Position numbers and translations under genes: made by a program. Shown here piece by piece: positions 1-64,000 of a stretch of DNA of 64,000 nucleotides. The stretch is from Chiloscyllium plagiosum (lineage: Eukaryota). The notes under the pieces are model-generated. The model did no database searches. It was given only the letters and a program-made list of their open reading frames with translations, and had not been told where the DNA came from. The number at the start of each line of letters is the position of its first letter. The first letter of the stretch is position 1. The stretch spans positions 69,240,608 to 69,304,607 of the forward strand of contig NC_057726.1 of assembly GCF_004010195.1 (NCBI RefSeq). Reading direction: 5' to 3'.

Positions 1-1170
1 TCAGAATGTCCTCAGAATCTGAAACCTTTCCCCTCATATAATCCACAATAATACATGACTGGAGAGAATGTGTGAGGGGAAAGGTTTCAGATTCTGAGGA
101 CATTCTGAGCAGTTTTGAGGGAGGTTGAACCAATATAGACTGCATTGATTTACCTGGGCAGAATCAGAATTGATGACCTGAGAGGAGTATTAGTTAGTGG
201 GGTTGAGCAGCATTAAAACTAAAACGTCAGGGTCTTAGGAACTGTTCAGAGAGATATAAAAGACCAAAATAAGGGAGAAAAAAACAGACAAAATGGAAAC
301 TAAGAAAAGTGAAAACCAGAGAATTCAAGGACAAGAATCAATCAGGGCCACATTGCAAAATATTGTGAGCAGACCAAATTCTTAAAAAGTCAAACCTTAA
401 GATCTTGTGTTCTAATGCACATGGCATTCCCAATACAGTGGATTAATGAGTCATGCAAGTAGAAATTTAAAATACTTATAATATAGTTAAGATTACAGAG
501 ACTGACATTGCAGATGAGGAATAGGAATTGAATATCCAGGGTGTTAAGTTTTTAGGAAGGACAAACAGATAGCAAAACGAAGTTGGAGGCTGTGTTGGTG
601 AAACAACGCCAATAACATAACATTGAGGCGGGATGCTAGCTTACATAAAGTGGAATCTGTAGAACTTAGAAACACCAAGGGGCAGAAAATGACTTTGCAT
701 ATGTTCACAAGCCCCCAACTGATGGCATAATTCTAGGGAAGCTTTAAACAGGAAAATTAGAATCGCAAGAAATAAAAGTGCAGCTGTAATTAAGGGTGAC
801 ATGCTCTGCGAGTTGTTTGGGCAAATCAAGTCAATGACACTACCCTCAAGGCAAAATTCATGGAGTGTGCATCCGATAGTTTTCTGGGTCAATACATTGA
901 GGAATCAGTGGGAAAGCAAGCCGTCCTCAATTGGGTTATGAAAAAGGAATAGTTGATAATCTAGCTGTGCAAGATTCCTTGGGGAATAGTGGCCATAGGA
1001 TAATAGAATTCTTCATTAAGTTAGAGAGTGACATTGTTGACTCTGGGAATCAACTCCTGAGCATAAATAAAGGAAAATATGAAGCATGAGATGGCTATGA
1101 TGAATTAGGGAGTGATAGCTAATTAGGGAGTGACTGTGTAAAAACAATGATAAACCTTTAAAAAGAGGCA
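1..1170 (+). mobile_element. Old CR1 LINE fragment (ORF1 end / endonuclease region), degenerate
   Basis: Decayed CR1-like coding (aatagtggccataggataatagaattc resembles the SDHNMIEF region) with many stops; boundaries approximate. Confidence 0.6.
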
Positions 1171-1174
1171 TTGA

Positions 1175-1620
1175 GAGGTGTGTTTATCTTGGTATCTTCT
1201 AGAGAGAGATGGGGGACAGGCACTGAGCAGACTTTGAGTAGTAAACATCTTATGAAATTTTAGTATTTCTTTTTAAAGCTGGAACATTTGAAACAGCCTG
1301 AATGGGTTTGGTCAAGCTCCCACCCAAAGAATGAGGGATTTGTCGTTTTTAGTTTTTAGCAGCTGTTGTCATTCATTAATGAAGAAATGGATGCCATTTT
1401 TCACTGTTTCGATTACAGACAAAAGCCAGGGTCCTGAAAACTAAAGCCTACAAATCCCTGGTTTTGTGGGTGGGAGCTTGACCAAACACATTCAGACTGT
1501 TTCTACTGATCCAGCCCTAAAAGATAAAGACATAAGGCTTCACGGGTTGTTTATTATCTTCTCATAGACTGCAGCACCTGTCACCCAGTCTCTCTAACTC
1601 TCTCTCTCTCTGCAAGAACA
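1175..1620. repeat. Imperfect inverted pair of LTR-like repeat fragments
   Basis: gaaacagcctgaatgggtttggtcaagctcccaccca (~1290-1326) has a reverse-complement match tgggtgggagcttgaccaaacacattcagactgtttc (~1467-1503); similarity extends outward. Confidence 0.6.
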
Positions 1621-1664
1621 GAGGCCTTGTCACAGTAGTAACAGGCAACTGGCTTGTTAGAGGA

Positions 1665-1880
1665 TGGACAAAGAAATTGCTGGAAAAACTCAGCAGGTCT
1701 GGCAGCATTCGTGGAGACAAAGCAGAATTAATGTTGCGTGTCCAGTGAATGTTCTGAAGAAGGGTCAGAAGAAGGGTTATTGGATCTGAAATGTTAACCT
1801 GCATTTTCTCCACAGGTGGTTCCAGATCTGCTGACATTTTCCAGAAATTTCTGTTTTTGTTCCTGTTTTCCAGCATCTCC
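1665..1880. mobile_element. Short non-autonomous element with inverted arms and degenerate hammerhead-like core (probably PLE-derived)
   Basis: gaaattgctggaaaaactcagcaggtctgg ... ccagatctgctgacattttccagaaatttc. Related copies near 38145, 38440-38580, 45750-45950 and 49330-49440. Confidence 0.6.
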
Positions 1881-2049
1881 ATTCTTTGTTTCTTGATTAC
1901 AGAGATAGATCTGGGTAGTACTGTTGCCAGATACCAGCTGTTAAAGAACAGTAGCCAATGAATAAAATAAGTTATCAGTGTTGATCTGCCAGTGCATTGT
2001 AGCACAGGAGATATAAGGCATTCCAGATAGGAGGAGGAGAGAATTATTT

Positions 2050-5000
2050 CACGGCTGCAACTGAACTGAAGTGATATCAATGTCCTGGGCAGGAGGTTTG
2101 CTGGAGCTCTTTGGGAGGGTTTAAACTAGTTTGGTAAGGGGTTGCAAACAGTAATTATAGACCAGAGGATGAGGTAGTTGGTGAACAGGCAGGTTGAGCG
2201 TGCAGAGAGTGGGAAAGAAAGAACAGACAGTTGATAAGGCAAACTTGCAGTCAGTGTGATGGGTTGAAGTGTGTCCATTTGAACACAATAAGTGTCAGCA
2301 ATAACGGTGATGAATTTAGAGCATAGATCAGTACTTGGATCTACGATGTTGTGGCCGTTACAAATACTTGGATATCACAGGGACAAGAATGGTTGTTGGA
2401 TGTTCTGGGGATTGATGTTTCAAAAGGAATAGGGAGTGAGGTAATAAAAGGTGGGGAGTGACATTGCTCGTCAGGGATAGCATAACAGCTGCAGAAAGAG
2501 AAGTCATTGAGGGGGTTTGTCGACTGAGTCAGTATGGGTGGGGTTAGAAACAGGAAATGAGCAGTCACTTTATTGGGAGTTTTCTAGGCCCCACAAAAGC
2601 AACAGAGACACGGAGGAGCAGGTTGGGAGACAGATTTTGGAAAGGTGCAGAAGTAACAGGAGTGTTGTCATGGGTGACTTCAACTTCCGTAATATTGTTT
2701 GGAACTTCCTTAGTGCAAGTAGTTTGAATGGAGCAGACTTTGCCAGGTGTGTCCAAGAAGGATTCATGATTCAGTATTTAGAATCGGCCAACGAGAGGGA
2801 AGGCAATATTGGATTTGGGGCTTGGCAATGAACCAGGTCATGTGTTAGGTCTCTTGGTGGGAGAGCATTTCGGTGATAGTCATCACAACTCCCTGACCTA
2901 TACAATATTCATGGAGAGGGATAGGAGTAGACTGTATGTGAAAGTATTTAATTGCGGGAAATGGAATTACAATGCCATTAGTCAGGAACTGTTGAGCATA
3001 AATTGGGAGCAGATGTTCTCAGGGAAATGTACGACAGAAATGTGGAAATTGTTTAGGAAGTGCCTGCTGTGCATGCTGGATAGATTTGTCCCACTGCAGA
3101 AAGGAAGGGATGGTAGGTGAATGAACCGTGGATGAAAAAATGTTGTGGAACAAGCGGAAGAAGCAAGCTTACTTAAGGTTGAGGAAGAAATTATCAGACA
3201 GGGCTCTAGTGGGTTACATGGTAGCCAAGAAGGAACTGCAGAATGGACTTAGAAGAGCGAAAAGGGGACATGAGAAAACGTTGGTGGGTAGGACTAAGGA
3301 AAATCCCAAGGCATTTTATATTGATGTGAGGAATGAGAGGATGGCCAGAGTGTGGGTAGGGCCAATTGGGGATTTTGCGCCTGGAGTCGAAGGAGATAGC
3401 AGAGGTCCTTAAAGAGTACTTTTCTTGTGTATTCAATGGTGAGAGGGAACTTGTTGTTTGAGAGGACGTGTGAAACTGGCTGATATGTTCAAATAGGTTG
3501 ATGTTAAGAAGGAGGATGTGCTGGAAATTTTGAAAAACATGAGGATAGACAAGTCCCTTGGGCCAGATGGGATATGTCCAAGAGTTATGCGGGAAGCAAA
3601 TGATGACATTGCTGCACCTTTGGCAATGCTGTTTGTGTACTCACTATCCACTACAGTAGTACTAGATGATTGGAAGGTGACAAATGTTATTCTCTTGTTC
3701 TGGAAAGACAATAGGGCATTACAGAACAGTCAGTCTTACACTGGTGATGGGCAAATTATTGGAAAGGATTCTGAGAGACAAGATTCTTTCAAAAAGCTTG
3801 CTTTGTTGGAGATCATCAGTGTGGCTTTGTGAGTGGCAGTTTATGCCTCACAAGCCTTATTGAATTCATTGAGGGGTGTGAAAAAACACATGAATTAAGA
3901 TGGAGCATGGTGCATGTGGATGCTAGCAAGGTGTTTGATAAGTTTCCTTTGGTAGACTCATTAAGAAATTAATGAGACATGGGATACATGGAATTTGGCT
4001 GTCTGGACACAGAATTGGCTAGCCCATAGAAGATAGAAAGTGGTAGTAAATGTAAAATATTCAGCCTGGAGCTTGGTGATCAGTGGTGTTCTGCAGAAAT
4101 TTGAATTTTTTTTATTTAGAAAGGAAAAAAAATGACTGTGGAGTTTGCATGTTCTCCCCGTGTCTGCGTGGGTTTCCTCCGGGTGCCCCGGTTTCCTCCC
4201 ACAGTCCAAAGATGTGCAGGTCAGGTGAATTGGCCATGCTAAATTGCCCGTAGTGTGAGGTAAGGGGTAAATGTAAGGGTATGGGTGGGTTGCGCTTCGG
4301 CGGGTCGGTGTGGACTTGTTGGGCCGAAGGGCCTATTTCCACACTGTAATGCAATCTAATCTAAAAAGATTTGGTCTGGGACTTCTGCTATTTGTGATTT
4401 TTAGAAATAACTCTGATTCAAGTTAGTACGTTTGCTGATGTGGGAAGGTTGGTGGAGTTGTGGATAGTGTGGAGTGCTGTTCTAGGTCGTAACAGAACAT
4501 TGACAGGATGCAGAGCTGAGCTGATAAGTAAAAGATGGAGTGCAACCTGGAAAAGTGTGAACTGATTCATTTTTGAAGGTCGACTTTGAATGCACAATCC
4601 AGGGTTAAAGGCAGGATTCTTGGCAGTGTAGAGGAAAAGAGAGATCTTGGGGTCCACGTCCATAGATCTCTCAAAGTTGTCATGCAAGTTGACAGGGTTG
4701 TTAAGAAGGCGTATGGTGTATTGGATTTCATTAACAAGGAGATTGAGTTTAAGAGCGGCAAAGTTATGTGCAGCTCTATATAGCTCTGGTTAGGACAGAC
4801 TTAGAATAGTGTGTTCAGTTCTGGTCACCTCATTATAGGAAGGATGTGGAAGTTTTAGAGAGGGTGCAAAGGAGATTTACCAGGATACTGCCTCTTATAA
4901 TAAAACATTGAGAGAGCTAGGGTTTTTCTTATTGGAGCGAATAAGGATGGTGTGGGGGGGGTGACCTGATTGAGGTGTACAAGATTATTGGAGGCATAGA

Positions 5001-5320
5001 TGGATAGTCAGACCTTTGTTTCCCCAGGGCAGAAATGGCTATCATGAGGTGGCATAATTTTAAGGCAATTGCAGCAATGTTTGCGGGAGATGTCAGAGGT
5101 CGATTCTTTACACAGAGAGTGGTGGGTACATGGAATGCACTGCCAGCGGTTGTAGTAGAATCAGATACATTAGGGGCATTTTAGCGACTCTTGGATAGGC
5201 ACATGGATGATAGTAAAATGTAAGGTCTGTAGGTTAGTTTGGTGTTAGAGTAGGATAAAAGGTCGGCACAACATCGAGGGTCGAAGGGACTGTACTGTGC
5301 TGTACGATTCTCTGTTCGAT
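2050..5320 (+). mobile_element. CR1 LINE, long ORF2 remnant (APE endonuclease + RT) with 3' tail, frameshifted
   Basis: ORF fragments VVMGDFNF, HFGDSHHNSL, IDKSLGPDGICPRV, RDLGVHVHRSLK; CR1-type 3' end near 5300. Confidence 0.9.
4133..4364 (+). mobile_element. HE1-like SINE (5'-truncated) nested in CR1
   Basis: ggagtttgcatgttctccccgtgtctgcgtgggtttcctccggg ... aatctaatcta tail. Confidence 0.85.
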
Positions 5321-7001
5321 GGTCTTTTTAGGTTAGGGCTGTGAAGACAAACTTGTACTATTGATTTGTTTGATGCATTCTGCAGACAACTATCTAGAAG
5401 GAACAAAATCAGTACAAATTTAAAGCATACGTTTTAACAAACTGTAAGAATTATGTGTTAGTTGTTTTGAAGCACTTCAATATCTGAGCATGGACTCGTA
5501 TATCAACAAAGCTAACTGCAAGAGTTCATAGACGGTTTCAATATCAGCGTACATTCAATCTAATAAGGAAAGAATCACTGCTGGATGTAGTGCTGAGAAA
5601 TAATTTGGTTCAGAGGGAAAAAAGGTCCATAGGGAGATAATTAGGACAAATATCTGCAGTATTTTCAGGTTCACACTGGCTTTGGGAGCATAGAAAATAA
5701 ATAAAGTAAACCGATTCTTTAAAATTCATTTGCGGGATTTGGGTGTCGCTGGCTGGCCAGCATTTATCTGTCACAATTCTAAGAATTTAATTTTAACGAT
5801 AACCTGTATCATTAGAAAACAAGCATAAAAATATTCATGAGTATGTTTCCTGGTTGTGGACATTCTGCTGGTTGTTTGATTGGCAATGCTCTGCATTTAT
5901 CCATGATGAGGACAATAGTTAGACATGAGTTAAAAGGAATATCCAACAACATCAGTAGTCTCCACAATTTCATTAGAAAGAAAAGAAGATGGTTGATGGA
6001 GCTAACAAATCAGAGGAACATGATGATAAAGATCTGGCAAAGAAGCAACGGTGAGAAAGAACTTTATAATTAGCGACTGTAAGAATATGGAAGTTACAAA
6101 CAGATTCAATTTAGTTTTACGTGGTACGATTGGACCTTTTCTGCAGTTAGCAACTTCCACAAACTGTGAGGTAAAAGGAAGGAAATTAATTTGTAGAATT
6201 GAAGTCGCATTAAGTCACGCTGAAACTACAAACCATGTGTTTTTCTTTGGTTTTGTAACTATTCTATGAGTCAAGGTTAGACAAGAACTTCTGTAACAGT
6301 GCAATTCATTTTATGTTTTGTTTACCTGTGTAATTTTATTTTATTCAAGATATCTGAACTGAGAAAAATATGGGAACTTAATTCTATAGAACATGAAAAT
6401 GCTTCAAACGATGTACATTATTTCAGAAGTAAACCCTTCAGTTGCGTATTCCCTTCCTGAGTTATCTTTCAACAACAGGCTGGAATCAGGAAAATTCATT
6501 TTACATTTTTGTGCAGCTACAATTCACTCTGTGAAACCATTTTTCAGAGTGCAATGCCTCCTTATTGCATTATTGAAATGGGTAATGTGTATTAAGCAGG
6601 TTTGACTGATCCTTCATAATTGCTGTAGTAGAATGCTGGTAATCCTATGGCAGCATGTTCACCTCAGAGACTACAGTGATTTCTGGAATGCAGTGTAACC
6701 ATAATTGCTCAAGAGAAACTAGGAATGGAGTATAAATGTTCCCCTTGCCAGTGATACGAACATCCGATCAAGGGAGAAAAGCAACCAAAGGTTTTAATAA
6801 TGATAAGATGTCTGAAGTGTATTAAAAGCATTTGCATTGCTGGATTTCAATTGAATGGGTCATAAATTAGTCTGAGTGCTAACATTAGGATCCATCCTCA
6901 GTCTGTATTGAGGGAAAGCATGTGTGTTATGAATTGTTAAATGAAACCTGACATAACAATAAATAACCACTATACCCCAGATATTACAATGTAAACCTTG
7001 G

Positions 7002-7066
7002 CTGAAAATGTGTTGCTGGAAAAGCGCAGCAGGTCAGGCAGCATCCAGGAACAGGAGAATCGACGT
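7002..7066 (-). mobile_element. 65-bp PLE terminal fragment with 12-bp TSD
   Basis: TGTAAACCTTGG at 6990-7001 and 7067-7078; insert matches the PLE terminus seen at 17150-17215 and 42780-42840. Confidence 0.8.
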
Positions 7067-7282
7067 TGTAAACCTTGGTTTGTTTTACTCAACTTGTTAC
7101 AATACACTCAGTGGACATCTAACCTTAGGTCAGATTTGAACCCAGACATTTCTTCCAAAAGTAGGAATGTTCGGTCTGTGTCTTAAGCACTAATTGTGAA
7201 ACTTTAAAATTGACATTCTTTGCGTTTTTAAATATGACTTATAAGAAACAATTTTAACAAGTTTCCTTTAATTAAATCCCAG

Positions 7283-7558
7283 TGCCGCCAGCTCCTGTGA
7301 AGATTACTCAGCAGTCCCATTTCACACTACTCTGTACAACAGTTGGATTCTTTCCGAAAGAGTTTAACATCACGTGGTATGAAAATAAAATGGAAATTAT
7401 GTTTGGGATTAACACAACTATACAACAGAACAAGGAAGGATTATATCAAGTTTCCAGTTATCTCAGCCCTGTGCAGAATGCATTGATGTATACCTGTGAG
7501 GTTTCTCATGTTTCTCTCAAAGTCCCAGCCATTGACAGCTATACAGTTCTTGATCAGG
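7283..7558 (+). CDS. Gene A exon: Ig C1-set domain of a VJ-C1 IgSF receptor
   Basis: Acceptor aaatcccag|, donor CAGG|gtaag, 276 nt, phase 1-1. Translation (V)PPAPVKITQQSHFTLLCTTVGFFPKEFNITWYEN...LYQVSSYL...YTCEVSH has C1-set hallmarks (LxC..FxP..I.W; YxCxVxH). Confidence 0.9.
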
Positions 7559-10131
7559 GTAAGATTCTTAGGTTGACAATAAGCATTTGAACGGTACATT
7601 TGTTAAACATAGAGGACTGTCCTGTTTTACAAGCCTGTCATACATCAATCTGAATGAACTGAGTTTGACAGATGTCATTCTGTTCATTGCAATACCAAAA
7701 ACACTTCAGGAGATGTGGGACATTGTGGTATTTTTGAGAATCATATGAATGTTGTTATTGGACATATAATCTACTGTGAATGGAGAATATTTCATTCTGG
7801 TATGAACAGGGTTGTTCCTGAGTCCCATGATGATTTTAGAGTTTTGATAGAAATTTTAATGATTAGAAATTCAGCACAGATCTTGGGGTTACAAAATGTA
7901 AGTGAAGGGCTAATACATGTGCATACACTTTGCACCCAGAAAACTGTGAGTGCTATTTTGCTGGAAATTCTAAACTGTCATACATACTCTGGTGATGTTG
8001 TAGGCAAAGGTAGAGCTTTAATAAGTAACATAGAGATAAATTAATCAAGAAGTGCTCGACTTCTCTAAACCTTATTCTTCCATCTTGTGAAACTTTAAAA
8101 TTGCTATAAGGGGAGAAGAAGCACTTGTGAAATAATTTTCAGAAGAGAGGCAATATCTCAAAACCTCATATAAAAAAGCAAAATTGTTGTAATGATGTGT
8201 TCCATGCCAAAGCAGAGGCATTGGGAGGTGATGTTAAATATTGAATGAGCTAGACCGTGTACATCTGGAGAGGCTGTTTGAATTGCATATATTTTGGAGG
8301 AGTAGGGCGCTTGAATACATTTCAGGAAACCACAGGCCCACTTCGACTGTTAGACTATTTGTTTTCTGCCATAATTTAATGTGGTCGGGAGTAACCTGAA
8401 GTCATCTTTGCTCAGTCCACATTTGCAGCAAGAGTTTAATGGAAAGTTGAAAACTTCCTGAAATCGATAAGATCATATGGCACAGAACACAGTTTAATGT
8501 CTTTGTGCCAAATTTGACAGAGCTGTCCAACTATAACAACTAACCCACTTTGCTTCCTTTCCTATGCAAATGTTATACTTCAATTTTATTTTTAAAATCT
8601 CATTCAATGTTATAATTTTAATGCTATCTGGTTCACTCATGCTCATTAGCAATGCATCTAGGTCACATGAGACTCACCTACAGCTTTTGTACTTACCACA
8701 TCAAAACCATCGAGACATAAAAACTTCTGTTACGTTCTATTCGTAGCTTTGCATACATTGAGAAGAACACTGGTAGATGCCCCATCTAGCTTAAACCCCC
8801 CTGTGCAGAATGCATTGATGTATACCTGTGAGGTTTCTCATGTTTCTCTCAAAGTCCCAGCCATTGACAGCTATACAGTTCTTGATCAGGGTAAGATTCT
8901 TAGGTTGACAATAAGCATTTGAACGGTACATTTGTTAAACATAGAGGACTGTCCTGTTTTACAAGCCTGTCATACATCAATCTGAATGAACTGAGTTTGA
9001 CAGATGTCATTCTGTTCATTGCAATACCAAAAACACTTCAGGAGATGTGGGACATTGTGGTATTTTTGAGAATCATATGAATGTTGTTATTGGACATATA
9101 ATCTACTGTGAATGGAGAATATTTCATTCTGGTATGAACAGGGTTGTTCCTGAGTCCCATGATGATTTTAGAGTTTTGATAGAAATTTTAATGATTAGAA
9201 ATTCAGCACAGATCTTGGGGTTACAAAATGTAAGTGAAGGGCTAATACATGTGCATACACTTTGCACCCAGAAAACTGTGAGTGCTATTTTGCTGGAAAT
9301 TCTAAACTGTCATACATACTCTGGTGATGTTGTAGGCAAAGGTAGAGCTTTAATAAGTAACATAGAGATAAATTAATCAAGAAGTGCTCGACTTCTCTAA
9401 ACCTTATTCTTCCATCTTGTGAAACTTTAAAATTGCTATAAGGGGAGAAGAAGCACTTGTGAAATAATTTTCAGAAGAGAGGCAATATCTCAAAACCTCA
9501 TATAAAAAAGCAAAATTGTTGTAATGATGTGTTCCATGCCAAAGCAGAGGCATTGGGAGGTGATGTTAAATATTGAATGAGCTAGACCGTGTACATCTGG
9601 AGAGGCTGTTTGAATTGCATATATTTTGGAGGAGTAGGGCGCTTGAATACATTTCAGGAAACCACAGGCCCACTTCGACTGTTAGACTATTTGTTTTCTG
9701 CCATAATTTAATGTGGTCGGGAGTAACCTGAAGTCATCTTTGCTCAGTCCACATTTGCAGCAAGAGTTTAATGGAAAGTTGAAAACTTCCTGAAATCGAT
9801 AAGATCATATGGCACAGAACACAGTTTAATGTCTTTGTGCCAAATTTGACAGAGCTGTCCAACTATAACAACTAACCCACTTTGCTTCCTTTCCTATGCA
9901 AATGTTATACTTCAATTTTATTTTTAAAATCTCATTCAATGTTATAATTTTAATGCTATCTGGTTCACTCATGCTCATTAGCAATGCATCTAGGTCACAT
10001 GAGACTCACCTACAGCTTTTGTACTTACCACATCAAAACCTTCCGAGACATAAAAACTTCTGTTACGTTCTATTCGTAGCTTTGCATACATTGAGAAGAA
10101 CACTGGTAGATGCCCCATCTAGCTTAAACCC
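7467..10131. repeat. Direct tandem duplication, 2 x ~1332 bp, including the 3' 92 nt and donor of the gene A C1 exon
   Basis: 7467-8798 matches 8799-10131. Identical ORFs at 7715 and 9047; the only difference seen is near the end (accatcgag vs accttccgag); CCC microhomology at the junction. Confidence 0.95.
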
Positions 10132-11818
10132 CACCACTCTGGCACACTTCTATAAATCACTTTTCCATACCCTTAATGCCTTAACATTCAACATCCTATG
10201 GAATGATTAAGTATACATTAATCTCACAGCTGCGATAGGGTTAGCTTCTAGCACCCAGTTAAGAATCTACAAATTCCTTCATTCTACCTCTTCACAAACC
10301 TTCTGGCAAGGGGCACAACTTTATATTATTCCACATCTGATCCCATTCAACATGATTCTAGCCTAACTAAAAATTTCTTTGAAATCTGTTCCTTGTATAT
10401 AGGATTGTTACAAGCATTGTATTTTCTAGCTGCAAGTGGGGGATGGTTAACTTCACTTTTGGAAGTTACGACCTCTATAACTAGGTTACCAAACTCATCA
10501 AAGTGTATTATATGCTTTTAACATCCACTGCTGGTTAATACCACTATGTACATTGTCACAGAATTAAAATTGAAATCACCAAACATGATGCTGATTCTGA
10601 AATCATTTTGGGAGTTGTTGATCCATTTTACCACTCTCCTTTTAATCACAGGGGCTTATGTTCATGATATTTCTGAACAAGTGATATCACGTCAAAGACT
10701 TTTTGAATCTGCATATTTAGATAAATAAGTACCTTCATCAAGCCCCTCACATAAGTTATTAAAGAGTTCAATTAAATTAATAAAATCTGAGCTGCTGTTA
10801 ATAAACAGTGCTTAGTTTCATTCATCAGCATTTTTTCCTACCTTCTGAAGTACCCCATGTGTTAACTTGTTTAACGATTTTTGTTCTGAAATAGACTGAC
10901 TGGCCTGTAGTCACTGGACTGAAACCTATCATCTGGCATATTATTTGGCTGTGATCCAAAAAAATAATGCTGTGATGAGGAACAGAATTGAAATTCAGGT
11001 CATCCACACAGTGGTATCAGGTCCTGTGAGATATATTTGATGCCACTCACTGGAATGCTTTTCTCACAGCCTGCGATTAAACGCTATGCAATTTAATTTC
11101 CACAGTGAGCAAACATTCTTTCCAATCAGTTTACTTTTCTGCACAGATGTACAAGTGATGGGGAACAAATAGAGTAAGCTGACAATGATACATGTCTTGA
11201 ACAAAAAGAAAAAGACAGGGGAGTTAATGCCTTTGTCGCTATCTGAAAGGATTCCGGTCTCACCATGATAGTTTTCAGAATTTAATTTTCAGAATTTCTG
11301 AATCCTCTTCAGAATTTAATGACCATGTACTTAAGACATATAAAATTGAATGTCTGTATTCATTAATGGTCACCATGAAACTACTACTGATTGTCATAAG
11401 ATGAATATGCTTCTCTGGTCTGGCTTACATGCACTCAAGGCCAACAGCGTGCAGTTGACTCCTATCTGCTTCCAAGAGATACTAAGAATATGCAGCAAAT
11501 GCTGTGTCTCAATTGACAGCATCAACACATGAGCAACTGAAATAAGAATAAACCGCATGTTTAAAATATGGCAAGTAATAGGATTAAAGATTTACTAACA
11601 CAAATAGATCATATGAGTTTTCCTAATTCCTTATTGAACTTGAAATTTTTAAAGCCATCACAATAATGTTACAAATTGGGAGGAAAGATGGAATTTCCTG
11701 AGTAAGTCACTGAGAGATGGTTACTTTAGTATGTGTGCTACGTCTTAACTGAAATTAATTAATCACTGCAATTTCTGCTCTGTAAGATGCTAACATTTGA
11801 CTTGTTCTCCCATTTTAG

Positions 11819-11929
11819 CTGACACTGGTACATTTCCAAAAGAATTGGTGGCTGGATGTGCTGTTGCAGGATTATTACTTTTAATGCTAGTAACTGTTGT
11901 GATACCTTGCAAATTAGATACAATTAAAG
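11819..11929 (+). CDS. Gene A exon: connecting peptide and transmembrane segment (uncharged core)
   Basis: Acceptor ttctcccattttag|, donor AAAG|gtaaga, 111 nt, phase 1-1. (A)DTGTFPKELVAGCAVAGLLLLMLVTVVIPCKLDTIK aligns with the TM exons of genes B and C. Confidence 0.88.
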
Positions 11930-12389
11930 GTAAGACTTGACACAATGTATCTTCAGAATTGCATTTCGATATTCAGTCACAGCTCAATGCTGCGGTGTCA
12001 GGAAGATTAACCAGTCGCGTCTGCGGTGTAGGTTTTCATTCGCTACTGTGTTGGGAGCGTCGTCCCTCTGAAACCCAGTAATCTAATGATAGAAGGAGCT
12101 GAAACCTGATCTATTCCTCAGGCTAATTTCTCTGAACCTGAAAATAAAGATGAACCCAATTTCATTCTTATGATAATGCAAGGCAGTGATCTGAACCCAG
12201 TAAATTACAATCAGATAATTCTGACATAGAACATAAACTTATTCTCATTCAACAATAGAAGTGAATGCAACTTTGCACTTATGATGAGAATGATCATGTT
12301 GCTTGATTAGAGCATAACTTTTGACTGACATGAAGCCAAATTATGTTTGTGATGAAATTGATCATGATGAAAATGATGTTTTCTAACAG

Positions 12390-12442
12390 GCACCGGGATA
12401 ACTCCAGTTAACTCCAGAGATAACAGCCAGTTTGAAGAACAG
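12390..12442 (+). CDS. Gene A cytoplasmic micro-exon, copy 1 (53 nt, phase 1->0)
   Basis: gttttctaacag|GC...GAACAG|gtttgt. (G)TGITPVNSRDNSQFEEQ ends like the gene B micro-exon (DQLEGQ|gtttga) and supplies the phase change needed for the next exon. Confidence 0.75.
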
Positions 12443-12527
12443 GTTTGTTTCATGATCACTTTTGTTTTTGCCAAGTAGAAAGTTTTTACAGTATACTGAT
12501 CATGATGAAAATGATGTTTTCTAACAG

Positions 12528-12580
12528 GCACCGGGATAACTCCAGTTAACTCCAGAGATAACAGCCAGTTTGAAGAACAG
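12528..12580 (+). CDS. Gene A cytoplasmic micro-exon, copy 2 (identical tandem duplicate)
   Basis: Identical exon and splice sites 138 nt downstream of copy 1. Confidence 0.65.
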
Positions 12581-14525
12581 GTTTGTTTCATGATCACTTT
12601 TTTTTGCCAAGTAGAAAGCTTTTACAGTGTACAACACACATACATCATTATCACCTGAACTGCTGCAAGATCACAGCACATCCCACTAAGTCTGTGGGTT
12701 CCCAATGTTGCCTTTGCCCTAAACACATGGCTAGTGATCACTCATTTCAACAATGATCCCCATACATACCTAACCCAGCAGCTTCTGCAAACAGTTGATG
12801 TTTACACTGTGTCACTGGATAGTTATTCAACTGTGTGAAGTGGCATTACCTCCACAATGTATAACAGCTATTCAGCAGGACAGGCGAAATCTATGCAGGG
12901 AAACAATTACAGCACCAGGTCTAAGATGTTTAATCATTTTGCAACAATTCTATTGTACAGTACCTGTGCACTATGAGTGGTTGCTACCATTATTCAAATT
13001 CAGCCCCAATCATCTCTGTTATGATGAATTTTGCAAACTGAGCCCTTGGTTTATTGTTTAACGCCACAAGGCTAGTCTTAGACACATTAATTGTGAATGA
13101 ATATACACAGATATGATTATTCTCCTTTGTCCCGTTTTGGCAAATTATTTGAAAATTACATTCATGACCATTTGTTCAGAAGCGGACGTTTCAGTTTTAG
13201 GTAATGAGTTTTGAAGTGTGGATAAATTGTGGCATCTGGGTAAGAATTTACTGAAGTGAAAGTGAGTCTGATGCAGCTTTGCTTTACTGCACTGAGACAG
13301 TAGCTTGCTCTTTTCTTTCAATATCAGATGAGGTAGCAAACAGAATGAGCATTGGTAATTGAACCTTAAACTTGAAATGGAGCCAGCAAGTCAAGAGAAA
13401 GGATCACAGAACTTCACTGTTAAATATAACCTCAATTCAGCGGAGGAGGTCATTTAGAAAAGAAAGTTATGAGAAGCAAATAAACAGGCTTTAAATGAAT
13501 GTAAGAAAAGCTGACATGCTCAAGAAAATCAATGGTTTAGCAGTATCTATGGAGAGAGAATTAGAGTTAACTTTGAAGTTAAATATGAAACTTGCTGAGA
13601 AATGAAAAGGGTTGTAAAATGGTCACTTTTGCTGTTAAAAATCATGCAACATCAGGTAATAGTCCAACAAGTTTATTTGGAAGTCCCAGTTGGACTATAA
13701 CCTGGTGTTGCGTGATTTTTGACTTTGCCCACCCCACTCCGACACCGACACCTCCTCATCACTTTTGCTGTTGACAGATGGCAAAGACTCCAATGGAACA
13801 GGTAGCGATGGTGCTAAAAGCAAAAGGCAAAAGCTGTGTGAATGGTGGTAAAGGTGCAGAAGAGTTGTAACACCTCTAACCGAGATATGTGAAATGGAAT
13901 GTAAAGTGAGCCTGCAGTGTGAACAGCGGAGACAATAGAATACGAAAAGGTGATAGTGTAGTTATCACGGTTATAATCATAGTGGAGGAAGAGGTCACAC
14001 CCTCATGGTATCTCTCAGGACACAAGAGAGTTGAAATGACCATAAATTTCCATTTGAAAAAGTGTGATGTGATAGTCTAAAGAAAGTCTGCTGATTCTTT
14101 ATACATATGTGTGTGCATATCTAATTTTTCCAAGGTTTGATGTTTGTCAACTTAAAGTAAACATTAATTATGTTAAAGTATACCAGAAACCACATGTTAC
14201 AACGAGACAGCTTTGCCAGTTTATCAACTCCAAGTGTGGGAGATTGTGCAAAGGTGGTGAAGAAAGGCATTTCATTAAAGACTCTATTCTACTGCTGGTA
14301 AAGATGACTATGTTCCTGTAATGATAGGAATTTTATCTGAGTTGTAGCTTAACCTGGCAGCTAAATGTAGTAGTACCATTAACAATAACATTATAACCCC
14401 ATGAGCAATGCTGTGTTATCCTTTGATCCTTTGATATCCTACCATACATTGTTAGCAATGTTTGATGCTATGTTATACTTTACAACTTAAGACTCAGATG
14501 GTGTTTCTATAATATTTGTCCTCAG

Positions 14526-14636
14526 AGAATACAAGAAGGAGAGGTGGGGCTTCTATCTTATGCTGCACTAAACTTCAGACAATACAAGAGAAGTAGAAAG
14601 AACAGACAAAAGGAAGACCAAACTTTGTATGCACAG
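14526..14636 (+). CDS. Gene A cytoplasmic exon with ITIM (LSYAAL) and first part of an ITSM (TLYAQ)
   Basis: Acceptor atttgtcctcag|, donor GCACAG|gtacaa, 111 nt, phase 0-0. RIQEGEVGLLSYAALNFRQYKRSRKNRQKEDQTLYAQ. Confidence 0.85.
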
Positions 14637-14776
14637 GTACAACTGTAAAACATAACCGTGCCTTTTAACTAGGACCACTCCAACACAAGTGTCAATTCTC
14701 ATTGATGTACATTGAATAGTTACAAGAAGTAATTTGAATAGGAGCTGCTCTTGATATTTCCTTATTGCTTTTACAG

Positions 14777-14908
14777 ATTAAACAAGGGACTGATGCTAAT
14801 CTGATTTACGTGTCTCTGGATATGACCGATTTACCAAAAACAGCAACAAGGAAAGAGACAGCAAAAATGAAGATAAACAAACCAAACATAGAATCCAGGA
14901 TTGCATAA
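14777..14908 (+). CDS. Gene A terminal coding exon with ITIM (LIYVSL) and stop
   Basis: Acceptor ttgcttttacag|. IKQGTDANLIYVSLDMTDLPK...SRIA* is homologous to the gene B last exon (TKQCTDGKLTYESV). Confidence 0.82.
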   Translation: MKQGTDANLIYVSLDMTDLPKTATRKETAKMKINKPNIESRIA

Positions 14909-16259
14909 CAAACTGTCCCATTTTCTCTGGGTCAAGCCATCTTCTTGAACAGACATTACATAGAACATAGAAAAGTACAGCACAGAACAGGCCCTTTGGC
15001 CCACGATATTGTGCCAAGGATTAATCCTAATGTAAAATAAGATAATTTAACCTACGCATCCCTCAATTCGCTGCTATCCATGTGCATGTCCAGCAATCAC
15101 TTAAATGCCCCTATTATGTCTATCTGTTTGAATTCGGTTTATTATAAAACACATTGTCATTTATCAGAAAGGAGTTAAAGAATCAACTATACAAAGGCAG
15201 CAATACATTCACTTCTGCGTTTCTGTACTCTTTAGAAAAGCAATGTCTGTAAAATAAAGGAATCTTTTTATTAATTACCATCAGTTAAGAAAGGTATCAA
15301 AGACAATGGATGTCCCTTTTGTAGCTAGTTAGTTGTTGATAACACTAGAGTACTAGATTATTTATCAAAATCTACGCCAGGAAATAGCAGCCTTGTATTG
15401 AGTCTTCCACACAGAAGAATCAGACAACTCGGCTCAACTGCTGTCTCTGAGCCTTTCAGCTTCACTGACTTTCCACCCAAACCTGATCAATCTGAATCCA
15501 CCAATCTATCCTTTTTACATTTGTACATCATGCATCTATCAAACTTCTCTGTTAGTTTCTCTATGTTCATCACAGCTAAAAACCCATCTGATAGATAATT
15601 CTCTACACTAAACATTTGCTGTGTAAAGAGCTTCTTCACAATATATTGAGAGACTTGCAAATAATAAAAATATAGTTCTGGACTGTTGTTCACATCTCAC
15701 TCAGAAGTCAAAGTATCATTTCCACACCTTCCTTTAAATCATTTTCATCACAGTGGAACAATACTGTCCAGTCAACATTAGCTTGAAAACAAAATGTATA
15801 CAGGAACACAACTATACCATTAAAATGCTAATATCAAGAATACTCTACGCAATTGATTTTTCCAGAATACATATAACTCAACTCTTTTAATTACAAAAAT
15901 ATATCCATCATTTTCTTGCCTGTTCTCAATGGTAACATTTTCAAAAAAAAAGCTGAGGAGAAAAATCCAAATATATACGAGATATGAGTGAAGTATATTT
16001 CTTTTGATCTCGGTCTGAATTTATTGACTGTTTAGTCTGTGTGGTAAACTTAGATCTCACAGCGAATGGCAATCTTTAATTATCATCTATTAGTTTAAAA
16101 ATTTTAACATATTATGTTTCAATTAGACCAGTAGGCGTTGTTTCTAACTTGAAGCAAAATGGGCCTCTTTGCTCACATTCACCATGTTGGATTGTCATTT
16201 AATGAAGCTCAATGCACTTCCTCCAGAACAACTACATTGTTCCTTCGGTAGGAATATGA

Positions 16260-17520
16260 GATGTCTGTACATGAAAATCGAAGGATATAGTTGATGCAAG
16301 AAAATAAAGAAGGCAGACAGAAATCCTTAGAATGAATCAATAGTCAATAAGGACTTTCACAGGCGAGTTAACAAAGAAGTGTAGAGAATATACAATGTAG
16401 GAACATATGAGATTATACAGACAGGTGGGAATAATAGAGACATTGACTATTTTCTAAATGGGGAAAGGCTTCAGAAATCCATAGCACAAAGGGACATAGG
16501 AGCCCGAGTTCAGGATTCTCATGAATATGCAAGTTCAGTTGGCAAATAAGAAGTCAGTTTGCAAGGATCCTTCCACATCCGACAGAGATTGACCTGTACT
16601 TCCACACACGTCATCTACTGTGCCTGCTGCTCGCGGTCTCGTCTCCTTTATATTGGGGAGACAGAATGCTAACTTGCAGAATGTTTCAGAGAGCATCTCT
16701 GAGATGCATGCACTAAACAACCCCACCATCCTGTGGCTGAACACTTTAACTCACCTTCCCACTCCACCAAGGGCATGCAAATCCTGGGCCTCGTTGACTG
16801 CCAAACTCTAGCCACCCGACGTCTGGAGGAAGAACACCTCATCTTCTGCCTTGGAACTCTCCAAACACATAGGTTCAATGTAAATTTCATCAGTTTCTTC
16901 ATTTCTCCTCTCCCCGCCTTATCCCAGATACAATCTTCCAACTCAGCACTGCCCTATTGAATTGTCCTACCTGGCCATTTTCTTTCACACCTATCTGCTC
17001 CGCCCTCCTTTCCAACCCATCACCATCATTCCCCACCTCCAGCTACCTATGGCATTCCCAAATACCTTCCCCTCAGACCCAACCCCATCTCCCATTTATT
17101 TCTTAGCCCCCTTGGGCCGCCCTCTCATTCCTGATGAAGAGCTTATGCTCGAAACGTTGACTCTCCTACTCCTCGGATGCTGCCTGACCAGCTGTGCTTT
17201 TCCAGCACCACACATTTCGACTCTGAACTCGAGTACCTGCAGTCCTCACTTTCTCATTACAAAAGACCTAGAATACACGAATAGCGATGTATTGCTGAGG
17301 CTATATAAGGCTGTGGTCAAACTGCACTTGGAATATAGTGAGCAGTCTTTGGCCCCATATCTCAATAAAGATGTACTAGAATTGGACTGGGATCCAGAGA
17401 GGGCTCATTAAGACTGATCCTAGGAATGAAGGGCATGTCATTTGAGGAGCGGCTAAGGATTCTCTACTTGTTGGAGATTAGAATAATGAGGAGAATCTCA
17501 ATGAAGCTTACAGGACACTG
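16260..17520 (+). mobile_element. CR1 RT 3' fragment interrupted by a PLE
   Basis: ITKDLEYTNSDVLLRLYKAVVKLHLEYSEQSLAPYL resumes after the PLE insert. Confidence 0.7.
16555..17252 (+). mobile_element. Penelope-like element fragment (GIY-YIG region + terminal repeat with degenerate hammerhead)
   Basis: YIGE...VAEHFNSPSHS...LIFCLGTL; ctgatgaagagcttatgctcgaaacgtt at ~17131-17158. Confidence 0.85.
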
Positions 17521-18649
17521 AGAAGACTGGCCTTTTGTGTTTGTTGAGAGGCTCAGGGGGAAGTGAAACAGACCGGGCTGACAGGAGGCTGGAGGCTGGG
17601 AGCAGGATAAGGGGCCACTCACTGCAGTGAGAGGTTTCCAGCTCTTGTAGGATGAGGTGTTGCACCTCCCCTGAGAGGGAGCTGGTAACTGGTAGTCCCT
17701 CTGTCCACTCCAGCCTGATGACATGTCGCATCCGGGGTCATGGCCAGTCAGGTCAGCTGGCTGGTGGGATGGGGTGGGTCTTAAATAACCACCAAAGGCC
17801 CTACTCCTGGGACAAACGGGATCCCAGCCAGGGACGCTGTGTTGGTGCTGTGACCCTCACCAGGTCATTGGGTGATGGTGTGGAAGGACTGTGACTTCCT
17901 CACTTCCTTCCAGACATTTTTCACTGGGAGCCTCAGTCTTGGGAGAAGACCTTTCCCTGAGGGGCTGGGGGATCCGGTGTCAAGAGGGCAGGGTGGTCCC
18001 CAGTTTCCGCCACCCAGTGACACCCCTCTATACCTGCCCCAATGGAAGGGTCCCTACTAATGACTCTGGGGCTGGTGACACTCGGAGAATGAACCATCCC
18101 CACTCTCTCAGTGTAGAAAGGGTTGGGGGCTGAGGACAGCAGCCCAGGGACAGTACTCAGTTTTAGGTGCTTGGGATGCCATGTTCCTGGTCTCCATCGA
18201 GGTTCTGGATTCACTAGTGCACCTCATTGAGCTCCCCTTCATTCCCTTAAAGAATTCCAGGAATACATGAAGATAAACCGGAATTCAGCTGGCTTGGACC
18301 CTGGAACAATATTGAACAGGTCTTCTACTCCACCCAGGCAGCTCTAATAGCCCAGAATGACCATCACGGTTCAGGATGTTCCTTGGTGGAAGGTGAGGGC
18401 CCTATGTGATTTTCCTTCCTCCCGCAGACTGAGAATGATAGTGACCGTTGCACAGGGCTGCTGCCATGAAGACAGCCATAGGCAGCCTCACCATCACCAG
18501 CAGCAGGAAACCACAACACAGGCTCCAGGATTTATCGGTCCACTGGAATGGAAGGATTGGGGGTGGGGGAGTATTAACCTTTTTGTTTTAAAAGGTGGTG
18601 AGTTGTTTATCAGAGTGGAGACCTGTGACCAGGGAGTGTTGTAAAACAG

Positions 18650-19360
18650 ACAGATTCAGGTACATAGGGATTCAGGTACATAGAACTTTGAGAGTGACGT
18701 TGCAGGTAGATAGGATGGTGAAAGAGGCTTTTGGGATGCTTTCTGTCATTGGTCAGGGCATTGTGTGTAGGAATTAGGAAGTAATTTTGCAGCTGTACAG
18801 AAATTTGATGAGGCACTTTTGGAGTCCTGTCTGTATTACTGGACACCCTGCTACAGAAAAGATCTTATTAAATTAGAAAAGCTGCAGAAAAGATTTATAA
18901 AGGTGTTAGTGGGACTGGAGGGTTTGAGTTATAAGGAGAAGCTGGAGAAACTGGGACTGTTTTTCTTAGTGATTAGCAGGTTGAAGAGTGACCTGAAAGA
19001 GATTTATAATTTCATGATGGACATAAATAAGATGAATAGTTAAGGGTTTTGTTTCGAGGGTAAGGGAATTCAAACCTAGAGGACATAATTTTAGGAAGAG
19101 GGAGAAAGATTTAAATTCACTGATGGGCACCATTTTTCACACACAGAACGGTTCGTGTGTGGAATTAACTGACAAAAGAAGTGGTAGATGTTGGTCTATT
19201 TTCCATATTTAATAAGCACTTGGACATTTTCATGAATTGGAAAGGCTTAGAGGGATACAGATCAAATGTAGGCAAATGGGACTAGATTAGTTTGGGAGAC
19301 CTGGTCAGTATGGACAAATTGGGCTGAAGGGGCTGTTTCCATGCTGTATGATTCTATGAG
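18650..19360 (+). mobile_element. CR1 LINE 3' fragment
   Basis: LEKLQKRFIKVLVGLEGLSYKEKL; tatgattctatga tail. Confidence 0.85.
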
Positions 19361-19944
19361 TCTATAACAGAGAGAATTCTCAAGAAGAAGCATTTGGAAA
19401 GATAAAGTTTGATTAGGAGTAGTCAGCATGGCTTACACACGGGAGATCATGCCTCACACATTTGTTGGAATTCTTTGATGAAGTGAGCAGGAAGGTTGGT
19501 GAGGGCAGGATGGTAGAAGTAGTCTATATGGATTTCAGTTAAGCCTTTGATAAGGTTCCACATGATCTGCTGGAGACCACATTGAATCTGGGGGGAGCTG
19601 ACAAATTGGATACACAACAAGCTTGACAGTAGAAAGCAGAAGGTAATAGTGGAAGGATTCTTGTCAGACTGGAGGCCTGAGACTGGTGGTGTGTCTCAGG
19701 TGTCAGTGCTGGGCCCATTGCTGTTTGTTATCTATATCAATGATTTGGATGAAAATAAGCATGAATTAAAAAGTTTGCAGATGACACTGAAATAGGCGGT
19801 AATGTGGAAACTGAGGAAGATTATCAGAAAATGCAACAGGATCTTGATTAGCTGGAAAAATAGGCCAAGAAATGGCAAATGGAGCTTCATGCAGATAAGC
19901 GTGAGGTCTTGAATTTTGGAAAGATAGGAGTTTGCATGTTTTGT

Positions 19945-20462
19945 GAAGGTTTGAAGCTCAGGTTGAGGTTCTGGATGTAGGCTTGCATGCTGAGCTGTAA
20001 CCGTTTTCAGATGTTTCATCACCACTCTACGTAACATCTTAAGCAAGCCTTTGGATGAAGCACTGGTGGTGTCGCCTGCTTTCTATTTATGTGATTGGGT
20101 TTGTTGGGTTGATGAGGTCATTTCCTATGGTGATGTCATTTCCTGTTCTTTTCCTTAGGTGTGGTAAAGGGTATCCATGTCAATGTGTTTGTTGATAGAG
20201 TTCCGGTTGAAATGCCATGCTTCTAGGAATTCTCATGCATGTCTCTTTTTGGCTTGTCCTAGGATGGATGTGTTGTCCCAGTCAAAGTCATGTCCGTCCT
20301 CATTCATATGTAAGGAAACTAGTGAGAGTGGTTCATGTCTTTTTAGGGCTAATTGATGTTCATGTATCCTGGTGACTAGTTTCCGCCTGTTTGTCCAATG
20401 TAATGTTTGTTACAGTTCTAGCAAGGTATTTTGTAAATAACATTCATTTTGCTTGTTGTCTG
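19945..20462 (-). mobile_element. Penelope-like element fragment (second family)
   Basis: Minus strand encodes GIY-YIG C-terminal motifs (RIHEHQLA, FDWDN, REFLEAWH), same family as 61259-61616. Confidence 0.75.
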
Positions 20463-20700
20463 TACAGGGGAACCTTGACTACCGGAATACCAATTATCCA
20501 AAAATCGGATTATCCAAAGAAGATCTCGAGGTCCCAATAGAAGCATTACATCAAAGACGTGTTTCCATCAGTGATCGCATCTTTTCTTTGTAGTGATTAA
20601 ACAGGCAGCATCTCCAAGTAACTGCCTGCCCGCCCCCCCTCTCTCTCTCTCCCCACACTTTCCCTGGAGTTCTACAGAGGGGTTGGGGGGAGCGGGGGAC
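20463..20700 (+). mobile_element. Possible Tc1/mariner (Tigger/pogo-like) DNA transposon end
   Basis: Starts TA-CAGGGGAACCTTGACTACCGG followed by repeated ATTATCC motifs, resembling Tigger-type TIRs; the other TIR was not seen. Confidence 0.4.
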
Positions 20701-20773
20701 GGGGTTGGACCGGATTGGGGGGCAGGGGGCGGGGTTGGACCGGATTGGGGGGCAGGGGGCAGGTTTGGACTGG
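20701..20773 (+). repeat. G-rich 30-bp tandem repeat (about 2.4 copies)
   Basis: ggggttggaccggattggggggcagggggc twice, then a partial copy. Confidence 0.85.
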
Positions 20774-21974
20774 CTTACAACAGGATCTTGACCAAATGGG
20801 CCAATGAGCAGAGAGCTGGCAGATGGAGTTTAATTCAGATAAATGAGAGGTGCTGCATTTTGGGAAAGCAAATCTTAGCAGGACTTATGCACTTAATGGT
20901 AAAGTCCTAGGGAGTGTTGCTGAACAAAGAGACCTTGGAGTGCAGATTCAAAGCTAAGTGACAGTGGAGTCGAAGTTAAATAGGATAGTGAAGAAGGCGT
21001 TTGGTATGATTTCCTTTATTGGTCAGAGTATTGAGTACAGGAGTTGGGAGGTCAAGTTGCAACTGTACAGGGTATTAGTTTAGCCACTGTTGGAATATTG
21101 CGTGCAATTCTGGTCTCCTTCCTCTCAGTAAGATGTTGTGAAACCTGAAAGGGTTCAGAAAAGATTTACAAGGATGTTTCCAGGGTTGGAGGATTTGAGC
21201 GATGGGGAGAGGCTGAACAGGCTGGGGTTGCTTTCCTTGGAGCATCAGAGGTGGAGGAGTGACCTTATTGAGGTTTACAGAATCATGAGAGGTGTGTATA
21301 GGATAAACAGACAAAGTCTTTTCGTTGAGGTCGGGGAGTGCAGAACTAGAGGGCATAGGTTTAGGGTGAGAGGGAAAAGATATAAAAGAGACCTAAGGGG
21401 CAACTTTGTCACACAGAGGTTGGTACGTATATGGATTGAGCAGCCAGAGGAAGTGGTGGAGGCTCGTACAATTGCAACATTTAAAAGGCATTTGGATGGG
21501 TATATGAATAGGCAGGGTTTGGAGGGATATGGGTTGGTTGATGTCAGGTGGAACTAGATTGGGTTGGGATATCTGGGCGGCATGGACAGGTTGGACCGAA
21601 GGGTTTGTTTCCATACTGTACATCTCTATGACTCGATGACTATGACTAAATGGCCTGTTTCCACACTTTTGGGATTCTATGATTGTCTACCAAGCAATGA
21701 TAAGGCCTGGTGTATGGGAGAGGAGGGAAAGCATGGGGAAAGGCACTCGTGCACTAAAATTGTTCAAACTACCTTTTCTTCCAAAGGGTGTAACTTGACT
21801 CTGTAGCCAAGTATGAGGTCAATTGAACACAAATTATTTTTGCCGTTCCAAAACCTATGCCTGCCTGGTAGAAACATTGAAGGACTATTTCCAAGTTCTG
21901 TGTAACCACTTATTCATCTCCCTTATTATCAGCACATCATGTAGATAATGATGTTCTAATGTTCTAATCATGTA

Positions 21975-24190
21975 GAACATCATTAGAACATTACAGTGCA
22001 GTATAGGCCCTTTGAAACCTGTGAAACCAATCTGAAGCCTGTCCATCCTATACTATTCCATGTTCATCCATATGTTTATCCAATGACCATTTAAATGGCC
22101 GTAAGGTTGGTGAGTCTACTGCTGGTATAGGCAGTATATCCCACACCCCTACTACTCTCTCAGCAAAGAGCTTACCTCTGACATCTGTTCTATATCCATC
22201 ACACCTCAATTTAAAACTCTGTCCTCTCATGCTAGCCATCACCATCCAAGGAAAAAGTCCACCCTATCTAATCCTCTGACCATCTTGGAAGTCTCTATTA
22301 AGTCACCTCTCAAACTTCTTCACTCAAATGAAACAGCTTCAGATGCCTCAGCCTTTCCCATAAGACCTTCCCTCCATACCACGCGACATCCTGGTAAATC
22401 TCCTCTGCATCCTTTCCAATGCTTCCATCTCCTTCGTATGATGCAGCAACCAGAACTGTACACAATACTCCAAGTGTGGCAGCACCAGAGTTTTGTACAG
22501 CTGCAACATGACCTCATGGCTCTAATCCCTCTACCAATCAAATCAACACATTTCATGCCTTCTTAACAACCCCATCAACCTGGGTGACAACTTTCAGGTA
22601 TCTGTGCACATGGAAAGCGAGATCTCTCTACTCATTTACTCTACCAAGAACCTTACAATTAGTCCAGTACTTTGTACCCTTGTTACTCCTTCCAAAGTAA
22701 ATCACCTCACAATTTTCCACATTAAACTCCATTTGCCACCTCTCAGTCCAGCTCTGCAGCTTATCTATGAACCTCTGTAACCTGTGACATTCTTCTGCAC
22801 TATCCACAATTCCACTGACCTTAGTGTTATCCACAAAATCTATTAACCCATCCTTCTATGCACTCATCCAGGTCATTTATAAAAATAAGAAGCAGCAGTG
22901 ACTCCGAAATAGATCCTTGCGTTACACCACTAGTAATTGAACTCCAGGATGAAAACTTCCCATCAACCACCACCCTCTGTCTTCTTACAGCAAGCCAATT
23001 TCTGATCCAAACAGTTAAATCACCCTCAATCCAACACCTCTGTACTTTGTGTAATAGCCAACTGTGGGGAAACTTTACTAAAATCCAAATACACCACATC
23101 AACCACTTTACCCTCATCCACCTGTTTGGTCACCTTCTCAAAGAACTCAGAAAGCTTTGTGAGGCATGACCTACCCTTTACAAAACCAAGTTAAAAATCA
23201 CACAACACCAGGTTATAGTCTAACAGGTTTAATTGGAAGCACACTAGCTTTCGGAGCGACGCTCCTTCATCAGGAAGCTCGTGTGCTTCCAATTAAACCT
23301 GTTGGACTATAACCTGGTGTTGTGTGATTTTTAACATTGTACACCCCAGTCCAACACCTGCATCTCCAAATCATATTTACAAAACCATGTTGACTATTCC
23401 TAACCAAATTAGTCCTTTCTAGATGATTATGAATCCTATCTGTTATAATCCTTTCCAACAATTTACCCATAACCAAAGTAAGGCTCACTGGTCTATAATT
23501 TGCTATCCTCAAGTCTTCTGGCACTATTCCCGTGGACAATGACAACATAAAGATCAAAGCCAAAGGACTTGCAATCTCCTCCGTAGCTTCCCAGAGAATC
23601 GTATGAAAAATCCCAGTCAGCCCAGGGGACTTACCTAATTTCACACTGTCCAGACCTGCTAACCCTTCCTCCTTAAGAACCTCAATCCCATCTTGTCTAA
23701 TAGTCCGTATCTCAGTATTCTCCTACAAAATGTTGTCTTTTTCCAATGTGAATACTGACGAAAATATTCATTTAGTGCCTCTCCTATACCTATAGAAAGC
23801 TTTAAGGTTTTACTTGATCCAATGTGCCAAAAACTACTCATGGCCACTGGCTCTTCTTAGCTCTCTCTTTACTAACGTGTAACTCTCAAGCTGCACCTTC
23901 ACATCTCATCTTTACATAATCATTCTTCTTCCTCTTGACAAGAGATTCAACTTCTTTAGTAAACTATGGTTCCCTATCTCAATCACGTCCTCCCTGTCTG
24001 ACAGGTACATACTTATCAAGAACACTCAGTAGCTTTTCCTTGAACAAGCTCCACATTTCAATTGTGCCCATTTCCTGCAGTTTCCTTCCCCATCGTATGT
24101 GTTCTAAACCTTGCATAATCGCAACATAATTGCCTTTCCCCCAGTTATAACTCCGGTTCTGCGTTATATACCTTTCCCTTTCCATCACGA
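21975..24190 (-). mobile_element. CR1 LINE ORF2 remnant
   Basis: Minus ORFs YNWGKGNY, KSPGLTGI, NYRPVSLT, WIRNWLAVRRQRVVVDG; 3' tail at ~21975. Confidence 0.88.
23189..23375. mobile_element. 187-bp palindromic PLE-derived insertion with 12-bp TSD and hammerhead core
   Basis: TSD TTTACAAAACCA at 23177-23188 and 23376-23387; ~60-bp inverted arms; minus-strand CUGAUGA-A-GGAGC-GUC-GCUCC-GAAAGCUA at 23245-23273. Confidence 0.85.
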
Positions 24191-25669
24191 AATATTGGCA
24201 TTATTTTTTCCTGGCAAAGCTGTAATGAGGTCTGGAGCTGACAGGTCCTCGTGATATACATACAGAGATGCAAATAAGATGTTGGGAGTCAGACTATCTT
24301 CGGGCCTCAAGCTTACTGGTGCAAGAGCTGGAGGAGAAATCATTATAGGTGATTCTCTATGTACAAGTCTTCAGTTATAAATTGAACTGAGCATGCACAG
24401 TTATGCAGTTCAGTATGATGGTGTGGACAGGGTTTTATTTTACTGTGTTACAAACACATAGAACAATCACCTCGTTATTTTCACAAATTCACAAATGAAA
24501 CCATTTTTGACTTTATGCAGCAGTTTGAACATTATGGTGGCAGCATGCTTGGTGTCATGGAAACAAACATTGAATTGATCTTCAGGTTGGGTTCAGTCCG
24601 GACGGCACAAGAGGTTAAATGACTTTACCAAATAAGAGAACTTTGAGCAAGGGGTGTAGCACAAAGGCAGATGTGTAAATTGTTTTTACCTCGCTTAAAT
24701 TAAGGAAAAATATTGTTTTATTTCAAGTTTGAGCTGCACATTTATTATCCTGCATGTCCTATAGTTTATATCTATCTTATTTCAGCAGTTTATTCTCCTT
24801 CTTTTTTTCCTGTACCTAATAATTCTCGGCTGCTGTTCACTGGCAACAATTGAGCTGCAACTTTGTGCCACCCATCAATGATGTGCACGCACTCAGCTCT
24901 TTCCTGACTTTCAATCATTTAGCAACTGGACAGCCTCTTACAATATGTAGAGATTGCTAGTTTCCTATTTATGTTTTGCTTTGCAATCTTTTTATGAGGC
25001 CTTTTCAGTGACCATCTGGAGTACTTGCTTCTTGGGAATTATTTACTGTCTTTTGAGATGTACTTTGCAGATCCATGGGACTGTGCAGTTTACATTTCAA
25101 GGACATGTTCCATCCACATGGTGTGCATTTCAGCAATTTTGTGGTTTAATTAGTGATAGCAGCAGACATGTTTACAATGAAGACAGGGATTTAATGGACC
25201 AAATGTATAAACTGGTTTGCCTGCTAGGAAATTCTCCTGAAAGGACGTAAATCAGTGTGAAGTGATAAATTACTTTGTGGCTCAGACACTGTTATTAGGT
25301 TAAAGTAGTGTCAATTTATTTTAATTCAATTTAGGAATTCATGGGCCTGGACCAAAGGTCACCAATTAAGTTATTGCACCAATCAGCCTTAGGTTTTTGT
25401 GCGATGTAACAATACATGTCAGGTCAAAGTGCTGAATTGCTGCTTTCTTCATATTTTCTCAAGAACGTTTGAACTTTATTGGGCAGATTTACACTCAAAC
25501 CATCAGAATAAAAGGAATGTAAATTTTGATAGGGCAATCTCCATCAGATTTTTCAGATTCTGAACAGAGTTTAATCAGACATGGGTTATTTACTTCAATT
25601 ACTGTTCAATTGATATCTTCATTAAAGACACTTGAAATGAGGTTTGCTATTGTACTTTTCTCATCAGAC

Positions 25670-27050
25670 CATAAGAGATAAGGACAGGACTGTGCTGTTC
25701 AACCCCTCAAGCTTGCGCTACCATTCGAAAGGAGAAAGGCTAATCTGACATTCCTCACGTCCATTTTTATTCCCTCTCCTCAAAACCCTTGTTTGCTCAA
25801 CTGATGAAGAATCGAGGTATCTCAACCTTAAATAACTCCAAGGATTCTACCTTCACAGGTTTCTGCAGCAAAGGGTTCCAAAGGCTCACAACCCTCTGAT
25901 AGAACAATTCCTCCTCATTTCAGTCCTAAATTGAAACCTTTTCAATCTGTGACAGTGCCCTCTAGTCCTAGACTCTCCATGAATGGAAGCATCCTTTCAG
26001 CATTTACCCTATCAAATCCCTTAAGAATCTTCCATGTTTCAATGAGATCTATTCTCTGACTTCTAAACTCCAGTGAATACAGTCTCAATCTATATAGCTT
26101 TTGCTCTTACTCCCTCCAGATTGTGGATAATGCTGGCGAACCTTCTCTCTGTAGCCTCTTGTGAAATGATATATTACCTTAAATAAAGAGACCAAAATTG
26201 CTCACAGTATACCAAATGTGGTCTCACCAGCACCTTCCACAGTTGCAGTAAGATTTCCATACTCCTATACTCCAAAGCACTTGAAAGAAAGGCCAACATT
26301 CCATTGGCCTTCATAATTGCATGTTAGTTTTCTGTGTTTCATGCACAGGTACCCTCAAATCCCTTTGTGTTGTGGTTTTCTGAAAATTTTCTCCATTTAA
26401 ATAATATTCTGTTTTTTGTTCTCCTTTACAAAATGAACAACTTCATATTTTCCTACATTATACTTTCTTTGCCAGCTTTTTGCCTCCTCACATAACCTAT
26501 CAATATCTGTCAGTTTGTATCCCTCTCGCAACCTGTCTTTCCATTAAATTTTGTATCATTTGCATATTCAGCTACTGTATTTTCACTTTTTATTTCCAAG
26601 CCAATAATAAATATTGTGAACAGTTGCAGTTCCAGCACTGATCCCTGTGGAACCCCACTGGTCACAGGTCCCCAACTTCAAAAATAATTTCTTATATCAA
26701 GTCACTGTTTCCTGCTCTCTGCCATGATACGATATCCAACATCATGAGCGTTTATCTTACGACTTAACTTTTTATGAAGTAACTTGTCGAACGTCTTCTG
26801 GAAGTCCAAATACAATGCATCGGCTGATTTTGCTCTATCTCTATCCACTCCAGTTGAAACTGCCGCAAAAACTCTTAATAAATTAATCAGACATGATTTC
26901 CCTTCCATGAAACCACATTGACTCTGCTTGATGAGATTATGATTTTCAAATTGGTCTGCTGTTACTTGCTTAATTTATTATATTATTTTTCCACCATTAA
27001 ATGCTAGGTAAATCAGCTTATAGTTACCCGCTTTTTGTGTCCCTCACGTT
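25670..27050 (-). mobile_element. Older CR1 LINE RT/3' remnant
   Basis: MEGKSCLINLL...LYLDFQKTFDK on the minus strand. Confidence 0.75.
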
Positions 27051-27244
27051 TGAATAATGCTGAATTGCATTCTGCTCTTAGTTTCCTTCATTTACTTCTG
27101 CCTCTCCTCATTGCCTTGTCACCAGAGGTTTGTTTTATTCTTTTCTGATATGTGGACAACTCTGCTTGAGCAAGAATTTGTTGCCCATCCCTAGATTCTG
27201 TTGAACTGAATCACTGGCGAGGTCTTTTTAGATGATCTTTTTGT

Positions 27245-27426
27245 GGGCGGCATGGTGGCACAGTGGTTAGCACTGCTGCCTCACAGCGCCAAAGACCCGG
27301 GTTCAATTCCATGAGTGTTAGGTAAGGGGTGGGTCTAGGGGTATGGGTGGGTTACGCTTCGGCGGGTCGGTGTGGACTTGTTGGGCCGAAGGGCCTGTTT
27401 CCACACTGTAAGTAATCTAATCTAAT
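27245..27426 (+). mobile_element. HE1-like SINE, internally deleted
   Basis: tRNA-like head gggcggcatggtggcacagtggttagcactgctgcctcacagcgcc...ggttcaattcc joined to the 3' tail. Confidence 0.85.
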
Positions 27427-28730
27427 GATAGTTGATAGCCAACCATTTTGCTTTGGGTCTGGGATGTCATCTGTAGACCGGGACTGGTATACAAGGCTTC
27501 CTGAAAGGACACTGATGAATCACATGGGTGTTCATGACATTGAAGACTTGTTGCATGGTCACAATTAGGCCAATATTTTAATTCTGATTTTTTTTTTAAT
27601 TCAAATTTCACCAACTGATACAAACTGATGTCTTCAGATTATTAGCTGGAATTTTGAATTACTAATCAATGTAGACTTTAGAGTTTTAATACTTACTTAA
27701 AATGGGACATTATTGGATTACTAATTGGTCATAAAAGATTCCTGAAATGAAGGAGCTATTTAATCAGGGGGGCTTGTGCAGGTTGGGCAAATGTCTTTGG
27801 AGATATCAAAAATTAAAGTAGATCAACCTGAAACAGCTAAACAGATTTAACAGGCTAAAGACCAGAAAGATATTTCCGCATGTGCTTAAGTCTAAATCCA
27901 AGGGTTGTTTATTTTTAAAAAAGGCTTTCCTATGTAACTCTGAAATGAAAAATGTTACTTTTCCAGCAGGTGATTGGACTTTAACATTCTCTTCCCTTTC
28001 AGCTAGTTGTAGCTGGGCCATAGAATATATTCAGAATGTAGATATTGCATATACTCGGCAGATATTTGATGGACAAGGGAGTCGAGGGGTGCAAAGTGTG
28101 AGATGGTGTGACACAGGCAAGAGATTTCAGTGAAGCACACAATAATCTGAATATATGGTAGAGGAAGTTCAAGGGTTCAAGTGTCTACCACTTCTCCTTG
28201 TCATGATTTTCTAATGCTTACCCAAGAAATATTCAGTAATTTCAGTTTGCTCACACATGAAGTTTTTGAGATGATGATCATTTGTGTACTTCAAGAAGAG
28301 CTAGGCAAGTGCATGATGTAGAAAGGAATATAAGGATTTGTTGACATGATTATTTGATGAATGATGAGAGCAGTTTCTCATAACACATAAATGTTGTCAG
28401 AAGAGTCAAGATGATTGAACTGTCATGCTGTGCTCTTACTGTGAAAAAAGTTATGTTTTATCATGTTGTAGAACTGACCCAACTAATCACCTTCATCTAC
28501 TCCTAACCAAATAGACAAATGGATTTCACATTTCATTGGTCCCACTTTAAAACTTTGGTGAATACTGTACTGCTTTGTTTCTTTTAAATGAGGCGTAGAA
28601 TTCAAGATCAGCTGTTCTGCCAATTCTCAATGTCATTCTCTCAGTAAATCTTCTGCAGATTCCTTCCATTCCTTCATGTGTTAATGTGCTCATAAATAAC
28701 CAAGAAGTACTGTGCAGGTCGTTTCCATAA

Positions 28731-28937
28731 TTAGACACTGTGTGATGGATCCTGTGTGACTGGCCCTTTGTTGGACATTGTTGTTGTTTGAACGAACTGG
28801 GCTTCACCAGTTGACTTTTTTATCTTGATCTTTGCATATTCCATTCCTCTTTTCTTATTGTTATTTTTCTCATTTTTCTGGGAAGTGGTAGGTTCCACAG
28901 ATTCATATGTCAGTTTACCGTCAGTACATTGTTTAGT
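28731..28937 (-). CDS. Gene B terminal exon with LTYESV (ITIM) and MEYAKI (ITIM-like) motifs
   Basis: Acceptor ttgttgctccctcag|. TKQCTDGKLTYESVEP...GMEYAKIKI...HSV*. The preceding intron is 123 nt, versus 140 nt in gene A. Confidence 0.78.
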   Translation of the reverse strand, partial: TKQCTDGKLTYESVEPTTSQKNEKNNNKKRGMEYAKIKIKKSTGEAQFVQTTTMSNKGPVTQDPSHSV

Positions 28938-29060
28938 CTGAGGGAGCAACAATGAAAGATCAGTTGCATCTTTTGTTCAAATGAAATGTTCCATTTTGTC
29001 ATTGTACATTGTTGAGATTAGACACATGTACCTGAGCACTCATAACTGCGATAATAATAC

Positions 29061-29166
29061 CTGGGCATAGTTGATGGACTCTTCTACATGTCTGAATTTT
29101 ACAGATTTGCTGTGTTTACTGAAACTAAGAGCAGCAAATGAAGAGTTTTTTACATGTATCCCATTC
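29061..29166 (-). CDS. Gene B cytoplasmic exon homologous to the gene A ITIM exon, 1-nt out of frame
   Basis: Acceptor tcatcatatcag|, donor GCCCAG|gtatta, 106 nt. Phase 0 reads EWDTCKKLFICCS* (TAG 29125-29127). The +1 frame reads NSSFAALSFSKHSKSVKFRHVEESINYAQ, matching gene A LLSYAALNFRQYKRSRKNRQKEDQTLYAQ. Confidence 0.8.
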
Positions 29167-29569
29167 CTGATATGATGATAGATGTTTGGGGAAATACTAT
29201 TTGCATATCACATGTCAAAAACACCATGAAGTAATACAAAAACCAACATGGTTAATCCTTACCAGGAGAGAGGTATGATGGTGCTGTGGGTTTCAAGAGG
29301 TCATGTTTTACTTTTTATGGGGCAGTGAGAGGTTGTAAGGCAGCGGTGCCCAGCCAGCTATGAAGACCACTTGAATAAACAGCTTGTATGGACTTGGGGA
29401 ATTTTTGAAGTGGGAACAATGGAAGAAGTCTAGGTGTGGCCAGCTGTCACACACCATGCATTCTAGATTTTTGTCTTTGGGTTTAGCTTGAAGCAGAAAC
29501 TATTAGAGTCTTCGTAAATATCTCTCAACTGCTTCTTTTTCTCAATTTAGCATTAGAATCCCTATAATT

Positions 29570-29803
29570 GCACATTCTCCCCATGTCAGCGTGGGTTTAC
29601 TCCGAGTGCTCCGGTTTCCCCCCACAGTCAAAAAACGTGCAGGTTAGGTGAATTGGCCAAGCTAAATTACCCATAGTGTTAGGGGCAGGGGTAAATGTAG
29701 GGGAGTAGGTCTGGGTGGGTTGTGCTTCAGCAGGTCAGTGTGGACATGTTGGGCTGAAGGGCCTGTTTCCACACTGTAAGTAACCTAATCTAATCTAATC
29801 TAA
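29570..29803 (+). mobile_element. HE1-like SINE (5'-truncated)
   Basis: SINE body and taatctaatct tail. Confidence 0.85.
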
Positions 29804-30113
29804 TAGAAGTGTGGACACAAGTCCTTCAGCTTAACAAGTCCCCACCAACCCTCCAAAGAGTAAGCCACCCAGACCCATTCCCCTACATTTACCCCAGACT
29901 AATATACCTAACCTACACACCATACAAATTTAGCATGGCCAATTCACCTGACCTGCACATCTTTGGATTGTGGGAGGAAATTGGTGCACCCGGAGGAAAC
30001 CCACGCAGACACGGGGAGAATGTGCAAACTCCACACAGACAGTCACCCGAGGCTGAAATCGAACTCTGGTACTGTGAGGAAGCAGTGGAAACCACTGAGC
30101 CACTGTGCTGCCC
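29804..30113 (-). mobile_element. HE1-like SINE, tail-to-tail with the preceding copy
   Basis: Reverse-complement SINE body with head at ~30113. Confidence 0.85.
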
Positions 30114-30628
30114 CAAATACTCTTGATATTTTTCCACCTGGATTGGAGACCTGCATGTGAGAATTTGTGTCTGAAGGAGGTGTGTTTATGGGATGTTACT
30201 ATATTAGAGCAGTCAATTAGTAATAGTAACTATATATTGTTCTGTTAAACTTTCTAAGAGTTAAATTATTCTAAATTCCTCTTTCTTTGATTGTATTTTA
30301 ACTACAGTGTTTAAATAAATAGTGTTTGTTTAATAGTAGTTTGACCGTCATCAGGAACAGACACTTTACATTTGCCTTTGAAATTTGAAAAAGTTAGCGT
30401 CTTGCCTACCTTCTCAAAATATTTTGAGGGGGTAGGATCTGGTCTATAACAGAGGAATAGAGCATTGTAGGTAGGAGATGCAAAGTAGTGGTATACATGT
30501 GAGAATCGCCACATAAGCGGATCAATTGATCCAATATCCGTTCATTGCAATTTGTTTGCGTATAATTTGCTACTCCTTTTTCAGATTAAATCATTGCCAA
30601 ATTAAATAATAGATCTCAAGGCACTTAC

Positions 30629-30659
30629 TGAAAGTTTAGAATCATCCAAGTCACAAGTC
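30629..30659 (-). CDS. Gene B candidate alternative 31-nt micro-exon (phase 1->2)
   Basis: Strong acceptor gtttttcctgtagtttcag| and donor CA|gtaagt. It is open only if spliced directly after the TM exon, giving (G)LVTWMILNF(Q). No paralog support. Confidence 0.3.
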
Positions 30660-30950
30660 CTGAAACTACAGGAAAAACGCAGTTGGCCTCAGTGTCTCCT
30701 GGCACAGATGGTTATCCTGCCTGAGGTTCTGGGTGAGAATGTCAGTTGAAACAGAACTGATCTAGAATAGGGTACTTCAAATAGTTGAATAGTTGTCTAG
30801 CTTGCTCTGAGATAAAGCACTAGAACAAACATCAATGTCTGTGAGAATTGATAGATTACTCGCAAGTGGGTTCTGATGCTGCACTCATGAGGGATTGATT
30901 ACAATAACATGGGATGCAAAAGAACGAAGTAAAAGAAATACTAACTCGGT

Positions 30951-31108
30951 GATAGCACAGCAGGTTAGGCAACATCCGAGGACTCTTGATGAAGAGCTTA
31001 TGCCCAAAACTTCAGTTCTTCTCTCCTCAGATACTGCCTGACCTGCTGTGCTTTTCCAGCACCACATTCTCGACTCTGATCTCCAGCATCTACAGTCCTC
31101 AGTTTCTT
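30951..31108. mobile_element. Short PLE-derived insertion with inverted arms and 10-bp TSD
   Basis: CTAACTCGGT at 30941-30950 and 31109-31118; degenerate hammerhead ttgatgaagagcttatgcccaaaac. Confidence 0.7.
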
Positions 31109-31235
31109 CTAACTCGGTAATCTTCACAGTTTGTTCTGGCATAAGGAGGAGTTGTACTGCTATTGTCATAGTTTTATTATAATTATAATTCCATTTTAAA
31201 GCATATTCCAATTTCTGATTGCACGAGATTCAAAC

Positions 31236-31279
31236 CTGCCCCTCCAACTGGTCTAGTATGTTTTCGGTAATTTCTGCTC
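31236..31279 (-). CDS. Gene B cytoplasmic micro-exon (44 nt, phase 1->0)
   Basis: Acceptor ttcattctccaatag|, donor GGGCAG|gtttga. (G)AEITENILDQLEGQ has the same length and phases as gene C exon 63458-63501. Confidence 0.8.
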
Positions 31280-31543
31280 CTATTGGAGAATGAAACTGGT
31301 ATCAACAATAAGAAGTATCATGAACCTAATGCATGATGACCAGATTCGATATCAATACAAAATAACATCAGGTTCTACTTATGTATCAGATACGATCTTT
31401 CAAAATGCATTTTTCACACTTCCTCGGTCAAGGTTGATCCTCTTCCTTGTTGCAGCATTAATAATATTTAATCTACAGCATTCACATTATCATCGGTCAG
31501 TTACTGTAAAGAGCAAAGCCACGGCTGACCTTAATATTTAGAT

Positions 31544-31674
31544 TCCGGATCAGTGGTGCTGGAAGAGCACAGCAATTCAGGCAGGAAACGGAAGTCTTGG
31601 AGGAGGTGGAGGGCGTGGGTGGTGTCTCGAACGTATGTGGGGAGTTCCTGGACTAGGGGGGATAGGACAAACAC
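31544..31674. mobile_element. 131-bp PLE-derived insertion with 15-bp TSD
   Basis: CCTTAATATTTAGAT at 31529-31543 and 31675-31689; insert begins with the PLE terminal sequence gtggtgctggaagagcacagc. Confidence 0.75.
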
Positions 31675-31888
31675 CCTTAATATTTAGATGCCGACATATT
31701 GTTGAGGGTTCCTTTTCAGGCTTTGTCCGCTTTTGAGTTCTGAGCCCCTGGAAGCCGATTGCTTATGCAGATATCTGCATTGCTGTGATTATCTAGACCT
31801 GAGTCTGCACGTCACACGGTCTCTGCTACAACATGCAACAATGAATAGATTAAACAAAACAAGTAAACTGGGTTGTATCAGGACTTAC

Positions 31889-31996
31889 CTCCAGTTTTGC
31901 CTGATGCCCATTGCTTGACAAGAATTAGAAACAATAGAATTATTAACCCGCCCACTGCACATCTAGACACCATGACGTAGGGAAAATTCCTGTTAC
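31889..31996 (-). CDS. Gene B transmembrane exon carrying an Arg in the N-terminal part of the TM
   Basis: Acceptor ttctatatcttctag|, donor GGAG|gtaagt, 108 nt, phase 1-1. NRNFPYVMVSRCAVGGLIILLFLILVKQWASGKTG. Confidence 0.9.
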
Positions 31997-32102
31997 CTAG
32001 AAGATATAGAAACAGTTATACATTTGTATTTTATAGAGGATATGGTTTTAAATGATTAAACAAAGTCACACAAAAAAGACAGGGCAACAAGTTTGCTGCA
32101 GA

Positions 32103-32434
32103 AAATCCCTACAGTGTGGAAACCAGCCCTTTGGCCCAAATAGTCAACACTGACGCTCCCACCCAAACCTATTCCCCAACCTTATTACTCTACATTTCCC
32201 CCTGAGTAATACACCTAACCTACACACTCCTGGACACTATGGGCAATTTAGCATAGCCAATTCACCTAACTTGCACATTTTTGAATTGTGGGCGGAAACT
32301 GGAATACCCAGAGGAAACCCACACAGACACGGGAAGAATGTGCAAACTCCACACAGAGAAATACCCCAAGCTGGAATTGAATCCAGTTCCCTGGCACTGT
32401 GGAACAATGCTAATCTCTGAGCCACCGTGCCGCC
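32103..32434 (-). mobile_element. HE1-like SINE
   Basis: Reverse-complement SINE with head ...gccaccgtgccgcc at ~32434. Confidence 0.85.
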
Positions 32435-33820
32435 AATTGGTCATGCTCTTTCATGAAGGGTGAAATGCACACTCCATACTATATTCCATTGGGTTGCATA
32501 AAAGGATAAATTTTAGACTGACAAAGTGTGACAGATGAAAATTCACAATAATTTTCAAATGTTACTCAGGTTCATGATCCATATCTCAATATGTTGTGAT
32601 CAAGTTTGATGCGCAATTGTGTGCCATATCTCTAAATATAATTATATAGGAGATGTCTTTTAAATTTAATTGAATAGCTTTGTCCAGTTATAGAAAATTA
32701 ATTATTCAAAATTACCCTAAAGGCTGGAGAAATTAAATCATTTTGAAGACAGTGACGATCAGTCACAACAAGCAGGACTCCATTTCCTTTTAAGGTCAAG
32801 GTAGTCTCTTGTACAAAGGCCATGACCCTAAAGGGATACAAAAATATAAAATAAAATGATAAGGGAAAATCTATTGACCTTAATTATAGGACTGGGATAG
32901 TAACTAAAAGCTACATGTACACAGTCATTGAGGAATGAATGCCTCCTGATGGTTATCCATTTCAAATGTAGAAATCACGTTAACTGCGGATTTTTCAAAT
33001 AACCTGCAGTAAACTATGAACGTTAAGATTTTTCTCATCAAGTGCCCAGGACTGGGTTGCAGTGCTGAGATAGGCATTTACCAATTACACGATAATTAGA
33101 ACCGATTTTTAAAAATTGATTTGACCGTGTTCGTCAACCGGTAATTTAATATTTGTCACAGTCTTATATCAGTGATTGCAGGTGTTTAGTTTTCTGTATG
33201 CAATCACACCATTTCTCTTACACTCAGTTAGCTCACATTGTTAACATCCTAACACGCTCATTAGCTCTGTTTGGATCATATCTAAATCTAACTAAATTCT
33301 TTTTAAAAATGATCCTCAACGATTCAACAGTCAAAAGATGTACAGGTCAGGTGAATTGTTAGGGGCATTAGTCAGAGGGAAATGGGTCCAGGCGAGTTAC
33401 TCTTCAGAGGGTCGGTGTGGACTGGTTGGGCCGAAGAGTCTGGTTCCACACAGTAGGGAATCTAATCTAATTCTCAGGCCTGCACAGAGGCATGTATCAT
33501 GAGGGGTCATGCAGAAAGCTCGACGCAGAAAGTCACTGGAAGCTGTGAAATGCGATGAGCCTGATAGTGATGTTTCGTGGATCCAAAACGTAGCTGTTCA
33601 AACATTAATAACATTGAAATCCATTAGCCATGAAATTTATAGTCTGCATTCTAAGTTATACCACTAAATTTACGTCGCAACATGTTGTCAAATATCATTC
33701 CAAATAAAAACAAAAGAGAAAACAGAGTGGCGCTTTTCACTGTCATGTTTTAAACTGGTTCACATAGGTCACAAGGCGTCACACAAAACTAGGAACATGG
33801 AAACAGTATTAAAAGTTCAC

Positions 33821-34052
33821 ATTTCTCACTCTGAATCGTGCAGCTGACACTGGCTGGGAGCTGGAGGGCTGTGTGGGAAATCCGGCACATATAAACCAAT
33901 CCGCTCTCCAGATGATTGAGAACGCTGAAAACTTTAAATAAACTCCCATCTTTCCATACTTTCGTGGCGTTGATCTCAGATGTAATTAGGATATCATTTT
34001 TATACCAAATGACGTGAATTTCCTGTGGGAAAAAATGAGCTATCATGCAGAG
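33821..34052 (-). CDS. Gene B C1-set exon remnant (A-strand and canonical acceptor not found)
   Basis: LCMIAHFFPQEIHVIWYKND...LFKVFSVL...VYMCRISH aligns with the C1 of genes A and C. Phase-1 donors are possible at 33830 (|gtgaga) or 33821 (|gtgaac). No phase-1 AG exists upstream of the first Cys before an in-frame stop. Confidence 0.75.
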
Positions 34053-36239
34053 GTTCGCCCCAGCCGAACAGAACATGTTCATTTTCATTCTGCTTTCATA
34101 ATCATAAGTTTGTGAGAATTAATTATACCTTGCAATGCCGTTACCTGGACAAAGTTGATGTTTATGGGAATGTAGAAATAGAGAGGAATAAGTGCTCGTG
34201 ACACCTGCATCCAAAGACTGAACAAACACAACCGAATATTTCCATCACAAGGAAAGACTTGTGGAGATTGAAAACATCGACCAGGCGCATTCTGATTAAC
34301 TGAGCCTTAAATTGGGTTCCACTCCGTAAACGGTGGCTTCCATCAATTAATATTTGTATGAAGACAAGAAGATCATTTCGATACTGAACTAATTTGTTTT
34401 GAAAATATTACACCTTCTTAGGAAGTGTTTGTCGACTGCTGAACTGAAAATGAGGTGGGGTCCAGCCTGCTGTGTCTGTTCAAACGATCTAATTTCTCAA
34501 CTCTTTATAATATTTTTCTACAATTATTGTTCTGTCATTGGCGCAAGGAATTTATTACTCCTTCTGCCGTTGCCCTTGAGAAGGTGGTGGTGGAGGTGAC
34601 TTCTTGAACTGCTGTAATCCATTTGTCTAATGCCATTAAGGAGGGAAATGCTGGATTTTGACCCAGTGACACTGAGGGAATCGTGATAGATTGTAATCTG
34701 TATTTTCGAAGATCCTTGGCAACATTCTTGGTGTATATAATGAATTTCTGAGACTTTGTCCCAACGTGAGGCTTTGTTGGAAAAAATGTGTGAAATTAGT
34801 TTTGAACCTTTTCTCATCCTCTAGCATCGCTGAAATGTGATCTCTGGGCGCTTGATGTTTCTTCATTCCCTTTCCAGTTGCGTTTGAGACTGTTAAGACT
34901 GAAACGCACATTATCAGCTGCATTTCAAGGTGTGTTACTCCTATCTCACATCATTTTCTGCGTTACTTATTGGTTTGTATCAAGGTTTCTTCTAAATTAG
35001 TCTGGACCATAGTGACTATTCTATGTATTCCAACATAGAGCCTATTTTTCTAGCAGGTGCACGGCGAAAGAGCGTGAAAGAGCAAGTGAAAGAGCGTGCA
35101 CGGCTTCTAACAACCTCAACTTCGTGTTCTTTAATCGAAACTACATTAGATTGACAAATTGGCAGCTGGAATTTTAAAAAATTCATTCACGGATGTGGGT
35201 GTCGCTGACTATGTTCGAATTTATTCCCCCAGCTACATCGGAATAGCAACCAACATAATCAAAGACCCCTTCCCGATTCCCCCGCCGCCGCCACACACAC
35301 ACAAACATACCTGCTACACTCTCTTCCACTCTCTTCCGTCGGGCTGAAGTTATAAACGTTTGTATACACATATGAACAGATTCTTATCCGGTGTTATCAG
35401 ACATTTGAATGGACCTCTTTAATGTTAATGCTGATCTCTCCCTGTCCCTTCTAGACAGCTGTAACATAGTATCCTGCACTGTGTTCTGTTACCCTGATGC
35501 ACTTGTATGGTACCATCTGCCTGTAGAGCACGTAACACACCTTTCCCTGTACCTCGATAAACGTGAGAGTAATAAATAAACCTCTCCAACTGCCCTGAGA
35601 ACAGTTAAAGGCAACCACTTTGCAGTGACTCGGGAATCACACGTAGGCCAGACTAGGCAAGGGGGACAATTTCCTTCCCCAAAGGAGTTTTGTGTAGCAG
35701 ATGGACTTTTCCAGCAATGGAAAACAGTTACCATGGCGGGATGTCAGCATGTGACTCCATATAATACCACTAGGCCCTTGCCATCGGGCACTAATTGTGA
35801 ATGTGTTCTCATAAGCAATACATCAAACTACATTCCACTTCCAAAAGCCCCCTTTAAAATTGGGCATTTTATTTCGAGGAGTTAAACCTAATCCCTGATG
35901 TATTCGCTTTACCACCCTATCACCCCATACCCCATGCTGACTGAAAACTATTTTGTCAAAGCATTTCTTTGTTCATCTCGGTTTTCACAAAATGCTTTAT
36001 GCATTAAGTTTGCGAAGCATCAGGCTATGATGCCATTCCAGTTCTCTAATTACCTAAATAGCATGCAGTGGGCAAAAAGTTATCCTCTGAAGGAACAGTA
36101 TTTCTTTTGTGGGTCGTTCCTATGGATGACCTTGTCTCATGAAATTGTCTTCAATTCATCCCTGTTTCAATTCATGTCTTGCAGAATAGCATTGGATTAC
36201 AGTAAAGACTTAATTTCACTGAGGCGATCCCATGATTCT

Positions 36240-37980
36240 ATGATACGCCAGGAGGTAGAAAAGGTGTGCAAAAAAGACAACGTTACAGTGATTATGGGGG
36301 AGTTCAATACGCAGGTGAAATGGGAAAATCAAGTTTGGTGTTGGATTGCTAGAAAAAGATTTTTTGGAATGTCTACTAGATGACCTTTTGGAGCAGCTTG
36401 TGGTACAGTCTACTAGGGAACTGGCAATACTGGATTTAGTGCTGTGCAATGAGGCAGACTTGATAAGGGAGCATATGATGAAGGAATCCTTCAGAGGCAG
36501 TGATCATAAGTCTCTGGGAAGCTAGAGAGGAGATTGCAGGTCCTTGGGCTTTGACCTTTGTGTTGTCATTGTCTGCCAGAAGACTTGAGGATAGCAAATG
36601 TCCCCTTGTTCAAGGTGGGGAGCAGAGACAACACTGGTAATTATAGACCAGTGAGCCTTACTTCAGTTCTGGGTAAAGGGTTGGAAAGGATTAGAGCAGA
36701 TAGGATTTATAATAATCTAGAAAGAAATAATTTGGTTATGAATTGTGAACACGGTTTTGGAAGGGTAAGTCAGGCCTCACAAAGCTTTTTGAGTTCTTTG
36801 AGAAGGTGACCAGACAGGTGAATGAAGGTAAAGTGGTTGATGTGGTGTATATGGATTTCAGTAAAGGTTCCCTACGGTTACCTATTACACAAAATACAGA
36901 GGCATAGGATTGAGGGTGATTTAGCAGTTTGGATCAAAAATTGGCTTGCTGTAAGAAGGCAGCGAGTGATGGTTGTTGGGAAATGTTCATCCTGGAGTTC
37001 AGTTACTAGTGGTGTATTGCAAAGATCTAGTTTGGGGTCACTGCTGTTTCTTATTTTTTATAAATGACCTGGATGAGAGTGTCGAAGGATGGGTTAGTAA
37101 ATTTTGTGGATGACACTAAAGTCTGTGATGAGTGCAAAAGGATATTGTAGGTTACAAAGGGATACAGATCAGCTGCAGAGCTTGGCTGAGAGTTGGTAAA
37201 TGGAGTTTAATGTGGAAAAGTCTGAAGTGATTCACTTTGGAAGGAGTAACAGGAATACAGAGTCCTGGGTTAATGGTCAGGTTCTTGGTAGTGTGAATGA
37301 GCAGAGAGATCCCAGTGTCCATGCGCATCGATACCTGAAAGTTCTTTATTCTGGTTGATAGGCAGGCATACAATGTGTTAAGTTCTATTGGTAGAGGGAT
37401 TGAGTTTTGGAGCCAGGAGGTCATGTTGCAGCTGTACAAAACTCTGGTGCAGCCTCACTTGGAGTATTGCGTACACTTCTGGTTGCCACATTATAGGATG
37501 GGTGTGAAGCATTGGAAAGAATGCAGAGGAGATTTACCAAAATGTTGCCTCGCATGGAGGGAATGTATTATGAGGAAAGGGTGAGGTACTTCAGGCTTAA
37601 AGAGAAGAAGTTTGAGAGACGACTTAATAGGGACTTACAAGATGGTCAGAGGATTAGATAGGGTGGACTGTGAGAGCCTTTTTCCTTAAATGGTGATGGC
37701 TAGCACGAGGGGACATAGCTTTATTTTGAGGGGTGATAGATGTGGGACAGATGCCAGAGGTAGATTCTTTACTCAGGGAGTAGTAATGGCGTGGAACGCA
37801 CTTCCTGCAACTGTGGTAGACTCGCCAACTTTAAGGGCATTTAAATGGTCATTGGATAAATTATGGATGAAAATGGAATAGTGTCGATTAGATGCACTTC
37901 AGATTGGTTCCACAGGTCAGTGCAACATCAAGGGCCGAAGGGTCTGCATTGCGTTGTAATGTTCTATGTTCTAAATTCTA
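36240..37980 (+). mobile_element. CR1 LINE ORF2 remnants
   Basis: TVIMGEFN, GNYRPVSLTSV, LYKTLVQPHLEYC; ttctatgttcta tail. Confidence 0.88.
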
Positions 37981-39259
37981 TTAACATCGACCTAATTTAT
38001 TGTCAGCAATTCGAACCATTACTGTCCAAAGGACAATTTATAATGTTGCTGTCTTGGCGTAGGTTTGTTTTACTTTCATTCAGTACAAATTATCCATCCC
38101 CTATTTCCAATTTTGTAATTTACTTACTGATACACTGCAGCAAAAACAGAAATTGCTGGAGAAACTCAACAAGGCTGGCACCATTCCATTCCTGAAGCGT
38201 ACTGTATCCTGCTTGATTCCATTGCTGCACCCTGGTTAATTCCGTGGCCAATCAGAGAAAGACTCTGCTAATAATAAATAGAGTGGAGCTCCATAGCTCA
38301 ATGACATTAATGAATGAAATGAATCCAAATAAGGATTTTACTGTGGCATGAATCCATTTTTATTTTTGCGATGATGCGATGGATCATTTACAGTAAATGA
38401 GCATCACTTCAACTAACATTTTTCCATGTTTGAAAAGAAACAGAAGAACTGCGGATACTGGAGTTCAGAAAGAACGAACAGAACTTAGACTTCTGAGGAA
38501 CCGAAGCGTTACTTCTGATTTATCCCTTTAGAAGTTGCCAGACCTGCTGAGCTTTTTTTCCAGCAATTTCTGTTTTTTCCATGTTTGAAAAAGACAGTTA
38601 GCCAGAATTGTGCGGCCAGAAACTGCATGGATTCTGTGACATATGACTCAGGGGTCTACCCTTTGCCAGCTACAAAAGAAGATTATGATGCAATACCCGC
38701 TAAATTCTGTATGCACATAACTGCAACAATATTCTACAGTAGTCTGAATAAAATCTATCGATGACAGTACCCACAGGGCAGTATATAATCACTCTATTAG
38801 GGTCACTCTGCTTGCAGCAAGCATCATCTACAAAATGCACTGTGTTCCTTGACAAGCCTTTTAAAACACAAACTCTCAAATCCCTGGGCTTAATGCCAAC
38901 AAAGGCAGGAGGGAAGGCCGCAAGGGAGAACAAGCACAGCTGATTTCTCTGCACAGTTAAAAGAAGACTTGACCGAACACACATCACCCTTCCTTCACCA
39001 TGGTGGGATCAGAATGCTACAAATTGATGAGTGAGAACACAGCACAAATATTTTTATAATCTCAAAAGTAGCAATTAAAGATAACTTCACTAAATTGCAT
39101 AGTCAAGGCAATTGTGATATATATGCAATAGGAATTAGTATTTGATGTACCCACAGGATGTCCATATTATTTTAAATTCTTTAAACTAGTGAGAGATATT
39201 TAAATAGCTATGCTAGACTCGAGAGCTTTGACGAACAGTAGCCAGCTTTCTGAATTATA

Positions 39260-41410
39260 CTAAATTGGAGGAAGGCTAATTTTGACCGCATTGGGCAAGA
39301 ACTTTAAAAAGTTGATTGGGGGCAAATATTTGCAGGTAAAGGGACAGCTGGAAAATGGGAAGCCCTCAAAAATGAGATAACGAGAGTCCATAGACAGTGT
39401 ATTCCTGTTTGGGTGAGACAAAGCTGGTAGGTGTAGGGAATGCTGGCTGAGAGAGAAATTGAGGTTTTGCTCAAGAAAAAAAGGAAGCATATGTCAGATA
39501 TAGACAACAGGGATCGAGTGAATCCTTAGAAGAAGATAAAGGCAGTAAGAGTATACATAAGAGGGAAATCAGGAAGGCAAAAATGGGACATGAGATAGCT
39601 TTGGCAAACACGAGAATCCAAAGGGATTTTATAAGTATATTTAAGGATAAAAGGTTAACTAGGGAGAGAATAGGGTCCCTCAAAGTACAGCAAGACAGCC
39701 GACGTGTGGAACTGCAGGAGATGGGGAGATACTAAATGAGTATTTTGCATCAGTGTTCACTGTGGAGAAGGACAGAGAAGATATAAAATGTCGGGAAATT
39801 GATAGTGACATCTTGAAAAATATCCATGTTACAGAGGAAGAGGTGCTGGATGTTTTAAAATGCGTAAAAGTGGATAAATCCCCAAGAACTAATCAGTTGT
39901 ACCCCAAAACTCTGGGAAGCAAGGGAAGTGATTGCTGGGCCTCTTGCTGAGATATTAGTAGTCACAGGTGAAGTGCCAGAATACTAGAGATCGGCTAATA
40001 TGGTGCCACTATTTAAGTAAGGTGGCAAAGAAAAACCAGGGAACTATAGACTGGTGAGCCTCATATCAGTGGTGAACACGTTGCTGGAGGGAATCCCGAG
40101 GGACAGGATTTACATACATTTGGAAAGGAAAGGACTGAATAGGGATAGTCTGCATGTCATTGTGTGTGGGAAATTGCATCTCATGAACTTGGTTTATTTT
40201 TTTTGAAGAAATAGCGAAGAGGATTGATGAGGACAGATTAGTGGACATGATCTAAAGAGATTTTGGTAAGGCGTTCGACAAGGTTCCTCGTGGTAGACGG
40301 GTCAGCAAGATTAGATCTCGTAGAGTACAGGGAGAACTAGCCATTGGTTACAGAACTGGCTCGAAGGTAGAATGCAGAGGGTGGTCATGGAGGGTTGCCT
40401 TTCAGACTGGAAGCCTGCGACCAATGGTGTGCCACACGGTTCAGTGCTGGGTCCACTGCTTTTTGTCATTTATCTAAATGACTTGGGTGTGAACATAGGA
40501 GATATAGTTAGTAAGTTTGCAGATGACACCAAAATTGTAGATATAGTTGACAGAGAAGAATGTTACCTCAGAGTGTATTGGGATCTTGATCAGATGGGTC
40601 AATGGGTCAAGGAGAGGCCATTGAAGTTTAATTTAGGTAAATGTGAGGTGTTGCACATTGGAAAGGCAAATCAAAACAGGACCTATACACTTAATGGTAA
40701 TGTCCTAGGGAGTGTTGCTGAACAAAGAGACCTTGGAGTGCGGGTTCATAGCTCCTTGAAAGTGGAGTCTCAGGTAGATAGGATGATGAAGAAAGCATTT
40801 GGTATGCTTTCCTTTATTGGTCAGAGCACTGAGTATAGGAGTTGGGAGGTCATGTTGCGGCTATGCATGACATTGTTTAGGCCACTTTTGGAATATTGCA
40901 ATTCTGGTCTCCTTCCTATCGGAAAGATGTTGTGACACTTGAAAGGGTTCAGAAAAGATTCATGAGGATGTTGCCAGGGTTGGAGGATTTGAGCTATAGG
41001 GAAAGGCTGCATTTGTGTGCCTATTTTCCCTGGTGCATCAGAGACGTTATAGACGTCTATAAAGTCATGAGGGGCATGGATATGGCAAATGTACAATGTC
41101 TTTTCCTTGGGGTGGTGGAGTTCAGAACCAGAGGGGTGAGAGGGGTAAAATTTAAAACGGACGTCAGGACAACTTTTTCATGCAGAGGGTGGTGTGAGAA
41201 TGGAATTAACTGCACGAGGATGTGGTGGAGGGTGGTGCAATTACAGCATTTAAAAGCATCTGGAGGAGTATATAAATAAGAACAGTATAGAGTTATATGG
41301 GCCAAGTGCTGACAAATGGCATTAGATTAGGTAAGGATACCTGGTCGACATGGACATGTTGGACCAAAGGGTCAGTTTCCGTGCTGTACATCTCCATGAC
41401 TCGATGATTC
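39260..41410 (+). mobile_element. CR1 LINE ORF2 remnant
   Basis: 187-aa ORF GVPHGSVLGPLLFVIYLNDL...SKFADDTK; 3' tail at ~41400. Confidence 0.9.
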
Positions 41411-41545
41411 ACTGCATATAGTGCTGGCCAGAAACGCGCAAAAGATCTCACAACCAGCACAGTTGTCTGTTATTTTATTCCATGAAATATCTCTTCAGTG
41501 CTGTGTATGTTTACACTGGCCCAATCAGAGTTCAGTGACACTCAC

Positions 41546-41866
41546 GATGTACGATCAGCCCTGTCCCATTTCCATTGAAAATCTTCCTGCCCGAGACCCT
41601 AATGCTGCAATAATAGATTCCAGAGTCCTGGAAATGTGGATTCAGCAGCTGGAGCTCAGTAGATCCTTGCTTGAATGGTAACATTATTTTCCTTGGCTCT
41701 GCTGTCAGATCCAAAGTTTGGCCCTGGTCGCCTTTCTGCCAGGAAACTTCTACTGCTGAGTTATGACTGAATAGCGGAATGGAACAATACATGGACACAT
41801 TTGTACCTTCCACTTCAGTCAGGCATGCAGAGATCTGAGTTACAGAGAAAGGGGTTTCTTTGGCAG
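41546..41866 (-). CDS. Gene B exon: germline-joined VJ-type Ig V domain (NKp30/NCR3-like features)
   Basis: Acceptor cttttgctgacag|, donor CATC|gtgagt, 321 nt, phase 1-1. ...SVTQ...VSMYC...VSW...LQL...DSGIYYC...FNGNGTGLIVH contains a J-like GxGTxLxV motif. Confidence 0.92.
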
Positions 41867-41967
41867 CTGTCAGCAAAAGAAGAAACACACACACATATAT
41901 AAGCATGAAACCTTTCAATGCAGAAATGTCTGCAGTTTCCTTTACTCACTTTGCTATTTATAAAGCA

Positions 41968-42886
41968 TAAACCAAAACATCCGCCGACATTTCCGCCACA
42001 TCCAAACGAAACCCACCACCAGGGATGTATTTCCCTCCCCACCCTTTACACCTTCCGCAAAGTCCACTCCCTCCGTGACTACCTGGTCAGGTCCACACCC
42101 TCTTACAACCCACCCATCCTGGCACCTTCCCCTGCCACTGCAGGAATTGTAAAACCTGCGCACACACCTCCTCCCTCACCTCTATCCAAGGCCCTAAAGG
42201 TGCCTTCCACATCCATCAAAGTTTTACCTGTACATTCCCAATATCATTTATTGTATCTGTTGTCCCGATGCGCTCTCCACTACATTGGGGAGACTGGATG
42301 CCTCCTAGCAGAACGCTTTAGGGAACATCTCTGGGACACCCGCACCAATCAGCCACACCGCCCTGTGGCCCAACATTTCAACTCTCCCTCCCACTCTGCC
42401 GAGGACATGGAGGTCCTGGGCCTCCTTCACCGCCGCTCCCTCACCACCGATGCCGAGAGGAAGAACGCCTCATCTTCTGCCTTGGATCACTTCAACCCCA
42501 GGGCATCAATGTGGACTTCAACGGTTTCCTCATTTCCCCTTCCCCCACCTCACCCCAGTTCTAAACTTCCAGCTCAGCACTGTCCCCATGAACTTGTCCT
42601 ATTTGCCTATCTTCTTTTCCACCTATCCACTCCACCCTCCCCTTAACCTATCACCTTCATCCCCTCCCCCACTCACCTATTGTACTTTATGCTATTTTCT
42701 CCCCAATCCCACCCTCCTCTCACTTACCTCTCCACCCTTCAAGCTCTCTGCCTGTATTCCTGATGAAGGACTTTTGCCCAAAACGTCGATTTTACTGCTC
42801 CTCGGATGTTGCCTGAACTGCTGTGCTTTTCCAGCACCACTCTAATCTAGACTCTGGTTTCCAGCATCTGCAGTCATTGTTTTTAC
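41968..42886 (+). mobile_element. Penelope-like element (5'-truncated, GIY-YIG endonuclease + terminal repeat) in the gene B leader intron
   Basis: HYIGETGCLLAERFREHL...PVAQHFNSPSHS; 14-bp TSD CTATTTATAAAGCA at 41954-41967 and 42887-42900. Confidence 0.9.
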
Positions 42887-42917
42887 CTATTTATAAAGCA
42901 AGTCATATTTCGTATAC

Positions 42918-42972
42918 CTGTGTAAATAATACCCAGGATTAAAAGGGACCACGATATTGCAAGCACAGGCAT
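42918..42972 (-). CDS. Gene B leader (signal peptide) exon
   Basis: caaaATG at 42972; MPVLAISWSLLILGIIYT; phase-1 donor ACAG|gtatac. Confidence 0.85.
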
Positions 42973-45944
42973 TTTGACCAAAATCGATGAACATAAACTC
43001 TCTCTGCAACTCACTTAAAAAAGATGGATAGAAGCACCTGAAAACGTTATGGCATTGAGGGCGTTGCAGTAAATCTTAGCAAATATAACTGAACCGCAAC
43101 ATCAGGACTCTGTTCTGGTCGATGTTAGAATTGAAAGTATATTGTGGAACTTTAATCCACTCCCCTCTCGTTGACGCTGAACACAATATGCATTTTTGTA
43201 TGCACTGAAAGTTTCTGAATTGTTCCAGTTCTTAGCGAATTGTCCAATTCGTGCTCGCATATTCATGGCAGTATAATGACAGAGTCAGTTTTAATTCACC
43301 GTTATCACTGCATCTCCGGGCTTTAGGATGAATATGTACTGTGGAAACTCAACCACAAGTTCTGGTAGTATTGTAATTTTTTTTTGAAAAACAAAACTGT
43401 GGTGATTTGGTGTTGAGTCCAATACACTTTGACCTAACAATGGCACTCTGAAATTGATAGGCACGTTTGATTCTCGCCCCATTCATAGAAATAATGGAAT
43501 GGAACATGATTCCACATTAAACAAAACGTTAACAAATTTTCTTTCAAAACCCTATACCCAATGGGGGAAGCGATTTTGCTAACTGCCCTGCATATGGTCA
43601 CAGTATAATGCAGCTGGCGATTGTGCAATGTTAGCTGTTTTTGTTGCTTTTTTTAAATCTCTGCTGCCGATCTATTTCCTGTTCTTTACTGATTCAGTAC
43701 ACTATTGTTAACAGGTGCAGGTATTGACATGTACCTGATGCTTGTGTCTGGTTGACAGAACTGCTCATGATGGAAAATTTGCATTTGATCTTGCTTTCAT
43801 TGACTATGATAATTACTGCAAGGAGATTTCTTCTTTTTTCTCTGGTGACTCAGCACTTCTGTTGGTATCACTTCATAATGTCCGACTTTGTGATGGTGAT
43901 CCCAGTGAGTGTTTAGTGCTGATGGCTACGATGTGAGTGCTTCTTTTAGTGGAAACTCAATGTTGCTTGCTATGACTCAGAGTTTCTGCTGAGATTACGC
44001 CAGTGCTGCAGGTGATGGTGCTATACATTATTGCTGAGACCTACTCAGGGTGAGTGATCATCATGCTATTGATGAATTCTACTGTTCGTTATTGTGTAAT
44101 TAATTTATTTGTGATTGGGTGATTGGCTGCTGTTGACTGAGCCGCAGTGCTGCTTTCCTATGTATGGAACTGGTTGTGTAAAATCCACATGGTTAAAAGC
44201 TTTCCCTGGTGATCTCTAACAATTTTGCTGAGGAGAGGCTCCCGTGAATTACTCACTTTTGGCATGTCTATAAGGGTATTATATAGATGGATAAGTTTTC
44301 TCATCATAGCATATACGTTTTGAAAGTGTGCCACTTGTGTTTTGATTGTGTGTGTTTATCTTGTATGAGTACCTTGTGTTATCTGTGTGTCTGAGTGTGA
44401 CGGCTCGTGTGTATTGGGATTACTTGTGGATTACTTGTGGATTACACGTTTATGTGTTGTATTTTACTGAGTTTACCTTGCTCTGATGAATGATTGCCAC
44501 GTAAATTCTTCACGTTGCATGTTTGTGTGCCCATCAGTGCGTTAGCTCTGTGTTCTGTCAGCTTTTGCACCAGTTCATGATCTTTCTCCAAATACTTGAT
44601 TCCAAACACAAGTAATCCCTTACGCACCTGCTCACCATTTGTTTGCTCGTTTCAATCTATCTGCACCATCTATTAACTGATACTTCATGCACTGTTTTGA
44701 TCTCAGACCTTCAGCTAGCTCTCTGGCATCTGAATTACTGAAGACAGTGTCACGTTTCTGTGTGAACTGCGCCCCCATTCTTCCTCGAACCTTCCAAGTT
44801 TTTCATCACGTTGCTCCCGGGGTGATTGGATTTCCGCAGCAATATATCGCACAGCCAAACAAGGGGCCTGCGATATCACGTTCAGTATTTAACAACATAC
44901 AATGAACAATACAGCGCAAGAACAGGCCATTCGGCTCTCCAAGTCTGCGCCGGTACAATTTGCCTTCCCATACTAAAACTAGTATGGAAATATGAAATAT
45001 AAATATGAAACCTGAACTGTGCACATTTATGCCATAGCAACTTGAATAGTTCAGAGTCCGGCTTAATGGCTTAAAGCGAAAATCCGTCAGTAAGATTTTG
45101 GACTAATGTCAAGATTACCTCACTGTAATATGATAGAAGTATTTCCACGGAGCTCAGTCAAATATTAATGAAGGTACAGACGTAGGGTCAGTGGGGAATG
45201 TTCAAATCTAATTTCATGTGATACAACATCACATTTTCTATTTACCCCCAAAAGGCTGGATCTCTGCTTGTCATAATAAGAGTTTGGCACTAATAAATAT
45301 GAAAAGTGACATCAGAGAAAACTCCTCAGTTCAGTGACTGATAATAGCTGTTAATTTGACGGTCTATTATCGTTCATTTTCAGATTGAAGGTAAATAGGA
45401 GAAATATTTACAGATTAGAAACTAGAAGACTAGTCGGAAATTTAAAAAACAAACAAACTAAGAAATAACTAAATAAAATAGTGATATAGTGCCAGGCGCT
45501 GTGTTGTGCCTGCACGATGAGTGAACAGGTGGATAGCTTTGTGGTTCGAAGAGATCATGTTTATAGCAAGTTTTGGTTGCTTGAGAAACGCAGCTCAGAA
45601 TTGATCATGTAGATATGACTTCCAACACTACAATGCATCTGGAAGGGTTACCTGGATGCTGTGTTTCATGAGGCAGTCACGCTTTTTAGATTAACTATCT
45701 CCAATTCTGCCAGTGATCAGGGTCGGGAAGGTGTGACAAAGAGCAAAAAAAACCAAAGAATTGCAGATGCAGGAAATCAGAAACAAACACAGAAATTGCT
45801 GGGAAAACTCAGTAAGTTAAAACTGAAGTCCTGAAGAAGGATTATTGGACCCAAAGCATTAACTCTGCTTTCTCTGACTCGAGGTACCCAGACCTGCTAA
45901 GATTTTGCTGGAAAATCTAAGCAGGTCTGGGTAGTGTCAGTGGA

Positions 45945-46294
45945 GAGAAAATCGATGTTTCGGGCAAAAGCCCTTCATCAGGAATAAAGGCAGAGAGCCT
46001 GAAGCATGGAGAGATAAGCTAGAGGAGGGTGGGGGTGGGGAGAGAGTAGCCTAGAGTACAATAGGTCAGTGGGGAAGGAGATTGTTCCCAATTCCTCTGC
46101 CTCCGCTGTATCTGCTCCCAGGAGGAGCGGTTCCACCATAGAACACACCAGGTTGCCTCCTTCTTTAGAGACCGCAATTTCCCTTCCCATGTGGTTAAAG
46201 ATGCCCTCCAACGCATCTCATCCACATCCCATACCTCCGCCCTCAGACTCAACCCCTCCAACCGCAACAAGGACAGAACGCCCCTGGTGCTCAC
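45945..46294. mobile_element. PLE fragment (inverted terminal repeat + internal part) running into the gap
   Basis: Minus-strand CUGAUGA-A-GGGC-UUUU-GCCC-GAAACAUC at ~45953-45981, then plus-strand PLE ORF remnant (RNKDRTPLVL). Confidence 0.75.
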
Positions 46295-47105
46295 NNNNNN
46301 NNNNNNNNNNNNNNNNNNNNNNNNNNNNNNNNNNNNNNNNNNNNNNNNNNNNNNNNNNNNNNNNNNNNNNNNNNNNNNNNNNNNNNNNNNNNNNNNNNNN
46401 NNNNNNNNNNNNNNNNNNNNNNNNNNNNNNNNNNNNNNNNNNNNNNNNNNNNNNNNNNNNNNNNNNNNNNNNNNNNNNNNNNNNNNNNNNNNNNNNNNNN
46501 NNNNNNNNNNNNNNNNNNNNNNNNNNNNNNNNNNNNNNNNNNNNNNNNNNNNNNNNNNNNNNNNNNNNNNNNNNNNNNNNNNNNNNNNNNNNNNNNNNNN
46601 NNNNNNNNNNNNNNNNNNNNNNNNNNNNNNNNNNNNNNNNNNNNNNNNNNNNNNNNNNNNNNNNNNNNNNNNNNNNNNNNNNNNNNNNNNNNNNNNNNNN
46701 NNNNNNNNNNNNNNNNNNNNNNNNNNNNNNNNNNNNNNNNNNNNNNNNNNNNNNNNNNNNNNNNNNNNNNNNNNNNNNNNNNNNNNNNNNNNNNNNNNNN
46801 NNNNNNNNNNNNNNNNNNNNNNNNNNNNNNNNNNNNNNNNNNNNNNNNNNNNNNNNNNNNNNNNNNNNNNNNNNNNNNNNNNNNNNNNNNNNNNNNNNNN
46901 NNNNNNNNNNNNNNNNNNNNNNNNNNNNNNNNNNNNNNNNNNNNNNNNNNNNNNNNNNNNNNNNNNNNNNNNNNNNNNNNNNNNNNNNNNNNNNNNNNNN
47001 NNNNNNNNNNNNNNNNNNNNNNNNNNNNNNNNNNNNNNNNNNNNNNNNNNNNNNNNNNNNNNNNNNNNNNNNNNNNNNNNNNNNNNNNNNNNNNNNNNNN
47101 NNNNN
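46295..47105. other. Assembly gap (811 N)
   Basis: Run of N. Confidence 0.99.
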
Positions 47106-47130
47106 TCTCTCTCTCTCTCTCTCTCTCTGT

Positions 47131-47165
<35 letters not shown>

Positions 47166-47186
47166 AGTCTCTCTCTCTCTCTCTCT
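47106..47186. repeat. (CT)n microsatellite
   Basis: Interrupted tctctc run next to the gap. Confidence 0.95.
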
Positions 47187-50100
47187 ATTAATCTATCTCT
47201 CTCACTCACTTGCACCCCTCCCCGCACCCCCACCCCAAACCCTCATTGGAAACCCAACATTTAATAAGAATAGGGCTGCATCTCAAGGCAGTCAGAGAGA
47301 GAGAGGGAAGAAGAGGGAGTGAATGAGTGCGAGGTAGTGAGAGAACCCGAGTGGTAGAACAGAATTGGAATGGGATTTGACCAGGAATCGGTGAGATCCA
47401 GCCCCTGTGAACAGCACCCCCTCAGCAGGTTCCCCTCCGAGCCCCTCACCATCCCGACTTGGAAATACATTGGCCGTTCCTTCAGGATCAGAATCCTGGA
47501 CCTCCCTCATGAAGAGTGTTGTTCCTGTCTCACATTGAGGGGGGGGGGGGGGGGGGGGGGGATTGCATGGAGAATGAGCAAACTACACATAACACATGAT
47601 TGGGAGAGGAGAGAAAAGATGATCAGAGCAATAGGCCCTGCTCTTCGTGGCCAGGATTCAGAGACCTGAAGGCAATACCAACTGCCTAGAGCCCAGCTTC
47701 AGAATATCATGCTTGGATGGAAAAGGAACTTGGATTGGGAGGTAAAAGATCTACCGTTGGTCCATAGAGATGTCAATGATATAGGTAGAAAGAGGAAAGC
47801 GGTTCTGCTCACGGAATATGAACAAGTAGAGGCTAAATGAATAAACAGCCCCAAAAATGCAATAATTTCCAGATTACTACCTGAGCCACAAGCAAAACAG
47901 CAGAGGGCCAACAAGATTAAAGAGATAAATATATATTTCAAAGATTTATATGGGGAAATGGGTTCAAATCCATGGGGCGGTGACACGAGTACTGCCATTT
48001 GTAAAACAATGTTGCCTATGATGATCCAATAAACTTCCAACTAGATTGTTAAATGCACCATGGTAGGACATTGTATTACATTACAGTCCAGATAAATGAT
48101 GTTCACTGCTTCCCTCATTGTCCTCTGCAATGCCTATATCGATTTTTGTATTTACTGAAATCGAACAGGCTTGACCATTTTCAGAATGACGGAATATCTT
48201 GAAAATCATGGACTTCTTCTGCAGAAAGATCTGCCTTGTGTCCAGAGAGTTTGCTTTTACGAACCAAATTATTCAGTAGAAGAACAACAAGATAATGCCG
48301 GGGCAACATAAAATGATGTTTAATTCACAACTGAAGTACTTCATGCTGTTCGAGTCACCACGTTGTGGAAGGGATACTATTGGACTAAACTACTGGTTTA
48401 AATTAAGGTGCAGGAGGTAAGAGGAGTTTTTGTTGTTTTATTTAATCGGAGGGTGCTGCAACTCTGGAACACATTCCTTGAAAGGATGGTTGAATCAGAA
48501 TTCTTGCACCATGTAAGTAGCATTTCACGTCCAGACTGATTGGCCAAAAGTTGGAAAATGGGATGATAGCATTCAGAACTTTCTTTCCCATCGTGTATAC
48601 GATATGTCCAATGTCCTCATCATGTGCTGAAAACGGCTATGACCAATGTGTCTATGACAGACTGTATTTATCCGTGTCTGAAGTGTCGCAAATGGTGTTA
48701 GTTATTGTGCAATCAAATGGGCACTTGGAGAAAGGGCGAAATATGGTTGCACCTAAGGCATGCTCCTGTACAACTCCTGAATTTATATCGAGGTGCTGAG
48801 ATGATTGACCCCCAAACAACACAATGAGTTTATTTTGTGCTAGGTGTGACTTCAACCAATAAAGAGTTCCCCTATGATTCTCATTGAGAGGAATTTTACT
48901 GGGAGGCGTTGATGATGCACTCAGTCAATACTTGCCTTGTTGTGAGCGAAGCCATTTTCACCTCACCCTGAGCATAACTTATTAGTCCATGTTTGACCCA
49001 AACATTTAAGGAGGTTAGCAGGCAAGTCACGCGGGTGAAAATGCAAACTGAGTGCTTGTAACCGAGTCAGCTTCAGATTCATATTTATTCCAATTCACGT
49101 TCACGTTCAGAATAACGCACATATGGATTCAGCTTGGCTTTTGTGTCACATTTAGATTAAATCAGTTTTCACTTTCTATGCATTCAGATGAACATCCAGA
49201 GTCGGTTAACATCCGATTTACATTCACCCATATTCACATTCAGAAAAAAACTCAGATTCCGATGCAGAATGATTTAGTTTCATATGAGAATGACTGAAAT
49301 TCTCAAATAATCAGATTCGCATTGTAAAGAAGTGTTACTGGACTCAAAACATTAACTTTGCTTTCTCTCCAGAGATGCCGATTGACCAGTAGAGTTTCTC
49401 CAGCAATTTCTGTTTTTGTTTCAGATTTCTAACATCAGTAGGTCTTTGCCTTTTTTGCATTGTGAAGAATGTCATATGATTTGCTGGGTTTTTTTCTTGA
49501 GCCTTATTAAGGATTGGAACATGTTGATTTAGTTCATACTTACAAATATTCTGACTTGGTTATGGTTTGAATCAGATTCAAAATCAAATTTATTCAGATT
49601 CATGTTGATAATGCTTTTAATTTAGATTCACATTGGTTCCACTTCAAATTATGAATTACTGGGATTATTACACACCTTGAGAATGGGAACCCCGCAGATT
49701 CAGGTTCATATTTTCCCTGATTCCCCTGAGGTTTGGTTTCTTATTGATTCTATTTCACGGTAGAACTAATTCAGAGTTCAGTTACATTGATTCAGATACA
49801 CGTTCAGGGACAAATTCAGTATGTCAGGTAAGGCTGAGAATTATTCATTGTCAGTTTTAGATTACTTAGATTCTGATTTGTAGCTCAGGTTGAGATTCTG
49901 GATGTAAGTTTGATCGCTGAGTTGGAAGATTCGTTTTCTCTGATTCATAATGATTTAATCTCCAATTTAGATGAATTTAGTTTCACTTCCAAACACATTG
50001 TTACAAATCTAAACTTGGATTATTGCAGATTTACATTCAGAATGATTCAATTTCAGAGTTAAATTAATTTAGGTAAACATTCTCAATTATGCAAATTCAG

Positions 50101-50357
50101 ATGCTGAAATTTCTCATTGTTTCACTGGCAATCAATTGAACAAGAAAGACCTACGACTGGGTTCATCTTCCACTATGGCAAATGTTGGGCTTTGAATTCA
50201 ACGAATGTCTGGAGTGAACCTTTACCGATGACCATGAAAGAATTGTCAATTGCTACGCTGACGTCCTTTCGAGATGAAAACGGCCAGCCTCCGAATCCAG
50301 ATTCCGAGAAATGTCATTGATTCTTAACTTCTGTCTGAAATGACAAAGCATTTGTTT

Positions 50358-50679
50358 GATTAGATTAGATTACTTTACAGTGTGGAAACAGGCCCTTCGG
50401 CCCAACAAGTCCACACCGACCCGCCGAAGAGTAATCCACCCAGACCTATTCCCCTACATTTACCCCTGCACCTAACACTACGGGCAATTTAGCTTGGCCA
50501 ATTCACCTGACTTGCACATTTTTGGACTGTGGGAGGAAACCGGAGCACCCGGAGGAAACCCACGCAGACACGGGGAGAATGTGAAAACTCCAGACAGTCA
50601 GTCGCCTGAGGCGGGAATGGAACCCGGGTCTCTGGCGCTGTGAGGCAGCAGTGCTAACCACTGTGCCACCGTGCCGCCC
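50358..50679 (-). mobile_element. Full-length HE1-like tRNA-derived SINE
   Basis: Minus strand: A-box-like TGGCACAGTGG, B-box-like GGTTCCATTCC, SINE body, (taatc)n tail. Confidence 0.9.
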
Positions 50680-51264
50680 ACAACAGTTTGCTTCAACAGT
50701 TAGAAAGCTACAGAAAAGAATGGAAGGACGACGTGGTATCAACAAATGCACTAGAAATTGCAGCAGAAAACTCAGTCCTGTCAGTTTGCAAAGTTCTTCT
50801 TCTGATTATCTGCCATTAGTCAAGCAAATGTCTGCCATAATCTTGCTCATGGAATCATACCTTCACACACTCGCCATCTCCATGCGTGTTCTGTCCTACT
50901 GGCAGGACAGACACAAAAGAGGTGGTAGCAATGGTAGACAGTTGGAAGAGTGTTGAATGGGACTCAACATTGACTCTTGACCACATGTTATCAGATCAAA
51001 TATGGGCAAGAAATCTCTTGCTGCGTACAATGTAACACACACCGTCCTCAACCCACCACCCTGTTGCTGATGAATTAGTACTCCTTGATGCTAGCAATCA
51101 TTTGAAAGAGGCCGTAAATACAGTAAGGGTACAAAATGTCTTCTCGGGTTGGGACTTCAATATCTTCAATGTCCACCATCAAGTGAAACTGGGCAGCACC
51201 ACCGCTGACTGAAGTGGTCATGTTGTAAAGTACATCGCCAGCATTTCCTTAAAGAGGCTTCACG

Positions 51265-51952
51265 GGTAGACAGAGTGGTGGAGAAGGTGTTTGGCACGCT
51301 TGACTTCACTGAGTAAAGGAGTTCGAAGGTCATGTTTTGTGGCCGTACAAGACATTTTTAAAGCCAATTCCGGTCGCTATAGAGCAGATGTAGAAAGGAC
51401 TCATAAAAAAAGAACTTAAAGCGATGTTGCAGTGATTGAAGGGTTTGAGTTGTCAGCTTTTTTTCGCTGGAGCATCGGAGGCTGAGGGGTGACATTATAA
51501 AGGTTCATGAAATCATGGGGGGCTTAGATAAGGTGAAGCTGAAAATGGGTTGCTGGAAAAGCGCAGCAGGTCAGGCAGCATCTAAGGAGCAGGAGAATCG
51601 ACGTTTCGGGCATGAGCCCTTCTTCAGATAAGGTGAAACCAAATTATTTTCCTCGGTAAAGGAGTCCAAAAGTGAAGGGTATAGTTTTAAGGCGAAAGCG
51701 AAAACAATTAAAAGGGATCTGATAGCGCCTTCTCACACAGTGGGTGGTGGGTGGATGGAATGAGATACCAAAGGAAGAGGTGGAGATGGGTACAAGTATA
51801 ACATTTAAAAGACATTTGGACAGGGACATGGAAAAAAAAAACGTTTAAGGGAGGCATGGACCAAATGGGATTAATTCAGTTTGGGATATCTGGTCGGCAT
51901 GGACTGTTGGACGGAACAGTCTGTTTCGGTGCTCTATGACTCTATGACTCTA
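51265..51952 (+). mobile_element. CR1 3' remnant containing an 88-bp PLE insert
   Basis: CR1 3' motifs and ctatgactctatgact tail; insert 51538-51625 flanked by TSD AGATAAGGTGAA (51526-51537, 51626-51637). Confidence 0.8.
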
Positions 51953-52589
51953 TCGCTACAAGGCTATTGATAATAATTGATTTAGAGATGCCGGTGTTGG
52001 ACTCGGGTGTACAAAGTTAAAAATCACACAACACCAGGTTATAGCCCAACAGGTTTAAATGGACATCAGAAGGTGTTTCAGTCATTGCACATCTTGAATC
52101 GAATTTGTCTATAATGACTGAACTGTGGCAATTGATTGTCATCATTATATGATCTCGACCTTCCAAAACAGCAAAGACGTTGAATCAAGATATCAGAATC
52201 CTTTCCGAGTAGCTGCAGCAGAAGTAAAAATAGTAAATAAAGGCTTTTGCCCGCAACATCGATTTTACTGCTCCTCGGATGCTGCCTGAACTGCTGTGCT
52301 TTTCCAGCACTACTAATCCAGAATCTGGTTTCCAGCATCTGCAGTCATTGTTTTTACCTAGTAAATTCACATACTTTGGTATTAGTAATGTCAGTGACAA
52401 TCGTGAGCGCAGTCCGTAGATGATTCGAGAGTTACTTTCTTCTCATTAGGCTGGTAGGAACCTTAAACGTCAGCACAACTCATGTACCGACAGACATATT
52501 TGAAACCGGACATCCTCGCTTCAGTTGTGGCGAATTTGTATATATTACACATAGCAATGCAAATTATCACTTCAGTTTAGCTGCGCAAA

Positions 52590-52638
52590 ATGCTCAGAGT
52601 CTTACTTCACTGCACGGCCATGTTATACAGTTGTACAG
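52590..52638 (+). CDS. Gene C leader (signal peptide) exon
   Basis: caaaATG; MLRVLLHCTAMLYSCT; weak phase-1 donor ACAG|gtcccg; 192-nt intron to the V exon. Confidence 0.7.
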
Positions 52639-52830
52639 GTCCCGTGCTCCTCTTTCCAAAGAATGACCGTTATTTCACTTTGTTTCTGAATATGTATATA
52701 TATATATGACAGCTTTTTCTATTGCTGTTTTGTTTTGTCAATACGTGCTTATTTTTCAAACATCTTATAGGTTTATTAAGGATTATTTAATTCGATAGTT
52801 AGCTATTAATTTTGTTTTGTTTTGCAACAG

Positions 52831-53142
52831 CCTCTCACAATTCTCAGCTGACGGTGAGACAAGATCGAGAGTGCGCTGTCACGAGAGGCTCCTTCATTAA
52901 ACTTTATTGCGCTTTCCCCATCTTTCGAGACAAGAAGCCAGTGAAAGTGCAGTGGTGGAGAAATGGGAGAGACGGGTTCTTGGAGGAAAGTTTGGACCGC
53001 AGAATCCAGCTTTATTTCCTCGAACGGGGAGGAGCTGTCTTACAACTGGCGGACGTAAGATTGGAGGACGCTGGGGTTTATTACTGCAGAGTGACACACA
53101 ATGTGGCTGCAAACGGAACCGGCACCAACCTGGTCGTGTTCG
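52831..53142 (+). CDS. Gene C exon: germline-joined VJ-type Ig V domain
   Basis: Acceptor ttttgcaacag|, donor TTCG|gtaaga, 312 nt, phase 1-1. ...LTVRQ...IKLYCAFPIF...VQW...LQLADVRLEDAGVYYC...NGTGTNLVVF. Confidence 0.93.
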
Positions 53143-54362
53143 GTAAGAATCAGGGAGGGGGAAAATACCGCATTCGTTGTGCGATTGTTTTAATCTGAAT
53201 AATTGTCAAAATGTGGATCTAATCTACAAAGAAAGAATTTGTCATCTTCTGTTCCAATCTTAACATTGTAAGATGTCGGAGTGGAGGTAGACGTTTAGGG
53301 TCTGCTCCGCCAGTCAGTAGTATCATGGCTGATTAGATAAGCCTTAATTCCACTTTCCTACCTTTTCCCGATGAACCTTGAACTAGTTAGCAAAAAAACA
53401 TCTATCTGTCCCAGTGTGGAATGCACTTACAAACCAAGTCTCAAGAACCCTCTGTGGAAAAGTATTCTGCAGATTCTCGACCTCTAACAGAACAGTTTCT
53501 ACTTTACCTTTGTCTTTATTAAGCAACCTCTTATTGTGAGATTATGCCCTCTGTTCATAGCTTCTCTCACAAGGGAAAGTAGCCTTTCTGCATCTGTAAT
53601 GTCAAATCCACCAAGGTTCTTCTAAAATTCAATAAAGTCGCCTCTCAGTCCTCTGTAATCCAGCGCATACAAACCCAATATGGTCCTTGTTATTAGACTT
53701 GGGCTACTGCAGATACCTTGCTGAAGAAATGTTAGGGTTCTAAATGAAAACGAGAACGTGTTTACTCAAACGTTACATGTTCTTCTGCTGAGTTTCCATT
53801 AACTTCGGTTTATTTAATGAGTGCGAGTTTTACTCAGTGTGTAACATGTGTTTTGGGTGGGGATTTTTTGTTGTGCTCTCAAAAGCGATCGCCTCAGAGG
53901 TGGGAGCATCTCAGAAAGAAAAGCACGGAGAAGGACTACACATCTCATAATTGTTATGAGCATTCAGAATGTGATGTTTTGTATATTTAAATACTTGGGG
54001 GAATGGAAAATACTAAGTCACCGAAATAATCAACTAATTGATTTCAGAGGCAGAATCAAAGGCCAGTGGAAAATTTAAATCAACATTTCCTTTAATTCCA
54101 GCTCCATGACGTTAAAACTGCGACATTAATTATAACGTTTCTCCTTTTAACTTTCAAAACATGTGTGCTTTCTCTTGGATATGAATCTTTTACCAGCAGA
54201 ATTTTTGAACTGCACGGTGTCACCTATAAACACCCGAAATGTCGAGTAACGAACGCCTTTTGCGGTTTTCTGTTTCTGTTTGACCTTGTGACAGAATTTG
54301 CTTCACATTTTTCAAATTAAATGCAGGCTTCAAAACAAATGTTTCCTTTCCTTTTTGTTCAG

Positions 54363-54665
54363 TCCCTCCGACTCCACTCAAACTGGTCAAACTGCCGGAG
54401 GACGGCTCAGCTTTCCCTCCAACCCTTCTTTGCACAACTGCTGCGTTTTACCCAGACAACCTGAACATCACTTGGTACAAAAATGATTCAGAAATTGCAA
54501 CCGGGATGGAACATGTCAAACTGCAGAATTCCATCGGGCTCTATGAGGTTTCCAGCAACCTGATTGAGACAGAACCCGTTCAGAGCGGTACCGTTTACAC
54601 TTGTCAAGTGTCTCACATCTCACTTCGGACGCCAGCAAATGTCAGCTACACTTTCATTAAATTGG
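54363..54665 (+). CDS. Gene C exon: Ig C1-set domain (missing from the ORF track in this frame)
   Basis: Acceptor cctttttgttcag|, donor TTGG|gtaggt, 303 nt, phase 1-1, open. (V)PPTPLKL...LLCTTAAFYPDNLNITWYKND...LYEVSSNL...YTCQVSHISL...SYTFIKL. Confidence 0.93.
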
Positions 54666-54749
54666 GTAGGTTAATTCAATGATATTAACTTTGTTGCAAT
54701 GAGATTGGAATAAATGTAATTTTCGCACCGCCACATTCTCAGCGGTGCA

Positions 54750-55870
54750 ACAAGGAACGGTGATGGTTGAGGGGTGTTTTTTCCGACTGGACATCGGTGT
54801 TCATAGGAGCCCCACAGAGGTCAGAGTTGGCCCTTCCTCTTTGTGGTTTATGGAAAAGATTTAGACTTGATGGCAGAAGGGCTTACCAGTATCTTCGCAG
54901 ATGACGCAAAAATTGGTGGGTTGGGAAATAGTGAAGAGGATAACCACAGATTGCAAGAACGAATGTGTGAATGTTATTTGACAGTGAAATATAAAAAAAT
55001 GAAAAACTTTCATGTGTCGCCACAATTCCGAGCCGACTTGATAGTTTAAGAATAAGAGAAAACGAAAAGAGGGTATAGAAGGACTGGTCAGGGACCTAAT
55101 CAATGGGAAATAGAGATCTGTATGGATGAAGTGAGGTGATACACTGGAGCAGGTCACACAATGCAAGGGAATATGTGATGAGCAGCAAAAAGCTGGGATC
55201 AGAGAGATGTTGTGTGGGTTCAATGCTTCTTTAAGTTTTCGGTATAGGTAGAAAACATGGTTAAGAAAGCATTTCTGACACTTGCCGTTACTGGCCGAGG
55301 CATGAAGTTAAAGAGAAGGGAGGGTAGATTAGAACTGTGTAAATCGTTGGTTCAGCCACAGCAAGAGTTTTGTGGACAGGTCTGAAATCTACATTATAGA
55401 AACGATGTGATCCCGCTGGAAAGGCTACAGTAAGGTTTACCAAGACGTTGCATGGCTGGAGAGTTGCCCTTATGAAGAGAGATTGGACAGACTTGGTATA
55501 TGTTTCTTAGAGCAGAGGAGATTGAGAGGTATAAAATTATGAGAGACACAGGCAGGTTAGCCGGCAAGGCACTTTTCTCCTCGATCATTGACTAGGGAAA
55601 CGTAGATTTAAAGTAAGGGACAGAAGCTCAGAGGAGATGTGACGAAAAATATCTTCTTTCACCGAGAGCCTGATGGGAATCTGGAATTCCCTGTCTGTAA
55701 CAGTGGTAGAGCTAGAAACTTTCATAAAATTTAAGAAGTATTTAGATGTGCACTTAAGCAGCTTAGGCAGATAAGTGCTGGAAAATGATATTAGAGTGAG
55801 GTGGTTTATTTTTACCAGCGCTGACGTGATGAGGACCCAAAGTCCTTTTTTTTTCTGTGCTGCAGACTTG
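54750..55870 (+). mobile_element. Degenerate CR1 RT/3' remnant
   Basis: LTSIFADDAKIGG motif and CR1-like 3' region. Confidence 0.7.
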
Positions 55871-56329
55871 TCCCACTCTATAACTTAAGCTACAAATGGC
55901 GCTCAGGAAGTCCACATGTGAAGCATTGTTCCGTCCACTGATAAAGATTTGCTCACAGATTAGTCTGTTACTAGGCCGACATTTTGAGCTTTAAACTGGT
56001 ACGTCTCATTGCGCCATATTCTAAAGGGCCATCTCTGAAAATAAAACTTACAGTTAATGTCAAACTTCAACGACTCAACGTCTGTATTGACGACCTATGA
56101 ACACTTGCAGTTTCAGGACAAATTGAGAAATCTTCGTCTTCTAAATCTTATATCAGGAAAGTTTCTCGTCCTCACCGATGCGGTTGATGAACTTGTATAT
56201 TCTTTTGAAAGTCCCATAACTTCCTTTCTACAATGAAACATGTCTGCTCTTTGGTAGTTATTCAATCGGCGGGTGGCCAGCAGAATGCCCAGAGCTCGGT
56301 TATAGTAAACAAGTTCTAATGATTTTATT

Positions 56330-58210
56330 TATTCATTTTCGTGGGATGTGGATGCTTCTGGCTGGTCCATTTATTGCCCACCCCTAGTTGCCCTTGAACA
56401 AGGTGATGGTGATCTGCCTTCTGGAACCGCTGCAGTCCACCTACTTTGGGTTGACCCACAATGCCATGCGGGGCTGAATTCCAGCGTTTTGACTCAGAGA
56501 CAGTGAAGGAAGGGCGATATACTTCCAAGTCAGAGTGATGAGTGGCTTGGAAGGGAATTTGAAGGTGTTGTGTTCCCCTATAATCTACTGCTAGGTCCTT
56601 CTAGGTGGGAGTGGTCATGGGTTTGGAAGGTGCTCTCTGAGGATCTTTGATGAATTTCTGCAGTGTATTTAGTAGGTAGCACTCACTGCTGCTACTGAGC
56701 ATCAGTGTTGGAGAGAGTGAATGCACGTGGATGTAGTGCCAAACAAACGGGCTGCTTTATCCTGGATACTGTCAAGCTTCTTGAATTTTGTTGGAGCTAT
56801 ATTCATCCAGGCAAGTGTGCCTTTAAACTTTCAGGAGTCAGGAGATGTGTTACTCGCCTCAGTATTCCTAGCCTCTGACCTGCTCTTGTAGCCAGTGTTT
56901 ATAAGTGAGTCCATTTGAGTTTCTGATCAATGATAACTCTCAGGATATTGATAGTAGTGGATTCAGTGGGGGTAACACCATTGAATGTCTTGGGTTTGTG
57001 GTTAGATTGTCTCTTGTTGGTGATGGTCATAGCCTGACATTTATGTGGCACATATATTATTTGTCGGCCCTAGCCTGGATATCGTCCAGATCTTGTTGCA
57101 TTTGGACATGGACAGCTTCAATGTCTGAGGTTTCACAAATCGTGCTGAATATTGTGCAATCATCAGTGAACATTCTCACTTCTAACCTTACGATGGAGCA
57201 AAGTTAATTGATGAAGCAGCTGAAGATGGTTGGGTGGAGGACGCTACCCTGTACAACTCCTGCAGAGATGTCCTGCAGCTGAGATTACTGACCTCCAACA
57301 ACTACAACCATCTTCCTATATGCCAGGTATGGCTCTAACCCCTGGAGAGTTGCCCCAGATAATCATTGATTCCAGTTTTGTTCGAGCTCTTTGATGTCTC
57401 ACTTGGTCAAATGCAGAACTTGCTGTTAAGGGCTATCACCCTCACCTCATTCCTGGAATTCTGTTCTTTTGTTCATGTCTGGACCAAGGTTGTAATAAGA
57501 TCAGAGGCTGAGTGGCCCTGGGAAACCCCAAACTGGGTATCACTGATCAGGTTATTGCTGAGCAGAGGCTGCTTGATAGCACTGTTGATGACACCGTCCA
57601 TCATTTTACTGATGATCAAGTGTATACTGATGCAATGGTAATTGTCCGGGTTGGATTTGTCCTGCTTATGTACAGGATATATTTGGGGAATTATCCACAT
57701 TGTCAGGTAGATGCCAATGTTGGAACTGTACTGGGTCAGCTTGGCTGGGGTAGTTCTGGAGTACACGTCTTCAGTGTTATTGCCAGAATGTTATCAGGGC
57801 CCTGTAGCCTTTACAGTGCCCAGTGCCTCCATCCATTCCTTAATGTCACGTGGAGCGAATCGATTTGAGTGAAGACTGGTGTCTGTAATGCTGGGGACCA
57901 CTGGAGGAGGCTGACATGGATCATCCACTCGCAGTTTTGGCTAAAGATTGCTGCGAAAGCTTGAGCCTAATGTTTTGCAGTGATGATGCTTGGCCCATTC
58001 CAGCATTGAGGATGGGGATATTTGTAGAGCCTCTCCTCCAGTCAGTTGTTTAATCAGCCATCACCATTCATAACTGGGTGTGGCATGACTGCAGAGCTTA
58101 GACCTGATCCGTTGGTTGTGGGATTGTTTAGTGCTGTCTATCACTTGCTGCTTATGCTGTTTGGCATGCAAATAATCCTGTTTGGTGGCTTCACCAGGTT
58201 GACACCTCAT
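56330..58210 (-). mobile_element. Non-LTR retrotransposon RT remnant (CR1-group family distinct from the dominant CR1)
   Basis: PVHKQDKSNPDNYHCIS...NNLISDTQFG...HSASDLITTLVQT; related pieces at ~48640-49000 (-) and ~50700-51230 (+). Confidence 0.7.
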
Positions 58211-58216
58211 CTATTA

Positions 58217-58253
58217 GCACCTGATGAAGGAGCACCGCTCCGAAAGCTAGTGT
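58217..58253 (+). ncRNA. Minimal type I hammerhead ribozyme motif in a PLE terminal repeat
   Basis: GCAC-CUGAUGA-A-GGAGC-ACC-GCUCC-GAAAGCUA-GUGU: intact core, 5-bp stem II, palindromic AGCU in place of stem III, short stem I. Confidence 0.7.
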
Positions 58254-58834
58254 GCTTCCAATTAAACCTGTTGGACTATAACCTGGGGATGCGTGATTTT
58301 TAACTAATGTAGATTGTGCTCACTACTGTCTAATGTGCTTCCACAGCAAGGGAAGTCTTAGGAAGACAAAGGGAATTGAGGATTGAAAGGTGAATGGAGT
58401 ATGACAATAGGTCGCGCTGTGCCTGGTCATGTGCAGGGATACGAATGGGAGGAGTGGTCGGCAATGTTAGTAATTTTTTTATACTTGGATGGAGGGTTTG
58501 TGAGGCTGTATCTCGAATTTTAGTCTCTTGAGTGGAAAAAGTAATTATTTGCATTATAATAAGCTCAGATAATGGGCAATCAACTAATTCCTGATTAAAG
58601 CAGTTATCGTGTGAGGAAAGGGTAAAGATTTATCACTTCCAGAAAAATATGCATTTATCGGAATGAAACATGCAAAATTAGACTTCATCGATTTTCACTT
58701 TCAGGAGAGACAAAGCCAAGGGTATACCATTTGAGAACTTGAGGTTTTAAACTTAAGGCGGGTATGAGGGCAACTTTGTTCTCCTGTAGTTAGTGTGAAG
58801 AATTGGTTTTCCAGAATATCGCTGATGTTGTCTC

Positions 58835-61258
58835 ATAGAACAAAGAACAGTACAGCACAGAACAGGCCCTTCAGCCCACGATGTTGTGCAGATCATTGAT
58901 CCTCATGTATGCACCCTCAAATTTCTGTGACCATATGCATGTCCAGCAGTGTCTTAAATGTCCCCAGTGACCTGGCTTCCACAACTGCTGCTGGCAACAC
59001 ATTCCATGCTCTCACAACTCTCTGTGTAAAGAACTCACCTCTGACATCCCCTCTATACTTTCCTCCAACTGACCCCTCGTGTTAGCCATTTCTGCCCTGG
59101 GAAATAGTCTCTGGCTATCGACTCTATCTATGCCTCTCCTTATCTTGTATACCTCAATTAGATCCCCTCTCCTCATCCTTTTCTCCAATGAAAAAAGTCC
59201 GAGCTCAGTCAACCTCTCTTCATAAGATAAGCCCTCCAGTCCAGGCAGCACCCTGGTAAATCTCCTTTGAACCCTCTCCAAAGCATCCACATCTTTCTTA
59301 TAATAGGGCGACCAGAACTGGATGCAGTATTCCAGGTGCGATCTAACCAAAGTTTTATAGAGCTGCAACAAGATCTCACGACTCTTAAACTCAATCCCCC
59401 CTGCTAATGAAAGCCAAAACACCATATGCTTTCTTAACAACTACTTGGGTGGCCATTTTAAGGGATCTATGTACCTGCACACCAAGATCCCGCTGTTTCC
59501 CCATACTGCCAAGAATCCTATCCTTAATCCTGTACTCAGCTTTCAAATTCGACCTTCCAAAATGCATCACCTCGCATTTATCCATGTTGAACTCCATTTG
59601 CCACCTCTCTGCCCATCTCTGCATCCTGTTAATGTCCCACTGCAGCCTACAGCAGCCCTATGTACTGTCAACGACACCGCCAACGTTTGTGTCATCTGCA
59701 AACTTGCTGATCCATCCTTCAGTCCCCTCATCCAAGTCATTAATAAAAAATACAAACAGTAGAGACTCAAGCACAGACCCCTGTGGAACACCACTCACCA
59801 TGACTTCCAGGCAGAATATTTCCCTTTTACTACCACTCGCTGTCTTCTGTTGGCCAGCCAATTCTGTATCCAGACATCCCTGTATCCCATTCCTCCTGAC
59901 CTTCTGAATGAGCCTACCATGGGGAAACTTATCAAATGCCTTGCTAAAGTCCATATACACCACACCCACAGCTCGACCTTCATCAACTTTTCTAGTCACA
60001 TCCTCAAAGAACTCGATAAGATTTGTGAGGCGTGACCTGCCCCTCACAAAGCCGTGTTGACTGCATTTAGTCAAGCCATGCTCTTCCAGATGGTCATAAA
60101 TCCTCTCCCTCAGAATCCTTTCTAACACCTTCCAGATGACAGACATGAGACTCACTGGTTTGTAGTTGCCAGGGATTTCCCTATTTCCTTTCTTGAAGAG
60201 TGGAATTACATTTGCCTCTCTCCAGTCCTCAGGTACGACTCCAGTGGAGAGCGAGAATGCAAAGATTTTCACAAGTGGCGAAGCAATTGCATTTCTCATT
60301 TCCCAAAGCAGCCGAGGACAAGTCTGGTCCCGGCCTGGCGATTTGTCAATCTTAATGTTTGACAAAATTTTCAGCACATCAGCTTCCTCTATCTCTATCC
60401 ATTCCAGCATGCACACCTGTTCTTCAAAGGTTTCATTCACTACAAAGTTCATTTCTTTCGTAAAGACAGAAATAAAAAACTCATTTAGGGGTTCCCCTAC
60501 CTCCTCAGACTCCACACACAGGTTCCCTATGCTATACCTGATCGGCCCTACTCTTTCTTTGACCATTCTCTTATTCCTCACATAAGTGTAAAATGCCTTT
60601 GTGTTCTCCCTAATTCGTTCTACCAAGCCTTTCTCGTGCCCCCTCCTGCTCTCCTCAGACCATTTTTGAGCTCCTTCCTCGTCTGCCTGTAATCCTCTAG
60701 AGCTGTGCTTGACCCTAGCTTCCTCCACCATATGTAAGCTACCTTCTTCCTTTTGACGAGAAGCTCCACTGCTCTTGTCATTCAAGGTTCATTTATCTCA
60801 CCCCTTCTTGCCTGTCTCAGAGGGACATATTTATTCATCGCTCGCAACAACTGTTCCTTAAATAGTCTCCATATGTCTATAGTGCCTTTCCCATGGAACA
60901 ATTGCTCCCAGTCCATGCTTCCTAACTCATGTCTAATCGCAACATAGTTTCCTCTTCCCCAATTAGATATCCTCCCATTTTGTCTAATCCTCTCCTTCGC
61001 CATAGCTATGTAGAATGTGAGGCAGTTGTGGTCACTGTCACCAAAATGCTCTCCCACCACAATATCTGATACCTTCCCTGGCTCGTTTCCGAGCACCAAC
61101 CCGAGAATGACCTCTCCCCTCGTCGGCTTGTCAACGTATTGAGTTAGGAAACCCTCCTGAACACACCTTACAAAAACAGCTCCATTCAAATCTTCTGCTT
61201 GAAGGAGGTTCCAATCAATATTGGGAAAGTTAAAGTCACCCATTACAACAACCCTACT
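58835..61258 (-). mobile_element. Relatively young CR1 LINE, 5'-truncated (EN C-terminus + RT + 3' tail)
   Basis: 168-aa and 375-aa ORFs (VVVMGDFNFPNIDW; [10 protein letters not shown]; GVPQGSVL; KFADDT) with few disruptions. Confidence 0.93.
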
Positions 61259-61616
61259 ACGTTTCGTCCCCTGGCTAGGCGACATCATCAGTGCTTGGGA
61301 GCCTCCTGCGAAGCGCTTCTTTGATGTTTCCTCCGGTGTTTATAGTGGTCTATCCCTGCCGCTTCCGGTTGTCAGTTTCAGCTGTCCGCTGTAGTGGTTG
61401 GTATATTGGGTCCAGGTCGATGTGTTTGTTGATGGAGTTTGTGGATGAATGCCATGCCTCTAGGAATTCCCTGGCTGTTCTCTGTCTGGCTTGCCCTATG
61501 ATAGTAGTGTTGTTCCAGTCCAATTCATGTTGCTTGTTGTCTGCGTGTGTGGCTACTAAGGATAGCTGGTCGTGTCGTTTCGTGGCTAGTTGATGTTCAT
61601 GTATGCGGATTGTTAA
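61259..61616 (-). mobile_element. Penelope-like element fragment (GIY-YIG C-terminus) ending in a hammerhead core
   Basis: LTIRIHEHQLATKRHD...REFLEAWHS; CUGAUGA-U-GUCGCC-UAGCCA-GGGGAC-GAAACGU at 61259-61291. Confidence 0.85.
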
Positions 61617-62606
61617 CAATAAAGCTGTTGAAATTTAGAGAATGGGAGGCGATTTAAAACAAAATGGTGAACCCATTGTCGGCATTTCTGTGAGATGAAA
61701 GATACATGGTGCATAGTACCTCAAAATGGAATGCTTTCCACGTATTTCTGCATTCAGCCATTAAAGGAGTCACTGGTGATGGGGCATTTTATCCATTGCC
61801 AGCTAACGACACTACTTCTGCCATCATGATGGAAGTGAGGTCATTGATGCAACATTTTAAGATGCTTGTTTCGAGAACACTGGGTTGAAGAAATTCAGCA
61901 ATTTTGTCACCGAATCAACGGATTCGCCTCCGACAAAAATAACTTTGTTTTTGTCCTACAAGTTAGCAGTGAAGGGTATCCCTTTAAAACATGAATTAAT
62001 ATTTTTTTCTGAATGCAGTACCTGCCTATGAATTTCCAAATTGCAGTGATGTACAATTTTGCTGATACCAACTATTCCCAGCGCCCTATGCCTATCCAGT
62101 TTGGAATACTAGGTATTTCACGCAAGCATTTAAATATAAAATATATAAAATAGACTGAGATAAAGGAACTTTTTACAATATTGCACAATGTAATGGATTT
62201 ACTACTTTCTTCCTTGACAGATGCTCCAGGTTTGCTCAGTATTTCAAACAGTCGATGCTTTTTTTTCAATTAATTTCAGATGCACTGTTCTCACTGGAGG
62301 CAAAGCTTTCCTCAAACGAATTGGATGGCACAAGCAAAAGGGAGGCTGCAAATTAAAGTGTGAATGATCATGCCAAAATCCCCTATCAGCAATGCATCTG
62401 TCACAAATTGTTTAAATGTATTGACTTTGTATGTTAGCCAGAATCGTCAGATAAAACATTTCAGTGTCTCATATGTATAAAGCTTAAATGTCATCCGAAT
62501 TATTCTGCCCAAATTAAATCTAAAACTTGTCATAGCTGGAATAATTTGCGATTCATTATTATTCTATAATGCTGCAAACAAATTGAATTTGCACCTATCC
62601 TCACAG

Positions 62607-62699
62607 ATTCCAATGATAACATTTACCCAAAGATTTTCGGTTGTTTGGGAGGTGGATTGATATTATTCCTCATCGTGATGTACACACTCAGGCGAATTG
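62607..62699 (+). CDS. Gene C transmembrane exon (uncharged core)
   Basis: Acceptor cctatcctcacag|, donor ATTG|gtaaga, 93 nt, phase 1-1. (D)SNDNIYPKIFGCLGGGLILFLIVMYTLRRI. Confidence 0.88.
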
Positions 62700-63457
62700 G
62701 TAAGAATCAGATTCTATAAACGCTACCGAGTATTGAGGACTACTTCAGATGCAATGTCCTGCTGAGTAACTGTCAAATGGCGCCTATGTACCCTGCCCCA
62801 ACGGTGTCTTCAATTTGATGCCACTGTATCAATTATTGATATCTCCAACTGGGGGGGGGGGACACTCAGATGAAAACATAGAACATAGAACAACAGAGTA
62901 CAGGAACAGGCCCTTCAGCCTGCCAAGTCTGTGCCGATGATGATAATGCCATTGCAAACGAATCCCGAATGCCTGCACGTGATTGGTATCCCTTTATTGT
63001 CTGGGTGATAGAACATAAAGGGGCACAAAACCACCAAAAATGGGTCCTGGTATGACTAGCAGTCGAATTACTTGCTTGCTCTCCAGCAGGATTGGATTGC
63101 TGCTTGAACTAAAAGTTCAGTATTCCGCCCAACGCCACCCTTCCCTCCGTTATCTCTCAATGCGGGATTGCAGCGGCGTTAACCTCTGTCAGCATGATTC
63201 ATGTTTTACACTGAATGCAACAATGGTTTCAAATTTTAACCTGTTAATTGAGTCAGATTATATCCAATCTACATCATGAGATTTATTCTTAACCCAGATG
63301 CTTGTAATTTACCAGAATGGATGAATAATTTTACGTAGACTTCTTAATTATTCTTTGGCCATTCAGAGGAAATACCGCTGTGATATTGGTTGTAACATTT
63401 TAATATGTAATTGCAATAGAATTAAAGTACTTGTTGATTGATTTATATCTCATTTAG

Positions 63458-63501
63458 GAACATGCAGAAAACCAGAAGAGTGTAATCAGCACAATGAGCA
63501 G
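63458..63501 (+). CDS. Gene C cytoplasmic micro-exon (44 nt, phase 1->0); gene continues beyond the window
   Basis: Acceptor tatctcatttag|, donor GAGCAG|gtaggt. (G)TCRKPEECNQHNEQ. Confidence 0.8.
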
Positions 63502-64000
63502 GTAGGTCACTGGCAGCTACTATTGAAAAAGTAGTTACACTGACATTTCAAGCAGCATCGCGATATTTTACCAGCTATCCCAACTGTTTCAATTCCCTGA
63601 ATGTCTGTGCGGTTAAAAAGTACCAAGAGACAGTACAGTACTGTCGTCCAATGCAAGGAGTCAGATTACAAAGGAAAAAAGATTGTGTTTCAAGTTAAAA
63701 CCATTAGCAGCATTGTTTGAATATAGTTAATCACTCTGGAGGAACACTTTAGATTAAAGGGTTTAGGGACTTAATGTGGCAGGAGAAAATGTATTAAGGA
63801 GATTGATTCAGAATACACTCTGTTGGATCAAATGGCATATTTCAGTGATGGGAATTGAAGTAAAATATATTGATAAGCAATAACTATAATTAAGAGATGG
63901 CTGACTAGCATTGAAAAAGATACTTTCATCTCCAAGTTGAAAGTATATCGGGTAGATATAATCACAGAAGAGACACAAAATATATTGCAACGCAATTCTA

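What the first reader, a model, noticed from the sequence alone, without database searches (positions are those of the whole stretch)
31962..31964. Single-codon Gly->Arg change puts a basic residue in the gene B transmembrane helix
Seen: the TM alignment is A ELVAGCAVAGLLLL, C KIFGCLGGGLILF, B VMVSRCAVGGLIIL. A (GGA) and C (GGT) have Gly before the conserved Cys; B has AGA, one substitution from GGA. Established: an Arg near the extracellular end of the TM mediates FcR-gamma/CD3-zeta pairing in NKp30, NKp46, LILRA, GPVI, FcalphaRI and KIR2DL4. Inference: gene B may be an activating receptor arising from an inhibitory paralog. Alternatively it is neutral decay in a pseudogene, or the Arg sits outside the bilayer.
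Basis: partly seen in the sequence, partly recalled or inferred. Interest (0 to 1): 0.82.

Follow-up and report, generated by a model that had tools for sequence, protein, structure and literature searches.

The report
Arginine in a shark receptor's membrane helix
One of three related shark immune-receptor genes has swapped a conserved glycine for arginine in its membrane anchor, at the spot where relatives that look like activating receptors carry arginine, but two of its exons are dead and it may be a decaying gene.

Summary
Gene B (minus strand) reads AGA (Arg) at 31964-31962, directly before the conserved membrane Cys; genes A and C read GGA and GGT.

Both available orthologues, from Chiloscyllium plagiosum and Hemiscyllium ocellatum, have Gly there. 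So the Arg is derived in the window's lineage. It sits at position 4-6 of the predicted helix.

The genes belong to a V(J)-C1-TM receptor family of sharks, rays and chimaeras. Members come in ITIM-tailed and charged-TM, short-tailed forms. Arg at this same position recurs in Heterodontus, Hemitrygon, Hypanus and Mobula models, always with short ITIM-less tails.

Gene B is remodelled. Its C1 exon and first ITIM exon are dead and fast-evolving. The V, TM, micro and last ITIM exons are intact, in phase, and evolve at the orthologue's rate.

The best reading is a V-only, TM-Arg receptor part-way from inhibitory to activating (0.38). A whole-gene pseudogene is nearly as likely (0.30).

The scan's first readers noted similar Arg/Gly pairs on other DNA of this genome; I did not test those.

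The parts
31962..31964 (-). AGA Arg codon, directly 5' of the conserved TM Cys codon
   Evidence: Orthologues and most relatives have Gly here.
31889..31996 (-). Gene B transmembrane exon, 108 nt, phase 1 to phase 1. Peptide: NRNFPYVMVSRCAVGGLIILLFLILVKQWASGKTG.
   Evidence: The family-profile score is 37.8 bits, against 35.2 and 34.6 for the orthologues.
41547..41906 (-). Gene B leader plus V(J) exon. It has an ATG at 41906-41904, a signal-like MLIYVCVFLLLLTAA, a V-set domain ending in the J-like motif GNGTGLIVH, and the donor C|gtgagt (phase 1).
   Evidence: Pfam V-set E=5.8e-10. Identity is 87% to Chiloscyllium and 82% to Hemiscyllium.
33831..34170 (-). Gene B C1 exon remnant, dead. The last 73-74 codons (34052-33831) are open. 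The first ~20 codons are displaced into another frame ('IPININFVQ') with extra bases. No AG acceptor gives an open phase-1 entry.
   Evidence: Pfam C1-set E=2.5e-9. B-specific changes 7 against 1. Profile score 80.4 bits against 96.5 and 92.8.
31236..31279 (-). Gene B cytoplasmic micro-exon, 44 nt, phase 1 to phase 0. Peptide: (G)AEITENILDQLEGQ.
29061..29171 (-). Gene B first ITIM exon remnant, dead. The only AG lies 5 nt inside the ancestral exon start, so the exon would begin at 29166. Entered in phase 0 it reads EWDTCKKLFICCS then a stop. The ancestral frame shows SSFAAL (Tyr to Phe) and INYAQ.
   Evidence: B-specific changes 11 against 2.
28734..28937 (-). Gene B last coding exon. It has a strong acceptor and enters in phase 0. 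Peptide: TKQCTDGKLTYESV...MEYAKIKI.... The ITIM LTYESV is at 28913-28896. The stop lies 19 codons later than in the orthologues.
   Evidence: B-specific changes 3 against 6. Profile score 53.4 bits against 48.2 and 46.7.
11818..11930 (+). Gene A TM exon, with Gly GGA at 11854-11856 before Cys. Gene A's ITIM exons lie near 14520-14642 and 14774-14902.
62606..62700 (+). Gene C TM exon, with Gly GGT at 62639-62641 before Cys. Gene C's V exon lies within 52803-53195 and its C1 exon within 54284-54679.

Best explanation
Gene B is a lineage-specific, remodelled descendant of an inhibitory V(J)-C1-TM-ITIM receptor. Its orthologue is Chiloscyllium LOC122558696.

Shown:
- A Gly conserved in the orthologues became Arg at position 4-6 of the membrane helix, directly before the conserved TM Cys.
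- The C1 exon and the first ITIM exon can no longer be spliced in frame, and they have decayed.
- The leader/V, TM, micro and last ITIM exons keep open frames, good splice sites, compatible phases and orthologue-like rates of change.
- Other members of this cartilaginous-fish family carry Arg at the same position, always with short tails lacking ITIMs.

Inferred:
- The gene still makes a V-only, NKp30-shaped type I membrane protein by joining V to TM to micro-exon to the last exon.
- Its buried Arg pairs with the membrane Asp of a dimeric ITAM adaptor of the CD3-zeta, FcR-gamma or DAP12 class.
- The receptor therefore signals positively or dually. It would be KIR2DL4-like if the LTYESV tail is kept. 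It would be purely activating if the cryptic acceptor at 29166 truncates the tail to about 37 residues.
- On this reading it is an inhibitory-to-activating conversion caught part-way.
For: The codon and exon are real, with canonical splice sites.

Gly is present in both orthologues. LVSGC is present in 6 of 8 aligned full-length relatives, with LVFGC in a seventh.

Arg is at position 4 of the best 19-residue hydropathy window. Only 15 apolar residues lie between it and the Lys. PMC8102735 (passages) places the FcR-gamma-pairing Arg of KIR2DL4 at TM position 4.

Family precedent for Arg next to the TM Cys:
- Heterodontus P0175 has LLISRCAWGG with a 34-residue tail.
- Hemitrygon P0054 has LLISRCVWFG with a 33-residue tail. 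These two align through STDR..LLISRC.W.
- The Hypanus P0124 / Hemitrygon P0137 orthologue pair both have LRCAMG.
- Mobula P0180 and P0181 have IFRSALGG.
- Mobula P0037 has ICRSIGGG.

Among 71 distinct TM strings, 13 of 14 with a basic residue have tails of 50 residues or fewer without an ITIM. Only 10 of 57 without a basic residue do so (Fisher p=2e-7, not corrected for relatedness).

Constraint is mosaic. Outgroup-polarised changes, B against Chiloscyllium, are 18:4 in C1 plus ITIM1 (binomial p=0.004) and 14:16 in V plus TM plus micro plus ITIM2 (p=0.86). By exon, the counts are 7:1 and 11:2 in the dead exons, against 3:2, 3:3, 1:2 and 3:6 in the intact ones. The contrast gives Fisher p=0.005.

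B's TM and last exon fit a family profile better than the orthologues do; its C1 fits worse.

The phases allow an in-frame V-TM-micro-last-exon product. Isoforms that skip C1 or skip ITIM1 are annotated in relatives: P0004, P0009, P0007, P0135 and P0145.
Against: There is no expression or splicing evidence.

Two of six coding exons are dead. The orthologue's initiator position is not ATG in B; a downstream ATG has to serve. The stop is displaced by 19 codons.

B's V exon scores 5-12 bits below the orthologues against the family profile. Its V branch (0.10) is longer than Chiloscyllium's (about 0.03).

The rate counts are small, many sites could not be polarised (33), and they rest on protein only. 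No dN/dS was possible.

GGA to AGA is one of only five non-stop amino-acid-changing single-base neighbours of GGA. By my own rough estimate, a neutral hit producing Arg at this codon has a chance of a few per cent, which is not negligible.

If the last exon is used, B would be the only family member seen with both a TM Arg and an ITIM tail.

The adaptor partner is unknown. PMC4016189 (passages) reports no FcR-gamma homologue in sharks.
Confidence: 0.38

Rival explanations
1. Gene B is a pseudogene. After the C1 and ITIM1 exons were lost, or for an unrelated reason such as loss of the promoter or start codon, the whole gene fell silent. The Gly-to-Arg change is then one more neutral substitution.
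For: The C1 exon has no usable acceptor and carries an internal frame break. The ITIM1 exon has lost its acceptor and its Tyr. The ancestral initiator position is not ATG. The stop is displaced. No RNA holder is listed. No protein of this gene turned up in the protein databases, but gene C's product is absent too, so that absence carries no weight. GGA to AGA is a single transition.
Against: Four exons keep open frames, canonical splice sites and mutually compatible phases. Their amino-acid change is not faster than in the Chiloscyllium orthologue (14:16), whereas the two dead exons are clearly accelerated (18:4). The TM and last exon fit the family profile better than the orthologues do. The Arg falls exactly where charged-TM relatives carry theirs.
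Confidence: 0.3
2. Gene B is expressed and still inhibitory. The Arg lies close enough to the outer leaflet to snorkel to the interface. It pairs with no adaptor and is tolerated or nearly neutral. Signalling runs through the remaining LTYESV ITIM.
For: The Arg is only 4-6 residues into the helix. The last ITIM exon is intact, in phase and conserved. A 2014 screen reported no FcR-gamma homologue in sharks (PMC4016189, passages).
Against: In this family a basic residue at this depth goes with loss of the ITIM tail in 13 of 14 distinct TM types. It has also been kept between a shark and a ray and between two stingray genera, which argues that it is used. Gly is otherwise strongly conserved there.
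Confidence: 0.2
3. The AGA is a base-call or assembly error, or an allele private to the sequenced animal.
For: Nothing positive. It could not be excluded, because no reads were laid.
Against: Eight runs of the same species, from two studies, hold 43-80% of the sampled words of the 5.5-kb stretch, so the locus is reproducibly assembled. That says nothing about this one base. Single-base substitution errors are rare in modern assemblies (general knowledge). The scan's first readers report the same AGA/GGA contrast in other paralogues of this genome (unchecked).
Confidence: 0.05

Closest known systems
KIR2DL4 and the macaque activating KIRs derived from it
   Same: Arg about four residues into the TM helix. 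In KIR2DL4 this is combined with a cytoplasmic ITIM. The activating forms arose from inhibitory genes by recombination plus a splice-site mutation (PMC8102735; abstract and passages). Gene B has Arg at position 4 of its best 19-residue window, splice-site losses and one remaining ITIM.
   Different: There is no sequence relationship. KIRs have C2-type domains, whereas gene B has a V(J) domain with or without C1. Pairing with FcR-gamma is shown for the KIRs and untested here.
NKp30 (NCR3)
   Same: If C1 is skipped, gene B gives a single V domain with a J-like motif, a TM Arg and a modest tail, which is the NKp30 layout (recalled). NKp30 is cited as a non-rearranging VJ gene of the MHC paralogy group (PMC10751288, passages).
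   Different: No NKp30 chain was among the 32 PDB sequences matching B's V exon at E<=0.01, nor among the best 60 shown of the 5862 PDB sequences that matched the full orthologue at E<=0.001. The ancestral form of gene B has a C1 domain and ITIMs.
SIRP-alpha / SIRP-beta paired receptors
   Same: An inhibitory ITIM form and a charged-TM, short-tailed form share similar V-C1-type ectodomains (SIRP facts recalled). RefSeq calls many family members 'tyrosine-protein phosphatase non-receptor type substrate 1-like'.
   Different: These genes have one C1 domain, not two. No SIRP chain was among the 60 best PDB matches shown, which were Ig heavy and light chains, CD276, MHC class I and class II beta chains, and UrIg2. 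The RefSeq names are automatic and inconsistent: tapasin-related, NCR3LG1-like, Ig lambda-like, CD276.
PRARP (non-rearranging VJ-C1 IgSF genes with ITIMs; Fu et al. 2019)
   Same: A germline-joined VJ domain, one C1 domain, a TM and an ITIM-bearing tail (PRARP facts recalled). PRARP is listed with NKp30 among MHC-linked VJ genes in PMC10751288 (passages) and PMC11599192 (passages).
   Different: No PRARP sequence was available in any tool output, so orthology is untested. PRARPs are described from bony fish to birds (recalled). I know of no paired charged-TM forms, and I did not see the paper.
UrIg / UrIg2 of elasmobranchs
   Same: A non-rearranging VJ domain plus C1-type domains in sharks (PMC12227049; abstract and passages). 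UrIg2 V-C1-C2-C3 (9dmx) matches the orthologue P0133 at E=6e-9.
   Different: Per PMC12227049, UrIg2 has three unique C domains plus repeats, nine in nurse shark. The present genes have a single C1, ITIM tails or charged TMs, and many paralogues.

Membership tests
Activating member of a paired activating/inhibitory IgSF receptor family (functional class) | A basic residue inside the TM helix | tested here: met
   Arg is at position 4 (19-residue window) or 6 (21-residue window). Fifteen apolar residues lie between it and the Lys.
Activating member of a paired activating/inhibitory IgSF receptor family (functional class) | A short cytoplasmic tail without an ITIM | tested here: inconclusive
   The ITIM1 exon is dead. 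The last exon, with LTYESV, is intact and in phase. Use of the cryptic AG at 29166 would give a tail of about 37 residues with no ITIM. Without RNA the choice is unknown.
Activating member of a paired activating/inhibitory IgSF receptor family (functional class) | A closely related inhibitory counterpart with an uncharged TM | tested here: met
   The orthologues P0133 and P0145 have Gly and ITIM tails. Heptranchias P0154 (R..DH TM, 8-residue tail) and P0147 (GC TM, ITIM tail) lie 0.055 and about 0.065 from a shared, unresolved node in the V-domain tree.
Activating member of a paired activating/inhibitory IgSF receptor family (functional class) | Physical association with an Asp-bearing ITAM adaptor | not testable with these tools
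   No adaptor sequence could be retrieved. PMC4016189 (passages) found no FcR-gamma homologue in sharks in 2014.
Chondrichthyan V(J)-C1-TM receptor family (RefSeq 'SIRP-like / tapasin-related-like / NCR3LG1-like' models) | A V-set domain with a J-like G-x-G-T motif, a C1-set domain (Y-x-C-x-V-x-H), a TM with a Cys near its outer end, and homologous tail exons | tested here: met
   Pfam V-set and C1-set. phmmer gave 132 hits, the best from elasmobranchs. Exon-by-exon tblastn against P0133. V-domain tree: B with Chiloscyllium and Hemiscyllium, support 100/99.
NKp30 (NCR3) | Sequence orthology of the V domain | tested here: not met
   No NKp30 chain was among the 32 PDB matches to B's V exon (E<=0.01), nor among the best 60 shown of 5862 matches to P0133.
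NKp30 (NCR3) | A single V domain, a TM Arg and a short tail | tested here: inconclusive
   This holds only if the dead C1 exon is skipped. The tail length depends on splicing that was not observed.
SIRP family | A V-C1-C1 ectodomain and sequence relatedness to SIRP-alpha | tested here: not met
   There is one C1 exon per gene. No SIRP chain was among the 60 best PDB matches shown.
PRARP | A non-rearranging VJ-C1-TM-ITIM architecture | tested here: met
   The architecture is shown for the orthologue and for genes A and C. The definition of PRARP is recalled, not read.
PRARP | Sequence orthology or synteny with vertebrate PRARP genes | not tested
   No PRARP sequence appeared in any tool output. 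The searches found no paper describing them in the held library.
Processed or unitary pseudogene | Disabling lesions and neutral evolution across the whole gene | tested here: inconclusive
   Two exons are disabled and accelerated. Four are intact and not accelerated. No dN/dS and no RNA evidence was obtained.

The most novel reading that the evidence does not exclude
The Gly-to-Arg change one residue before the TM Cys is a recurrent, one-step switch. Cartilaginous fishes have used it repeatedly to turn inhibitory, antigen-receptor-like V(J)-C1 receptors into adaptor-coupled activating ones. The evidence is that it has been kept for a very long time in a shark/ray 'LLISRC' lineage, and has arisen again in stingrays, mobulids and here. 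On this reading gene B is an intermediate caught with Arg already in place, one ITIM exon already dead and one ITIM still present. That would place charge-based receptor-adaptor assembly for innate-type paired receptors at the base of jawed vertebrates. It would also imply an Asp-bearing partner in sharks other than the FcR-gamma chain that was reported missing there.
Probability: 0.3. Interest if true: 0.75.

Novelty: new member of a known kind. Interest (0 to 1): 0.52.

Why it matters
Paired activating and inhibitory receptors, and the way activating forms arise from inhibitory ones, are well studied in mammals and birds: a charged TM residue plus loss of the tail. They are hardly studied at all in cartilaginous fish, the oldest lineage with Ig, TCR and MHC immunity.

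This locus shows the same logic in a receptor family whose ectodomain has the V(J)-C1 layout of an antigen-receptor chain. Across the family the same TM position is hit repeatedly.

If gene B is expressed, it is a natural intermediate with the Arg gained, one ITIM exon lost and one kept. It would also be a handle for finding which ITAM adaptor sharks use, given a report that FcR-gamma is absent from them. If gene B is a pseudogene, the single codon is unremarkable, and the interest shifts to the family-level pattern.

Tried and rejected
1. DNA-level comparison of gene B with A and C (blastn). Only shared repeats matched. The paralogues are too old for codon-level polarity, so I turned to orthologue proteins.

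I used protein-level relative-rate counts instead and family-profile scores.

No read-level result exists.

4. Is gene B annotated as a protein? No 100% match appeared. But gene C's product is absent too. The window's species is probably not in those databases, so the absence means nothing.

5. NKp30 or SIRP membership. Rejected on PDB sequence searches.

6. PRARP. The search returned only unrelated uses of the acronym. The search found only a citing paper. Membership is untested.

7. The B7H6/NKp30 evolution paper and the 2015 review were not held.

8. Shark adaptors in the literature. Only PMC4016189 was relevant. The searches turned up no description of this shark family as paired receptors. 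That is not proof that none is in print. Supplements were not consulted.

9. A second, R..(D/E)H-type TM exon was looked for by eye only, in the in-frame read-through after the three C1 exons. No pattern search was run. None was seen.

10. I had considered that hemiscylliid orthologues show B's TM to be shortened. Rejected: B has the family-normal length, and the hemiscylliids carry a 2-residue insertion.

Full report
**The observation.** The window is vertebrate DNA rich in LINE and SINE fragments. It holds three paralogous immunoglobulin-superfamily genes.
- Gene A, plus strand: C1 exon at 7276-7587, TM exon near 11850.
- Gene B, minus strand: 41906 down to 28734.
- Gene C, plus strand: V exon within 52803-53195, C1 within 54284-54679, TM near 62640.

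Pfam scores the exons as V-set and C1-set. On the minus strand 31964-31962 reads AGA. It lies inside a 108-nt exon (31996-31889) with a canonical acceptor and donor, which translates to NRNFPYVMVSRCAVGGLIILLFLILVKQWASGKTG. Gene A has GGA and gene C has GGT at the aligned codon before the Cys.

**Polarity.** A, B and C share no exon-level DNA similarity, so 'one step from GGA' cannot be read off the paralogues. I searched B's V exon against 1.84 billion representative proteins. There were 132 hits at E<=0.001. The best single-domain hits are elasmobranch proteins of 240-450 residues.

The 90% cluster of the top hit contains a full-length 358-residue protein, P0133 (XP_043563426.1, Chiloscyllium plagiosum). 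A search with P0133 found a Hemiscyllium ocellatum model, P0145, whose second half is the same gene. B's V exon is 87% and 82% identical to them. It groups with them at 100/99 support in a V-domain tree.

Both orthologues read NFPYVLVSGCAVGG, with Gly. LVSGC is also present in Heterodontus, in two Heptranchias genes and in Scyliorhinus, and LVFGC in a Chiloscyllium paralogue. The Arg is therefore derived in the window's lineage, from an ancestor that had Gly and an ITIM tail.

**Position in the membrane.** Only 15 apolar residues lie between the Arg and the stop-transfer Lys. The full apolar run from Tyr to Val is 21 residues. The best 19-residue hydropathy window is MVSRCAVGGLIILLFLILV, which puts Arg at position 4. 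PMC8102735 (passages) gives position 4 for the FcR-gamma-pairing Arg of KIR2DL4 and position 9 for the DAP12-pairing Lys of human activating KIRs. The Arg is thus within the span but shallow, so snorkelling cannot be excluded.

**What gene B looks like now.** Exon-by-exon tblastn with P0133 and reading of the DNA give the following.
- Leader plus V exon, 41906-41547. It is open, has an ATG and a signal-like start, and has a phase-1 donor. The orthologue's own initiator position is not ATG in B.
- C1 exon. The last 73-74 codons are open and 82% identical to the orthologue. The first ~20 codons are displaced into another frame, with extra bases. Every AG that would give the required phase runs into a stop, and those after the stop give the wrong phase. 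The exon cannot be included in frame.
- TM exon. Intact, phase 1 to phase 1.
- A 44-nt micro-exon, 31279-31236. Intact, phase 1 to phase 0.
- First ITIM exon. The only AG lies 5 nt inside the ancestral start. Entered in phase 0 it reads 13 codons and then a stop. In the old frame the first ITIM Tyr is Phe.
- Last exon, 28937-28734. It has a strong acceptor, enters in phase 0, and keeps LTYESV and MEYAKI. Its stop comes 19 codons later than in the orthologues.

Skipping the two dead exons keeps the reading frame. Isoforms that skip C1 or skip ITIM1 are annotated in relatives: P0004, P0009, P0007, P0135 and P0145.

**Alive or dead?** I could not get orthologue DNA or reads, so I counted outgroup-polarised amino-acid changes instead.

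| Exon | B-specific: hemiscylliid-stem changes |
|---|---|
| V | 3:2 |
| C1 | 7:1 |
| TM | 3:3 |
| micro | 1:2 |
| ITIM1 | 11:2 |
| last exon | 3:6 |

Another 33 sites could not be polarised. Pooled against Chiloscyllium, the dead exons give 18:4 (binomial p=0.004) and the intact exons 14:16 (p=0.86). Against Hemiscyllium the figures are 7:3 and 15:17; that model lacks ITIM1. Fisher's test on 18:3 against 10:13 gives p=0.005.

I also scored the exons against family profiles built without the three orthologues.

| Exon | B (bits) | Chiloscyllium | Hemiscyllium |
|---|---|---|---|
| TM | 37.8 | 35.2 | 34.6 |
| Last exon | 53.4 | 48.2 | 46.7 |
| V | 122.7 | 134.8 | 128.0 |
| C1 | 80.4 | 96.5 | 92.8 |

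This mosaic is what one expects if two exons were dropped long ago and the rest stayed under constraint. The counts are small, however, and a recently dead gene would look similar.

**The family.** RefSeq names for the relatives are automatic and contradictory: SIRP-like, tapasin-related, NCR3LG1-like, Ig lambda-like, CD276, and MHC class I or class II-like. The family spans sharks, rays and a chimaera.

It contains two kinds of charged TM. The first is a distinct TM type, R-F/L-I/L-L...I-I-V-D/E-H, with tails of 8-35 residues. It is seen in Chiloscyllium P0005, Heterodontus P0014, Carcharodon P0033, Scyliorhinus P0088, and Heptranchias P0154, P0163 and P0167. In the V-domain tree, P0154 lies 0.055 and the ITIM-tailed P0147 about 0.065 from a shared, unresolved node.

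The second kind is the ordinary Cys-type TM with Arg at or next to gene B's position:
- Heterodontus P0175, LLISRCAWGG, tail 34 residues.
- Hemitrygon P0054, LLISRCVWFG, tail 33. These two align through STDR..LLISRC.W.
- The Hypanus P0124 and Hemitrygon P0137 orthologues, both LRCAMG.
- Mobula P0180 and P0181, IFRSALGG.
- Mobula P0037, ICRSIGGG.
- The first half of P0145, GCALRA.

I surveyed the 185 stored proteins. Of these, 97 fell to my filters and 71 distinct TM strings remained. Among strings with a basic residue, 13 of 14 have tails of 50 residues or fewer without an ITIM. Among the rest, 10 of 57 do (Fisher p=2e-7). The test is not corrected for relatedness and rests on gene models. On the V tree the Arg-type needs at least 3 changes over 4 rows, and the R..DH type 5 over 5.

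Arg at this position therefore appears to be a used, recurrent state in this family, tied to loss of the inhibitory tail.

**Comparison with known systems.** PDB sequence searches put the orthologue closest to Ig heavy and light chains, CD276, MHC class I and class II beta chains, and UrIg2 (E from 4e-12 to 1e-8). No NKp30 or SIRP chain is among the matches shown. UrIg and UrIg2 have several C domains (PMC12227049; abstract and passages). PRARP has the same recalled architecture, but I could not test orthology. The family works like a paired receptor family. Gene B resembles KIR2DL4, or the short-tailed KIRs, in logic but not in descent.

**The partner.** I examined no adaptor. PMC4016189 (abstract and passages) reports that FcR-gamma was not found in cartilaginous fish in 2014. 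If that is still true, it would leave CD3-zeta or a DAP12-like chain, both of which I only recall to be plausible.

**Verdict.** The codon is real and derived. It lies in the membrane span, at a position that this family uses for charged-TM members, in a gene that has lost two exons but keeps four in good order. I put 0.38 on a live, remodelled receptor whose Arg recruits an adaptor. I put 0.30 on a pseudogene, 0.20 on a live inhibitory receptor with an inert Arg, and 0.05 on an error or private allele.

First readers of this scan noted similar AGA/GGA TM pairs and TM-Arg genes elsewhere on this chromosome. I could not test those notes.

Noticed in passing
P0005, P0014, P0033, P0088, P0154/P0155, P0163, P0167 (relatives; not found in the window): A second, conserved TM type of the form R-F/L-I/L-L...I-I-V-(D/E)-H. 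It follows directly on the C1 domain and has tails of 8-35 residues. It is seen in seven models from five shark species. In the V-domain tree it sits beside ITIM-tailed genes (P0154 close to P0147 in Heptranchias; P0005 sister to P0151 in Chiloscyllium). It looks like the family's main activating-type anchor.
   Followed up: partly
window 7276-7587 / 8671-8919 and 7658-8041 / 8990-9373: Gene A's C1 exon 3' part and the following ~380 bases recur about 1.33 kb downstream. Two open stretches of 128 codons are identical. This is a recent tandem duplication inside gene A's intron.
   Followed up: no
P0145 (Hemiscyllium ocellatum RefSeq model, 546 aa): This model fuses two neighbouring family genes. 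The first half is a V-C1-TM member with Arg three residues after the TM Cys (VVGCALRALAIL). The second half is the gene B orthologue, with the first ITIM exon skipped.
   Followed up: partly
window 31889-31996 compared with P0133 and P0145: The two hemiscylliid orthologues carry a 2-residue insertion (FP) in the middle of the TM helix. Gene B and every other aligned relative lack it.
   Followed up: yes
window 28734-28790: Gene B's reading frame runs 19 codons past the position where both orthologues stop (...GESQLV stop). The Carcharodon model P0027 also extends there.
   Followed up: no
window 14520-14642, 14774-14902, ~15047: Gene A's tail exons carry LSYAAL, TLYAQ|V, LIYVSL and LTYASL. As another first-reader note says of a neighbouring gene, the ...YAQ exon ends exactly at the donor, so the ITIM's +3 residue is completed by the next exon.
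   Followed up: no
window 59661-61339 (minus) and 2500-3800, 22600-23700, 36500-37600, 40300-41300: Several LINE-type reverse-transcriptase and endonuclease fragments fill the introns and spacers, among them a 376-codon and a 185-codon open stretch. They account for most of the long open frames in the window.
   Followed up: no
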